Assembly (NCBI RefSeq): GCF_026210795.1
Contig: NC_089432.1
Coordinates: 3,286,001-3,350,000, forward strand
Direction of reading: 5' to 3'
DNA from: Rhizophagus irregularis
Lineage: Eukaryota
DNA: 64,000 nt
In this document: in pieces, positions 1 to 64,000 of the stretch
Numbering within the stretch: position 1 is the stretch's first letter
How the letters are laid out: every line of letters starts with the position of its first letter
The notes under the pieces: generated by a model
What the model was told of the DNA's origin: nothing
The model's database searches: none
The model's input: the letters and a program-made list of their open reading frames with translations, nothing else
Made by a program: the position numbers and the translations under genes

Positions 1-1685
1 TTTTTCATGGTAACGTTTATGATTTTGCTTTTGTTATCGGCGTAGATGGTAAAGAAACTCTTTTTTATTGTCCTATTTTTGGAAATTTGGGACGCCCTGT
101 CAATGATAAATCTTTATTTGTTTTTTTTCAAAATATTTTTTTTTATTTTATTTTATTTTTTATTTTTTTTATTTTTTATTTTTGTTACAGTTCATTGAAA
201 TACCAATTGCGTTTGTCGATTAAAAAAAAAAAACCATTATTTAAGATTTTAGGAAATTTCCCGCGCTTTATTTAAAGTTGTGCGGATCATCAGCTTCTAC
301 TTGGAATAGTAGATTTGCAAGTGTCACCGTTTCACAAAGGTGTTACCGTTTCACAGAATGATGTGTTACAGTTACATAAGTTTCACAAGAAGGGGCTGCA
401 AGATTGCATTTGTTTCTAAAGGGGCAAAAACAAAAATGCTAAATTTGGCGTTATCTTTGACCTTGTGACCTTGGGCTGAAATCGTGTGACATTAGTGTTA
501 CATATCGTTGCATATTACATGATTTCGTGCAACATCAATAATCAATCATAATGATCCCATATTGGTAAATTTCATATGAAATTTTCCCTTTTAGGAAACT
601 TTGGCTGGATATTGACGATTATTTACCGTTTGTGTTATTTGTTTATGCTTTTTGTTGGGGTTTGTGAGACACTTGTTTTACATTTTTGTAATTGTCCAGC
701 ATTTTCAATCGCAGCTTTTTTTTATAAATCATTTTTTTACACACAATAAATATTTTTTTTTTTTTTTTTTCATAAAAAGGGTTTGAAATGATTTTCTAAA
801 GTATAAATAGGGTGAGTGAACGGCTTTATATTAGTTTTTTCGTTTTTTTTTCTTTTTCATCCGACTAAAAAATCAGCCGTGTTTCACAAGAAAAAAAAAA
901 CTGGATTTATATAAAAAGCTATAAATACAAAAAAGCCGGCAAATAAACCGGTAACTAAACCGGGTCTTTTTTTTTTTTTTTTTTTTTATATTCTTTGTCA
1001 TTTTTGTAAATAATTGGCGTTCTTTTTATATTGATCCAATATTTTGGCGCCACAAAAAAAAAAAAAAAATTTATTATATATATATTTTTTTTTATGCTGC
1101 GGGTTATAATCCGTTTAAAGGATCAAAAAAAAAAATCATTTTTTTTTTTTTTTTTAAATAAAATCTAATTTTTTTTTGAAAAAAATTTTCTTTTTTTTGA
1201 TTTTTTTTTTATATTTTAGTGATTTGTACGAAAATTTTTTTTTTTTGTAAATAGTTTATCTAGAAAAAAAAAGGGCGAATCAAAAAAAGGGGAATTACAA
1301 AAAAGGTATATATAAAGTAATTGATCATCCTAATGACTCATTTTAGCTAAAGTTTGTGGAACAGTGACGATCAAATGTGATGTTTTAATTTTATAATATT
1401 GTTAATGTGATTTCATTTTAACAATCACAATTAAAGTGGATGACGTGTACCTTCTCAATCATTAATCAATATATATATATATCAATATATCAAATTATCA
1501 ATTTTTTATTTTCTTTCTCACACATTTTTTCCTTTTTCAATCAATCAATTAGGTTTTTTTTTTTGAACGGTTAAAGGAACAATACTCAAAAATCATAGCA
1601 AAAAAAAAAGAATCATCGTTGTACATATTTCATTAAAACAAAACAAAAGAATTTAATTGATTAATAATATACAATTCGGACAAAA

Positions 1686-4600
1686 ATGCATAATTACGTT
1701 ACATCTCCGGAACAAAACGCGCAACAACATGGATCATCGAATCAAGCTAGTATTAATAATATACTACAAAGACCTAGTACTACTACTAGAACGATGCCAC
1801 ATGAATTTACGTTGGATCAAGGAAATCAATCAGCAAAGAGACGAAAGAGTGGTGGTAGTACTTATGTGAATCCTCCTTCTCATCAATCCGATCAAGCTTA
1901 TATGCAACAAGGACCGTATCATTTCATTCAACCTTCATCATCACTTTATTTTAGTCCAATAACAAGTATAAATCCACCAATAACGGTGCGAAATAATAGT
2001 AGTATTTTACGACCTCAACCATTAACATTTGCCGATGCTTTAGTATGTATTAAATTTATTTTTTTAAATTTCTTGTTAAAAAATTTTTTTTTTTTAAAGA
2101 TAACAAATAAAAATGACAAAAACTATTTCGTTTGCGATAAAATCAGAGTCAGAGATCACAATCCCATACAATTTCAAATAATAACATTTTTAATAATTCT
2201 GATAAGCCACAGGCGTTGCAATCCTCCAATCAGGTTATTTCAAATCAAAATAATCATCATGGTAAAGATTTGATTTATTTTTTTTTTTGAAATGTTTATT
2301 TTATTTTATTTTATTTTTTTCTTTAATGATTTTTATTACTCGCAATTGTTGATATTTTAATTTTTTATACAGTTCCCGTTTCAAGTCAAATTATACCACA
2401 ACAAATAGGCTTTCAAAACCAGATACAAATTAGTAATAATAATACTCAACAACAAATATCACAACAACAAATGTTACAACAACAGCACGGAAACAATCAA
2501 GGTCAAATGCAACAAATTTCTTTAGAAATATTGAGGCCTTCAACATCCGGTCAGATTACTTTGTATCCAATACCACAGATTCAGCAACCTCTTCATACAT
2601 CAATAATGGATAATCCAATGTACAATAGTGATAACATATCTACGCCTAATATTTCATCAACACAAGATTCAATACAACATATCTATCAACGATTAGAGAG
2701 TTTAAAGGTAGATTTAGACAATAAAGATTATTTTCAATCTAATTGTGATGAACTTTATAATTATTTGCAAGATGGAAATGTATATAATTCATATCAAGAA
2801 CTGTTGGTTCAGTGTTTAAGGGTACGTATTTGTATATATAATATAAATGAATCAATTAAACTCGTTTCTAATTCTTTATATATATATTATTAGTGTGTAA
2901 AAAATAGAGCCTCGTATGGTTTTGAGGCAGCATCAAAAGTTTTTCAGAGTGCTATGATTAATATCGGCAGATTTAATCTAAACAATCAAAGTTTGTGTCT
3001 TAAATATTTTATTTATTTTGGCGTCATTGAAAATAAAAAATAAAAAATATCAGATATTAATATAATATATATATATATATATATATTTTTCTTAAAAAAG
3101 GTCATATTAAAAGATGGAACAATGAGGTCAAACCTGGTAGCTCTCAACGTTCTAGCACAAGGAATCTTTTAAGACAACAACAACAACAACAGCAACAGCA
3201 ACAGCAAATAGTGTTACTACAACAACAACAACAGCAAATAAGCGTTCCTGTAAGCCAACCAAGAATTGAACAACGACCCTCTACAGATATTGAAAAAGCG
3301 AATGCAAATTGGATTTCCAGAATAATCGATCGAGCTTGGGGTCATGTTATGCTTCCTTATGAATCGCAAATGATCAATCAACATCAATCTCAACAAGAAT
3401 TTATAAATTCCTTTTATGTCCCTCACGAAAAGTTCGAAAGGATATGGAGGTTAGTAAATTACTCAATGTTTCTGTGTTTTTGTTGAGTTTACAGAAGTAA
3501 TTTATATTTCTAACTCTCTCTCTCTTTTTTTTTTTAAAAAAAAAGACCAGAAACTCCTTTCCCGCCAGTTCACGTACATCCAAATAAATTACCAATTAGT
3601 TACAGGTTAATATCACGTAAACCCAGTAATCTTGATGAAGATAACAAGTGCGATTGGCCTCCAGAGGAAGCAACTTTTAAAATACATATCAATGATTCGG
3701 AAATTAAATTGAGCAGAGTATGATTTCATAATAAATTATACTTTGAAAAAAATATTTTATTGAATATTTAAATTAAAATCGGTTCTTTTTTTTTTTTTTT
3801 TTTCTTCTTCTCGATAGAAACAACGAATTCCTATCAAGCAAAACCAGTATTCGTTCGTTGGAGTTGATAAACCGGTCGATATTGTCCAATACTTGGTTGC
3901 AGGAGTCAATAGGATTAAAATCACCCAGTGTATGTGTGAACCATGTCGACAGCAATTAAGTGTAAGTCATTTTAACGTTTCCTTCCTTATTACTAGTTCA
4001 TTCATAAGAGAATAACAATAATAATCTTCATCCTTTTTTATAGGAACATATACTGTCGATAGAAATTTTGGCGAAAGAAACGGAAGAAATAGTGTTGCGT
4101 AATGCACGTAGTCAAACACTTACCATAGAACATGGAACGGAAATTGGTAAATTATTGAAAAATCTTTTTTATCCTTGTATGATTTATTATTTAATAATTT
4201 CTTAATATTTAAAAAAAAATTTTTTTTTTTTTACCCTTTAATCAGTTAAACGATTAATTTCTGGTCCAAGTTCCTCAAATCAACAAAATCAACCAACGAG
4301 TCCAGCTTCATCGATTGGAACAGGTCAGAACAATGTTGCTATGTTAATTGATGATGATTGTGACATAACGGTTAATAAAATGAAAGTTAGTTTACGTTGT
4401 CCATTAAGTTTATTAAGAATTTCCGAACCTGCGAAAGGACAAAATTGTCGTCACATAGGTGTAAGTAAAAAAAGATTCATAAAACTCGTCATTTAAATTA
4501 GAACGTAAAAATATATATATTTTATATGTTTATTTATTTATTTATTTGTTTTTATCATTTAGTGCTTTGATTTGCAAACTTACGTTGACGTGAATAAGAA

Positions 4601-5781
4601 AAATTGCAAATGGAGATGTCCCGAGTGCAAGTATGTTTAAATTCTTTTCAATAATTATTTATAATTTTGGATTACATGATATATGTATGTATATATTAAA
4701 TATTAAATTATTTAATAAATTTAGTGATAGAGTAACGTCGGAGACATTACGAATTGATGAATATTTCAAAAGTTTATTAAGACAGATACCAGGGTAAGTT
4801 ATAATCCAAAATCACGTTGATCGAAAAGAGATTTATTTTATATAATTAATCTTTTTTTTTTTTCGTTCCCTTTAAAAAATTAGAAATGTTAATACTGTTG
4901 AGATGGATTCTAGTGGAAAATGGACAGTTGTAGGACAAGATGAAGGTGACGGCGGAGATACAACTGACGATGATGATGTTATGCAAATTGATGCGAATTC
5001 CAAGAGATCATCACTTCCTTCAACATCGTCAAAGTCAGATAAAGCTTCTGCTGCTATAATAATATTAGACGATGATGATGAACCGGAACCTCAGACATCT
5101 AACAATAATCAACAAGTTCCTTTATTGCAGAGCAATGTACAACCATTAACAACATTACAATCGTTTGTTCAACCGCAAAGACCAAAAGCTATGAGACAAT
5201 CATCAACACCAGGTGTGCCGTATATGCAACATAGACCAAATATTCAAACGAATGATCAATTACAATCATCTATACTTATACAATCGCCTCCTCCTTCTGC
5301 AAATATGATATCGACTACTACTATTATGCAGTCTCCACCTGATACCACTATGTATATGGATCCGACGCGGACCAATAACAACAACATTAGAAAGAGAAAG
5401 CCTAGAAAGTCTCGACGTAAAGAGTTGGAGGTGATTCCACAAGAAAAAGGTAATTCCACTACAAAGGATGATAATAATAATGATAATGATAATGACAAAT
5501 CTAGTAGCGGTAGGTCAAATAATAATTGGTCATATGTGATGGGTATAACACCATCTCAACAAAATTATAATCCATTATCACAAGACATTGTTTCACAACC
5601 AGCTACGCAAGTGGCTAGTCCAATATCTCCCGTCAGTGTAACCAATCCTAATTATTCCCATCCTATACAGGACGAAGAAGAAGAAGGAGAATGGTTAACT
5701 GAAGATGAACAAGAGGAGGTAGTTTTGGACTCGTCGAGCGCTGCTAGAAATTCAATACATATAAATAATAGAATTGGGTGA
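1686..5781 (+). CDS. Multi-exon SP-RING (MIZ zinc finger) protein, PIAS/Siz-like SUMO E3 ligase with Q-rich N-terminus and acidic low-complexity C-terminus
   Basis: About 12 exons separated by GT-AG introns. Exons ~4246-4460 and 4563-4630 splice to MKVSLRCPLSLLRISEPAKGQNCRHIG|CFDLQTYVDVNKKNCKWRCPEC, the SP-RING consensus. The last exon (~4884-5781) has a SIM-like IIILDDDDE. Internal exon boundaries are approximate. Confidence 0.85.
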
Positions 5782-7011
5782 GAGAAGATTTAAACTAAAT
5801 AGAAAAAAAAAAGGATTTTAATTGCTTAAAAGTAATATTTGTTTTGTTTTCGGTATGGGATAATTGTAAACCTATAATTCAACAAGAAAAGAATAAAATT
5901 TAATATCATGAGGTCTAATTAATTAATTGCCTCAAATTTTATTATATTCTACTTACCGCTAAGACTTTTTGTGTATATTATTTTTAGAAAATTCTTAGTT
6001 TAAATAGAAAACTCATATATATATATATATACAATAATGTATGTAATTTGCATTATAATAATTTATTTTTTTATTTTTTTATTATTATTATTTTGTAAAT
6101 AATTAAAATAATTGAATATTTTTGCAGTAAATAAAGAAATTTGATAAATCCATTACATCTATACAATCATATAGTACATTATATTAACGTGTTTAATTTT
6201 TCTTAAATTCTTTGAAGGCCATTTAAACGAAATTAACGATTTTATATCAAATTTTTTTTTTTATTTGTATAAATAAAGAAAAAGCGAAAAAAATTCACGA
6301 TCAATAATGAAGCTTTTGATCACGATATCCGATTGTGATCGTGCAAACCATGACTTTGAACAATTGAAAGATAGTTTTATGTAATAATAATTATTAATGT
6401 CAATATCGTCAGCCACAAAATGCATCACAGCCTTTCTTTCTGTGATCCAATCTTTTTTCTCGTGTATTTTTTTTGTAGGAAAAAATTCTCATATAAACGT
6501 GACTTTTAAATACTGTATAACATCATTATTATTCACGCGATTTTAAAAAATCAACCAATCATCACTCACCAGGAATAAAAAATTTCATTTTGTCTAACTA
6601 ATAGTATTATTTAAAGCTTTCTCGTATAAATTTGAAATAATATCTTTATGATGTATATGATTTGAATCTTCGAATTTTTTTTTAAAATGATTATTGTATA
6701 TCAAAAATAGTTTAACACGATCTGCGGGATGTTTTTCTTTTTTTTCCAATTGTCTGGTGATTAGTGTGCAAGTATTGCAACATTACAGATCTTATCAACT
6801 TATAGAAATCATTTTTGCGCACAGAACTTTAAACCTATATAAGTTCAACCTATAAATACTAATTTAAAAAAAGTATCCTTTTGCCAAGAATTTTTTGTAC
6901 GATCACGTAGATCAGTAATAAACCTTATTTTTTTTTTTTATCAATCGTAACACACACTATAATTTATGCCAATTTATGCAATTTATTTCCAAAAATGGTT
7001 TCTTTTGGATA

Positions 7012-7335
7012 CGGGTAACTATCGGGTAACTATCGATTAAAAAAAATTATAGTAACTATAATAGTTATTACATTTGAAATTTTTTTTAAACCGAATATCC
7101 CAAATTTTTTTGTATTTTTTAATATTTTATTTTTTTTTATTTGAATTTTTTTACATTTTGAAATTTTTTAATATTTTAAAATTTTTTTAACATTTTGAGT
7201 TTTTTAATATTTTTGAATTTTTTTTAAATTTGGAATTTTTTTGAATTTTTTAACATTTGGAATTTTTTTTAATATTTGAATTTTTAATTTTTTTTTTTTA
7301 TAAATTTACCCAGTTTACCAGTTACCCTGCGGGTA
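7012..7335. repeat. Possible small non-autonomous element with internal T-rich tandem repeats
   Basis: GGGTAAC motifs on the left, inverted GTTACCC/TTTACCC on the right, and repeated TTTGAATTTTTT units inside. No clear TSD. Confidence 0.3.
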
Positions 7336-9803
7336 AAAAAAAATACTACATAATTAGTTCACTATAATTTATTTATTTTTTTTTTCGTGTTTTTAATAAT
7401 ATCGTTACTGCATTGTAACAGGTAATATAAATCATGATAGATTTTTTAACTAATTAGTACGCACCACATTCGTACACAGATGTGAACGATTTTTTTAAAG
7501 TTCAACGGATAAACATTTATTAAACGCCATTAAAACAAACTTTTGTCCAATGAAAATCATTATTTTTGACAAATTACAAATTTTTTTTTTCTTTTTTAAC
7601 GAAAAAGTTTGGTCTGGTGACTCTGTGAAGAGGTAAAAAAAAAAAAAATTTACAATTAAAATTTTTATATTACAAAAGATGTAGAAAAAAAAAGAGGGAC
7701 CAATTATTTTATTTTTGTATTCAAAGAAATAAAAAAAAATTCAATTATGATTGGATATATCAACAAATCAAATAAATTAATTATGGTTGGATATTTTATT
7801 TAGTTTATTTTTTTAGTTTATCGAAAGGAAACTATTGGTGTGTTTGATAAAAAAAAATCATAAATAATATTTATTTTATAATATAATGTTTCAATATATA
7901 AATTTGAACTTTAAATTGTTAATAATCATCGGACCAATTTTTACTTAAACTATTACAAAGTACAAACTAACAAAAATGTAAATATTTAAAATTCACTATT
8001 TTAGGAAATTCCCTTTATTTGCTTTATGTTGATTTCATTTAATTAACTTTATCAAAAATTAGGTTCATCTAATACAATTCTAACTTCACTTGATTCTGGA
8101 AAAAATTTTGAGAAATTTTCGGGGTTCGACGATTAATACGAAGGAAAAAGTGATGGGTATTGTTCCAATCTTGGCAGATTAACAAAGCTTTTATTCTGCA
8201 AGTCAGTTTTGAGCAAACCGGGTAGTATTCGAGTATACCATTATGGTGAAACGTATCTTTGAAAGAATTCATCCAAAGATCCAAGTATTATTAAGCCATA
8301 AAATATCATTTGAGAATCTATTTGTATCCTACCTGTATCATTGCACGAGAAATATTAGTATTGTGATTAACAGTAGAACAAGAAAGATTAAACGATGATT
8401 ACGAAGACTAAATAATTATTACTAAATTATCATCTGATGTTGTAAGCACTGTAATCTATTGGATTATCATTATTTCAAACGCAAACTAATACTATAAATA
8501 ATATTTTGAGAATAATTTTGTAAGATTTACTTTTGTTGATTGTCAAAATAATTATAAAAAAAAGTGAATCCTTTTACAAATGTGTTAAATTGTGTTCTGA
8601 AACATGTTTCAATAATCCACGTTCGTTTATTTATTGGGTGGAATAAAATATTGGTCAAAGATCCATTAAAATAAGTTTCAGTTAATGCGACAAATAGGAA
8701 TTAATACTATTATTAATATAAAAATTAAATAGGATTAACTCACTGTACCATATCAGATATACTCACATCGAAATGTAAGATTCCTAATTTAATATGTCTA
8801 ATATACTGTATGAAAAGCTTCATACTAAAACTAATTAAGCTATATTTATTCTTCACATATACTAAGTCGTATCATGTGATATTTATAGTTTATTTAATCA
8901 CGTGTTAATTACTGCGCAAAAAAGAATTTAAGAATTAATTACATGATTATTATTATGTAGTAAAAATAGTATAAACTATAAATATTATTTGGTTTGATCA
9001 ACAAATACCTTCATATCTTTCCTTTACCGTTTTTTATCTCGCTTTTTATATTGACATACTTTTTTAGCGTCGTTAAATGATACATGAAATATAAACCGTG
9101 TTCAACTCGATAAAATCTCAGTACAAGTGATGAAACGAATTGATAGGAAGAAATGGAGGACCCTTCTCTATAAAAATTTTTATCCGAATATTTCCATTAT
9201 TTCTCCGTAGCGTTTGTAAAAATTCCGTGAAAATGATACATTCACGGATATCCGTGTTAGAGAGGAAATATAAACACGGATCAACATTTTTTACAGTGGC
9301 TTTGGTAAAAATAGGGCTTACATTTACAAGTTTGAAATCTGGTTTGATAATTTTGCCAGAAAAGTTAAGATTCATTTAAATTTGTTTGTTTTCTATTCGT
9401 TAGGGTTCATAACTTAATTTGATTAGTTAATAGATTAGATAAGAGTGTAGAATTGGAATTAATATAAACTTGGAGTTAGTGTAGATTTAGAGTTAGGAAT
9501 TTTTGCGGAATTTTAACGCTAAAAACAGTTTATTTATTTTTATCAGAAACGTAAATAAAATTTATTTAACATGTTTCTCATATTCTCATAAACCGGATTA
9601 AAGATTGAAAGAGCCAAATCTGGATTTCCATTGTTCCTGTAGAAAGTTTCAGATTTGCTTTTATCTTTTCACAAACGAATTACGAATTAATAATCTGCGG
9701 ACATGCCCTTATTTCTAAAAAGCAAATACCGAACACGTTTCTTTGCAATGGTCATCGTTAAATTTATGTTTTCGTTTCTATAGTATTCTAGCAATAACAG
9801 ATT

Positions 9804-10509
9804 TAGGGATTGGAATCAATTCCCATAATTAGAATTTTCTCAAATTTCGATTCTAAAATTCGATTTTCGATTTCGATTAATCGTTTCTAATCGATTGTGC
9901 ATCATTAAATTTGTGGCAGTAAAATTTCCAATATCACAAATTTAAAATTTTATGATTTTGTATTTAAAATAAACGTTTTTATCAGTGATCGGCAGTAACT
10001 CTGGCCAAGCTTATAATTCCGGTCGGAATTAAAACTTTAGTGTAACACAATGTCACGTGATTTATAATTTCGTAATTCGGGCCGGCACTATAGTTTCGAT
10101 TTCTGTTTTCAATTTAGTGCGATGAAAGCTAGCACTCCTATAAAAAATATGATTATCAAAAATTTGTAAATACCCATTATTTTTTCTAAAAAATCATTTA
10201 GTAAATAGTTGATAACCTGTGAATACCAGTGAAAAATCTTATTTTTTCGAGTAAATTTACTTATTAAAAACTGTTATTGTAACACAAAGTTAAAAACTTA
10301 CTTATAAGTAAACTACCCAAATAATTGGAATTTTCCATAATTTCCCCCGGTAATCATAGGTAATCAACCATTTAGAAAAATCACGGGTATTCACAAATTT
10401 TTAATTTTTAGGGGTGTTACGCTATGATCACACCAAATTGAAAACAGCGATAATCGACTGATCGGATTTTCGATTAATTTGATTTTGGCAGAATCGATCC
10501 CAATCCCTA
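9804..10509. mobile_element. hAT-type MITE
   Basis: TIR TAGGGATTGG...CCAATCCCTA; 8-bp TSD AACAGATT at 9796-9803 and 10510-10517. Confidence 0.85.
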
Positions 10510-12885
10510 AACAGATTCTTCTTTAATTCGAAATCCGAAAAATGAATCGGAAAGTTAAGGCTAATACTGAATGCAAGAAAACATATTTTTACTTGGTCCC
10601 TCTCTGTATCCTTTATAAACGTTTGTTTTCTATGTAAAGGTTTAAACGTCCCAAATGCAGTTTCTAGACAAGGAAAAAGTAGGTGAGATTTCATTTTTTT
10701 TTTACACTCTGCTATTGATGGCGTAAAAAGTCGAAAAAATTTCACGAGTTTGTAACAAAAACGTCGGAATCAATGAATTTCTTTAAACAATGGAATTTTA
10801 TGGTACAAGCGTTCAATAACATATTATTAAATTTGGACAGATCACAACTCTGGGCACAACATCAATATTGTATATAAAAATAAACTATTGATATATGTCA
10901 ATATTGTACGCAAATAGCAAATAAACTATTAATATCAACATTGTACGATAATGAAAATATCGGTCAAATAAAATCAGCATGATCCTATATATAGAACCGT
11001 GCGATAATATTTTGCATCAATGCTCCGATTATTAATTGGATTTTTGAATTAATTTTATCAAAACGTAAAGTGAAATGTTTAGTAACTTATGGACCGTTAT
11101 GAAGTCCAATCTTTTAAACCCGGAGTTCTTTGGAAGAGAACGATTCCTTACAGGAGCCTGGAAGCTTAATTTCCTTTAAAACTAGATTCTTAGGCTTTAA
11201 TCCAAAAATGCAATGTTCTTTTCAGTCAATGAGCATAAAACATCTAGGTTGAGATGAATATAATACCAGTTAAATAATCTGAGTTATGTCTCATTCGGAA
11301 ACATTTTCGTTTGTTTTATTGAAAAGCTCGACTAAGATTCCAAGTTTCAAAGTGAGAAGGATTCTCACTGACTATAAGATAAATTTACAAATTTTAGAAC
11401 GCAAGATTAATTAGTGAAAAGTATCAGTCAGTAAAGGTTTAATGACTTAATAGAAGAATTTCTTCTGTATAACTCGAAACTGAATCATAAACCGATGTTT
11501 TTAACGAGTTTAAGTTCGATAAATGAACTAAAACTATTTAGAATGGCCATCATAAATATGATTTTTATGAAGCAGATGCTTCGAGATTAATTTAATAACT
11601 AAAATCTAGATTATTTCTACAGAATGGTAACTTAACAATTTGGCAGAATTCATAAACTAAATATTTTAATTTACCATAATGCTTATCACTAAACAAATCA
11701 ATAGCTGAATTTCCAACTTCACGTTTAAGTAGTTCAATAAATTCTTTATCAATGAAAATACTACAAAAGTCTCCAGCTCATTCAGTAATTCCAATTTCCA
11801 CTTAATTGAATTTTTTCTACTAATTCACGTGTTGCTAAATCCACTGTATCATCGCCGCAGTCAACGATCATAAAAATTGCTTGAATATTGTTACGCAGTA
11901 AAATATCACACAGTTATCACGTGGTATAATCGGACCCGTGATGTTGATCAATGTCGCAAATGTCGAATATGTTCGACACTTCGATATGTTCGATATGTAG
12001 AATATGTAGCATTTATCGAATATATAGCATTTATCAAATATATATCATCTATCGGATTTATTAGATAATTTTTTTTAGAAAAATTTGTTATAAAAAGACA
12101 GCGTAAATGCGCTTTGGAAAATAATAACTACAATTAGAATATAATAAAAATTAACGAACAGTCCTTACAAACATTTAATAAAGTTTATTTTTTTTATATA
12201 CACTTTATTTTTCGTGTTGCTATTTCTTATACATTTTTTTTGTATTCATTGTCTATATTTGTTTAGCTTAATCCATTACTTGCGACTGATCGTATAGGCT
12301 AGTATTTGGAGAGCTATACCATATTCGCATTTGATCGGATTTTACGTTGGATTTACATTGAATTAATAAAATTAGTATAAGATTGACGCCGATCCTGTTA
12401 ATTTCCGACCCTATTAATCCTTCTGCTTACATTTAATTTGCCGCTTATTTTTAAGCATACAAAGAACTGACATATAACAATATTTAGAAAACTTTATAAA
12501 ACTTAGATTTACAGAACTTTGAAGTAGTGTTCTCTTAAGCTACTATACATACAGCAAATTGCTACGGCTTCTACTATATTAATATTTCTTCATATTAACA
12601 TATTTAATATTTATTATCATAAAATCATGAGCATAAACAAATTAAACATACGTTCAGTTGTAAATTGCAATCTTTCAGAACGAAAATGAATAAAAATTTG
12701 CATGAATATTAAAATAATATTTGAATTATTTATTAATATGTTAATAATTACAAATAAAGCACGATTTTTTTTAAAAAAATCTCACATTATTTCAATAGTA
12801 AAATTCATTTTTTTTGTAAAATAACTATTCCTCAAATTTAGAAAGATTTCCAAAACTTTCTTGTTAGGTTATTTATTGCCTAAGT

Positions 12886-13697
12886 AATCTAAAAAATAGA
12901 TTAAATGGTAAAAAAATATGTTAGAAGACTCGAGTACTCTAAGTAAGCTTTGTAGAAAAGACAGATTCAAGCCCCCATGCCTACTATCAACTGACATTAA
13001 CGATATATCGTGAGTGATCAAACTCGTGCAGAGGTACTGTCACATTGATAATAAGACATGAGACCCACCACCAAAGGGAAGGGCCCCACATACAGAAGTC
13101 TGCGACATAGCTTGAGATATTATTATTTTTCCATTATTTTTCTCATTAAGGTAACCAGACGTCTAGAAGAGGAGGATAACCAAAGCACTCTAGGTGCACA
13201 ACTCCCTTATACATCCCAGCTTAGTCATTTCCACTTACCAAATTAGTAAAAAATCAATAAATTATCACTGCTAATTTCCGTTGATCAAATATAAATTTCC
13301 AAGATTTGAAGGTTAAAGCTTTATGTAAATCATGGAATCTAAAAAATAGAATATACGGTAAAAAATATGTTAGAAGACTCGAGTACTCGATAAGTAAGCT
13401 TTGTAGAAAAGACAGATTCAAGCCCCCATGCCTACTATCAACTGACATTAACGATATATCGTGAGTGATCAAACTCGTGCAGAGGTACTGCCACATTGAT
13501 AATAAGACATGAGACCCACCACCAAAGGGAAGGGCCCCACATACAGAAGTCTGCGACATAGCTTGAGATATTATTATTATTTTTCCATTATTTTTCTCAT
13601 TAAGGTAACCAGACTTCTAGAAGAGGAGGATAACCAAAGCACTCTAGGTGCACAACTCCCTTATACATCCCAGCTTAGTCATTTCCACTTACCAAAA
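12886..13697. repeat. Tandem direct duplication: two near-identical ~360-bp copies at ~450-bp period
   Basis: 12886-13245 is nearly identical to 13336-13697; ORFs 13058 and 13509 are near-identical translations. Confidence 0.9.
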
Positions 13698-14949
13698 TAA
13701 TAAAAAGTCCAAGAATATTTATTTTCATTGTTTGATGTTAAGTAAAAGTCTTCCAAGGCTTTTTTTACAAAAATGAATAAGAATAAAAATCTTGTATATA
13801 AAATATAAGTTTGAGAAAGTTATAATAAATATTAAAAGGAAAAAAAATTTGGAGACGGAGAGAAAAGAAAAAGTGACTTTATTTCTCATGGGAAAAATCA
13901 TTAAAATATATACTGTAAGTCATTGTGATTATATGATGTAAAATTGTTTACGCGTTATAATCAATTAATCATTACGCGCATTACACAAATGTTGATCACG
14001 TTGGTTAATATTAGTTAAGTCATTCCGGAATTATGAATAAAAAAAAAATTTTGGAGGACGTAGTGGCGCAGTAGGTCACGTTACACTCTTTTCGTGTAAG
14101 TTTATTGGCTGGATTTTTTTACTTGTATTAATAAAGAATTCTTAAGATACAAAGTGTAAAAAAAGTGGAATCTGAAAAAATACTAGATAGGAAAATGAGT
14201 TTGTTAATCCGGAAATGACGCTCTTATGGTAGAAGTTGTGAAGACTAAATTTGTGACTTCCAAATAGTCTGTCGGTCTCTGTCCGTTGCCTTTCAACATA
14301 CGTTAAGTACTGACATTTTAGTTATGTTTTTGAGATTTTAAAATTCTTCGCATTGAAAACAAAATTTCAAATTAATTTTCAGACTAAAACGCAGGAACAA
14401 GTATTGATACGAAATACAATCCATAAATCAGCCTATGATCATGTTATAATTGCTTTTTTTTTGGTACCTTTTTGACGTCGGTCAGAGACAAAAAGTGGAG
14501 GTTTACTACATGAATCTCATTCAATATTCGAAAGAATACCAGTTCGGGATGTGCTTTTAAGAAATCATAGAATGAAATGAATAATTTTAAGCGTGGCTAT
14601 AAACAACTTGTTCTCCTTGACTTATGTTCTGGTAATCACCTGTATTCTCGCATACGGGGATACAAAAATAGGGAATAAGTAGAACTCGTTCTGTGTGCAG
14701 TTGTGGTAAAAATTTTTCTTACAGATCAGGCGATGACACTTTTTTGGAGAACATGGAACCTTAAATACAAGAATTCACGTACTGTACATTTTCCGTTTGA
14801 GATTTTAAAGTTGTATTCAGAAAAATGAGATCCTGAAAGATGAAACTTTAACAGTCATGAAATGTGTCACTGTCAAATGTTTTCTATTCGCGTTATAAAC
14901 TATGTTTAGAAGCCAAGGAAGATCCTTTTAATCCGACTAAAAAAATTTT

Positions 14950-15120
14950 ATCTGTAATTTCTATAAAAACTTCGTAAAAATGAGCCTTTCAAGGATCCAT
15001 TCACGGAAATGTGGATAATTCAAACATGATATATAAATCATATAAGGTTATTAATTCCGGAAATATGAGCCTTTTACGGAAAAAGATGGAATATAAAAAC
15101 GAATTGACTTTTTTACAAGG
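14950..15120. repeat. Dispersed repeat; inverted copy at ~36790-36945 and partial copy at ~39285-39335
   Basis: Shared CCTTTTACGGAAAA(A/G)AGATGGAATATAAAAA in all three copies; GGATCCATTCACGGAAA in the first two. Confidence 0.7.
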
Positions 15121-17573
15121 AGAGATATTCCGATACCCTTATATTTAATGAACACAAAATTATATGGACTTATTAGACTCTCATGATCACACTATAAAAT
15201 CAGGTCAATCAGCCATGAGTTTATTTATATTCTATTTAATGATTTTAATGGCTTGGTTTTTTGTATGAAAAATTAATTATATTAATTATTTGTCATGTAA
15301 ATGATATCTCAATTATGTATTGAAAATTCAACAAAATTTTACTGAATTATCAAAATATTCAAAAATATTTTGAAATAAATTTTTAATAATTATTCTTTTC
15401 AAAAATTTATTAATATATATCAGTATATCAAATATCAAGTCAGGCTAATGATTTGCGTGGATTACGTAACCTGAGGCCTTTTGTTATATTTAAGAAATTA
15501 AGGAGTGCTTATTTTCGTAACATCAAACGAACTTTGAAATAATAGTACATATTTTGGGTCTAAACACAATTTCTTGTTGCTTCAGCATATGAAAGCCTTA
15601 TTGCAGGCAATGTTGTACCTTTCATTAAAATTCTAAAAACCTTTTTATTGACAAGGTCACAAATGTCTTTATCTTCAACAGATGAGCCTGTACTTCAGGT
15701 AATTGTGGAAAATTTTCTGCCACTAAAATATTGTGTTCCAGAACTTGCATTGGTAATAAATGGTAAAAAGCCAAAAGGATCAGGTATTCCCAGACGCAAC
15801 AATTGATAGCACGAGTCACTGTTATTTTTTAATGATGTTAACAGAAAAAATCCTAAAGAAACTTCAACATGCCAAATATTGGAAGTAAAGAGGGGGAAGT
15901 GGTTTCATGGGACTTGTATTACTTAAATACTTAAAAAATGCTCTAATGAAACAAATGAAAAAAAGCTGTAGTCTTACAGTGCCCTTGCAAGTGTTGTTCA
16001 AATAAAAAATGAAAGAAGGACATAAGTAACAAACATAGTAAGTATAATATGCTCCGTATACTGCAGATATGGGGAGAGCATCCAGTCACATTACTATGAG
16101 TTTCTCATGCTAATTCTGGAAGAGGAATCATACTAAAGTCTGGAGTCCAAAAAAAGAAAAAAAATAAGCATAATGAAAGGAGAATATAGCTCCTGCTGTT
16201 GGTAAATTCTCGTTTTTTTCAATAAAATTTTTTGTTATTTTTTAATGTATACTAACAAATTACATCATCAAAGTAGAGTTTTGATAAAATGAAAGTTCTT
16301 GATTTGTGATGCTCTCATTCGACCACTCAATACTGTCTTAAACAAGTGGATTAACTTATATCTCTCATTCATGTCTTTTTACAAAGAAAGAAATTTCCTC
16401 ATTTGCTGAATTTATTCATGATGAACATGGCAGTAATCTAGCAAAATACATTTCCTGTCTACTTATTGACATGTTTGAAAAGCAGATCTTAAATGACGCA
16501 TCAGAGGATAGGATACATTGGAGAATAGATAGTTTGATCAGGATCCTGCTCCAGATGTTGCGCAAGAGTCTTATAATTGTACAAAAATATAAAATTACAG
16601 TCGTTACACTCGGTTTATTACTCTTCTTTACGATCTTTGTATAAAATTTTTTTTCTTTTTTTTTCTTTGCGATATGTTTGGTAATTAATGATTAATATGG
16701 ACCATCATATAACTTCAACAATATAAGAGAATGATATGAAAGCTAATTAAAATCTTAAGATGATTAGTTAAAGAATTTAGAGAAGATGCTCAAAAAAAAT
16801 AAAAATATTAATTGTGGCGAAAAGTAAATTTTGCCAAAAATTTGGAATATCACATGATTAGCGCAGTAAATTCAGCCCACACACACTACGATGAGTTTGG
16901 CCAGCATTAGTTTTGGTTATCGTCGTTATCGTAACAAAATTATGAATTTTGAAAATCAAAAAAGAATTTTTTTTTTTTGTAGCTACAGTAAGTGTTAAAG
17001 AACATTTTTGTTCGCCATTTTTGCTAAATTAAAAGAAACCACAAAATTCTCTAAGAGTTCTTAATATTCGACATCATACGAATAATGACAATTTACAATA
17101 TAACATTGTTATTGCGAAATACATCTTCATCTTCAATCGAATAACATACTCAGATACAGTATTACGGTGTGGTAGATCGACATCTTGTTTCAAAAATTAA
17201 AAATCATTATTTATGGAACAAAATCATTTGATAATATTTTTAACTAAAAATATTTTATATTTATTAACCATAAAATCATCATCCCCTTTTTAATCAATAT
17301 TCAATTTAATTGATGGATGGAAATTTTTTAATCTGAAACTTGAAAATTTTTGGAAAGAAGTGAGAAGAAAATCTTTAGAATTTTTTTTCAAAAATAACAT
17401 TTATTTACATTTATCTTAAATCAAATTATATTTTTAAATATTCTAGATGTAGGGATACTTTTGATAAATTAAAATATTCTTATTTTTCATCTTATAACAA
17501 TACATTTAAAAACTCCAATATGTTGTTGGTATGATTGTGGAAGAGATCATTTGTTCAATTTTATTCAATAACA

Positions 17574-17687
17574 CCATGTCCCAAACCTTACCAATCGGCC
17601 TAAATTAGGAGATCATTGTTGGTACAGTCTTAAGGCATTATTAGATTGGGCCAATAATTTAGGCCGATGGTAAGGTTTGGGACATGG
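17574..17687. mobile_element. Tiny fold-back MITE, Mutator-like
   Basis: ~32-bp TIR CCATGTCCCAAACCTTACCA...TGGTAAGGTTTGGGACATGG; 9-bp TSD TCAATAACA/TCAACAACA with one mismatch. Confidence 0.75.
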
Positions 17688-18002
17688 TCAACAACAACAT
17701 CCTCCCTTTAATAAAAAAATTTTTTTCACTTTCTTTAACCTAATTTTCATGTAGTATATATTTTAATAGTACTCTCTCAAAAATTTCATAATGACGTCAT
17801 TGTTTTATATATTACGCAATTACTGCGTTACTGACTTTTTTTGTTTGATAATACCAAATACCAAAATCACGCTGTACTACATCGGAGAAAAAAAAAATTT
17901 ATATAATAAGCACACACAATAAAACTAACAATTTTTACTTTTCATTTTTTTTTTTAACTTTCTGTTAACTTATTATTATTCAATACGTTCGATAATATCA
18001 AA

Positions 18003-19668
18003 ATGCAAGATACTGAAAATACAAATGAATGGGTTAATTGGATTGAAGAAGCAGTTGATAAAGAACATTTAAAATTTTATAAATATGAAGAATTTAATAA
18101 GATTCAATGTATTGGTACTGGAAGTTTTGGAAACGTATATCGTGCAAATTGGAAAAATTCAGAAAAACTATTTGCGTTAAAATCTTTTTTTAGTCTTAAT
18201 AACATCACCATGAAAGAAATAGTTCGTGAGGTATTTTAATGTATAATACATTTTTTTCTATCTATGAAATTTTATCTAATACCTATCTTTATTTCAAATA
18301 TTTTTATTTTTTATTCAGTTAAAAATTCAACGCCAAGTTGATTTTCATGATAACATTATTCGTTACTATGGAATAACAAAACTTGAGTCAGGTATTATTA
18401 ACATCACCTTGTATAAATATAATACGCAAAATTTTACAAAAGTTCATTTTAATTATTTCTTTTATTCATTAGAAAATCATAATAATTATGGATTAGTAAT
18501 GGAATACGCTGACGACGGTACTCTTCGAAGTTATTTAAAGGAAAATTTTAACAAACTTACTTGGGATGATAAATATAATATGGCATACCAGTTATCTTGT
18601 GCCGTATCATGCTTACATAACGAAAGAATAGTACATCGTGACTTGGTAATTTATTTATTATTTAATCATTAATAGTAATGTATTTTGTATTATTAATTTA
18701 AAAAAAATTGTTTATACATGTTTCTTTAATAGCACTCCTGTAATATACTAGTCCGTAATAACACAATCAAATTAGCAGATTTTGGATTATCTCAAAGAAT
18801 TGGAGCATCATCCAATTTTCAATCTAAATTATTTGGTGTGGTTCCTTATGTCGATCCAAAAAGCTTTAGTAGACGAAAAAATAATAATAATCAATCAACA
18901 CAAATGTACTTATTAAATGAAAAAAGTGATATTTATAGTATAGGCGTATTATTTTGGGAAATATCTAGTGGTCAACCTCCTTTTTATGTTGAGGATGAAC
19001 ATTATGATGTTGGTTTAGTTGTGGAAATTTCACAAGGTCTTAGAGAAATTGTTGTTCCTGACACTCCTGAAGAATATGTTAAAATTTATACTAGTGAGTA
19101 AAATTTAAAAATTTAAATTCTACATTTTTATAATTTAAAATATTATTTTAATTAAATCTTAAATTACATTTATTTCTTAGAATGTTGGGATGGGGAACCA
19201 GATAATCGTCCAACTATATATCAAGTAGTTGATTGGTTAAATGCAATAATTACAAAATCAGATGTAATAATAGAAAATCATCAAATGTCAAATGAACAAG
19301 AACTTAATGAGACTTCTTTAAGTACTAATAATTCAGAATTACAAGGTCAACTTATTCAAAATTTTGATAAAATGATTATTAAAGAAATTGGTCCTATGGC
19401 AATATCAAGTAAACAAGAAAATCATTCAACTGAAAAAGATTTTAACATTATGGTTGATGATAATTGGTCATATGTGATGGGTATAACACCATCAACAGCT
19501 ACGCAAGTGGCTAGCCCAATATCTCCCGTCAGTGTGATCAATCCTAATTATTCCTATCCTATACAAGACGAAGAAGAAGAAGGTGAATGGTTAACTGAAG
19601 ATGAACAAGAGGAGACTCCCGTCAGTGTGATCAATACTAATTATTCCCATCCTATACAGGACGAATAA
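18003..19668 (+). CDS. TKL-type protein kinase whose C-terminus is copied from the SP-RING gene
   Basis: Exons 18003-18230, 18319-18391, 18473-18645, 18733-19093 and 19181-19668 splice in frame. Motifs: GTGSFG, ALK, HRDLH, DFG, KSDIYS. Confidence 0.85.
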
Positions 19669-19870
19669 GAAGAAGGTGAATGGTTAACTGAAGATGAACA
19701 AGAGGAGATAGTTTTAGACTCGTCAAGCGCTGATATAAAAAAAGAAGGATTTTAATTGCTTAAAAGTAATATTATTTTTTTTTCGGTATGGCTATAATTA
19801 ACAAGAAAAAGAATAAAATTTAATATCATGAGATCTTAATTAATTAATTGCCTCAAATTTTATTATATTC
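19460..19870 (+). repeat. Duplicated copy of the SP-RING gene 3' end and 3' UTR (source ~5522-5949)
   Basis: NWSYVMGITPS...ATQVASPISPVSV.NPNYS.PIQDEEEEGEWLTEDEQEE is shared; DNA identity continues through GGATTTTAATTGCTTAAAAGTAATAT to GCCTCAAATTTTATTATATTC. Confidence 0.95.
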
Positions 19871-22800
19871 ATACTCCTTTAATTCTTCTTTCATCGGTCT
19901 TTCTGTTTCCTGATATATTACTTTCAACGATTGCCCCATAACTATAAATTTTTGTCTGTCTAAAATTTTTCTTCTTTACTATCTTCTATCACGCGATTAT
20001 TTGTCTCTTTTTTATTTACTTGTCTAAAGTCTAAACTCATTAATTATCTGTACCACCTCATCATAAATCGTATTTTCATCTAACTTCTTTGTTTATTCAT
20101 TATGGATGTTTTGGTGTAATAAGAAAAAAAAAATTTTAACTATTGTAGTAAAAAAAAAACCGGGTAATCTCAGTCTGTTACACAAGAGCGCGATCGAATA
20201 TATTTTATGCCTCGTATAATAGGATAGCATGTTTAAGGAGCGCGGATTAACACGTTGCTTTATTATCTTTTGTAATATGTAGATTAATTAAAACAATCTA
20301 TTCTTATTCACGCGCTTCATAAGAGTTTTAAAAAAAAAATTCACGGATATTGATGTTATAATAATAAGGTTATTATGCATGTAAGTACGTACAATTAATA
20401 TCCGATCTCTGAAATAATTTTTGCGCATTAAAAAAATCCTGTGCGTTTTGTTTCGTCAATAATCTTTTTTTTCATTATTATTGATATTATTTCATTTTCT
20501 TATTATTATTGATATTATTTCATTTTTCTAAATTACTCTAAATTTATGACGTTATGTCCAATCATTTTCCGATCATTTTCAAAAAAGAATATAATTTTAA
20601 CGAAAAAAAATTTTTACAAGTACAGTATATGATTGATTATTACTTTGTATCATAAACTTAATGTTCACTATAAAAGATTTTAAATATATATTATATCACA
20701 ATCGGATTTATATATTTTAGAGATAAATTTTCATATATTTCTTAGATAAAAAGTTTTATATAATCGTTTATATAATAATAAATAATTATAGACACAAAAA
20801 CAATTAAGCAATGGCCCGATCTTAAATATGTCCATTCAACCTTTTCTTTTTCTGTTTCAAAATACTAAAACGCCAACAGAGTCAAAAATTTTTAATAATT
20901 CGTTTATATACTAATAATAAACGATTTTAACGCATCCATTCACGTCTTTTATTGTAAAATATACGTAAAAAAACAATATCTATACGTAATTTTGTGCAAT
21001 GTTAAATATTTAAATACGTCGGTTTTGTATCTTTTTTTTATCTCCTACGCATATTATTGTTATATCCTCTTTAACATATGTTATACAAACGAAAATACCT
21101 TCTCAAAGAAGAAAGAAGATAAAGAATCGTAAGGCATTTTCGACTTAACATACTTATTAATAATGGAAGCACATTGAGGTTTGTCGCGAACCTTCAATTT
21201 TTCAACGGATTTTCTTTTTATTAACTCCAAAAAATTATAACTAATGAAAAAAATGAATAAATTTGGCAAGTAATTAATCAGAATTTTTTTGTTTATAATA
21301 TAGTAATATAAATTGGAATACTATATCATTGTTTAATGGATGGAATAGAAAATTCAGGGCAATTTTATAGATAATAATAAATATAGTCTTCATTTGTTTA
21401 ATGAAAATAAATTAAAAATGGTAAGTCCTTTTCTAAGTTTCATCTATATAATAACTAAAATTATCTGCTCGTTTCAAGATATGATCGTGTATTTCTGCAT
21501 TTCAGGATATGATATCATTAATTCGTCATAATAAATTTCCTTTAAATAATTCTACCTTTGTTAAAATCTTAACAAAGGTCACAATCTATTTGACTTGGGG
21601 TAATATCAAGTCTCACCCATGGTGAGGAATAATTTTACCCTTTTTTATAATTACAAATTGATTTTTTTTTTTTAATCTCTAATAACCAAAAAACAATAAT
21701 TTTTTTTGTCTCGAAAAAAAATAAAAAAAAATCTCATCTGTTTTTTTTAAAAAAAAAAAAATTTTTTTGGTTATTATCCATGGTTGGAGAATAATAAGAA
21801 AGAAGGAGATAAAGGAAAAAAAATAACGAATAAAGAAAAATAAAAAGTACACTTAATTATTAAATGTCCTGAGAGATTTATTAGCTGTTAGAATTACTTT
21901 TTAATTCTCTCGAAATTTAATATCTTTTTTAGACTAATCATTAAGATTAATAAATTATGCTTGTAATTCTAGTTCAGGCGATTCACCATATTCTTTTCGC
22001 CTCCCTTCTAATGCTGCTAATGCGTCTTCATCTATTGGTGTAGATGGTGTAGATGGACCATTAGATGGTCTCTTTGATCTTTGACCATTTGAACTCCTTC
22101 TCTTTACATACCGTCGAGTACTTTTCACGTGGTTGAAGATTTAACCAGCCGGAAGGTATTGGTAGTCTTGAGAAACTTACTCTATTATTAGATAATGGTG
22201 AAGAGAAGTAAGCTGCATCTTGATGATGAGCTAGGAGTTCCAAGGGTTCCTATTGATACTGCAGCTTCGACTACTGCATAAGCTTAACCTAATTTATGAT
22301 TTCTCAGGCAATTATTATATTTCTTTCTTTATTAGGTTACCTAATTATAAAAATTTGTTAATCGTTTGATCATCTCTAAATTTATAGTAGACAATTAATT
22401 AAAAGCGTAATTAAATGAAATAAAGTAGTTGTTTATTTCGTCAAAGAATTCAATTAAATCTTTTTTTTTTTTTTTTTTTTTAATGATTTATATATGCTTT
22501 ATTGATATGTAGTTTATATACCATACAAACAAATTATCATAAGCTATAAATTCAATTTAATCTAAATCATAAAAAATAAAATATTTAATTTGCAACTTCA
22601 GGATAATCTAAAAAAATATAAATTATTGCGGTACAATATCAGATATGTCTACTATTTTCATTTTTTTTTCTTAGAATATTACCCGCCTCCGGTTAAATCA
22701 ATATAGTTTTTTTGAATTTTTAAATTTAAGGAAAAAAGCACTAAGTTTCATATAGTTATTAAAAAGAGTACATTTTCTCACTCTTTGACCCACTAACTTG

Positions 22801-25499
22801 AGTTCATCATATAACTTTTATTATTCAAACGAATGGCGCAGTAAAATTAATAAACTGGACGTTTTATAAAGGAAGATTTATAATTACTTTAGCTTATACT
22901 CTACTTTCGCTAAAATTTGACCAAAGTTATATTATTCTTAATTTAAGATTACGCGTAACTATAAATAATTTTTCCATTTTCCATTTTCGATTTTTTTTTC
23001 TGTCACTTTCAAGAAATCTTGAGGGAAGAACTATTACATTCATGTTTACTCATTGTTATTGACATTTTTAATAGAACTTTTATTATTTCGAAACAACCAT
23101 TTTATGAGGCTTTTCCATATATTTCAATTAATTTTTCATGAGTAATAAATAAATTAATCAAATGTGTATTTGGTGATATTAATTATAAACAATTATTTAA
23201 TATTTTCGAATATTCTGTATTGAAAAAAAAATCATTTTCATTTTCAACTCTAAAGTACTTCTAAAGTGTAATATTATATTCTGTCCTGAATGTCGAATTT
23301 TGATTAGGTAATATTAAACCTGAAAATTCATTATTTAATTGTCTAAGGAAAGTTAAAATATACTGTAAGTACTATAATTCTCAAAAAAAAAAAAAAAATT
23401 TGGGAGTAATAAAATTTGTAACGTCAGAAAGATGATGATTTATTTATACAATAGAATTAAAAATTTGTCTTTATAATTTTATAGTGAATAAGATGTTAAT
23501 GATAATAATTAAGAGAAGCTAATTTACCAAAAACTTCAAATCTTTCTTTACTAAATTTAATTATATAAGTAGTCGATTGAAATAATAAAACTACTTTTAA
23601 ATATTTTAATAATCTTTTATATCTGCAGTTTTTTTGTACTATAAGTAATTTTTTCTATTTTGGTATTTATAAGGAATAATAATAATTGTATAAGGAATAA
23701 AAATGATGGTTAGATCATTTACTTACATACTGTATTTCACAATATTGAGTCCATATTACCATTAAATGGGAAAGAAAAATGTTAATAAAAATGCTAACGA
23801 ATAACGATAATGTATATTATTCCTTTAAACAAAAATGGAGTGATTAAAAATTTAATAATTTTCATTTGATTTATTATTATATTTTCATATGGAGATTAGC
23901 TATCAAATTATTTGGATGAAGACATACTATCATGAATCATGTTGTAACATTCTATAAACTTTACACATCAATAAATTTTACGCATGGTCAATATAATAAT
24001 GATCATTAAATTTATTTATATAATATAATAATAGTGTTGACATATCAGACAACAACAAGATGAACTTCAAGTTTATAATTGTAAACCTGTTAATTCTAAA
24101 GTGCAGATTATCCTTAAGTTACAACCCATATATATAAAAGTTGAAACAAATGAAATTGTGTTTGGGAATTATTAAATAAGTAATATAAAAAAGTAGAATA
24201 CCTAAAACTCGAGTTAAGGAATTAATTGAATAGATGGGATGTATACAGTGAAATTTGATATAATGGAACCATCCATTCCATTAGTAAATTTGTCAAAAAT
24301 CCATTATATCAAGAATCCTTGTTGTATTAAAGGTAAATTAATTATAGACTCTAATTCTGATATATCAAGATTTTACTTATCAGTATATCAAATTTTATTG
24401 TGTACAACACAACAAATTTTTAATGCAATTAAGTAATTTCTCAATAATGTAATACTTATTATACATACCTTAAAAATGAAGGAGATTTAAATAATAATTA
24501 TTTTGGAAAAGCCACAACATAGTATTTATCTTAGTTCTGTTTTAAAGATAAAAATGTTATTGCTTTAACAGAAATAAGTGAGGTTTTATACAATCACTAC
24601 AAAGACTACAAAAGATATAATTGTTGATACAAAGTTACAAATTGAAATTTTGCAAAACCACTGGTAGTTCATTAGCAGGAAAACTCTTTGAAATGTTGGT
24701 TCATGATATGATATATAAAGGTTAAGTAGTTGCACCATTCTTGAAGTTGAAAATTTTGAGTCTGTTATTAGTGCTATCTATTATGCCTTGTAATAACATT
24801 AATTATTAATATTATATAACAATAGTAGAAATACATAAGGCATTTGATGATGTTCTAAACATTATTAACAGACTTAAATTTTGGTATGGATATATGAAAT
24901 TCTTTACTTATGGCACCACTAAATATGGAAAGTTGCATTGATAGTATGCTTTTTTCTTAAAACTGAAAAGCTTGCAATACATTTTGATTGCCATAAATTG
25001 GCCAGAATTCAATATCAGCCATTGAAATGAGTATAAAAAATTTTATATTATTTATTTTACTTTTATACATCGGAATGGTTTTATATACTTATATTATCAT
25101 TTTGATAATTTATGTTTAATAATTGGAAAGCTAAAAAAAAGATTTATTTAAATTACAAACTAAGAAATTTGTAAAATAATTACTACTCTAGCCTTAGTGT
25201 TTAAATAATTCTACCAAAAAAAAAGAGAATACATATATGAATAAAATATAAAAAAAAGGAATTATTTAAATTACAAATTAAGAATCTTGTAAAATATTTT
25301 ACTAGTACTCTAGCCTTAGTGTTTAAATAAATCTAAACAACAATTTCTGTTAAATGCATAACATCAAATACACTTAAAAAAAACTATAAATTCTTATAAA
25401 AACACAAATAATTGGTTATTTTTTATCTGGTTTAATATCTAAATAAATAAATAAATAAAATTAATTCACATAAATAATTTGCAAAATTAATATACTATA

Positions 25500-28400
25500 T
25501 TACATACCTAATGACTTCAAATTAAATATACAATCATCCAAATCTTTACTTACTAGCATTTCGTTCACTTTTACATTAGCTTGTGAATCTTCACTTTCAA
25601 GAATTTCATTCACTTTTCCACTAGTAGATGATTGACTTAAATAATAAGCTTGTAAATTTCTACTTTCAAGAATTTCATTCAATTCTTTACTAGTAAAATC
25701 AAGTAAGCGACTTGTATAATATGCCTGTGAATGAGATATAGTAGCAAGGTTATTGTTATGCCCAATTGGTGCGTTTATAAATTCCATAATATTGTATTTT
25801 AATTCTTCATTAATATCTTCAACATTATATGGAGGAGCAATCCAATTTTCAATAATATTTAACACTTCTTTAGAAGATGGCCTTTTTAATGGATTTTCAT
25901 CCCAACACTTTTTCATCAATTCTACATAATGCTGTGGAGTATTTTCAATAATTTCAGGACGTTCACCTTCACAAATACTTAAACTAAGTTGAATATCATG
26001 TGCTTTATTATTATATGGTGGTATTCCAGATGTAAATTCCCACATAATCATAGAAAAACTATATATATCACTAGCTGGAGTATAGGAATTTCCTCTTAAA
26101 ATTTCAGGTGCCATAAATGGTATAACACCATAAATATCATATTTTTTCAAAAATGATTTTACAGGTTTACATAATCCTAAATCACTAATATAAATTTTAC
26201 CCTTATTATGATTTAAAATATTACCATCATGAAAATCACAATGAATAAGCTCTTGTTTATGTATATCATTAAGTCCAGAAATAATTTCAAATAACATATA
26301 TAATTTTTGATTCCAATCACTTTTGATTATTTTTGATAAGTTTCCTCTTAAATTACCTTCATTTGCATAATCCATTACCACCATATATTTCAAAGTATCT
26401 GGATCTTTTGTAAATCCATAAAAATAGATAATATAATATGAACTTAAACAACTTCCATGATATTTCCACTATAAATAATAATAATGATATATTAATATAA
26501 ATAAATATTAATTTAAATAAAAAAATAAATAATATATTATCATACTTCATTTAAAAATTCATTTAAATTTTCACTTAGATTATTATGAAGTTTAAGAATT
26601 ACTTCATTATCTTTATTATCATAAAACCAAGTAGCTTTGTATATTGTACCAAATCTTCCTTTATCAAGATACTCAACATTTTTAAATTTATCATAAGGAA
26701 TCCATTTTAATTTTTTTTCAAAAATAAAATTATCCATAATTGTATTTCCACTTTTTCCTAATCTATAAATTTAAATAATCAAAATTATTATTAAAGTTTA
26801 TATTAAAATCACATTAAAATTTAATCAACATTTACCCTAAAATTTAAACAGAAATTTAATATAATGTATATCTTAGTTATATACAATAATAACCTATATT
26901 TTAAAACTTACCAACTAAAGTAACAAAAATTTATATGAAAAGATTCAATTAATAATTATTTATAAAGTATATAACAATAGAAATAACAAATAACTTACAA
27001 GCTGTATTATCAAATTTTTAAATAAAGAATTTAGTTAGTTTAAATTATATACAAATATTATATAAATAAGTAATAGTAGAACTAAATAAATAACTTACAC
27101 CCTATAAATATTATTAAATAATTTTTTAAATAAAGAATTAGTTAGTTTAAATTATATGTAAATATTGTATAAATAAGTAATAATAGAATTAAATAAATAA
27201 CTTACTTCCTATATTATTAAACAATAATTTTTTAAAAATAAAGAATTTATTAGTTAGTTTAAATTATATGTATATATTATATAAATAGTAATAATAGATT
27301 AAATAAATAACTTACTCCCTATTTTTTAAATAAAAAATTTAGTTAGATTGAATTATATGTAAATATTATAACAATAAGTAATAATAGATTAAATAAATAA
27401 CTTAAAACTTACAATCTATTTAAATAAATAATTTAGGTAGTTTAAATTATATGTAAGTATTATATAAATATATAGTAATAGAATTAAATAAATAACTTAT
27501 AGTCTACCAACTAAAAAAATTACAAAATGATTTTTTTGTAAATATTATATAAATAAGTAATAATACTATAGAATTAAATAAATAACTTATAACTTACAAT
27601 CTATTTAAATTAAGGATTTAGTTAGTTTAAATTATATGTAAATATTATATAAATAATTAATAATAGAATTAAATAAATAACTTATAGCCTACCACCTAAA
27701 AAAATTACAAAATAATTTTTTAAGTAAAGAATTCAGTTAGTTTAGTTTAAATTATGTGTAAATATTATATATATAAATAAGTGATAATACTGTAGAATTA
27801 AATAATTAACTTATAACTTACAATCTATTTAAATTAAGAATTTAGTTAGTTTAAATTATATGTAAATATTATATAAATAAATAATATTAGAATTAAATAA
27901 ACAATTTATAACTTACAAACTAAAGAAATTACAAAATAATTTTTTAAAAAAAGAATTTAATTAGTTTAAACAATATGTAAATATTATATAAATAAATCAT
28001 AATAGAATTGAATAAATAACTTATAACTTACTAACTATAATTTTTTAATTAATGTTTTAGTTAGTTAAAATTATATGTAAATATTATAATAGAATTAAAT
28101 AAGTAACTTACAATCTATTAAATAAAAGAAATTAGTTAGTTTAAATTATATACAAATATTATATAAATAAGTAATAATAGAATTAAATAAATAACTTACT
28201 TCCTATATTATTAAATAATTTTTTTTAAATAAAGAATTTAGTTAGTTTAAAATATATGCTAAATATTATTTAAATAAGTAATATTTAAATAAGTAATAAT
28301 AGATTAAATAAATAACTTATAACTTACCAACTAAAAGAAATTACAAAATAATTTTTTAAATAAAGAATTTAGTTAGCTTAAATTATATAAATATTATATA

Positions 28401-31400
28401 AGTAAGTAATAATAGAATTAAATAAATAACATACCATCTATAAAATAATTTTTGAATAAAGAATTTAGTTAATTCAAATTATATTAAATTATATAAATAA
28501 GTAATAAAATAACTTATAACTTACAATCTATTTAAATAAAGAATTTAGTAAGTTAAAATTATATGCAAATATTATATAAATGAGTAATACTAGATTTATG
28601 ACTTACGATCTATTTAATAAAGAATTCAGTTAGTTTAAATTATATATAAATAAGTAATAATAGATTAAATAATAACCTATAACTTACCAACTAAAGTAAA
28701 TTACAAAATAATTAATTTAATTTAATAGATTAAATTATATGTAAATATTATATAAATAAGTAAAAATAGAATTAAATAAAATAACTTTTAACTTACCAAC
28801 TAAAAGAGATCACAAAATAATATTTTTAAATAAAAAATTTAGTTAGTTTAAATTATATGTAAATATTATATAACTAAGTAATAATAAGGAAATAATAATT
28901 TTATGCAGGTGTGTTGCAACGCACCCCCTTTTTGGAAATTATTAAATAGTAAATTTGCTGATCATAACGTAATCATAGATGATTGACAAATTTACTATTT
29001 AAAAATTTCCAAAAAGGGGGGGTGCGTTCAAATTTTAAACCTTTAAATAAATAACTTATAACTTACGATCTATTTAAAAATAAAGAATTTAATTAGTTTA
29101 AATTATATGTAAATATTATATAAATAAGTAATAATAAGAATTAAATAAATAACTTACTCCCTATATTATTAAATAATTTTTTAAATAAAGAATTTAGTTA
29201 GTTTAAATTATATGTAAATATTATATAAATAAGTAACAATAGAATTATACTTACTCCCTATATTATTAAATAGTTTTTTAAATAAAGAATTTGGTTAGTT
29301 TAAATGATAGAATTAAATAAATAACCTATAACTTACCAACTAAAAGAATTACAAAATAATTTTTTAAATAAAGAAATTAATTAGTTTAAATTATATATAA
29401 ATATTGTATAAATAGAATTAAATAAATAACTTACCAACTATAAAATAATTTTTAAATAAAGAAATTAATTAGTTTAAATTATATATAGATATTGTATAAA
29501 TAGAATTAAATAAATAACTTACACTCTATATTATCTAATAATTTTTTAAATAAAGAATTTAGTTAGTTTAAATTCTATGTAAATATTATATATTATAATT
29601 AAATAAATAACTTATAACTTACCAACTAAGGAAATTACAAAATAATTTTTAAATAAAGAATTTAATTTATGTAAATATTATATAAATAAGTAATAATAGA
29701 ATTAAATACTAAATAATTTATAACTTACGATCTATTAAATAAATAAAAAAATTAGTTAGTTTAAATTATATGCAAATATTATATAAATAAATAATAATAG
29801 AATTAAATAAATAACTTACTCCCTATATTATTAAATAATTTTTTAAATAAAGAATTTAGTTAGTTTAAATTATACGTAAATATCATTTAAATAAGTAATA
29901 ATAGAATTAAATGAATAACCCACTCCCTATATTATTAAATAATTTTTTACATAAAGAATTTAGTTAGTTTTTAAATTATATGCAAATATTATATAAATAA
30001 GTAATAATAGAATTAAATAAATAACTTATAACTTACAATCTATTTAAATAAAGAATTAAGTTAGTTTAAATTATACATAAATATTATATAAATGTACTAA
30101 TAGAATTAAATAAATAACTTATAACTTACGTAAAGAATTTAATTAGTTCAAATTATATGTAAATATTGTATGAATAAGTAATAATAGAATTTAAATAAAT
30201 AACTTATAACTTACCAACTAAAAAAAATTACAAAATAATTTTTTGGATAAAGAATTTAATTAGTTTAAATTATATGTAAAAATTGTATAAATAAGTAATA
30301 ATTAAATAAATATCTTATAATTTACCAACTAAAAGAAATAACAATATAATTTTTTTAAGTAAAGAATTTAGTTAGTTTAAATTATATGCAAATATTATAT
30401 AAATAAGTAATAATAGAATTAATAATGAAATAACTTACTCCCTATATTATTAAATAATTTTTTGAATAAAGAATTTAGTTAGTTTAAATTATAAGCAACA
30501 ATAAAATTAAATAAATAACTTACTCCCTATATTATTAAATAATTTTTTAAATAAAGAATTTAGTTAGTTTAAATTATATAAATATTAAATAAATATGCAA
30601 TAATAGAATTAATAAATAACTTACTCCCTATTATTAAATAATTTTCAAATAAAGAATTTAGTTAGTTTAAATTATATGTAAATATTATAACAATAAGTAA
30701 TAATAGATTAATAGAATTAAATAAATAGCTTATAACTCACCAACTAAAAGAAATTACAAAATAATGTTTTAAATAAATAATTTAGTTATTTTAAATTGTA
30801 TGTAAATATTATACAAATAAGTAATAATAGAATTAAATAAATAACTTATAACTTACCAACTAAAAGAAATTACAAAATAATTTTTTAAATAAAAAATTTT
30901 GTTAGCTTAAATTATATGTAAATATTATATAAATAAGTAATAATAGAATTAAATAAATAACTTACTTCCTATATTATTTAATAATATTTTACATAAAGAA
31001 TATAATTAGTTTAAATTATATGTAAATATTATAACAATAAGTAATAGTAGAATTAAATGAATAACTTATAACCTACCAACTAAAAGAAATTACAAAATAG
31101 TTTTTTTAAATGAAGAATTTAATTAGTTAAAATTATATGTAAATATCAAATAAATAAGTGATATATAAATAAGTAATAATAGAATTAAATAAATAACTTA
31201 TAACTTACTATCTATTTAAAAAAAAATTTAGTTAGTTGAAATTATATGTAAATATTATATAATTAAGTAATAATAGAGTTAAATAAATAACCTACCCCCT
31301 ACATTATTAAATAATTTTTCAAATAAAAAATTTAGTTTAAATTATATGTAAATATTATATAAATAAATAACTTATGACTTACAATCTATTTAAGTAAAGA

Positions 31401-34400
31401 ATTTAGTTAGGTTAAATTATATGTAAATATTAAATAAATAAGTGATATATAAATAAGTAACAATAGAATTAAATAAATAAATAACTTACGATCTATTTAA
31501 TTAAGAATTTAATGTTTTATAAATAAGTAATAATAGAATTAAATAAATAACTTACTCCCTGTATTTTTAATAATTTTTTAAATAAAGAATTTAGTTAGTT
31601 TAAATTATAAGCAACAGCAACAATAAATTAAATAAATAACTTACTCCCTATATTATTAAGTAATTTTTTAAATGAAGAATTTAGTTAGTTTAAATTATAT
31701 GTAAATATGTAATAATAGAATTAATAAATAACTTACTCCCTATATTATTAAATAATTTTTTAAATAAAGAATTTAGTTAGATTAAATTATATGTAAGTAT
31801 TTTATAAATAAATAATAATAGAATTAAATAAATAACTTATAGCCTACCGACTAAAAAAATTACAAAATAATTTTTTAAACAGAGAATTTACTTAGTTTAA
31901 ATTATATGCAAATTTTATACAAATAAGTAATAATAGAATTAAATAAATAACTTATAACTTACAATCTATTTAAAAAAGAATTTAGTAGTTAGTTGAAATT
32001 ATATGTAAATATTATATAATTAAGTAATAATAGAGTTAAATAAATAACCTACCCCCTACATTATTAAATAATTTTTCAAGTAAAAAATTTAGTTTAAATT
32101 ATATGTAAATATTATATAATAAATAACTTATGACTTACAATCTATTTAAGTAAAGAATTTAATTAGGTTAAATTATATGTAAATATTAAATAAATAAGTG
32201 ATATATAAATAAGTAATAATAGAATTAAATAAATAAATAACTTACGATCTACTATTTAATAAAGAATTTAATTAGTCTAAATTATATGTAAATGTTATAT
32301 AAATAAGTAATAATAGAATTAAATAAATAACTTACTCCCTATATTTTTAATAATTTTTTAAATAAAGAATTTAGTTTAAATTATAAATAACAGCAACAAT
32401 AAAATTAAATAAATAACTTACTCCCTATATTATTAAGTAATTTATTAAATGAAGAATTTACTTAGTTTAAATTATATGCAAATTTTATACAAATAAGTAA
32501 TAATAGAATTAAATAAAAAAACTTATAACTTACCAACTAAAAAAATTACAAAATAATATTTTAAAATGAATTTAATTAGTTTAAATTATTTTCAAATATC
32601 ATATAAATAAGTAATAATATAATTGAATAAATAACTTATAACTTATGATCTATTTAAATAAAGAACTTAGTTTAAATTATATGTAAATATTAGGCCACAC
32701 AAATTCGAATTTTCGGTTCACTTCACCCGGCCGGGTCACTTTTTCAAATTTCAATAAAAAAAAGTTTATATATAAAAAATTTATCATGTGATCAGAACGT
32801 AATTTTATTGGCGGGTAAGTTTATCACGCGGCTGAGAACTTCTAGAGCGAAAATAAATTCCTCCCTTTTAAAAGTCAACCAATCAAATGTCACGATTTTA
32901 TATATAAACTTTTTTTACTAATAAACAATAAACCCTGGGTCCCCGGGTCGATTTTAAATTTCAATGTTACGTGAACTGAAAAATTGAATTTGTGTGGCCT
33001 TATATAAATAAGTAATAATAGAATTAAATAAATAACTTACTCCCTATGTTAGTAAATAATTTTTAAATAAAGAATTTAGTTAGTTTAATTATGTAAATAT
33101 TAAATAAATAAGTAATAATAGAAATTAATTATTTCTTACGATCTATTTAAATAAAGAATTTGGCTAGTTTAAATTATATGTAATTATATAAATAATTAAA
33201 TATAGAATTAAATAAATAGTAACTTACTCTCTATATTATTAAATAATTTTTAAATAAAGAATTTGGTCAGTTTAAATTATATATAAATATTATATAAATA
33301 GGTAAACAAGTAATAATAGAGTTAAGTAAGTGGCTTACTCCCTATATTATTAAATAATTTTTTAAATATATAAAGAAATTAGTTAGTTTAAATTATATGT
33401 AAATATTATAACAATAAGTAATAATAGAATTAAATAAATAACTTATAACTTACAATCTATTTAAAATTTAGTTAGTTTAAATTATATGTAAATATTATAT
33501 AAATAAAGTAATAACAGAATTAGATAAATAACTTATAACTTACAAACTAAAAAAAAATTACAAAATAATTTTTTAAATAAAGAATTTAGTTAGTTTAAAT
33601 TATATGTAAAATATTATATAAATAAGTAATAATAGAATTAAATAAATACTTCCTATATTATTAAATAATTTTTAAAATAAAGAATTTAGTTAGTTTAAAA
33701 TATATATAAATATTATATAAATAAGTAATAATAGAATTAAATAACTTACTTCCTATATTATTAAATAATTTTTTAAATAAAGAATTTAGTTAGTTTAAAA
33801 TATATGTAAATATATATTATAACAATAAGTACTGGTAATAGAATTAAATAAATAACTATAACTTACCAACTAAAAGAAATTACAAAATAATTTTTTAAAT
33901 AAAGAATTTTGTTAGCTTAAATTATATAAATAATAGAAATATATACATCTATAACTTACACCCTAGTATTATTATTAATTAATTATTAGTTAAATATAAA
34001 TATAATACAAAAGTATTTACTGTAATTAAATGTATCACTTACAATCTAGTTATTTAAATTAAGAATATAATTAGTTGAATTATTTAAAATATTAAAATAT
34101 TAACAAACAGATATAATATTGTAACTTACCATCTGTAATACAATTAATTATTAAATAGTTAATTAAATAAAGAATTCAGTTATTATTATATTATGTAAAA
34201 TAAATAAAACAAAGTAAAGAATTAAAGATTTTTTAAATAACCAATAACTTACCGACTATAGTATTATTATATTAATCATTAAATAAATTATTTAGTTACA
34301 TGAAATATAAAAAAATGATAAGTAATTCCATTATTATTCAATTATAAGATAACTTATTAACTTACGAGCTAAATTATTTAATATTATTTTTGTATATATA

Positions 34401-34725
34401 GTTAGTTTAATTTGTTATTATGTAAGGTATAAATAATTATAGTTAGTATTTAAATGTATTTACAAATAAAAATTTAATATTTTAGCATGTTTAATATACC
34501 TTTAGATTCCTTGATACTTCTTTCTTCAAATTCTTCAGGGTCACTTTCTTTGAATTCCTCAGAGCTACTTCCTTTAAATTCTTCAGTACTACTTCCTTTA
34601 AATTCAATATTACCAGAAACTAGTTTTATTATATTATAAATTTGTTTAAAAATATTAGAATTCTAATTGTATTAAATGTTTATATTATACATATGATTAT
34701 TACCTTTATCATTACTGAGAACCAT
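25500..34725 (-). CDS. TKL-type protein kinase with a micro-exon-encoded N-terminal region (predicted gene model)
   Basis: Exon 1 34725-34704 (MVLSNDK+G); exon 2 34619-34500 (120 nt, phase 1); ~69 3-nt micro-exons; then kinase exons 26762(or 26757)-26546 and 26468-25500 with KSGNTIMDNFI, DKGRFG, ILK, HCDFHDGN, DLG, MAPE. The kinase part is secure; the link to the 5' exons is inferred. Confidence 0.7.
28888..29041. mobile_element. Short palindromic insertion (MITE-like) inside an array intron
   Basis: Inverted arms AACGCACCCCCTTTTTGGAAATT...TAAATAGTAAATTTG / CAAATTTACTATTTA...AATTTCCAAAAAGGGGGGGTGCGTT interrupt a repeat unit. TSD is not clean. Confidence 0.7.
32693..32999. mobile_element. PIF/Harbinger-type MITE inside an array intron
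   Basis: TIR GGCCACACAAATTC...GAATTTGTGTGGCC; TTA TSD. Removing it restores the unit sequence AAATATTATATAAAT. Confidence 0.9.
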
Positions 34726-37144
34726 TACTATATAATTATATTAAAATTCTCTCTGACTGGAAAATGTAATATAATTTTTTTTATTATTATTAAATGCTTT
34801 TATTATATGGTATATATGGTAATAATATTATTGCAAAATGCATGCGCAAAAGCATTGATTATAAGTACAAACTTTGCACATTTGGAATAAATTGTCCATA
34901 TGATTGATGATCTTGTCAATTTTGTAGAACAATGTAGATCTATATCACCAATGTCACGTCTGCTGACATAGCATGTAGATCATGTATAGCTGAAATGTTT
35001 TATTTATTATGTTTATTTTATTAATTGTAGTTATTATATTAGACATATTTATTGTTAATTATTTTTGCTATATCAAAATATGTAATATATTTATTATAAA
35101 TAAAGCTCTGCTTTATTACAGATCCAGAGAGTGTTCGTAAGTGTTCATTCTTGGTTTGTATATAATCCCTTATTCATGTCTGATTTGTTGCACTCTATTC
35201 ACGTCTACTTGGATTGGTTTGTATAGTTTTTCTTGATATTAAATCCTTCTGCTTACCATTTGCAAATTATTGTTTACCCTGTAAGCCCTAAAGAACTGAC
35301 TTCAGTTAACGATAACTGGAATATATGTCAATCATGAATCATCAAGCCTCATTGTTGCAAAGCAAAAATCATAAAGCAAAGAAATTTCTTAACACATAAT
35401 ATAACTTAGAGTAGCAAAGATTTTGAATATCACTTTTTTAATTTTTTTGTTAAAACTAACTTGGAAATTATCAGTTATGTGACTTATATCCAAAGTGGTG
35501 ATAATACAGAGTAAACCTTCACATCATTACTATAATTTTTTAAAATTATATAATATCATGTTTCATAAAGCATTCAGAAAATGCACAATTTCATTTCACA
35601 AAATGCATCATTTGCTAATTTGACTATGGGAATTTACACTAAATTTATATTGATTTGATCACAGAATTTACATAATTTGAGTAATACAATGAATTTACTG
35701 CTTAAATTACATTTTAAATAATAATACTTATTAAATTATTAAATAATTATTTTGAATTACAGTTATCCGTAAAATTGTAGATTATTAATGAGTGCGAAGT
35801 AAAGGAGATATAAGTATTTTAGCCACGGTTTACTATATTGTGTCAGGATTTAGAATGTTGTGATGATTCAAATTAAGACAATTAATTGATTAGGTACTTC
35901 AAAAATTGGTTGATCAATTAATTTAATCTCAAATAGATTTAGTTAGATTGACTTCATAAAAAATACTGTAAAAAAAAATTTTGTTTATTGTTTTACAATT
36001 TTTTTTAAAAAAAATAATTGGCTATAGGAATGTTGAAAATGTTGAAGAATCTTTATCTGGGTCATCAAAGCTTGCATCTTCCACTAAAATTTCTAAAAGG
36101 TTATCATTCTTGGAATCAACAGCTAGTAGTCAACAACAGAAAATGAAAATTTTTTTCGTTAAAAGAAATTCAAAAATATATTAATATGTTCACTTGCTGC
36201 TAATAAGGTAATATTCTAATTACATAATTGAAACGTTCTCATATAGTAAACTAATGAATTTTTAATTTAGAAAAAATAAATTAATATTTTTTTTTTTGTT
36301 ATCTTACAATATTTAAGCAAATGTCATGTGATAGTATGCTAAAAATTATAAATGTGGATTTTAAGGGCGGAACTATGACGAGTTAAAACTGTTAAAATAG
36401 ATATAAGTAAATAAAATAAATAAACGCAAAATCGATCAATTAACCATTTAATCTTATTTATATGAATATCAATCGATTATACTTCTAGTCCTATAATCGA
36501 TAATGATACCAGCATGATGTTTGGCGCTTATAAACATTATACGCTGAATGTTTACGCTTATCAGTATTTTTAAATTTAGTAAGAATTTTAAACCAAAAAT
36601 TAGATATATGAGGAGTTTTTATCATAAAATTGTTTTGTTTGTCCAGAGCAATAAATTGTTTATTTAACACGTGGCAAGATTGAATAAGTACTTTTTCTAT
36701 CGAGATCATTGTGTTGAAAGAACATCGCACTCATTAGCGTTACTCAGCAGTTCAAACTACTGAGTAATCGTCACTTTTTTAAGGGAAAATTTTACTAAAC
36801 TTTTTATATTCCATCTCTTTTCCGTAAAAGGCCTATATTCCGGAATTAATAACCTTATATTACGGAATTTATCGAATTATTTACATTTTCCGTGAATGGA
36901 TCCACGAAAGACTCATTTTTACGGAGTTTTACAGAAATTTTTATAGGGATAAAGAAAGGTGTCAGAGATTTTTCTCAAAAAAATAATTAATTTTCTCAAT
37001 AACTATTATATTTTTTTATTTTCTTTAAAAGGTATAATAGTTTTAAATGTTTAATTAGCATTCATTATAATTAATTTAATATTATAAATATTATAAATTT
37101 AATATTACATAATAAATAATTTAATTTACATAGTAAATTGTTAC

Positions 37145-39163
37145 TAATTCTATTATTTTATAAGTTCTTCTAATCTATTTTGATCTTTTCGATATTCTTG
37201 TTTAGCTGATTTTTCATACCAGTAAATTGCTGTATATAGATCTTTTTAACTCCGTCTCCTTTTTCATATTTCAAAGCAAGATTATATTGTGCTGCCTTTT
37301 ATCCTAAATTTGCAGCTTCCCGATACAATTAAGCTGCCTTTTGCTTATCAATATTAATTCCAATTCCACTACCATAACAATATCCGTATGTAGTGATTCC
37401 TTTTAAATACCCTTATTCAGCTGATCTTTTACATAATTCAAAAGCTTTTCGGTAATCTTTATTATCACCTCCTCTAATATATAAAAGACCAAGATTATGC
37501 ATAGCCATCAAATGTCCATTATTTGCAGCTTTTTCATAAAAATACACAGCCATTTTTAAAATTTTATTAACAATTTTACCAGTTTCATAAAACCAACCTA
37601 AATTAAATTGTCCCATTGCACAATCTTTTTTAGCTACTTTTTTATAATGTAATAATGCCTGCATTTCATTCTTTGGAGTTCCAATTCCAGATTGATATCA
37701 TTTTCCAACAAAATATTGTACTAATATTTGATTCTCTTCTGATACACTCTTAAATAAATTAAAAGCTTTTTCTTCATCTTTTATTGTTCCAATTCCATAA
37801 TAATTAAAATATCCAAGTAAGAAGATTAATTCTAAAGTATTTTGATTATTTGATAACCAATTATAAATTTGAGTGTTGAAATAATCACCTTGTTCTACTA
37901 CACCCCAATCTTTTCCTTTATTTTCTTCCTTAAAAATTAGATCAACTTATTCATTAATCATAATATTAAAATTTTTTTCAAATGGAATATTTTGATTAAT
38001 TTGTTCTTTTGTGATTATCCAATCTCTTTCACTTGTATTAATATTATTGTAATTAGAATTTTGAAACTTTGAAATAAATAACATTTTTAATCTATTAACA
38101 ACTTCATGTACAGTTGGTCGTTTACTCGGTTCATTATTCCAACATTCTAATAATTAAAGAAATGTATTTGATTAAAATGAAGTGACTTAATAAGTAAAAC
38201 AAACAATGCGTTAAATCATATTTACCAGTATACAGAGTGGAATAATCGCTAGGAGTATCAGGAATAATTTCTTCTCTTCGGCCTTGTGAAATGTTATAGA
38301 TTAAACCAATCTTATTTATCTCTTCATGAAATGGTGGTTTCCCACTTGATATTTCCCAAAGTAAAACGCCAATACTATCGATCCTTTTTGATAATCCAAA
38401 ATCTGCCAGTTTGATGGAGTTCCGATGAACCAATACATTACAGGAATGCTATTATAATGAATAAATAAAATTTAATTAATGTAATTTATAAAATATTTTA
38501 TTAATTTATTAAAAAAAAATTACCAAGTCTCGGTGAACAATTTCTGGAACAAGCTAATTGATAAGTAAATTGAATTTATATTCCAACTAAGTCTCTTGAA
38601 GTTTTTGTTTAAATAGTCACGAAGAGATCCACCATCGGCGTATTCCATTATCAATAAATAATTTTTTGTTTGTTCAATTTTATTTTCTAATGAAAAGAAT
38701 AATCACTTTATTTAAAAAAAAATTTATAAGTAAATTTATATTTAGTTATTGATATTTAAATATTTACAAATACCTGATTCAAGTTTTGTAATTCCACAAA
38801 AGCGATTAATATTATCATTAAAATCTATTTCTCGTTAAAGCTTAAACTAAAAATAAAGAAATTAAAAACCTAATAAATATAAAAATAGTACACAAAGTAA
38901 TTATTTAATATATAATCGAATTTTTTTTTAATTACCTCATTAATAATTTCTTTTAAAGTAATACTGTTAAAATTAAAAAAAGATTTCAATGCAAAATAAT
39001 AATGATCATGATTTTTCCAATTTGCACAAAAAACCTTTCCAAAAGATCCAGTTCCAATCTCTTGAATATTTTTAAAATTTCAAATTCATAATATTTAATG
39101 TTTTCTATTGATAGCATCTTCAATCCAATAAATCGATTTATCAATATTTTCATTATTTTGCAT
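37145..39163 (-). pseudogene. Kinase-SEL1 repeat pseudogene
   Basis: Starts MQNNENID like the 45868 and 53836 genes. Frameshift in exon 1, deletion joining DFGLSKRID directly to SIGVLLWE, and several stops/frameshifts in the SEL1 repeats. Confidence 0.85.
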
Positions 39164-39883
39164 TTTTGTTATTATTGTTTATTATTAACAGAAATTGTCA
39201 ATGGAGTAAAAACAATAAAAATTTTTTTATGGAAAAAGTTCTAATTTATAGATTTATGTAAATCATACATATAGACTTGTATACGCCTTTTACGGAAAAG
39301 AGATGGAATATAAAAACAGATCGACTTTTTTACGGGGTATATAAAATACCTTTATTGCTTTTTTAACTAAATATAGCTTATTAACAAATCTTTAGTTTAT
39401 TTATTAAAAAGATTTTTTATATCACGATAATTTCCCAAAATTCCAACATTTTTTAATTTGACTATTTTGTTAGCAGTTAAATTTATAGGACCGTTTGAAT
39501 TAATTTAGGTAGAACTTTTGAGCCAAGAAGTTGTCCAAAGTTGTCCAAAGAATTTTTATATCTAAATTACCAAATTAATTTTTTTTTTTATCAGATAAAC
39601 TCATCTACCTAAAGGCGAAAATAAAAAAAAAACAAAGTAAAAATAAAATTAATCTGGATCACTTGTAATATAAAATCCAAAATATCTTTACCAAAATATA
39701 TATTGTGTAGTAAACCTTGTGCTCTCGTAAAAAGGCTATTATAAATTTATCCATTTTTTTGTAATACCTAATTTTTTTTTTAATAAAGATTATTTCTATT
39801 ATCCTATATAATATTTGTTTCTTTAAAAACTGTTTGTAATAAGAACACTCCAAAAAATAAATGTTCTTCCTTTTTCATGATAC

Positions 39884-40590
39884 TGTCACGGGATGTTTTT
39901 TTATTTTTATTTATATTTATAGTTTATTTTATATATAGTTTATATAGTTTCTTTTATATAGTTTATTTTTTTTTTTTGCTTATTTAACATATAGATAGAG
40001 ATCGAAGGCTTAGAGGTGGGTGGCTTAAGATAGAAGTGGCTTAACTGTCTGATCAGCAAATTTGACTGGAAGGCAAAATTGGCCGGATGGAGAATTTGTT
40101 CGATAGAGATTGGAGGCTTAGAGGTGGGTGGCTAAGATAGAACTGGCTTAAACTGGACAAATCGTTTGATCAGCGGAAGGCAAAATTGGAATTTGTTAGA
40201 TAGGCGAATTTATACCGAATTTTGAACGATATGCAGTATATAGGACCGATTTGTGAAGGGTTTAAAAATTGTGTGGTTTTGTTTTATAAAGAGATAAATA
40301 TACGAATATTACAGAGCGCAGTAATATTGTATTTTATTTGAGTATAAATAAACCCCGCCGAATTGTTTTCAATCTCATTTTATCACATTGATTATTGTCA
40401 TTTTTTGGCCTGTCGCCATATTTTGTTTTCTTATTGTTATACACTTTATTACTTATTGTTCAATATTTATGCACACATATTCGATTTATCTCACCACTTG
40501 CTATTCAACGTCATATTACCTTATCGATTGTTAACCGATCCTTATTTATTTTCCTGTCACTACCTAACCACTGACAATCGTCTGATAACA
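39884..40590. mobile_element. Solo LTR
   Basis: TGTCAC...ATAACA ends. The 4-bp TSD ATAC is at 39880-83 and, after removing the MITE, at 40971-74. Shares internal motifs with 51955-52598. Confidence 0.75.
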
Positions 40591-40592
40591 AT

Positions 40593-40964
40593 TAGGGATG
40601 GCAACGGTCACGGTCATTAACCGGTTATGACCAGTCATGACCGTGACCGATATTGGTCATTGACTGACCAGTCTGACCGACCGGTTAACCGACTGTTTGA
40701 CCAACTGTTTAACCGATCCTGAAAATGTTTGCGAAATGTAATTTAATAAAAAAATGTTTTGCAAACGTTTTTTTAATTATTTTAATAGAAAACGTTGCGA
40801 AAATGTTTTTATTAAGTATTTCAAACGTTTTTTATTAAATTACGTTTCGCAAACATTTTCAGGATCGGTTAAACGGTCGGTCAAACGGTCGGTCGGTCGG
40901 TCAAAAGTTCTTGACCGGTTATGACCGACCGATGACCGACCATGACCGACCGTTGCCATCCCTA
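40593..40964. mobile_element. hAT-type MITE
   Basis: TIR TAGGGATGGCAACGGTC...GACCGTTGCCATCCCTA; 8-bp TSD ATAACAAT; subterminal GACCG repeats. Confidence 0.9.
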
Positions 40965-41144
40965 ATAACAATACCAAAACGGTTGAAAACCACTTTTAAT
41001 TAAATAATCGACTATCACTATTTAATTTAAAACTATTTAATTTTTTTCATCTCATCTTTAAAAGAACTATTAATAGTTTAAATATTTCATTATATAATAT
41101 ATTTATAACCTTATTAATAAATTTTAAGATATTCATTTATTTTT

Positions 41145-41619
41145 GTGACAAGTACAATGATTAAATGTTTCCTTTTTTCAATTACTTAGTAGACATTTCC
41201 AATCTTTATACAGTTTATAAGAACTTTTTTTCGTTGTTCGATTGTAGGTATTTCTTCGAATAATCATTTTGTTCAAGTCATGCAAAACATATTAAAATAC
41301 AAAGAAGTTTGTAAAATATTTTCATAATTCCTAATATGTTCAAATGTTATATTCCAAACTACTTCCTAATTTCCTATATTTATCTATATTTATTATTTCA
41401 TCTTAAATTTAAAAATTTTTCAAAATATATATTATTCGTATATGATGTAATAAATTTTCGTAAATTTCTTTCAATAATTATATTATTCCATCGTGGTACA
41501 TATCGAATTAAAGATATATTCTCACAATTAATATCTATTTGAAATTTTGGTTTAATATTTTTTTATATTAAATTTGTAATTAATTCATGTATGATATTTC
41601 CTTAAAAATTTGACGAATT
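41145..41619 (-). pseudogene. Degenerate LINE ORF2 C-terminal fragment
   Basis: Broken minus-strand translation YVPRWNNIIIERNLRKFI...LFEEIPTIEQRKK...LYKDWKCLL...ETFNH resembles the Cys/His-rich tail of fungal non-LTR ORF2. Recognised from memory, not searched. Confidence 0.55.
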
Positions 41620-41636
41620 GTATGTTTTGATATATA

Positions 41637-41668
<32 letters not shown>

Positions 41669-44360
41669 AACTGTAGTGCATCTTTATTAAGAATTATGTC
41701 TATTGACTTCCTAAATTACAAGATACGTAGAGCCAACATGTTTATACACCATGTCAACCCTATAACAGAGTATTCCGAACTATACTACTAAAATGCATTA
41801 CAGAAAAATAATAAAATAAATACAATACCTGATAAAAATAAAATATACTAAAACTAACAGACTATTCAATTTTTGAAACCTAACTATTGAATTCTAATTT
41901 TTAAAGTGTAGGATTAAAAGTGAAATGCGTAATAGCGTCCAGGTCTGCCCTGTGCAGCTTCGAAAAGATGAGTCCCAACGGTCTCACACCCAAACAGTTT
42001 ATTCCACCAAATCCCCCTTATACCTACAAAAAATAAAAGTTAGTATTCTAAACTACATTGAATGAGTCGGAATAAAATATATTTTTGTTGTTAAATTTTG
42101 TTATCAGAATCTTTTTAACGTGAATCACGTGACTTTGATTAAAAATATAATTCATTTCTCCTCATAAATCTTTTCCTTCGCTCTTCACTTCTTGTTGTTC
42201 TTCTTCTTCGTCTTTTTCCTTCCGCTGGTCTTCTTTGATGGTGATGTCTTCAGTTCTAGTTTTTCTTCTTCTGCTGCTTCTTCCTCGTTTTCTTCGTCTT
42301 CTTCTTTGTATTGGATCGTGGAAGTGGATGGAATCAGCTCTTGTTGCCTTTTTTCTAAGTAAAATGCCTTAAAAGCCTTGTTCCTCTCCTCTTCATCCTC
42401 TATGTAACTCCATTTACTCGGCGATTCTAATATTGGTCTTTTTTCGCCGATCTTCTTTTCATCTTGGTAGCGATTTTCGTTCTCCAATCTTTGTTTAAAA
42501 TTATCATTTAGGGTAGTATATTCTTGAAATATTTTCGATTTTTCCACTAAACTTATAATCTTTTGTTCTAAACGGAAAAAATTGTTTTTTTCCAAGGCCC
42601 AATTCTTTGCTTCGTCCCAGTTTTTTATCTCATGCTCCTTGCGTAGTTCGTCTACGGCCTCGACGTTAATTTTTTCCCATTCCATTTCGTTGGACGTTTG
42701 ATTGAAGATATCTTTCACTTCCTTCAATTTATCCACCAAACTTCCATCGTGGGTTGATTCTTGATACTGAACATATTTGATTTTGTTCAATGTTCTGTAA
42801 TCTTTTATGATTTCAACCACTTCTTCAGGCGCTACGTTGTCTTTCTTCAGTTGTTACCCTTTTTCTCCGAAGTGTCATTGTGATCTGGAGTATTCTCTTC
42901 TCCTACTCTCCAATTTTTGATCATCTCAACAACTTCATTTTCGTCTGGCGTCTTGCTTATCCTTAGTGGCTTATCCGCTTTTGATGGATGTAGTAAGCTT
43001 TCTTTTCGCGAAGCGAAGTTCCCTAATTCTCTGTAAATTCTCTCCGGTGGTGTTATAGGTGTCTTCGGTTCACTGGCCAGCCGTAGAGGTAATCTTATTT
43101 TATTATCTGTAGCTATGACCTTATCCTGATCTATCTTCTCTTGCGGTTTCTTCATCCTTGTCTTATCATCACCATCTTTGTATATCGTCTTTTTGTTTCT
43201 CACTAGCCAAACTCTATTGATATCTCCTTCTGTGCATGAATCCTCCACTGCTTCTTCCATTTCTTTGAGGTTCTTGAAATATCCAATCACTTTCCAATTT
43301 TTCGTGATTTTGATAATTTTGATGAACGCCGTCTTGGAAGTTTGTTGCAGTTTCTTCGTAAAATCGTATGTATTTCCCTTCTTTATGGATTCCATTTCCT
43401 CGTTAGTTAGGTCTCTCACAGTCTGCCATTGATCCCGCTCCTGTCGTCCTTTCAAGCCTAGTTTCGCGTCGTACCATCTGATGAAATTTTTGCTAATACA
43501 AATACTGAAATATCCATTCAAGAACGTTTTTTCGAAATTTTTGTTCAATGCGATTTTTGCCTTCACGGTTTTGTATTTATATTGACCTCGAATTTGCAGT
43601 CTATATACCGTTCCTATCTTCATCAGATTTGTTCTTACGTCATCCTCGCTCCAGTATTTTGGTATATCGTAGAAAATATGTCACGTGCCTCCTTGGCCTG
43701 CTGATCATTACTGGTATTTTCGGGTAAAACTGGTATCTCTAGGATTTCTTCCCGTTTTCTCCTATTTGATGTCGATCTGCCTTTATTGGATTTCTTCGGC
43801 CGATTGATTTCTTTGTTGATATCAGTCTTAACCTTTTTTAGCTCTGATCTCGTTTTCTCTACTTCTTGTGAAATTTTCCTTATTTGCTCATTTTTCTGCG
43901 ATATTATTCGTTCCTGTGTTTTCTCCAACTTGCCTTTCTTATCCATCATGTGATCTTTCCTCCGCAGTTCTTCTCGCAGCTTTGAATTTTCCCATGAGAG
44001 TCTTTTTATTTCGTCTGTATAGACATTGAAAGACATTGCTGAACACTTTAAAACTATTTCTTGTATAGTCTCTTTTCTGCGTACAGTGTCGTTCCGTATT
44101 GACTCCAGGAAGTTCTGTTCTGTTTTGCTGAGGTTAAAGTCTCTTCGTGCTCTTTCTTGGCCTTTTACCGTTATTCTTGAGTCTACACTAGAAAAATTTT
44201 TTGTTTCTTTTAGAAACCTATATCTATATTCTGTAAATTTGTATGCTGACTCCATTTTTGAGGTTTTTTATTTGGGTTTTATTAATAAAAATACTCGTAA
44301 AAGACGTTTTTCTTTCCGCTAAAAATTTGGGCAGAATGATCGTCAGAAAGAGTTCTTGTC
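41637..44360 (-). mobile_element. Poly(A)-tailed non-LTR retroposon with an ORF1-like coding region and no reverse transcriptase
   Basis: 17-bp TSD GTATGTTTTGATATATA at 41620-36 and 44361-77; T25 tract at 41637-61 is the minus-strand poly(A); contains ORFs 44255-43635, 43623-42847 and 42820-42185. Confidence 0.85.
42185..44255 (-). pseudogene. ORF1/Gag-like nucleic-acid-binding protein (coiled coil + RRM-like), split by two frameshifts
   Basis: Coiled-coil first ORF. A frame switch near 43675 gives RDIF/FYDIPKYWSEDDVRTNLMKIGTVYRLQIR (RRM-like); a second switch lies near 42855; basic C-terminal tail. Confidence 0.55.
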
Positions 44361-44377
44361 GTATGTTTTGATATATA

Positions 44378-45330
44378 ATTATATCGGTCAAAAACAATTG
44401 ATTATCAGTAAATAGTAGTTATATTACATAACTAATTAATAAAGCAATTAAAAATGTATATTATTTTTGACGCAATAAATATAGGCTATACTAATTTTCG
44501 CCCTAGATTCCCATTGGATCCGATTTGGAATTAGCTCGGATTTCATGTGACCGGATGATTACAAATGATTACAAATCAAAAAATTCCAGATGTTGATCAA
44601 TCGAACCCGGTTCATCAGCCAGAAATCAATGGAACAAGAGGCCAAAATAAGTATAGCCAATAAATATAACATTTTTCATATTTTCGTATTTTTTCATATT
44701 AAAAAAATTATTATTTTTTTATATTTTTCTCAAATTTACGAGTATCATTTGCTAAAAAAAATATTTGTTACATCCGGAATAATTTATTGAATTACTTCTT
44801 CTTTTACTACCTTTAGAATCTAAACTATATTGTCTATCTGTAGTGTCCACAAAAAATGATAGATCCGCTTCTAATAAAATCGTACAAATATTTTCAGATT
44901 GATATCTTAAAAATATGTCTCCGATTTTTGACATCCAGTACATCATAGTACATCATGTTAAATACTGTTAATACTATATAGTTTTCTTCAATGTCATTAA
45001 CAGGTATAAAATGTTCTATGAAACATTTTTTATTTTCTAAGGTTTTTATAGGCCTTCCATATATAACTATATTATTATTATTTTCAATAATCATAGCTCC
45101 CACTATTTTGATCCAAGTCGGTTGACAGAAGTAATATACATGTCCTTTCAAATTATTATAATTTTGAAAGATGAATTCGGATACTTGAATAATTAAATTG
45201 TAACTTTTAATCGTTTCACTTTTAATTATCTTAGAAAAGTCTGCATATTTCCTTTGATTTAATTCTTTTAAACTTAAAATAAATTTTTGATCCAAAGATC
45301 TGATCTATAAATTGTCGTATAGGTCTTGAT
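44378..45330 (-). pseudogene. Probable upstream part of the same degenerate LINE ORF2
   Basis: Fragmented intronless ORFs (44894-45295, 44752-44946) and an RNase-H-like IALLI...TDNQ remnant next to the TSD. Confidence 0.35.
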
Positions 45331-45867
45331 TTACTAATTATTTCTAAAATATCTTCTTTTATTTGCAATTTCTTAAAATTTAAAATTATATTGTCACAAT
45401 AAAATAATGTTATCTAAAATAAAATATTTTTTGTACAAATTATATATTTTCCGGTAAACTATGTAAAGGATTATCTTCTAGATTAAAAGTTCAACAGTCG
45501 AATACGAGTGATTTTTCCTAAAATTCCGATTAGTTGAATATCTTTTAAATTATATATTGTAAATTACTTAATTAATTCATTCATTTACTAAATTTATCTT
45601 TATTTTCCAAATATTTTGGTAAACTGTTGCAAAAAGAAATTTTTTTGCTGATCTGCTTGTGTAATAATACTGCTGAGGGGGAACCTTCCGGCTTCCGTAT
45701 GAAACTAATGGATTTCCTGCATAATTTGTTACACAAAATATTAATTTATACGAATCAATAAATAGAAAATTATTTTTTTTTTCTTTTTTTGACTTTTTAC
45801 CGTTAACATTTTTTATTGATTTTAACCACATCTTATACTAAAATTAAAAAATAATAACAAAAAAAAA

Positions 45868-48145
45868 ATGCAAAATAACGAAAATATTGATGAATGGATT
45901 AATTGGATTGAAGAATCTATTAATAAAAAACATATCAAATATTATGAATTTGAAAATTTTAAAAATATTCAAGAAATTGGTTCCGGTACATTCGGAAAAG
46001 TTTTTCGTACAAATTGGAAAAATTTTGATCATTATTTAACGTTGAAATCTTTTTTTAATCTTAACAATATTATTTTAAAAGAAATTATTAATGAGGTAAT
46101 AATTTATAAAAAATTCGGTGTATTTTTTTTTTATTTTAAATTTTTTTTTTCCTAATTATTGTTCGTTTATCATTTAAAAGATCGAACTTCAACGAAATTT
46201 AGATTTTCATAATAATATTATTCGCTTTTATGGAATTACAAAACATGAATCAAATACTGGTAAGAATATCATAAAAGAATTTCATAATGATTGTAACAAT
46301 CAAAAGTTGAATGAAATAATTTTTTTTTTTTTATTATGCAATAATTAATAATAATTATTTTTATTAGAAAATATATTAAATCCAACAAAAGATTATTTGT
46401 TAGTAATGGAATACGCCGACAGTGGTACGCTTCGTGACTATCTAAAGAATAATTTCCATAGACTTACTTGGGATAACAAATACAATTTGGCATCCCAATT
46501 GGCTTGTTCTGTACTATGTTTACATGAAAAAGGAATTGTTCACCGGGACTTGGTATTTTATTTTTCAATATTAATAATATATATTGATTTTAACAATTAT
46601 AATTAATTCATTCTTAATTATTATAATAGCATTCTTGTAACGTGTTAGTTCATCAGGATTCCATTAAGTTGGCGGACTTTGGATTATCAAAAAGGATTGA
46701 TGAAACGTCTAAATCACAATCAAAATTACTTGGAATGATTCCCTATATTGATCCAAAAATATTAATGGATAACAATTTAAAATCAAATGAGAAAAGTGAT
46801 ATATACAGTATCGGAGTTTTGTTATGGGAAATATCGAGTGGGAAACCACCATTCCATGAAGAGAAATATGATTTTAATTTAATGTATAAAATTTCACAGG
46901 GTCGAAGGGAAATAATTGTTCCAAATACTCCTAATGATTATTCCAATCTTTATACTGGTAAATATACGTACTGTTTGTTTTATTTATTGAAATCATTATT
47001 TAATCAAATACATTTCTGTACTAATTCTAGAATGTTGGAATAATGAACCAAGTAAACGACCAACCATACATGAGGTTGTTAATAGATTAAAAGTGTTTAT
47101 TTCAAATTCAAATAGTATGAAGCAGAATGATATATCTGATCAAAATAATTCTATACCAAATGAAAATACAACTCCAAATAGTAGAGATTCATTACATGAA
47201 GAATTATCTCAAATGATCCAAAATTTTAGTAATATAAATACAAATGAAATAGATGGGATGTTTACGAATGATCAAATTAAAAAAAATCTTTCATCTGAAA
47301 AAAATTTAAGCATTATAACTAATGAAATAGTTGATCTTATTTTTAAGGAGGTTAATAAAGGAATTGAAAAAGTAGAACAACATGTTCTTGATTATCTTAA
47401 TAATTATAAAATAAAATCAGAAGAGATTTATAATTGGTTATTATTAAATAATCAAAATAATACAGAATCCATATTTTTGTTTGGATATTTTAATTACTAT
47501 GGAATTGGAACAATTAAAGACAAAGAGAAAGCATTTAGTTTATTTATTAGTGCATCAGAATTGAATCATATATTGGCACAATATTTTGTTGGAATATGTT
47601 ATGAATTTGGAAATGGAGTTACAAAAAGTAAAAGGCTGAGATTTGAATATTATGAAAAAGTAGCTAATAAAGATTATGCTATGGGACAATTTATGTTAGG
47701 TGGATTTTATGAGAGTGTTAAAAATGATCTAAAAATGGCCGCATATTGGTATGAAAAAGCTACGAATAATGGACATTTGGCAGCCACGCATAATCTTGGC
47801 CTCTTATATAAAAATGGAGATGGTGTCGATAAAAATCTTAAAAAAGCTTTTGAATTATTTAAAAAATCGGCTGAAGGAGGAAATTCAAGTGGAATAACAA
47901 TGTTAGGAAGATGCTATTGTAGTGGGATTGGAGTTAGTATTGATGAACAAAAGGCAGCCGAATTATATAAAAAAGCAGCAAATTTGGGACGTATGATAGC
48001 TCAATATAATCTTGCTGTAATGTATGAAAAAGGAAATGGGGTTGAAAAGGATTTAGATGAAGCGATTTTTTGGTATAAACAATCTGCAAAACAAGGAGAT
48101 ATAGATGCTCAAAATAGATTGAAAGAACTTAAGAAAAAAAATTAG
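45868..48145 (+). CDS. TKL-type protein kinase with C-terminal SEL1-like repeats, apparently intact
   Basis: Exons 45868-46095, 46181-46259, 46368-46552, 46630-46957 and 47031-48145 splice in frame. Motifs GSGTFG, HRDLH, DFG and repeated AQYNLA.MY..G.GV.KD...A..WY..SA..G. Confidence 0.92.
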
Positions 48146-50343
48146 ATAAAATTTACTATGTAAATTAATTAAAAAAAAATAAAAAAAAGCAATATAATTA
48201 TTTATATAATAATAAATTTATAATAGTATTAAATTGAGTATAATGAATGAGTATTCTTGTTAACATTTAAAAATATTGTGCTTTTTAAAAAAAAAAATAA
48301 TAAATGATAAAGTTATAAATATTAATTATTTTTGAGAAAAATTCCGACATGTTTCTTTATAAAATTTAATCCTTCATTGCTTTTTAACTAAATAGCTGAA
48401 CACCTAATGTATGAACAATAATATTTCTCAATATTCCAATTTTTTTACTTTGACACTATAAGACCGTTTTAATTAATTGAGGTAGATCTTTTGGGTCAAA
48501 CATGGCTGAGAATTTGCTGTATTTAAAGTGTAAAATCTCATTGTTTTTTCCATTTGTTGATTTCAGATATCCCTAAAAAAAATCCATTTAGTGAAGGTGG
48601 CATAGTGCAACAGTTAATAATATACTAAATGTAAAATTTTATCTTCTCATTTCTTTTAATATTGTTTTCATTGTGTAAAGGAGATTTTATCGATTAAATT
48701 TGAAGATAAAACTTACTGTAAGATATGAAGTCCTATAACAAAAGCCATTTGATATTTGACGCTTATAAACTTTATACTGCGGTATTTTTTGACTGAAAAT
48801 TTTGATGATCGTATCTTTTTTTCAAAATTTTCTCTTGCAAAAAGAAGAATAAAAGGTATTAATTTTTTAAGATAATTTTTTTTACAAAAAAGAAAGTGAT
48901 AAATCAAAAATAGAAATTGATTTTTAATTTTTTTAATAAAAACTGAGCCGATTTTTTTACAAAAAGAAAAAATGATACAGTGCGTTAAGAAGTTAATATA
49001 TTTCTTTTAACTAGTGATACTAATTAAATAAAATTTTTTTATTTTATAGAATGAATCTAAAACTATAATATACTATATAAAAAATTTGGCGTGATTGGAA
49101 ATGATAACAATTGATGGTTGGCTTTGACTTTTTTTAAAATTACCTATCTTATTATATTGTCCAGGACAGGACAAGGCAGAAGGACAAAGCATGATAGGAC
49201 AGGACAGGACAAAACTCTTAAACCACAATTTTGTGATTTAGAGCTGCCTGAAGTACTTTTATGTCTTAAACATTCAAATTGTAGGTTTTTGGAATTTAAA
49301 TTTGATGGTCATTTACTAAATTTAAAAAAAAAAAATTTTTCAATCACAATTTGACAAAAAAAACTTTTAATTTATTAAAGTTTGGTTTTATAAATTAAAT
49401 TAATTTTTTTGAATCGAATGGTGGCGGTTTTATCTTTCTATGATCATGGGATTTGACAAAATGTTAAAGTTCAGCATTTTACAGTGCTTTGTTTAATGTT
49501 TTTCCGAATAACTCGGCAACCATTGATCGTAGAAACTAGAAAGATGCAACATAGCTTTTAGCTAAACAAACAAAAAAGGATTTTTTTTTATTAAAACATG
49601 TCGCACTTGACATTTTTTAATAAAAAAAAAGTTATTTATCAAAATGCGTCACAACTGACATTTTTTTAACTAAAAAATCTAAAAAAAGTTTTTTTTAAGA
49701 AAAAGTCATTTTTAGTAATGAAAAAAAAAACTTAGTGTTATTATAAAAAAGTCAAGTGCGACTTTTTTTAACTAAACAAACAAAAAAAGGTTTTTTTTTA
49801 TTAATATCAGATATCCAACTCCCCATGAAAAAGAGCACTTGTTTATATAAACTTTACTGATCAACAGAAATTTTTTATTATATAAAATATAATAGATAAA
49901 TATAGTAGCCAAATTTAGGCCAAAACAAAATTTTTATATGTAAAAATTTTGATAAAATTGATGACCTAACTATGGATGAAAAAATCTTAAATTGTACGCA
50001 ATATAGTTGATAATAAAATAATCATTCAAGTTATTTATTAAAAATGTCAAAATGTTTAAATCTTATGTTTCTCAAATCAGTATTAAGAATATTTTAGAAT
50101 ACTTTAGAATTCGAAAATTTATTAGTAAATTGCTACCCTTATATATATATTTCTGAGTCCTATAATAATTATTCTTCACAGTGATGTAATTTTTTTTATA
50201 ACTCTTAATCTTGAAGTTAAATTTTTTATAATAACAAATAATAAAAAAAGAAATATGATAATATAAAATCAATGTATTGTTTTAATTTATAGTAAATATA
50301 TTGCATTCGAAAAGGTTGAGAAAATTATACATTTTTATTTTTT

Positions 50344-51825
50344 CTACTTTTTAATTACCTGAAATACTTCATAATTCCCTACAGTAAAATTAAAAGTTGG
50401 AATACCTATATTAGGATAGCAAGTAGCATTATTATCGTTATTTTTCCAATTGTCATTACCATAACATAGGAAATAACCCATATGTGGACCTCGGGTATTA
50501 TAACAAAACATAGCCTCATTTGGTCTTTTAACATAACCTAATTTTGCAGTAGAGATATTATTTCCATCTGTAAAGTTAAATAGAAAACTATCTGCCGTAT
50601 ATTTAGGTCCATATCCATTCCAATCCAGTGGATTATATCCTCCAATTAATTGTGTTGAACCTTGGATTTTTGCTATCCAAATAGTAGCTCCTTTATTATC
50701 ACAATTTCTATGAAATGACTCAGCATTAAATCCATCCCGACCTGAATGATATAACAATTTGAAATCATAAGGAATAATTTTGTTATTGTAATATGAAGAA
50801 TCTTTTCTATCAATCCAAGAAGCTAAATGTGGTTTGATTGAATTATGGTTGAATCAAGTTTAATTTTTAAATTTGGTTTTCTTGATGGGGCTACATTAGT
50901 TTTAGGTTTTGTTTCAGGAACAATGTGAAATTCCAAAAGATCATGAATTAAGTCTTGTGGTAAAATATCTTTATAATTGTAAACTTTATAAAAGAAATCT
51001 GTAGGTTTAATATCATAAAATCTAATTAGTGGAATAAACTTGTGTAATGATCTCTCAATTCTTGTCATATCATCTTTGTTCCATTTTGTTGGATCATTTT
51101 CCATATTTTGTTGAGCAAAACACCATTTCAATAAACTTTCCCAAATCTCAATTTCGTCCATGTTTAAATCTTCCCTTTTTAACAATAATTCTAATAAAGG
51201 TGCTTTTAAATTAACAAATTTATTAGAATTAAATAAAATTCTAGGTTCTTTACAGATTTTTTCAAGACAAAAATTCCATAAATCTATGAATGTTTCATGT
51301 TGATAGACAGTTTCAAGAATACCAGTTGGATTTTGATGCAAAAATTCAGTTTGATGTTTAATCAAATATTCTTGAATATGAGAAATTAATTGTTGAATAT
51401 TTAATTCATCCACAGCTATCAACAATTTCAATACATCTGGTCCTTGTAAATTTTTCAATTCAATATTTCCACTGTAAATAAACCTAAAAATTATGGGATA
51501 GCGAAAACATTCATTAATTTTATATAAAAATATGGAATGTCAAAACCATTATAATAAATAATATTTAATACCTAAGAATGATGTCAAATAAATGAGGCGA
51601 AATATTTGGTTTTCTTAAAATAAATTTTCCATCTTTTTTTTCAGCCCATTCATTAGAAAAAGCCGTGCGAAAATATTTTGACCTAATGCATAAAATATTT
51701 GAATGAGCATGGATTTCTTTAACATTTAGTTCATCTCCTGCATAAATAATAACATCATATCCTATTTCAGTTTCAAAAAGTTTTTCATAATCATTTGATA
51801 ATTCTTCTAAAAATTTTGAAGACAT
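50344..51825 (-). pseudogene. BTB/POZ-BACK-TLDc protein with a frameshift before the TLDc domain
   Basis: DVIIYAG...IHAHSNILCIRSKYF (BTB); intron 51484-51571; BACK-like middle; stop after QSNHI at 50823, while ASWIDRKD...LYHSGRDGF...FHRNCDNKGATI (TLDc) continues in another frame. Confidence 0.85.
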
Positions 51826-51954
51826 TGTTAAGAAAAGTGTGTATTTTAGAGAGAAAAAATTTGTTAACCTATTTGAAAATAAAATTAACCTTATATATTA
51901 ATTTTATGATGATCCATGTATCAACTGCGTGTGTAACAGTTTTCTTGTAGCTGA

Positions 51955-52598
51955 TGTCACGGGAATTTTAGGTATGGGAATTTATATATATATATATATA
52001 TTATTTTAATTATTTTATATAAGTTTATTTTATATAGTTTATTTTATAGTATAACGTGGCGTATGGCTTAGTGAGAACCAATTATGGCTGTGATAGACGA
52101 TTCGTACAATGGACGATTTGGCCGGAAGATGAGTCGTACTTTGGACGATTCGGACAACGGGCGAGTTGGCCAAAGAACTAATCACCCAAATTTCAAGCAA
52201 TATTTAAGGGAAGTGTTTCCGCTGGGGTTTCAAGTGCAGTGGTTCTTCGGTTATTAACACTTAGATAGAACCTTGGGAATATTACAGTGCGCCGGCAGAG
52301 GCGGTAATATTGTGGAATTCTTTGTATTTGTTAATAAAGAACCCGTCGATTGTCTTTAATTTTTATAAACTTCGTTATTGTTTTATTGTCAATTATTTCC
52401 GAATTCCGATTGTTACACATTTGATAAAAATACATTGTTTATCAGTTATCTGTTATAGTTTTATTGCTAATTATTGACGAACTCTCAATTTCCTTACGAT
52501 TTATTGCCGATTGTCGTCTATTGTTGATTGAATCCTATAAGTTAACCCTCATATATTTCTGTTACTACCCTTCCGACCCGCACAAATTGGTGGTAACA
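51955..52598. mobile_element. Solo LTR
   Basis: TGTCAC...GTAACA ends; 4-bp TSD CTGA; similar to 39884-40590 (TGTCACGGGA, AATATTACAG.GCGC, GTAATATTGT, TGT.ACTACC). Confidence 0.8.
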
Positions 52599-53835
52599 CT
52601 GATTAACACCTTTATATCTCAATAATCACATTTTCTTAATATAATAATGCGAAGATTAAACCCTAATGTGTAAGTAATAATATTTCTCAAACTCCAATTT
52701 TTTACTTTGACTATTTTATTAGCGGCTAATTCTATAGGACCGTCTAAATTAATTGAGGTGGATCTTTGGGTCAAAAGCAGTTGTCCAAAAATATGCTTGA
52801 GAATTTGCCGTATCTAAAGTTAAATCTCATTGTTTCTTCCATTTATTGAATCTTTATCTTAAGTTCAATATTTAATTGATAAAAATTCTTTACACAATAA
52901 TAGGAAAGTGAAGTCTTATAATCGATAATGATACCAACAGTAGAGCGTTTGTAAGCACTATACGCTGAATGTTTGCGCTCATTAAATCGCTTAAAAAGAA
53001 TCAGATATGTATCTTTTCCAGGAGTATTATTAAACAAAACATTCTATTTTCACATCTAAGAAATGAAAATTTGATTTTTAATTTTTTTAATAAAAACTGA
53101 CCCGAATTTTTTTCTTTGATAAAATGATACAGTGTGAGTTGCGGTTAGTATATTTCTTTAAATTTCTTGTAACCTTGTTAACTTGTGATTCAAATTAAAT
53201 TAATTTTTTTTATTTTATAGAATGAATCTTGAGAAATTCCATGTTAAATTATAACGATTGATGATCGGCATTATGATTCTAAAATACATCAGCAGTAAGC
53301 TAAATAATCTCAATTTTTGCATTTTATATTATAATATCTATGTCATCAAATTTGAATTACTTGTCAATTTTGGACTAATTAAAATTTATGATAATTTTTT
53401 TTTAAATTTTAAAAATATGCATAATCACCGAGATATTCAATTTTTTCTAACCACAATTTTTTTCTTAACACACCGTAATCAATGGTCAATTTTTTTTTTA
53501 TTACAAAAGATAAATTAAAAATGGCAAGTGATTTCCTTTTCTAACAAAAAATAATTTAAAGAAGGTAGTTTCATCTATACTAACAATATCTGAAAGTTTC
53601 TTCGTCCTTTGGAATTTAGACTAAAATGCAAAATCTAGTCCATAAATACTTCAATTTTAAAATGCAATTAAGTTTTAATATGCTGCTGTTGATCGACAAT
53701 TAATTTATGTTTACCACACTGTTTGTTACACAAGTGATTTGCCCAAATCTATAAATAGACTTTTTTTGACTTCGTTAAAAATTTTATTGCTTTTCTCCAT
53801 TTACTATTTCTATTAAAAAAAAAATAATAACAAAA

Positions 53836-56511
53836 ATGCAAAATAACGAAAATATTGATGAATGGCTTAATTGGATTGAAGAAGCTATTAATAAAAAACA
53901 TATTAAATATTACGAATTTGAAAATTTTAAAAATATTCAAGAAATTGGTTCTGGAACATCCGGAAAGGTTTTTCGTGCAAATTGGAAAAGTTTTGATCAT
54001 TATTTAGCGTTGAAATCTTTTTATAATCTTAACAAAATTACCTTAAAAGAAATTGTTAATGAGGTAATTTATGCTTATTATAAAAATTCGATTGCACACA
54101 ATATTTTATTTTTACGTACTCTCTTTATATTCATTCTTATTAATTTTTTTCTCTCAATTTTTCTCTAATTAGGGATCAGAAAAGATTCGATTAAAATCGA
54201 AACTATCGAAAATCGATAAGAATCGATTTTAAATCGAATCTCGAATAAAAATCGAATCTACTTATTGTGGCGCAGTTTCGTTAATTTGACCATAAATTAT
54301 TATTTGTTCATAATAGTTAATTTTGGCCAAATTCATAATTCCGCCCGCGAATCACGTGACGGAACACAAACTTCCTAAAAAGGAAATTTTATCTCCCTAT
54401 AAAATTCAAGTTGCTATCGCACAAGGTTGTACAAATTTCCAAAAAAGGAAATTTATTCGTCGATCACTGTAATTTTTGTAATCACGTGATATGTGTTTAA
54501 ACACACCTATTATAAATTGTATAAAAAAAAATCGGTATTTGCGAAACGATTAATCGCGATTAATCGATTTTAGAATCGATTCTAATAATGGGAATCGATT
54601 CCAATCCCTAAGTCAGGTAATAATAAGAATATCATTAAAAAAATTTAATAACGATTGTAACAGTCAAATTGAATGAAATGATTTTTTTTTTATTCAATAA
54701 TTAATAATATTGATAATAATTATTTTTATTAGAAAATATATTTAATCCAACAAAAGATTATTTGTTAGTAATGGAATACGCTGACAGTGGTACGCTTCGT
54801 GACTATCTCAAGAATAACTTTCATAGACTTACTTGGGATAATAAATACAATTTGGCATCCCAATTGGCTTGTTCCGTACGATGTCTACATGAAGAAGGAA
54901 TTGTTCACAGAGATTTGGTATTTTATTTTTCAATATTAAGAAAAAATATATTGATTTCAACAATTATAATTTATTTATTCTTATTTGTATATTATAATAG
55001 CACTCTTGTAACGTGTTAGTTCACCAGGATTCCATTAAGTTAGCGGACTTTGGTTTATCAAAAAGAATTGATGAAGCATCTAAATCACAATCAAAATTAC
55101 TTGGTATGGTTCCTTATATCGATCCAAAAGTATTGATGGATAACAATTTAAGGTCAAATAAAAAGAGTGATATATACAGTATTGGCGTTTTGTTATGGGA
55201 AATATCAAGTGGGAAACCACCATTCCGTGAAGAGAAGTATGATTTTAGTCTAATGTATAAAATTTCACAAGGTCGAAGGGAAACAACTGTTCCCAATACT
55301 CCTAATGATTATTCTAGTCTTTATTCTGGTAAATATGATTCCAATGTATTGTTTGGTTCACTTATTAAAAATCATTATGTTAATTAAATACATTTTTTTA
55401 ATTATTAGAATGTTGGAATAATGAACCAAGTGAACGACCAACTATACATGAAGTTGTTAACAGATTAAAAGTATTTATTTCAAATTCAAATAACGTAACA
55501 ATTTATCAGCAGCATGATATATCCGATCAACCTCATCCTATACCAAATACTCCAAATAGTATAAGAAATTCATTACATGGAGAACTATTCCAAACGATCC
55601 AAGATTTCACTAATATGAATACAAATGAAATGGATAATATAACATCGATAAATAAACAAATTAATGAAAATTTTCCATCTGAAAAGAATTTAGGTATTAT
55701 CATTATTGGAATAGTTGATCTCATTTTTAAGAAGGTTAATAAAAGGACTAAAAAAGTAAAGCAACGTGTTCTTGATTATCTTAATAATTATAATATAAAT
55801 TCAAAAGAAATTTATAATTGGGTATTAAATAATCAAAATACTTCAGAATCCATCTTTTTGCTCGGATATTTCAATTACTATAGTATTGGAACAACCGAAG
55901 ATAAAGAGAAAGCATTTAATTTATTTATTAATGCATCAGAAGAAAATCATATATTAGCACAATATTTTGTTGGACAATGTTATGAATTTGGAAATGGAAT
56001 TACCGAAAATGAAACATTAGCATTTGAATATTATGAAAAAGCAGCTAATAAAGATTATGCAAGTGGACAATTTAAATTAGGTTGGTTTTATGATAATGGA
56101 ATAAGTGTTAAAAAAGATTTAAAAATGGCTGCATACTGGTATGAAAAAGCTGCGAATAATAGACATTTGACAGCCATGTATAATCTTGGCCATTTATATA
56201 AAAATGGAGATGGTGTAGATAAAGATCATCAAAAAGCTTTTGAATTATTCAAAAAATCAGCTGAAGGAGGATATTCAAGCGGAATAACAATGTTAGGACG
56301 ATGCTATAGTAGCGGAATTGGAGTTAATATTGATAAGAAAAAGGCAGTTAAATTATATCAGAAGGCTGCAAATTTAGGAGAAAATAATCTTGCTTTGAAG
56401 TATGAAAAAGGAGACGGAGTTAAAAAAGATTTAGATAAAGCAACTTATTGGTATGAACATTGGTATAAACATTCTGCTAAACAAGGATATCAAAAGCTCA
56501 AAATAGTTTAA
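53836..56511 (+). pseudogene. Kinase-SEL1 gene, close paralog of 45868-48145, with exon 2 replaced by a MITE
   Basis: Exons 1, 3, 4 and 5 are present and open. Of exon 2 only AGTCAG|GT remains at 54611. The G-loop is GSGTSG and the last SEL1 repeats are shortened. Confidence 0.75.
54170..54610. mobile_element. hAT-type MITE related to 9804-10509
   Basis: TAGGGATC...ATTCCAATCCCTA ends and AATCGA subterminal repeats. The right end is the reverse complement of the 9804 end. No TSD. Confidence 0.8.
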
Positions 56512-56944
56512 TAGATTTAAGAAAAATTAGAAATAATTTATGTAAAATTAGTTAATAAATATTTTATTTATAATAATTTATAAATTGTACCATTACATAG
56601 GAAAATAGACATAAATTAAATTATATAATGAATGAGTATTCTTGTTAAATGTGGTGTCTTTCAAAATGAATATCCTCAAATCATGTTCCTTCTTTAATGA
56701 CCCCTGAAATCTTTGTATAACGAATGATTAATGAACATGCATATTGCGACGAATGCAACGATTGTGACGTACTTTAAAGGTTTCTGTTTTCCTAGTTTAT
56801 TTATTAATTGAAAAATAATCAAGCTAATTAATTTTAATTGAAAGTAGTAAAGAAATGATTTTTCAATTATTAACGATAAAATTTTTGACCTTTATTAAAT
56901 ATTGCCAATTGTAGGAAGGAAAATAGAGTTTCCAAAATAAATAT

Positions 56945-57623
56945 TAGGGTTGGATCGGTCCTAGCAAAGACCGGTCCTGCGTCGGTCTTGGGACCGGTCT
57001 TCACGGTCTTTGGTCCGAGATCTGAGGACCGGTCCGGACCGGGGACCGATCCCATATTATTAATATCCAATAAAAATGAGTCAATTTTTGTGCTCATCTA
57101 CTTCTAGGGCACGGTTTTTGCCAAAACCGATTGTCAGTTCAGTTTTTAACGTTTTCGCAATGTTTTTTATTAAAAAAAACGTGCGAAACTTTTTTTTCGT
57201 GAAATTATTAATAAAAAACGTAAAATAATTAAAAAAACGTATGAAAACGTTTTTTTTATTAAATTGCTTAATAAAAACATTGCAAAACGTAAATTACTTA
57301 ATAAAAATGTTTTCGCAACGTTGTTTGTTAAAATAATTAAAAACGTTTGCAAAAAACGTTTTTTTTTATGAACTTATTAATAAAAAACGTTTTCGCAACG
57401 TTTTCTATTAAAATAATTAAAAAACGTTGTGAAACGTTTTTTATTTGTTAAATTACATATTAAAAAACATTTCGCAACGTTCTTTAATGTTTTAGCATAA
57501 TTTAGAGGTCTAAAAATCATTTCTTTAAATTTAAATCGGTCCGGTCCTGGTCCGGTCCGGTCCAGGTTGAAAGACCGGTCTTTTTGGAACCGGACCGGAC
57601 TGGACTGGACTGATCCAACCCTA
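56945..57623. mobile_element. hAT-type MITE
   Basis: TIR TAGGGTTGGATC...GATCCAACCCTA; 8-bp TSD ATAAATAT; GGACCGG subterminal repeats. Confidence 0.9.
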
Positions 57624-57740
57624 ATAAATATCCATATATTTCAAACGTACTTTACTTTCCATGTTGCACCATCTTTAATTTTTTTTTTTGTATTTTATTT
57701 TTTTTTAAAAAAAAACTTGGTTAAATTTAACAAGGTAATT

Positions 57741-58123
57741 ATGGAAAGCCGTCCTTGACAAAAGGTTGATGTCCAAACATCATGAAATATAATATTTAGA
57801 CATCATGATGGTATGTCTAGACATCATGTTTGATATATGTAGGATGATGTTTGTACATTATTTAACATGATGTGAAAGACATCAACCAACATGATGTCTA
57901 GACATCATGCTGATCAAATTACCAAATATAATATATTTATGAGTTACACAAAATAAAATTTACTATATTTGGTAACATGATGTCTAAGACATCATGTCGG
58001 TTGATGCTTGAGCATCATGTTGAATGATGTACAAACATTATTCTACATATATCAAACATGATGTCTAGACATTATCCAACATGATGTCTGGATATCAACC
58101 TTTTGTCAAGGACGGCTTTCCAT
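57741..58123. mobile_element. Fold-back (almost fully palindromic) MITE
   Basis: Perfect 30-bp TIR ATGGAAAGCCGTCCTTGACAAAAGGTTGAT, inner arms of AGACATCATG/CATGATGTCT repeats; 8-bp TSD AGGTAATT. Confidence 0.9.
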
Positions 58124-58565
58124 AGGTAATTTCATTGTAACTATAACAAATGTGTTTTTGTATTACGTGAGTATCACTAGAAATTTTGATGGCTTATTCA
58201 TATATTAGTTTACAAAATTTACTGTGATTGAATTTCGATTTTTTATAAAAATAGATTTAGTATAATTATTCTTTTTTTTATAACTATTAGTATTATTCTT
58301 ATAATTCTGCAAAGTATGGTTCTTAATTTATATTGTGATTATTTTGATATTGGTTTAATTTAGAAGTATATAGTCCTTCGTTACACTTCATAAAAAATAA
58401 ACTAATAATTTACTAAATATACTATTTAGTGCACCCGGCTTTAATTCGAAATTCACTAGAAAAAAAGTCATTAAAATAAAAATATATTATTTTACATAAA
58501 TAATCAGCTTTAATTAATATCCATTTTATTTATTTATTTATTTATTTTTGTTAGATGGAATTTTA

Positions 58566-59454
58566 CAGTAGGCGATCAAAAGTATACGGACACTTTTCAA
58601 AATGAAAAAATTTATATACATAATAATAAAATTAAAATAAAAAAATTAAGTTAAACATATTCATTATGTCTTTATTTATTAAACTTTATTAAACTAGATA
58701 AAAATTTATTGATAAATTTCATTTTCATTTGTGCCTTAATTCTATGAGATATGTAATTGATTGACATTTAAAATATACCAGAGAAATATATTTTATGCAT
58801 TTTTTTTTAATATACTTTTCAAGTATTTTATCAAGAAATTTAATATAACATGCAAACATAATGTAAATAATAAAATTTTGCATAAGTTTATTAGTCAATG
58901 TAAGGTTATCAAGTAAAATTTTACATGAGTTTACAGAATTTGCAAAATTCATATAAATTTAAGATTTATTAAGAATATTTCAGTATCTAGTGATTGGATT
59001 TTTATGATCTTAGATTTATTAGATCCGCCTCATTGAGTTTATTCGAATGATAATAAAATAACAATTGTAAAATCAATATTTAGTACACAATTATATTTTA
59101 ATTATTTAGAATTATTCTATAGTATATTTTGATTCAATGATCAGATTTTCACGATGTTTAGCTCATTAGATTCGTCTCATCGAGACGATTCAAATGATAC
59201 TAAAATCATATTGATTAGAACGATATTGATTAAGTTACATCATTTTCAAATTTTGTAAACCGCATAATAAAATTAAAATAATTTATGCCATAGATAGTTT
59301 CATATTTCTAAAAAATTCTGAAAAATATAAAGCATAAAAATTTGTTTATTATGATTACAAATATTAGATTATAAATTATTTATATTACATTAATACATAA
59401 TTTTTTGCATAATTTGGTAAAACAAAGTGTCCTTATACTTTTGATCACCTACTG
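58566..59454. mobile_element. Tc1/mariner-type non-autonomous element
   Basis: TIR CAGTAGGCGATCAAAAGTATACGGACACTTT / AAAGTGTCCTTATACTTTTGATCACCTACTG; TA TSD. Confidence 0.9.
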
Positions 59455-61365
59455 TACATTGACTTTCATGCATTTTTCATAATGTTAAATTCTGATAGTT
59501 CTTTAAAGTTCTCTATGTAACTCTAATCCCTGTTATGATGTTTTCAACATCATGCAATGTTGTAAATTTTATTTATTAGCATCTATAATACCTTGCAATT
59601 GAATAAATAAAATTCTGAAAATTTTATATTTTTTGTCAAAAAAAAGAATTATTTTATTTATTTTTTCTTTTAAAATACTGTCACCTAGAAAAATTACATT
59701 ACAAATTATTATTCAAACCTTTAAAGCATGATATATACATGCTTCTGTAAATTTATTTATTGAAATTTGTATGTAATAACTTCTATAAATGAGAATATAC
59801 ATTCAAAAATCAGTTAGTATTATGGCTTTGTAATATAATTATTAATTAAACATTAGAAAATTCCTTAACAAAGAAATGTAATATATATGGTTCATACCAT
59901 TAATAATGACTAAAGGCACTTGATTATTAATTGTGCCACTCAATTATGAGAAATATTTCTTTTTATATTGCATATCATAAGTCATCAATGACACTTTCTC
60001 TATAATAAACAGAAATACTTGTAAAATAAATCATAAATTTGTATGTGACTTTGGATTAAATTTTTCTTTAAAGTTATAAGAATAAGTATTTTTAGATAAT
60101 AATTGTAATAGACATAAAACTTTTGAGAAGAGCAAAGATATGGAAATATAATTTATGGTTCATTAATTTATATGATAAATATTGAGCCCTCCTTGTAATG
60201 CTACCATTATTATTTTAACTTTTAAAAAAAAGAAAAAAAAATTGGGAAATTCGGGAAGGTAAAATTTGAATCTAAGGGCAAGAGCAAAGATTGTGACTAT
60301 GTTTTTCAATTTAATTTTTAAAAAAAATTGGAATGAAGCGAGAAGAATGTTGAAAAGCCCTATATTTATAATAAATTTTTTATTATTTCTTTTTTAACGC
60401 AAATTAAGTAATGATTGTTTTATAATTTTGGAACACCTTGATTTCATTATAAACTATTCAAAACCTAATTTAGTTATATATATGTACTAAACTGAAAAAA
60501 AAAGAAAAAAATATATGCAGTTATGTTGAATTTGTATAATGTGTACAAGAACTTGTATTATGGTATGTTTAGAATAGTTTGGGTAGTATTACAACATTCA
60601 AAATTACACGTGATAAATAACAGGATGACAACTAACATTTTATGACAGTGACGTCTCCCTGAACCTTAATAATATTATTATCTTATCTTTTGTGATGTAA
60701 ATTTGGAATCTTAGAATGAAAAAGATTGTTTTACATCAATTCGTTGATAAAAAAATCAAAAAATCAAAAAAGATAGCAAGAAAATTTTATATGATAGGTT
60801 TGCTTTTCTTGAGAATAAAATATAATAAATGTTATCTCTTAGGTGACAACAATAAAGTGAATAGCTACTTTCATATAGATTAATTAAAACATTATTATAG
60901 TTCTTATTTTATTGTATTTAAAAATAAAGGTATTGCTAAACATCACCGGTGGTGATAGTTCTGGTCGAAAATACATAACAGATAAGGAAATATAGAAAAT
61001 TATTATTTTTTTTTTTGCTAAGATTATAAGCCAATTTATTAGAGTATAAAAGTAAACAGTATTGATGCAAAAAAAAATACAAATTAAAAAGTACTAGTTC
61101 CCCTATTACCACCCAGATAGACGAACCCAACAAATATAGAAAATTATCTTATGACGCTTTATCTTATGAAATAATGAAATAATGAATATCACTTTAAAGA
61201 TGATCGGCATCAAAATCATGTGTGACAAATTTACTGCGCCTGAATAAATATTCTTAATCATATGATCAACTGTTACCTTTATGCATAATTACGTTTTCGG
61301 TCATACCTATCATAAAAAAAAAGTTTTCGATTTTCTTCGCTCAAAAAAAAAGGAAAAGAATTCAA

Positions 61366-63317
61366 ATGTCTGACAATACTGGATTTAAGTCTATTGCTGA
61401 ATCAAATGAGTGGGTTAAATGGATTAACGAAGCCGTTGCCGCCAAAGATTACATTAAATCTTATGAACGCAAACACTTTAGTGATATTCAAGAAATTGAT
61501 TCTGGAAGTTATGGAAAAGTCTACCGTGCAAGTTGGAAAAATTCTCAAGGATATTTAGCACTGAAATCTTTTTATGACCTCAACAATACAATAGCCAAGG
61601 AAATTATTCATGAGGTAATTGAGTATAATGCATATTACATATTTATACTTAATTTGACTCTTACATTTTAATTTTTTATGATTTAGTTTAAACTTCAGCA
61701 TCAAGTTAATTTTCATAATAATATTATTCGTTTTTGTGGTATTATTATCTCATATGAGGGTATTATAAAATTAAATAACAATGTCTGAAAAAACATATAA
61801 GTTTTGAAACTAAATACAGTATAATTTCTATTAGAAGAAAATCAAGTTGATAATTCAAAGTATTTGTTGGTGATTGAATATGCTGATAGTGGTACTCTTC
61901 GAAGCTATTTGAAGCAACATTTTGAAAATCTCACTTGGACTGATAAATTTGAATTGGCACTCCAGTTATCTTCTGCTGTATTATGCTTACATGATCAAGG
62001 AATCGCACACCGTGATTTGGTAATTTATTTTATACTGTACTACAATTATATTTGTCAAATGTATGATAATTACTCATTCATTTTATTTTTAATGTACCGT
62101 ACTTGAAATAATAGCATTCTAATAATGTATTAATTCATCAAAGTGTCATTAAGTTAACCGATTTTGGACTGTCAAAGCGAATCGAAGAATCATCAAATAT
62201 TCAACCAAAATTACATGAAAAGGTCACGTATATTGATCCAAAAATATTTAATCAAGTGCAAATCTATTCATTGAATAAAAAGAGTGATATATACAGTATT
62301 GGCATACTCTTTTGGGAAATATCTAGTGGCCGACCTCCTTTTTGTAATGAACCTTGTGATGATAATAATTTGGCTATAAGAATTCTACATGGTCTTAGAG
62401 AAGCACCTATTTCTGATACACCTGAGGATTATATAAAACTTTATACTGGTAAATATAAATCTCAATTCAATTTTTAATACTGTTTAATTAATTTAAATTT
62501 AAATTTTATTTTATACCATTTAGATTGTTGGAATAGTGAACCGGATAATCGTCCAACTATTAATCAGGTTGCTGATAAATTAAAGGCAATTAGTACAAAA
62601 AATAATAATTGTAATATTAATGCGGATGTCCAGTTATTAGGTGAACAACCGTTTAAGCTTAAATCGAATGTTATTGAGGTTCCTAAAAATATTAAATATT
62701 CACCATTTGAAAATTTATCACAAGTTATCCAAAATTTTGGCAAGATAAACATAGAAGAAATGGAACCTACAACATATATCGTACCTGTTAATATTATAGT
62801 TGATGAAATAATAAATATTCTTAATAAATTAGAAGAAGTAGAAGAAAAACAGGAAATTCTTAATTATCTTAATAATTATAATATAACTTCACAAGAAATT
62901 TATTATTGGTTATTAAATAATCAAGATAATTCCAATTCTGTTCTTCTGCTTGGTGTATTTTATTATTTAGGAATTTGGATTGATGTTAATAAACAAAAAG
63001 CATTTGAATTATACCAAAAAGCAGCAAATTTAAGTAATAGCATAGCTCAATATAATCTTGCTTTTATGTATGATAAAGGAGATTATGTTAACCAAGATAG
63101 AGAAAAAGCCTTTGAATTATTTAAAAAATCATCCGAGGGCGAATATCCAGAAAGTATATGCATGTTAGGATATTATTACCAATATGGTATTGAAACCGAT
63201 TTGGATAGTAAAAAGGCATTTGAATTATATCAAAAAGCTGCAAATTTAGGAAATATTATAGCTAAATATAATCTCGCTTTTATGTATAAAAACGGAGAAA
63301 ATTATTGGACAAGTTAG
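61366..63317 (+). CDS. TKL-type protein kinase with a short SEL1-repeat tail
   Basis: Exons 61366-61614, 61687-61759, 61835-62019, 62115-62448 and 62524-63317 splice in frame. Motifs DSGSYG, ALK, HRDLH, DFG; about three SEL1 repeats. Confidence 0.88.
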
Positions 63318-63757
63318 ACGATTCGTAACGTTAACCAATATAAATACAACACCGTACAATATCCATAAAGTATTGCATGTCCGGTTGATAAAAAAGCATC
63401 TGTTATTATTGTTATTATTATATTTACTTTATGGGAAATTAGCAAATTAAAGTATCAAACTCAATGTAATAATATAAAACCAATAGATTAATTTTATAAG
63501 TCGTGGCTTAAAGAATTTTAAAGATTTAATTAATTGATAAGGATTTGGGTCAATACACAATTTACAAGTGGGGAGTGTCTTTGTTTCGGAAATCATAGTG
63601 ACAACTCAGACGATTAAATTAATTATAAGAGTTTATAGATTAATTTATTTTGTGAATATAAAGCTATATAAAACTAATAATTTACAAATTTTTAATATAT
63701 ATTATGTACGAAATACAATTATATAATTTACAAATAATTATACAAAGAAATGTTTAA

Positions 63758-64000
63758 CTAAATTATCTTACAATCATCATGTCTAGTTTTTGAAAGCTGA
63801 CATAATTTATAATAAGCTTCTTTATGTCCTTGGTCAGCAGATTTTTTATACCAATATGCTGCTTTATCATAATCTTTTGCAGTTCCATATCCATTTTTGT
63901 ACATAAAAGCAAGATTATATTGAGCCTGACTATCACCTAATTCCGCTGTTTTTTGATATAATCCGAACGCTTTACGCTTATTAATTTTGGTTCCTATTCC
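63758..64000 (-). pseudogene. 3' end of a SEL1-repeat gene (runs off the window) with a 1-nt frameshift
   Basis: GIGTKINKRKAFG / YQKTAELGDSQAQYNLAFMYKNGYGTAKDYDKAAYWYKKSADQG; the frame shifts near 63960. Confidence 0.75.

Follow-up and report, generated by a model that had tools for sequence, protein, structure and literature searches.

What is the array of short tandem repeats that interrupts a kinase gene of the root-symbiotic fungus Rhizophagus irregularis in the window (the whole 64-kb stretch of DNA analysed): a satellite, or a part of the gene that is spliced and translated? Tandem Repeats Finder reported the array simply as a repeat with a period of ~100 bp. The best overall explanation, which we regard as probable, is that it is an array of micro-exons that gives rise to a shuffled, variable segment ahead of the kinase domain. 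Such a tyrosine-kinase-like gene would contain 69 short introns and 3-nt exons, and their splicing is predicted to produce a variable segment of 69 residues directly N-terminal to the kinase domain.

The array was delineated by a script scan of the window, which detected 69 intact YAG-nnn-GT units on the minus strand, running from 34368 to 26912. It comprises 69 introns with a 3-nt exon after each (26912..34499, minus strand), the first triplet being 34368-34366 and the last 26914-26912. Two damaged units read from the sequence bring the total to 71. The first-pass annotation had reached the same counts by eye; the script reproduced them, both damaged units proved real, and the two triplet series were identical. 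A looser, fuzzy search for repeat cores returned 82, spurious matches included, and was dropped. Within the array, the minus-strand distance from AG to GT was 3 nt in 75 cases, vs. one to seven cases for each of the distances 0, 1, 2, 4, and 5 (seven for 0). Peaks were also present at 6 (n = 26) and 7 (n = 69), the latter because GTAAGT contains a second GT. The intron preceding each triplet measured 63–131 nt in 66 of 69 cases; the remaining three (175, 267, and 504 nt) were overlong because of a damaged unit, an inverted-repeat insertion, or both inside them. The strict form of the branch motif CTRAY was found in 50 of the 69 introns. Neither strand of the 64-kb window contained further chains of at least three YAG-nnn-GT units or copies outside the array.

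One damaged unit (32647..32649, minus strand) is, by sequence reading, a triplet with its donor GT changed to AT and its branch region shortened. The other (30124..30129, minus strand), located inside the 175-nt intron, is an orphan donor with its acceptor and triplet deleted. Intron 15 harbors an insertion (32693..32999, unstranded) with terminal inverted repeats of ~40 bp and TTA on either side, and intron 50 a hairpin-type insertion (28905..29043, approximate ends, unstranded); both are probably MITE-like.

The gene model was built from the sequence and RNA joints, with all exons on the minus strand. The coding part of exon 1 (34704..34725) starts with the ATG at 34725, is 22 nt long, and ends in phase 1. 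It is joined to exon 2 by RNA reads connecting 34704 to 34619 (10–14 reads, mostly from paralogs, in each of the runs X22, X23, and X24) that skip 84 nt flanked by CT..AC, an ordinary GT-AG intron (34620..34703). The N-terminus of the gene is similar to those of the public models P0011 and P0017. Exon 2 (34500..34619), delimited by sequence and by a fall in RNA depth at 34500, is a 120-nt acidic exon with 24-nt repeats that also ends in phase 1. Downstream of the array lie the first kinase exon (26546..26762), which encodes the N-lobe and was placed by sequence and RNA loose ends at 26762, and the main kinase exon (25508..26468), identical over 322 aa (100%) to P0001, a model named as R. irregularis. 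The last coding exon (25416..25438) encodes seven residues and a stop, and corresponds to the end of P0123, a public model. P0001 was assigned to Pfam PK_Tyr_Ser-Thr (E 1e-42) and contains VxLK, HCD, DLG, and APE, which we take to be kinase motifs. The host gene is of the PK_Tyr_Ser-Thr/Pkinase type, not a NACHT-ankyrin NLR.

With all 69 triplets included, the ORF from the ATG at 34725 to 25509 is free of stops. It encodes 509 aa via a predicted 1-nt exon (G at 26836, between introns 26911-26837 and 26835-26763), which rests on the frame and on paralog mRNAs, and 507 aa via an acceptor at 26757. One of the two is required because a join straight to 26762 without an extra base is out of frame, with a stop at aa 117. 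The first-pass annotation thus placed the array correctly, between an ATG exon plus a 120-nt exon and the kinase exons, but its direct entry into 26762 does not stand. Nor do the triplets serve as whole codons, as it had listed them: phase 1 at the end of exon 2 precludes this. Each codon of the window copy is predicted to combine one base from one micro-exon with two from the next, an arrangement seen in paralog mRNAs. The frame-0 reading, in which a triplet equals a codon, is open, yet it was rejected, since phase 1 is set on both sides of the array by the joins seen in RNA.

About one quarter of each polyA run was read, with alignment on the two flanks of the array only. Loose ends numbered 44–45 per run at 34500, and 73 and 64 reads at 26762. 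On the 5' side, two consensus rows of loose ends agreed with the first six triplets of the window in 16 and 15 of their 18 bases; shuffling the triplet order gave equally good matches in 0 and 3 of 20,000 trials. On the 3' side, four of the six distinct rows examined ended in CTT TTG, the last two triplets of the window, and the other two were one base off. All six were open in the kinase frame and differed from each other further upstream. In these paralog mRNAs, exactly one base separates the last triplet from the base matching 26762. No read or contig spanned an entire array. We infer that the triplet strings of the expressed paralogs come from micro-exons. Because mRNAs of related genes carry matching strings, the window copy is likely to be spliced alike, and it very probably is, or recently was, spliced with its triplets included. 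The first-pass annotation had proposed a search for triplet strings next to the flanking exons in RNA-seq data; paralog reads carried matching strings at both ends, and reads of the window copy were nearly absent.

Conservation was assessed on a tree of 59 introns, with 75 intron-core columns providing the expectation, in a test that supersedes a binomial one blind to relatedness. Splice dinucleotides underwent two events vs. ~10.8 expected from the cores (P ~0.0015), and are under stronger conservation than the cores. In phase 1, the 153 triplets of 10 arrays contained 0 stops vs. 2.97 after shuffling (P = 0.03), with 22 in phase 2; for the window array alone, avoidance of stops was not significant (P = 0.13).

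The cassettes, too, are structured. Acceptor type was associated with the triplet (Cramer V 0.81), as was donor type (0.73), whereas the two ends of one intron were unlinked (0.16, P = 0.46), with types set by hand after inspection of the alignment and related units not being independent. Linkage across acceptor, triplet, and donor, combined with its loss across the intron, suggests that crossovers in the middle of introns reshuffle the cassettes, a shuffling that we hold very probable. A 1-kb block of the array is duplicated at 85%. The introns are homologous in their middles, so that unequal crossover or slippage within these would add, delete, or reorder whole cassettes and leave the frame intact. 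Each such change would also recode the junction codons. Diversity is likely to be mostly DNA-level, between paralogs and isolates, with conserved end micro-exons and a variable middle.

The PF07714 family was represented by 766 of 2,003 candidate proteins (E ≤ 1e-60), and the named entries among the 120 matches listed were from Rhizophagus. According to the accessible text of earlier studies, the tyrosine-kinase-like family is expanded in Glomeromycota (PMC4219462, PMC10234402) and R. irregularis possesses about 2,500 kinase genes (PMC10234402). Two phase-1 motifs sought in 128 public protein models had no carriers. Several models instead translate intron sequence as far as the kinase exon, or contain G/I/L-rich strings read in frame 0; in P0126, the start and end of such a string resemble the window triplets in frame 0. 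The models of the host gene (P0001, P0123, and P0125) begin downstream of the array. As the examined models omit the segment or seem to read another frame, the proteins of these kinase genes are likely misannotated. Exon 2 by itself, used as a protein query against longer proteins, had no matches among 27 candidates. With the P0011 N-terminus as query, six of 17 candidates matched, and all six lacked a full phase-1 segment. A short stretch of P0017 may be a phase-1 segment.

Related arrays were detected in metagenomes. A loose filter (at least five units and at least four different triplets) was passed by 22 of 101 loci, most of the 101 being other repeats or chance. Arrays preceded a kinase on its 5' side and shared its orientation at L003 (18 units), L051 (17), L014 (four), and L035 (six), and the first three entered the kinase in phase 1. 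The L044 array is decaying, with no kinase visible at the locus, and a kinase-like fragment downstream of the array at L093 lacked Pfam confirmation. Arrays built of unrelated intron sequences adjoined an NLR-type gene (L019) and a GTPase-like gene (L054). With splice-site conservation, the open frame, paralog reads, and kinase-linked arrays elsewhere all in agreement, the original proposal of tandem introns and 3-nt exons within a kinase gene, by which ~7.5 kb would encode ~69 residues, is supported, and the array is almost certainly real spliceosomal architecture.

How the micro-exons are used can be read in other ways. Possibly, though we lean against it, the array acts mainly by combinatorial exon skipping like that of the Tuber nank genes discussed below, one gene giving very many isoforms. 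No skip would disrupt the frame, and each, given phase 1, would alter the codon at the junction; a stop arises in just 48 of the 2,346 ordered pairs of micro-exons, the possible joins encode 19 amino acids, and the available accounts of Tuber offer a precedent. Agreement among loose ends was often low (0.57–0.77), but mixed paralogs would by themselves produce this. One 3' string with an agreement of 0.92 over 30 nt (31 reads, X24) and one 5' string with 0.87 (seven reads) fit mostly constitutive inclusion at the ends, although the former reached only 0.77 in X23. Skipping and cassette shuffling are compatible and can coexist.

We think it rather doubtful that the micro-exons are spliced but have multiplied as a mere by-product that the gene tolerates, with a cassette of an intron plus 3 nt, neutral for the frame, duplicating freely in a dispensable linker under selection for nothing but the kinase frame. 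Maintenance of that frame alone would explain both the splice-site conservation and the avoidance of stops. Moreover, the ORF is open with none as well as with all of the triplets, three cassette lineages make up the segment, and arrays can decay, as at L044. Against this, the first and last micro-exons are conserved between paralogs. The unrelated-intron arrays at L019 and L054 suggest repeated recruitment in variable gene families, and the cost of transcribing an extra 7.5 kb could presumably be shed easily by deleting the array.

It is unlikely that the window copy is silent or decaying, its array having outgrown the spliceosome and its protein having been lost while paralogs make theirs. 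Reads of the window allele were indeed almost absent: at position 26759 the base differed from the window in 149/150 reads of X23 and X24, kinase-side reads 99% or more alike to the window amounted to 4/252 and 2/265, and exon 1–2 reads of that similarity to 0/397. Because of these differences, nearly all reads must derive from paralogs. Two damaged units and two inverted-repeat insertions point the same way, as does the AG retained in unit 32649-32647, use of which would insert 116 nt out of frame (by sequence reading). On the other hand, the ORF and 69 of 71 units are intact, P0001 has retained all four kinase motifs, and the RNA runs may represent another strain or stage than the window DNA. 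Finally, a satellite in one long intron, or a recursive-splicing ladder with triplets absent from mRNA, is highly improbable and already largely refuted for the gene family: the ~100-bp repeat call, the host-gene models beginning after the array, and a frame kept when everything is skipped would suit it, but matching triplet strings in polyA reads at both ends (from paralogs), the excess of spacing 3 over spacing 0, splice sites conserved above the cores, and homologous arrays in gene orientation contradict it.

If a micro-exon array does encode a shuffled segment ahead of the kinase domain, that segment may help to set what the kinase recognizes. By analogy, we put at about even the chance that it is a specificity or recognition module of an expanded-family kinase. 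A broader reading is tentative: arbuscular mycorrhizal fungi might possess an unannotated receptor-diversification system for non-self recognition, in which the hypervariable segment of a clade of their expanded kinases is spread over dozens of three-base exons in phase 1. Crossover in intron cores would reshuffle these exons between nuclei, exon skipping would vary them further, and the system would be convergent with the fungal NLR and GTPase-like arrays. A kinase subfamily with a hidden variable segment offers a concrete handle: the segment lends itself to sequencing in different isolates and nuclei and to assays of binding or incompatibility. With its 69 consecutive 3-nt exons, such a gene also provides an extreme test, in nature, of how introns are defined and how faithfully they are spliced.

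Several known systems share parts of this layout. Introner-like elements are near-identical introns dispersed genome-wide in unrelated genes, and recursive-splicing ratchet points have an AG that directly abuts GT, with no spacer in mRNA. Our array resembles the former in its homologous intron family and the latter in its adjacent acceptor and donor. Unlike introner-like elements, its units are tandem in one gene and not dispersed within the 64-kb window; unlike ratchet points, they hold a 3-nt spacer (75 vs. seven at spacing 0) that is present in paralog mRNA. Schistosome MEGs, as described in the accessible text, have exons of 3–81 bp, introns of up to 5 kb, and secreted products (10.1101/2023.06.21.545858). 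Many very short exons likewise build a variable protein there, but here all exons are 3 nt, the introns are ~100-nt homologous repeats (63–131 nt), and the product is a kinase, which sets the gene apart from MEGs. Repeat exons are reportedly shuffled in LRR and NB-ARC-TPR receptor genes of brown algae (PMC13449251); these too are cassettes in homologous introns exchangeable by recombination or splicing, with an exon that, from what is accessible of this source, is a whole protein repeat rather than three bases.

The closest parallel is in Tuber melanosporum, whose nank NACHT-ankyrin NLR genes contain codon-sized (3-bp) mini-exons (Iotti et al. 2012, PMID 22289772, via PMC4986451, PMC13449251, and PMC10197012) with reported alternative splicing. 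The first-pass annotation knew of no described equivalent, and these genes, as far as the accessible passages go, are one. A literature search found no account of such arrays in Glomeromycota kinases, and the literature found reports a codon-sized-exon strategy so far for this one truffle family only; the unrelated-intron arrays beside NLR-type and GTPase-like genes suggest a convergent fungal strategy. Judging by those passages, both systems have tens of tandem 3-nt exons (here 69 consecutive units with canonical splice sites), an expanded family, a mycorrhizal fungus, and a variable segment. They differ in the host, an ascomycete NLR vs. a Glomeromycota tyrosine-kinase-like kinase, and in the position of the segment, which here is N-terminal to the catalytic domain. 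As far as these sources show, the layout therefore has a precedent in Tuber, and what is new is its host, a Glomeromycota kinase.

The minus strand between 34368 and 26912 contained 69 YAG-nnn-GT units, each a short intron followed by a three-base exon. The triplets recovered from them matched those listed in the first-pass annotation, whose count of 69 intact and two damaged units was also reproduced; the damaged units, both on the minus strand, lay at 32649–32647 (donor GT changed to AT) and 30129 (an orphan donor). An AG-to-GT spacing of three occurred 75 times within the array, against one to seven times for each of the spacings 0, 1, 2, 4, and 5, and no second chain like it was found elsewhere in the 64-kb window. 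Array introns were mostly 63–131 nt long and ~83% alike on average (65 introns aligned), and two inverted-repeat insertions were located inside introns (32693–32999 and about 28905–29043). The array is a genuine feature.

The main exon of the host gene (26468–25503) was 100% identical across 322 aa to an R. irregularis protein, which was among 766 relatives at E ≤ 1e-60 in a pool of 2003 candidates; Pfam assigned it to PK_Tyr_Ser-Thr. All four public models in its cluster started 3′ of the array. Upstream of the array, the minus strand carried an ATG exon (34725–34704) and a 120-nt exon (34619–34500). As both end in phase 1, array codons are split 1 + 2 bases over neighbouring micro-exons; the earlier proposal of 3-nt exons within a kinase gene held, but the triplets are not codons as first listed. 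In the window, the frame from the ATG to 25509 was open with all 69 triplets included, and likewise with every triplet skipped. Splicing to 26762 through a 1-nt exon at 26836 would give a product of 509 aa, and splicing to 26757 one of 507 aa. R, W, D, N, G, I, and V are predicted to be abundant in the array-encoded segment. Joining to 26762 without the extra base closed the frame.

On a tree of 59 introns, the 75 intron-core columns underwent 2.7 parsimony changes each, and the four splice-dinucleotide positions only two events versus ~10.8 expected (P about 0.0015). Phase-1 stops were absent from 153 triplets of the window and nine AT-rich metagenome loci, compared to 2.97 after shuffling (P = 0.03; P = 0.13 for the window triplets alone; locus L101 left out, with zero units under that filter). 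The same triplets contained 22 phase-2 stops.

At 85% likeness, exons 1–2 were matched by one contig set and by three polyA runs that came from two samples and were each read to about a quarter. Reads spliced the 84-nt first intron, and 44–45 reads per run had loose ends at 34500. Among the consensus rows listed, two agreed with the first six window triplets at 16/18 and 15/18 bases, levels reached by shuffled triplet orders in 0 and 3 of 20,000 trials, respectively; the other rows listed there read as additional exon-2-type repeats of longer paralogs. Exon-2 reads running into strings that match the triplets, for which the first-pass annotation proposed an RNA-seq search, were found for paralogs; none of 397 reads was 99+% alike to the window copy.

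At the 3′ end, reads of two polyA runs, together with sequences of two contig sets, were matched to window 26380–26911 at 90%; these reads too came from paralogs (4/252 and 2/265 were 99+% alike), and the base at 26759 differed from the window in 149/150 reads. Loose ends fell at 26762 (73 and 64 reads), 26758 (21 and 31), and 26755 (14). Among the rows listed, six distinct ones were examined: four ended in CTT TTG, the last two window triplets, and two differed by one base; all six were open in the kinase frame, had exactly one base ahead of the position matching 26762, and diverged from one another further upstream. This single base appears to be part of the kinase exon in paralogs, since joints at 26837 and 26850 in their reads place the upstream intron against it. 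The 73-nt intron (26835–26763) and the 1-nt exon may thus be peculiar to the window copy. This GT-AG segment lies one base inside the start of the paralogs' kinase exon, and a recent intron gain creating the 1-nt exon is possible.

No flank read spanned an array. We infer that the paralog triplet strings come from micro-exons on three grounds drawn from public protein models: two phase-1 motifs were absent from all 128 models fetched, several models translate intron sequence as far as the kinase exon, and some carry G/I/L-rich strings resembling the triplets in frame 0, for example P0027, P0050, P0071, and P0126, the last belonging to the nearest paralog cluster. The ends of the triplet strings were conserved between paralogs; the middle was not. 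One 30-nt string, covered by 31 reads, agreed at 0.92, which tends towards constitutive micro-exon inclusion at the 3′ end; the lower values found elsewhere could stem from mixed paralogs. Micro-exons may also be skipped.

For units 6–67, with end types set by hand after inspecting the intron alignment, the acceptor tail predicted the first base of the triplet (V 0.81), which in turn predicted the donor head (V 0.73), whereas within a given intron the donor head was not linked to the acceptor tail (V 0.16, P 0.46). The moving unit is therefore likely an exon-centred cassette, exchanged via the homologous intron middle. Such exchange would keep the reading frame. A 1016-bp block was duplicated at 85%. 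Splicing of the array would rely on intron definition, the mode that short fungal introns are expected to use.

A search pattern of two units in succession, independent of sequence family, matched at least 104 stretches of metagenome contigs. Of the 101 retained, 10 were AT-rich arrays, seven of them similar to the window's array by blastn; their contigs have few distinct name prefixes and may not be independent samples. The earlier annotation's point on orientation held in relatives: L003 (18 units), L051 (17), L014 (4), and L035 (6) all lay 5′ of a kinase on the same strand. L093 (13 units) preceded a kinase-like fragment for which Pfam gave no support, L053 and L007 started after an ATG-bearing ORF on contigs stopping inside the array, and L044 was a decaying array with no kinase in view. 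L083 and L101 had other intron types; in L083, the introns lacked obvious homology to each other and no host gene was found.

Unrelated, GC-richer introns also formed arrays (L019, L054, L065, L076, L061, and L081). In L019:2507–8261 (+), at least 34 near-identical 80-nt introns with 3-nt spacers followed a hydrolase and NACHT-type ORF (alpha/beta hydrolase, NPHP3_N/NACHT, winged helix, and a weak ankyrin match), a fungal NLR-type gene. Homologous ~53-nt introns with 3-nt spacers were seen in L054:8567–10875 (+; 18 units by loose count), downstream of an ORF resembling a P-loop GTPase (Pfam Arf, E 7e-6), and in L065 (−; 32 units by loose count). In L076:9878–11140 (+) and L101 (−), a short ORF with a hydrophobic, by eye signal-peptide-like start preceded 5–12 three-base exons, possibly encoding small secreted proteins with micro-exon tails. 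L061:91–1390 (+) and L081 had 3-nt-spacer arrays with no host gene found.

Further kinase genes clustered at window 17958–19668, 37413–39265, 45826–48145, 53779–56511, and 61258–63317; they were 64–83% alike in DNA, several had repeat-rich C-termini that we take to be Sel1-like, and none contained a micro-exon array. A 75%-identical segment was shared by the end of a glutamine-rich gene (5600–5953), with a presumably SP-RING/MIZ-like motif near 4242–4496, and a kinase gene tail (19496–19875) carrying a 93-bp tandem duplication. The window also contained a 375-bp direct duplication at 96% identity (12886–13709) and a GC-richer, strand-skewed region with three long overlapping ORFs (42185–44267, −) that may be a decayed mobile element.

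Kinase expansion in R. irregularis has been described (PMC10234402, PMC4219462); the kinase-expansion passages of these papers do not mention micro-exons. We found no report of such arrays in Glomeromycota in the literature searched, which covers few subscription journals. The closest known system is the nank family of Tuber melanosporum, NACHT-ankyrin NLR genes with codon-sized mini-exons, whose layout L019 appears to share in another fungus. By analogy with NLR arrays, the array-encoded segment could have a recognition role. The R. irregularis array resembles the Tuber arrays in its working, with matching triplet strings in paralog RNA, but lies outside that gene family; it has 69 units, and its host family, lineage, and position are new compared with them.

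Follow-up and report, generated by a model that had tools for sequence, protein, structure and literature searches.

A non-RD kinase gene of Rhizophagus irregularis with a linker likely spliced from codon-sized exons

Introduction

Can the spliceosome put a protein segment together one codon at a time, and does such an arrangement serve to diversify that segment? These questions are raised by a minus-strand kinase gene of Rhizophagus irregularis, which contains 69 tandem units of ~100 bp, each of the form YAG-NNN-GT. We analysed this gene within a window of 64,000 nt (contig NC_089432.1, positions 3,286,001 to 3,350,000), for which a preliminary description had proposed a somatic combinatorial library of exons fused to a cytosolic kinase. 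On balance, we think it probable that the gene encodes an intact non-RD kinase with a linker spliced from 69 three-base exons and one single-base exon, a design that lets the segment change residues quickly.

Gene structure and reading frame

From exon 2 to the kinase exon, the strict motif [CT]AG-N(3)-GTA[AG]G occurs 63 times, whereas the other spacings between 0 and 12 nt give 0-1 match each, which bears out the earlier claim that the micro-exons are real. With looser donors there are 71 matches (56 with a GTAAGT donor), two of which were discarded as non-YAG chance matches; the remaining 69 units fall into three subfamilies (GGA-, TTG- and ATT-type). Beyond the array, the minus strand has three further occurrences of the 3-nt pattern and the plus strand has one. 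Exon length is constant at 3 nt, whereas intron length takes 41 values among 71 introns, which are evenly distributed over the three frames (24/23/24). The lengths (22 and 120 nt) and phase-1 ends previously given for exons 1 and 2 were confirmed, both exons have GT donors, and the N-terminus encoded by exon 1 recurs in the paralogue models P0009, P0011, P0016 and P0017. An open frame runs from exon 1 through 70 micro-exons into intact kinase exons, so the predicted kinase fusion holds, and full inclusion gives the same stop-free peptide as described before. In this spliced model, the 69 exons of 3 nt, all phase 1-1, make up a segment of about 70 residues in a protein of ~516, and each transcript spans ~7.7 kb and 71 introns; the linker is likely spliced at one intron per codon. 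Two other readings of the array were rejected: phase 2 contains 6 stops, and phase 0 (the L/G/I-rich reading found in seven public models) is excluded because the 142 nt upstream set phase 1, as also required by the conserved 1-nt exon and the phase-2 acceptor.

The entry into the kinase had been placed at 26757. A second in-frame AG does lie at 26759-26758, within the first kinase exon, owing to a base that is particular to this gene, and the two acceptor paths (26763/26762 vs 26757) are both in frame, two residues apart. The conserved path, however, passes through the 1-nt exon and then uses the AG at 26764-26763 (Table 1). The position of the 1-nt exon is matched in two soil metagenome loci, L001 (A) and L003 (T), and paralogue reads carry one extra base ahead of the kinase exon, as this exon predicts. 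The residues 'SK' that precede FG in public models would, on our reading, come from a 1-nt exon whose end was prolonged into the donor.

Alternatively, the array could be a satellite that is never spliced exon by exon: it would form part of a single long intron, or else precede a kinase whose translation begins at an internal Met. In line with this, four public models (P0001 and P0122-P0124) miss the array and start at the internal Met of the first kinase exon or later, and no junction reads of this gene were seen. Nevertheless, a splice site is lost in only 2 of 71 units at an intron divergence of 8-20% per site, the frame is open from exon 1 to the kinase, and paralogue mRNA ends like this array (see below); we consider an unspliced array very improbable. 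Queries of protein sequences with exon 2 or with the N-terminus revealed no full phase-1 segment among the matches examined (17 of 150 in one search), and short phase-1-like stretches were present only in P0017 and P0057. In 7 of 148 stored proteins, the N-terminus is L/G/I/M-rich (12-14 of 15 residues, a count that never exceeds 10 in kinase parts). A wrong-phase reading of such arrays would give this composition.

Table 1. Features of the kinase gene and its micro-exon array (positions in the window).
Feature	Position	Strand	Characteristics or basis
Exon 1	34704..34725	-	22 nt, start codon, phase-1 end, GT donor
Exon 2	34500..34619	-	120 nt, acidic E/S-rich, 24-nt repeat, phase-1 end, GT donor; seen in paralogues
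Array of 69 three-nucleotide exons in ~100-bp intron-exon units	26912..34368	-	motif count
Dead unit, donor mutated from GT to AT	32643..32652	-	intron-internal motif count
Dead unit, acceptor and most of exon deleted, donor remaining	30125..30140	-	intron-internal motif count
Six-unit block	31965..32424	-	duplicated at 31211-31647
Intronic insertion, 307 bp	32693..32999	.	~35-bp terminal inverted repeats, TTA on both sides
Second intronic insertion, palindromic	28905..29040 (ends approximate)	.	
1-nt exon (G), phase 1 to phase 2	26836..26836	-	spliced model; L001, L003; paralogue reads
First kinase exon	26546..26762	-	phase-2 acceptor AG 26764-26763
Main kinase exon	25508..26468	-	PF07714/PF00069, HCD non-RD loop
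Last coding exon	25416..25438	-	fits C-terminus of P0122-P0124

RNA reads from paralogues

In three raw polyA RNA runs (one study, two samples), read depth drops across position 26763 from 278-374 to 3-6, where 275/464, 340/537 and 372/605 reads have loose ends. These are paralogue reads: at 26759, 1089 of 1094 reads carry the paralogue base, the gene's own reads at the junction being too few to be read. They splice at the 26763/26762 acceptor and end in CTT, TTG and one base, like this array. When eight distinct loose-end rows were read by hand, 50 of 62 triplets belonged to the 17-triplet repertoire of this array, and in a register test on three rows the predicted register yielded 23/26 repertoire triplets vs 19/51 in the other two. 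The second-last triplet is CTT in 5/8 rows and the last is TTG in 5/8, and we attribute the conservation of the last TTG to the stop that its skipping creates here. One row at 26763 (X1, putative RNA) has only 4/10 triplets within the repertoire, and one consensus row at 26755 (X22, agreement 0.66) would put a stop at the junction. The paralogue triplets are taken as micro-exons on register and end match only, and the loose ends span at most 10 exons, which leaves the array middles uncovered. X1 and X3 (both putative RNA) contain exact contigs that cover the main kinase exon but do not reach the junction. Altogether, the reads support that units of this kind are spliced in the mRNA of paralogues, which joins the kinase exon at the acceptor predicted here, after in-register triplets and one extra base; mRNA of this gene would do likewise.

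Evolution of the array

A metagenome scan returned at least six loci, comprising, among the matches listed, two with the full anatomy, one partial, two of a cysteine-rich sister type and one without upstream DNA. The two full loci (L001 and L003) share the unit family (72-80% identity), the last TTG exon, the 1-nt exon and the phase-2 acceptor, and their kinases share 60-67% identity with the one studied here; the partial locus (L002) has one 3-nt unit, the phase-2 acceptor and an upstream inverted repeat, without a clear 1-nt exon. No relative was found in viral contigs, and a search of prokaryote genomes with the repeat pattern returned nothing.

Within the array, splice site G's differ in 1/132 cases vs 81/407 for intronic G/C (P=4e-10, too small a value because the units are related), and splice site A/T in 0/132 vs 391/4758 for intronic A/T, again in related units; for these counts 66 of 70 units were classified and four omitted. 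The two dead units were identified by an intron-internal motif count (six exons lack a motif match). Exon bases are not conserved in this manner: exon G/C vary in 19/75 cases, not significantly more than the intronic 81/407 (P=0.28). Parsimony counts on 62 of the 69 units (seven divergent end units omitted) gave 20, 15 and 9 changes at codon positions 1, 2 and 3, vs a mean of 3.7 and a maximum of 12 in 58 intron columns. Amino-acid-changing exon positions thus change oftener than the mostly silent one, an excess that is suggestive only, being confounded by chimeric units and an intron-built tree. Variation at the DNA level is shown by the two dead units, by the different segments of paralogues and by a six-unit duplication, in which each of six consecutive units is closest to a unit of the other block, with the order preserved (the duplication rests on these nearest-neighbour pairs and was not recovered by strict self-BLAST). 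The 307-bp insertion is presumably MITE-like. The W/Y/F/R/D/G-rich composition previously ascribed to the segment was retained as W/R/D/G for this gene and does not extend to the paralogue segments, which differ and share little.

Such a pattern might arise by neutral or selfish expansion, in which the unit multiplies by slippage or unequal crossover in a tolerant linker, 3-nt exons survive since they keep the frame, splice sites are kept only against mis-splicing, and the peptide has no role. The exon bases are indeed free of purifying selection, paralogue segments share little, dead units and two insertions are tolerated, the internal Met is present, and in some paralogue models the place of the segment holds few residues or none. 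However, the anatomy has been kept at 60-67% kinase identity despite its length and its 71 introns, and the excess of amino-acid-changing substitutions, suggestive as it is, points the same way; we find an expansion of this kind unlikely. We favour a spliced and quickly changing linker. The DNA shows that its ~100-bp unit has multiplied both singly and in blocks, that splice sites are almost unchanged while exon bases vary freely, and that gain or loss of a 3-nt unit causes no frameshift. Most diversity would then come from DNA, by unequal recombination in near-identical introns, between paralogues or strains.

Exon skipping and isoform diversity

In the somatic library proposed by the preliminary description, each transcript would contain a different subset of micro-exons, one gene thereby producing a large, selected repertoire of sensors. 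Every 3-nt skip stays in frame and alters a junction codon (19 residues are reachable in this way), and schistosome micro-exon genes work so, according to PMC4350168. The assertion that skipping keeps the frame is true for the 3-nt exons, not for the 1-nt exon, and a stop arises from 4/69 single skips. Only with every exon included is the exon order free of stops, and the lack of stop joins between adjacent exons had rightly been termed suggestive only (shuffle mean 1.7, P(0)=0.126), a value at which we rejected stop avoidance as proof of design. The depletion of stop-forming skips that a selected library led one to look for was not seen (single-skip stops, 3 observed vs 1.7 expected), and stops would fall in 32% of transcripts at 90% inclusion and in 74% at 50% random skipping.

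In one fairly clean paralogue read group, the 30-letter consensus sequences from three runs, two of which come from a single sample, show 1 difference. A simulated 50% skipping failed to reproduce this near-identity, which sets a skipping ceiling near 5-15% per exon. The group looks like mostly ordered inclusion. Read agreement in it (0.73-0.85) leaves room for such skipping, although skipping and the mixing of paralogues look alike there. When 20,000 transcripts of this array were simulated at 90% inclusion, 19,848 were different, and skipping at 5-15% per exon would still give thousands of isoforms, with most transcripts unique. Weighing these results, we regard a somatic library as rather doubtful. 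We favour an ordered linker, whose exons would mostly be included in order through short-intron splicing, with a minority of skipped exons adding to the diversity generated in DNA.

Kinase domain and relation to known systems

The kinase matches PF07714 with 146 bits (cut-off 23.1) and is 100% identical to an R. irregularis protein. Its catalytic loop reads HCD (non-RD) at 26249, as in 127 of the 135 homologues having the motif, whereas the motif is HRD in four further kinases of the window. Judged from sequence, the spliced model has no signal peptide, ectodomain or transmembrane helix, as had been proposed for the signal peptide: the N-terminus is acidic and the segment lacks a hydrophobic stretch (top 19-residue hydropathy 0.41). 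The gene resembles the expanded PF07714 (tyrosine-kinase-like) kinases of Glomeromycota, with the same domain and the same SGN...WIPY lead-in, and the sister type (L004, L005, P0274, P0279, P0296) has a CxxC...CxxC cysteine-rich segment where the array stands. As in the non-RD immune receptor kinases XA21, FLS2 and EFR, cysteine replaces arginine before the catalytic aspartate, but these receptors have the ectodomain, signal peptide and transmembrane helix that this kinase lacks; the non-RD correlation, in the passages cited, concerns plant receptor kinases (PMC3411088). The non-RD loop may, weakly, favour a sensing role.

Schistosome MEGs have runs of tiny symmetric exons (3-81 bp, PMC10526429), show frame-keeping variation of a few residues and evolve fast, as described in PMC4350168. 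The array likewise has very small symmetric exons, but in an N-terminal segment only, each of exactly one codon, in tandem repeat units followed by a 1-nt exon; and unlike MEGs, which are secreted, carry signal peptides and are reportedly flatworm-restricted, it belongs to an intracellular kinase fusion in a fungus. MEG isoforms arise by differential splicing; a similar isoform pool may exist here, the read agreement of 0.73-0.85 in the paralogue group being compatible with skipping as well as with mixed paralogues. Earlier reports describe a spliced single-nucleotide exon in Arabidopsis (PMC4674806), a 3-bp exon in Drosophila homothorax (PMC7392893) and a fungal 20-nt microexon in Trichoderma Xlr2 (PMC11121469); such sizes are spliceable, fungi included, but those exons are single and here 70 are consecutive. 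No description of such arrays was found in the literature, supplements of genome papers excepted.

The segment, likely fast-changing, may act as a recognition module. It could set the binding or the trigger of the kinase, most plausibly in non-self or defence signalling, which is the weakest step of our proposal. A bolder version, which we put forward as speculative and rather unlikely, is that a Glomeromycota family of intracellular non-RD kinases, with recognition segments of one codon per exon, obtains, from reshuffling of single residues in the genome by repeat recombination and from 5-15% skipping per exon that makes almost all transcripts distinct, an antibody-like sensor repertoire in a coenocytic symbiont that annotation has missed. 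Irrespective of that version, a run of seventy exons of 1-3 nt would place splicing at an extreme and provide a natural way to examine the spliceosome on codon-sized exons between short introns; they would also offer a route to residue-by-residue evolution of a protein segment via intron recombination, and a testable candidate for recognition diversity in multinucleate symbionts. With such splicing, a large kinase family of the model mycorrhizal fungus has mis-annotated N-termini, either truncated or in the wrong phase. Against our proposal stands the internal Met, which could start a kinase without the variable segment.

An array of 3-nt exons with splice sites under selection

The array is a real gene architecture, supported by selection, by conservation and by RNA at the level of the gene family, and its anatomy, splice-site selection and phase are shown. 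From exon 2 to the kinase, the pattern [CT]AG-N-GTA[AG]G occurs 63 times at N=3 and 0-1 times at every other N from 0 to 12; with looser donors the count rises to 69 units, bearing out the 3-nt micro-exon array of the preliminary description. The splice sites of the array are nearly invariant. Intron lengths take 41 values, even across the three frames, and a CTRAY branch-like motif lies 10-70 nt before the acceptor in 52 of 71 introns. To escape the circularity of a splice-site pattern, units were counted a second way, by an intron-internal motif, which revealed two dead units, one with a changed donor and one with a deleted acceptor. Arithmetic from intron divergence rates puts the loss expected of a neutral satellite at close to half of the units, so selection holds the splice signals of the array. 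Within three subfamilies, splice-site G's differ at 1/132 places vs 81/407 for intronic G/C, and splice-site A/T at 0/132 vs 391/4758 for intronic A/T, a comparison that leaves 4/70 units unclassified and whose significance is inflated by kinship among units.

A contig in runs X1 and X3 has a loose end bearing an array repeat unit with an apparent 6-nt exon between AG and GT; it comes from another locus, and arrays may include 6-nt exons.

Reading phase and junction to the kinase

Exon 1 and exon 2 together add up to 142 nt and the array is therefore read in phase 1, as had been proposed, reproducing the predicted stop-free full-inclusion peptide. The proposed junction held in part: the AG at 26759-26758 is in frame (giving a protein two residues shorter than the path through a 1-nt exon), yet the conserved acceptor lies five bases earlier, in phase 2. 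Paralogue models running through introns carry 'YR' (4 models) or 'LE' (7 models) before FG, which points to this earlier acceptor and a preceding 1-nt exon, whose inclusion leaves an open frame from exon 1 through the kinase. Two soil-metagenome loci, L001 and L003, share the order of 3-nt units ending in TTG, 1-nt exon (A in L001, T in L003) and phase-2 acceptor, with repeats 72-80% and kinases 60-67% identical to those of the window; L003 has an in-frame acceptor a few bases further on. In another such locus (L002, positions 1-150), inverted repeat units lie upstream of the last units, reflecting an inversion or an assembly chimera.

Splicing in paralogue RNA

RNA from paralogues shows splicing at the kinase-family acceptor. 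PolyA reads (raw runs from one study and two samples, X21 and X23 being one sample) were placed at 85% likeness and nearly all stem from paralogues of the array gene. Depth over the first kinase exon is 278-374 and drops to 3-6 at 26763, and 275/464, 340/537 and 372/605 aligned reads in three runs have loose ends (parts beyond the kinase exon start) behind 26762. Among the loose-end rows listed (24/58), 13 lie at the exon start and 8 of these are distinct; in the latter, read by hand, 50/62 triplets belong to the array's 17-triplet repertoire once kinase bases and one extra base are removed. In three rows, repertoire triplets made up 23/26 in the predicted register vs 19/51 in other registers. 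One row matches in just 4/10 triplets, and one low-agreement row would place a stop at the junction. The bulk consensus ends CTT, TTG, A in all four runs and the window array CTT, TTG, G; the paralogue triplets come from RNA reads. At 26759 the paralogue base is absent from only 5/1094 reads, so that splicing of the array gene itself is unseen and RNA support is family-level. Two runs that are presumably RNA contain exact contigs over its main kinase exon.

Inclusion of 3'-terminal exons, probably mostly ordered

A first group of reads, behind 26758, comprises 26, 23 and 46 reads with agreement of 0.85, 0.73 and 0.77; its 30 letters are identical in X21 and X23 and differ by one letter in X22. 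A second group has nearly identical letters in two runs of different studies, X1 and X23. In simulations on the window array, which assume one gene per read group and our reading of 'agreement', the observed agreement is reached with an inclusion of roughly 80-95% per exon, near-identical consensuses require about 85-90% or more, and 50% inclusion gives agreement of 0.65 and unstable consensuses. Together, stable consensuses and simulation point to mostly ordered inclusion near the 3' end, with 5-15% per exon as an upper bound on skipping. Skipping within this limit would be of consequence: at 90% inclusion, 19,848/20,000 simulated transcripts differ and 32% contain stops. Among single skips, 4/69 create a stop; stop-forming skips are not depleted (internal ones, 3 observed vs 1.7 expected), and the exon order is without sign of design for skipping. 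Omitting the last TTG exon creates a stop, which accounts for its conservation. The array could still be a somatic library and its kinase an immune sensor.

Turnover of the array in DNA

The array turns over in DNA: a block of six consecutive units is duplicated, two inverted-repeat elements lie inside array introns, and paralogue segments read from RNA differ among themselves. L/G/I/M-rich N-termini in 7/148 stored proteins match expectation for arrays read in phase 0. Exon bases of nearest-neighbour units differ at 51/183 sites vs 388/4565 intron sites, a comparison biased by picking neighbours on intron likeness. On a tree built from 62 units, changes number 20, 15 and 9 at the bases that form codon positions 1, 2 and 3, and intron columns average 3.7. 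These counts suggest diversifying selection on exon bases, with chimeric units as a confounder. Probably, all units of the array gene are spliced in order and unequal recombination between introns drives segment change; the variable segment may set kinase specificity.

The kinase and known systems

The main kinase exon is matched at 100% identity by a DAOM 197198 protein, which places the window in Rhizophagus irregularis; of 2001 candidates, 1279 are homologues, and every named one in the list of 120 is Rhizophagus. The kinase scores 146 bits against PF07714. Four public models of the gene begin no earlier than an internal Met and lack all upstream sequence; with the 1-nt exon and last exon, the predicted protein has ~516 residues. 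Sister kinases have a CxxC...CxxC segment in the place taken here by the array. Two paralogue models, P0050 and P0063, begin MGQ (one with cysteines), starts that resemble myristoylation/palmitoylation motifs; the array gene does not begin MGQ. In long proteins such as P0149-P0152, of which P0149 was inspected, the profile of the kinase N-terminus recurs, with 6-11 matches each.

The catalytic loop is HCD, as in 127/135 stored homologues with the motif, vs HRD in four other kinases within the window. In receptor kinases of plants, non-RD loops are associated with the recognition of microbes (PMC3411088); extended by analogy to a cytosolic kinase of a fungus, this link offers a lead.

Schistosome micro-exon genes are the closest published match (PMC4350168, PMC10526429), but they have a signal peptide and belong to another lineage, and the array gene differs on both counts. 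Single tiny exons are described in Arabidopsis (single-nucleotide; PMC4674806) and Drosophila homothorax (3-bp; PMC7392893). Microexons are described as little studied in fungi (PMC11121469), kinase-related expansions in Glomeromycotina as of unknown function (PMC8778642), and passages of the geneML preprint leave microexons unmentioned. Our literature search covered main texts among the papers listed, mostly outside subscription journals, and turned up no account of such arrays from Glomeromycota; the architecture is apparently undescribed so far.

Other features of the window

A 3' gene end with downstream flank is copied to the end of a kinase gene. Sel1 was confirmed in the first tandem kinase-Sel1 gene, and three of these genes have HRD. 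Three overlapping ORFs gave no match in a Pfam search and are possibly a mobile-element relic. We take the short inverted-repeat elements to be MITE-like.

Features and their window positions
Feature	Position	Strand	Remarks
Exon 2	34619-34500	minus	tandem ~100-bp units between it and kinase
1-nt exon	26836	minus	TTTTAG-G-GTAAAT
Main kinase exon	25500-26468	minus	
Contig loose end	27017-27072		
Source of copied 3' end	5519-5949	plus	gene near 4876-5781
Copy of 3' end	19457-19870	plus	93-bp part doubled
Kinase gene at copy	18280-19668		
Tandem kinase-Sel1 genes	45826-48145, 53779-56511, 61258-63317	plus	
Kinase-Sel1 copy	37100-39180	minus	appears broken by stops and deletions
BTB/BACK-TLDc gene	50344-51897	minus	
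Three overlapping long ORFs	42185-44267	minus	strong strand skew
Short inverted-repeat elements	40593-40965, 57221-57567, 57740-58124

Follow-up and report, generated by a model that had tools for sequence, protein, structure and literature searches.

Sixty-nine intact three-nucleotide exons within a tyrosine-kinase-like gene of Rhizophagus irregularis

The analysis of a 64-kb window of R. irregularis DNA (the whole stretch analyzed, to which all coordinates refer) revealed that the middle of a tyrosine-kinase-like gene is formed by a 7.5-kb micro-exon array (26912-34368, minus strand) with 69 intact 3-nt exons. We favor, with some reserve, the explanation that these 69 exons are spliced within the kinase gene and likely encode a hypervariable segment of 70 residues, predicted to act as a variable tag for recognition or binding. 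Since exons of this kind were found joined six in a row in RNA of related genes, the array probably specifies a peptide that changes rapidly. The gene structure, comprising array and kinase, can be assigned with high confidence; the function of the segment is much less certain.

Gene structure and reading phase

Coding exon 1 (34704-34725, 22 nt; all exons lie on the minus strand) starts with an ATG, ends in phase 1, and encodes an N-terminus that is also annotated in paralogs. Its 84-nt GT..AG joint to exon 2 was found in paralog RNA (10 and 12 reads as well as 1 contig). Exon 2 (34500-34619, 120 nt) contains an acidic 24-nt repeat and likewise ends in phase 1; at its end, position 34500, RNA depth falls and loose read ends begin. 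The array opens with the six 3-nt exons CTC, TCG, ATG, ATT, GGT, and TTG (33867-34368), which are kept across paralogs, and is followed by a likely 1-nt exon (G, 26836), the first kinase exon (26546-26762), with RNA loose ends starting at 26762, the second kinase exon (25508-26468), and a likely last coding exon with the stop codon (25416-25438), encoding a C-terminus that is the same in paralog P0121. The second kinase exon, which is 100% identical to R. irregularis protein P0001, harbors a PF07714/PF00069 domain with the motifs HCDFHDGN, DLG, and APE, as is characteristic of the tyrosine-kinase-like kinases expanded in Rhizophagus, and both the kinase ORF and its catalytic motifs are intact. 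EGFR and CTR1 are the closest solved structures. The available part of PMC10234402 gives 2,533 kinase genes for R. irregularis.

In the predicted spliced product, which has an acidic N-terminus in addition to its kinase domain, 70 of 516 amino acids come from the array. The current gene models are wrong at this locus, and the array has been missed by annotation; P0001 begins after the array and lacks 125 N-terminal residues, and exons 1 and 2 of paralogs are annotated as stand-alone proteins of 50 to 117 amino acids.

The array exons are read in phase 1, with each codon formed by the last base of one exon and the first two bases of the next. Therefore, the exons are not codons themselves, and it takes two of them to specify any one amino acid. 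Read in this way, the units encode 11 amino acids (V, G, D, I, R, N, F, W, Y, L, and H), and the 12 main exon pairings contain no stop, although this stop-free reading is not significant (P = 0.13). With the acceptor at 26762, the complete splice product keeps an open frame solely if the 1-nt exon at 26836 is included; this exon likely shifts the reading from phase 1 to phase 2. It should be noted that the 1-nt exon becomes unnecessary if a different acceptor, located 5 nt downstream, is used.

Array units and selection on splice signals

Altogether, the array comprises 71 intron-plus-exon units, with YAG-NNN-GT intact in 69 of them (34368 to 26912, minus strand). A strict-donor scan of the minus strand of the window placed 65 of 68 matches to 3-nt exons inside the array and found zero matches to 1-, 2-, 4-, or 5-nt exons there. 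Unit counting with an HMM built from the intron body only (nhmmer) gave 70 body matches, and the 69 gaps between them correspond to 63 with one intact exon, 4 split matches, and 2 broken units. The introns are 63 to 129 nt long, with three longer ones (175, 267, and 504 nt), and their lengths modulo 3 are evenly distributed (23/22/23). Among the 69 intact units, 56 donors read GTAAGT and 13 are variants, a few donors are weak, and a CTRAY branch motif precedes 52 acceptors (20% in shuffled sequences) and is absent from 17.

These data largely agree with a preliminary description of the array made from its sequence. The three unit families named there (TTG, GGA, and ATT/ATC) are present, with exon variants occurring within families, and acceptors are exclusively TAG (66) or CAG (3). 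Furthermore, the outermost introns are indeed the least similar (best partner 0.72-0.76, compared to 0.76-0.98 elsewhere) and retain AG-NNN-GT. The donor variants it listed do occur, but the listing was incomplete, lacking GTATTT and GTAGAC. Its statement that exon length stays 3 carries less weight as evidence than it was given, as many indels of the intron bodies sit in A/T runs. Contrary to that description, the splice signals are not absolutely fixed, since two units are broken: one kept the acceptor and the triplet and has a donor changed from GT to AT (32647-32649, minus strand), and the other is an orphan donor with acceptor and exon deleted (30122-30129, minus strand).

Two insertions were found, both located in intron bodies. 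Intron 15 harbors an insertion of 307 nt that carries terminal inverted repeats and is flanked by TAA on both sides (32693-32999, minus strand), which we take to be a Tourist/PIF-like MITE, and intron 50 contains a hairpin insertion of about 141 nt (28904-29044). Moreover, a recent block duplication (31211-32246, minus strand) relates the introns after exons 18-20 to those after exons 26-28, offset by 8 units, with 95-98% identity between the copies.

The preliminary description had proposed comparing substitution rates per position, which we did for 59 aligned units, after removing the unit with the deletion as well as 11 units that are hybrids or lie at an edge. The AG/GT positions are far more conserved than the intron body, with 1 substitution in 236 positions compared to 19% (G/C) and 8% (A/T) in intron bodies. 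The difference is seen for splice G against body G/C (1/118 vs. 79/417, P = 2e-8) as well as for splice A/T against body A/T (0/118 vs. 414/5248, P = 1e-4), and when substitutions are counted as distinct alleles at splice positions (1 observed, 14 expected, P = 1e-5); splice G differs only weakly from body G taken by itself (3/48, P = 0.07). Acceptors by themselves show 0 substitutions, with 16 expected. A lost acceptor would merely skip one in-frame exon, yet acceptors are strictly kept. Exon bases, in contrast to splice positions, change roughly as often as intron bodies (G/C 9/65, P = 0.39; A/T 14/112, P = 0.08), so that, within this comparison of exons and intron bodies in 59 units, no sign of diversifying selection on exon bases was found.

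The AG/GT conservation and the evenly distributed intron lengths, together with the branch motifs, the confinement of insertions to intron bodies, and the exons joined in paralog RNA (see below), support the earlier suggestion that the splice signals are under purifying selection and that the array is not a neutrally drifting satellite. Neutral drift of a satellite inside one long intron, arisen from a duplicated intron junction, would leave no position specially constrained. While repeat finders do call the array a satellite, and P0001 starts only after it, the constrained AG/GT positions, the joined exons in paralog RNA, and the metagenome layout leave this explanation next to no probability, and we consider it refuted by the first two.

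RNA from paralogs and related metagenome loci

RNA reads were placed on the two flanks of the array (25400-27010 and 34020-34900), and loose read ends, each group represented by a 30-letter consensus, were reverse-complemented by hand. In paralog RNA, exon 2 is joined straight to the first six 3-nt exons, with 17/18 and 16/18 matching bases before the sequences diverge; a six-exon match has a chance probability of 1e-5. Two contigs from X5 continue after exon 2 with CTC, TCA, ATG, ATT, GGT, TTG and then ATC, ATT, ATC, GTC, and X23 (7 reads) and X2 (one contig) with CTC, TTA, ATG, ATT, GGT, TTG and then ATC, GGT, GGC, AGC. In 2 reads from X22, exon 2 is joined to CTC with the following intron retained. 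Six in a row is the longest run matched between RNA and genomic exons. The larger groups of loose ends at 34500 (43 reads in X22 and 44 in X23) are mixtures, with agreements of 0.59 and 0.67, and do not read as micro-exons.

At the 3' end of the array, 73 and 64 reads finish with CTT, TTG, A before the kinase exon, which is in frame solely in phase 1. This consensus is a mixture as well (agreement 0.69 and 0.76) and fits equally to paralogs with an acceptor one base earlier (6 annotated LE[FYS]G proteins); therefore, it is no proof of a 1-nt exon. The base specific to the copy studied here at 26759 was present in 1 of 200 covering reads, and no reads at least 99% like this copy were found on the 5' flank. 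None of 141 fetched proteins contained the RNA triplet stretches as contiguous sequence, and 8 run from exon 2 into CTC and the intron; hence, the paralogs have introns too. A search for transcript-derived full-length proteins returned only products of gene prediction, and a search of sequencing runs listed no RNA data set containing this stretch, a result that is neutral as evidence.

The same layout is found in soil-metagenome loci. We used 17 of 33 such loci; the remaining 16 are unrelated, have no upstream DNA, or begin only in or downstream of the first kinase exon. A phase-1 micro-exon layout is present in 15 of the 17, at kinase identities of 54-74%. The 21 inner micro-exons are 3 nt long; the last micro-exon measures 1 or 4 nt in the 10 loci whose following exon requires 2 bases, and 3 nt in the 5 loci whose following exon requires 1. 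L009 and L010, in which the micro-exon is absent, have just 76 and 112 bases of upstream DNA. The acceptors of L007 and L014 were picked manually, and L011 was parsed by eye; a second 1-nt match in L001, 22 nt past the first, was excluded as too close. Parses of 6 and 8 nt that overlapped in L011, L018, and L023 were excluded too. By eye, broken units are visible in L008 and L023 too.

Competing explanations and known micro-exon systems

Three further explanations bear on what is encoded. It is conceivable, if rather unlikely, that the exons are spliced while the peptide is a dispensable linker, with splice sites kept only for clean processing of the kinase mRNA; the intron-plus-3-nt unit would amplify because the frame is never broken. 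Exon bases changing at the rate of intron bodies, the tolerated insertions, and the broken units here and in L008 and L023 fit such a linker, and selection on donors would follow simply from the avoidance of read-through. However, the acceptors are as strict as the donors despite their loss being frame-neutral, paralogs show conservation of the six exons at the start and the two at the end, and the layout persists across the divergence of the metagenome kinases. The acceptor argument is qualified by the possibility that, under intron definition, a donor left without its acceptor still does harm. Less probable still is that only the end exons are used, with the repeat-family middle mostly skipped, or that this copy is a silent, decaying paralog. 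Reads of the gene itself are nearly absent, two units are dead, two insertions and weak donors occur, and the error-free removal of about 70 introns would be costly; yet the conservation was measured on the middle units themselves, ATC/ATT/GGT-like triplets appear in paralog RNA downstream of exon six and ahead of the final two exons, and the kinase is intact.

A phase-0 reading, in which whole-codon exons would form a Gly/Ile/Leu-rich hydrophobic membrane segment, is stop-free (GRAVY 1.9), would be opened by an out-of-frame second ATG in exon 1, and is the frame used by database models P0050, P0071, and P0078. It is nevertheless very improbable and largely refuted, as the RNA junction at 26762 leaves phase 0 out of the kinase frame, phase 1 follows from the first ATG together with the joint of exons 1 and 2, the 5-nt exon required by models of this type lacks a GT here, and the metagenome loci agree on phase 1.

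Under the favored explanation, a spliced array encoding a variable segment, each intron would be removed singly by intron definition via its own donor, branch motif, and acceptor, leaving three bases; this one-by-one removal is seen for paralogs and presumed for the present copy. With codons split in phase 1, residues are set by neighboring exon pairs, and the 1-nt exon would restore the kinase frame to yield the 516-residue protein. Units are duplicated and reshuffled in the DNA, probably through unequal crossing-over in the shared intron body, with paralogs alike at both ends and different in the middle. Exon skipping would create somatic variants, each skip removing one residue and recoding its neighbor. 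By analogy, the segment may take part in non-self sensing. More speculatively, and in our view unlikely, a large part of the expanded kinase repertoire of arbuscular mycorrhizal fungi might constitute a hidden split-codon library of diversified non-self receptors, with three kinds of DNA-shuffled and RNA-skipped units and an 11-amino-acid alphabet; each kinase would then have a somatically and genetically variable sensor peptide overlooked by annotation. If many R. irregularis kinases carry an unannotated hypervariable N-terminal segment, a sensing role is suggested, testable by long reads. For splicing itself, the gene provides a natural test case of an extreme kind, with about 70 consecutive 3-nt exons, a likely 1-nt exon, and two broken units as controls.

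Among the systems described in the accessible parts of the literature, the tens of alternatively spliced 3-bp mini-exons of the NACHT-ankyrin (nank) genes of Tuber melanosporum (PMC4986451, PMC9815663, PMC10197012, PMC13449251, PMC3689799) are the closest. Both cases combine a mycorrhizal fungus, an expanded gene family, dozens of 3-bp exons in one gene (69 intact units here), and a proposed diversity of a recognition region. The array gene works like nank but is not a member: according to the descriptions in these citing papers, nank is a NACHT-ankyrin NLR with its array in the C-terminal recognition region, whereas the Glomeromycotina gene is tyrosine-kinase-like with an N-terminal array and has no NACHT or ankyrin match. 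The present array features phase-1 exons, tandem-copy introns, and a closing 1- or 4-nt exon. New with respect to nank are the lineage, the kinase N-terminus, probably the split codons, and the oversight by annotation; a literature search for micro-exon arrays in Rhizophagus or Glomeromycotina returned no paper, and subscription literature and supplements may bear on this novelty.

As far as PMC10526429 could be accessed, Schistosoma MEGs share many short serial exons, mostly multiples of three and overlooked by annotation, but have 10-20 exons, most of them 15 bp long and separated by introns of 0.1-5 kb, and encode secreted proteins, unlike the 69 3-nt exons, the repeat introns of mostly 63-129 nt, and the kinase with 70 of 516 array-derived residues described here. 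The Podospora HNWD/NLR repeat domains, as presented in the available text of PMC4986451, undergo concerted evolution of a protein-repeat unit under positive selection; very similar tandem units reshuffled within and between paralogs and a varying protein segment are common to both, whereas here it is the introns that are homologous, each unit contributes three coding bases, and positive selection was not detected. Finally, the constitutively spliced single-nucleotide internal exon of Arabidopsis APC11 is, in the accessible part of PMC4674806, an isolated case, in contrast to the 1- or 4-nt exon that closes the array here as a family-wide frame adaptor.

Splice signals of the array

Between 34368 and 26912, the minus strand carries 69 YAG-NNN-GT units, and this array of 3-nt exons is real, selected, family-wide and supported by RNA from paralogs. 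A strict-donor scan of the minus strand placed 65 of 68 3-nt matches in the window within the array, where it yielded no exon matches of 1, 2, 4 or 5 nt; outside the array, the whole window contained only 3 strict 3-nt matches on the minus strand and 1 on the plus strand. To escape the circularity of searching by splice pattern, the unit count was cross-checked with an HMM of intron bodies only. This gave 70 matches, with the gaps comprising 63 with a single intact exon, 4 split matches and 2 broken units. One of the latter carries a donor changed from GT to AT (32647-32649, minus strand), in the other, a deletion before 30129 (minus strand) has removed both the acceptor and the exon, and 69 of 71 units are therefore intact. 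The three unit families of the preliminary description (TTG-, GGA- and ATT/ATC-type) were found as described there, and its claim that splice signals are fixed holds for all units except these 2. The dead-donor unit sits immediately downstream of an intron whose body is interrupted by a MITE-like insertion with TAA on its flanks (32693-32999, minus strand); the intron bodies of the array host two inverted-repeat insertions.

The proposed purifying selection, with AG and GT conserved above the intron body, is supported by unit alignment and substitution rates. Among 59 aligned units (58 intact ones and the GT-to-AT unit, leaving out the unit with the deletion as well as 11 that lie at the edge or are hybrids), 1 of 118 splice G was substituted compared to 79 of 417 body G/C, and 0 of 118 splice A/T compared to 414 of 5248 body A/T. 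Counting distinct alleles, which discounts shared descent, gave 1 observed versus 14 expected (P=1e-5), and acceptors by themselves gave 0 versus 16, while the contrast between splice and body G alone was weak (P=0.07). Furthermore, a CTRAY motif lies upstream of 52 of the 69 acceptors, compared to 20% in shuffles, and intron lengths are evenly distributed modulo 3.

RNA, relatives and reading frame

As the run search listed no RNA run containing the window copy, polyA reads labelled with its species, as well as contig runs, were placed on both array flanks. Almost all flank reads derive from paralogs, with the base of the window copy at 26759 present in 1 of 200 reads. The joint of exons 1 and 2 is covered by 10 and 12 reads and 1 contig. 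Beyond exon 2, the first six 3-nt exons follow in joined form in two contigs of run X5 (match 17/18) as well as in 7 reads of run X23 and 1 contig of run X2 (match 16/18), an agreement of paralog RNA with a chance of 1e-5. Past the sixth exon, the X5 and X23/X2 sequences (reverse-complemented by hand) diverge from each other and from the window copy. In 2 reads of run X22, exon 2 is spliced to the first triplet with the following intron still present, as expected for a stepwise splicing intermediate; the larger groups of loose ends at 34500, with 43 and 44 reads, are mixed and give no information. None of 141 database proteins contains the RNA stretches as contiguous sequence, which argues against intron-less paralogs, as judged from proteins rather than paralog DNA.

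Among 33 loci from a soil-metagenome scan, 17 extend upstream past the first kinase exon; 15 of the 17, on short contigs, have micro-exons. All 21 inner micro-exons are 3 nt long, and the introns between them show 68-89% similarity to those of the window; the opposite strand, as a control, gave 4 matches in 26,648 bases, and not one of them was 3 nt long. In loci whose following exon requires two bases, the last small exon measures 1 nt in 5 cases and 4 nt in 5 others, with 9 cases computed, L011 assigned by eye and the acceptors of L007 and L014 being the analyst's choice. Where one base is needed, this last exon has 3 nt (5 loci), and phase 1 thus results in both situations. Five loci (L013, L014, L017, L023 and L029) are more distant kinases of the WTSGNEFIDKFIQ type with rows of 3-nt exons and no closing 1-nt exon, and the arrays therefore reach beyond the subfamily of the window gene.

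The kinase downstream of the array is 100% identical to the Rhizophagus irregularis protein P0001 and has intact kinase motifs; the solved structures closest to it are EGFR and CTR1. Upstream, exons of 22 and 120 nt end in phase 1. Joining all exons opens a 516-aa frame only with inclusion of a single G at 26836 (minus strand, preceded by TAG and followed by GTAAAT), a putative 1-nt exon; with an alternative acceptor 5 nt further downstream, the frame would be restored even if this G were not included. The read consensus at the kinase acceptor (73 and 64 reads; agreement 0.69 and 0.76) ends in CTT, TTG, A. This ending keeps the frame open in phase 1 only and fits the 1-nt exon as well as paralogs with an acceptor one base earlier. 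P0001 starts 125 residues later than the 516-aa frame. In paralogs, exons 1 and 2 are annotated as small stand-alone proteins, 8 of which continue into the first triplet and the intron belonging to it.

Predicted product and known systems

Each unit comprises a whole short intron plus three bases, so that its gain, loss or skipping would leave the frame intact; in phase 1, two exons contribute to every codon. The main units encode 11 amino acids and no stops, and by computation a stop arises in 48 of the 2346 joins that are possible and in 4 of the 69 skips of one exon. The predicted segment is a polar, aromatic-rich 70-mer (R11, D8, G8, W6, F6, I6, N6). Units have been reshuffled, as shown by a three-intron block that recurs at an offset of 8 units with 95-98% identity and by the dispersed positions of best partners within the array, and paralogs have common array ends and differing middles. 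By analogy, the segment may be a recognition tag. A dispensable linker is a serious rival to such a tag, and exon bases vary at about the intron-body rate (P=0.39 for G/C, 0.08 for A/T).

The nank genes of Tuber melanosporum are the closest comparison for codon-sized exon arrays. Passages of PMC4986451, PMC9815663, PMC10197012, PMC13449251 and PMC3689799 describe Tuber NACHT-ankyrin (nank) genes with tens of alternatively spliced 3-bp exons, and such arrays are thus already known in kind. Compared to the genes in these passages, the window gene encodes a kinase and carries its array N-terminally, and is hence not a nank member. Its product and the sizes of both its exons and its introns also set it apart from Schistosoma MEGs, as portrayed in passages of PMC10526429. 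The literature search returned no report of micro-exon arrays for Glomeromycotina, and micro-exons go unmentioned in the passages of a paper on long-read annotation.

Other genes in the window and family

None of five further kinase genes in the window (17958-19668, 37413-38448, 45826-48145, 53779-56511 and 61258-63317) has a 3-nt exon array; several carry C-terminal Sel1-like repeats (label by eye). The 3' part of one kinase-like gene (19457-19875; ORF 19156-19668) duplicates the end of the upstream gene 4876-5781 at 5519-5953, with 97% identity over 37 nt and 75% over about 400 columns, and this 3' part also holds a 93-nt tandem duplication. The copy at 19457-19875 is likely a captured gene fragment. 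By eye, 42185-44267 and 50344-51897 were labelled as retroelement-like ORFs and a BTB/TLD-like gene. In the paralogs P0050, P0062 and P0063, the common acidic exon is preceded by N-terminal MG(Q/D)-C motifs that may be lipid anchors.
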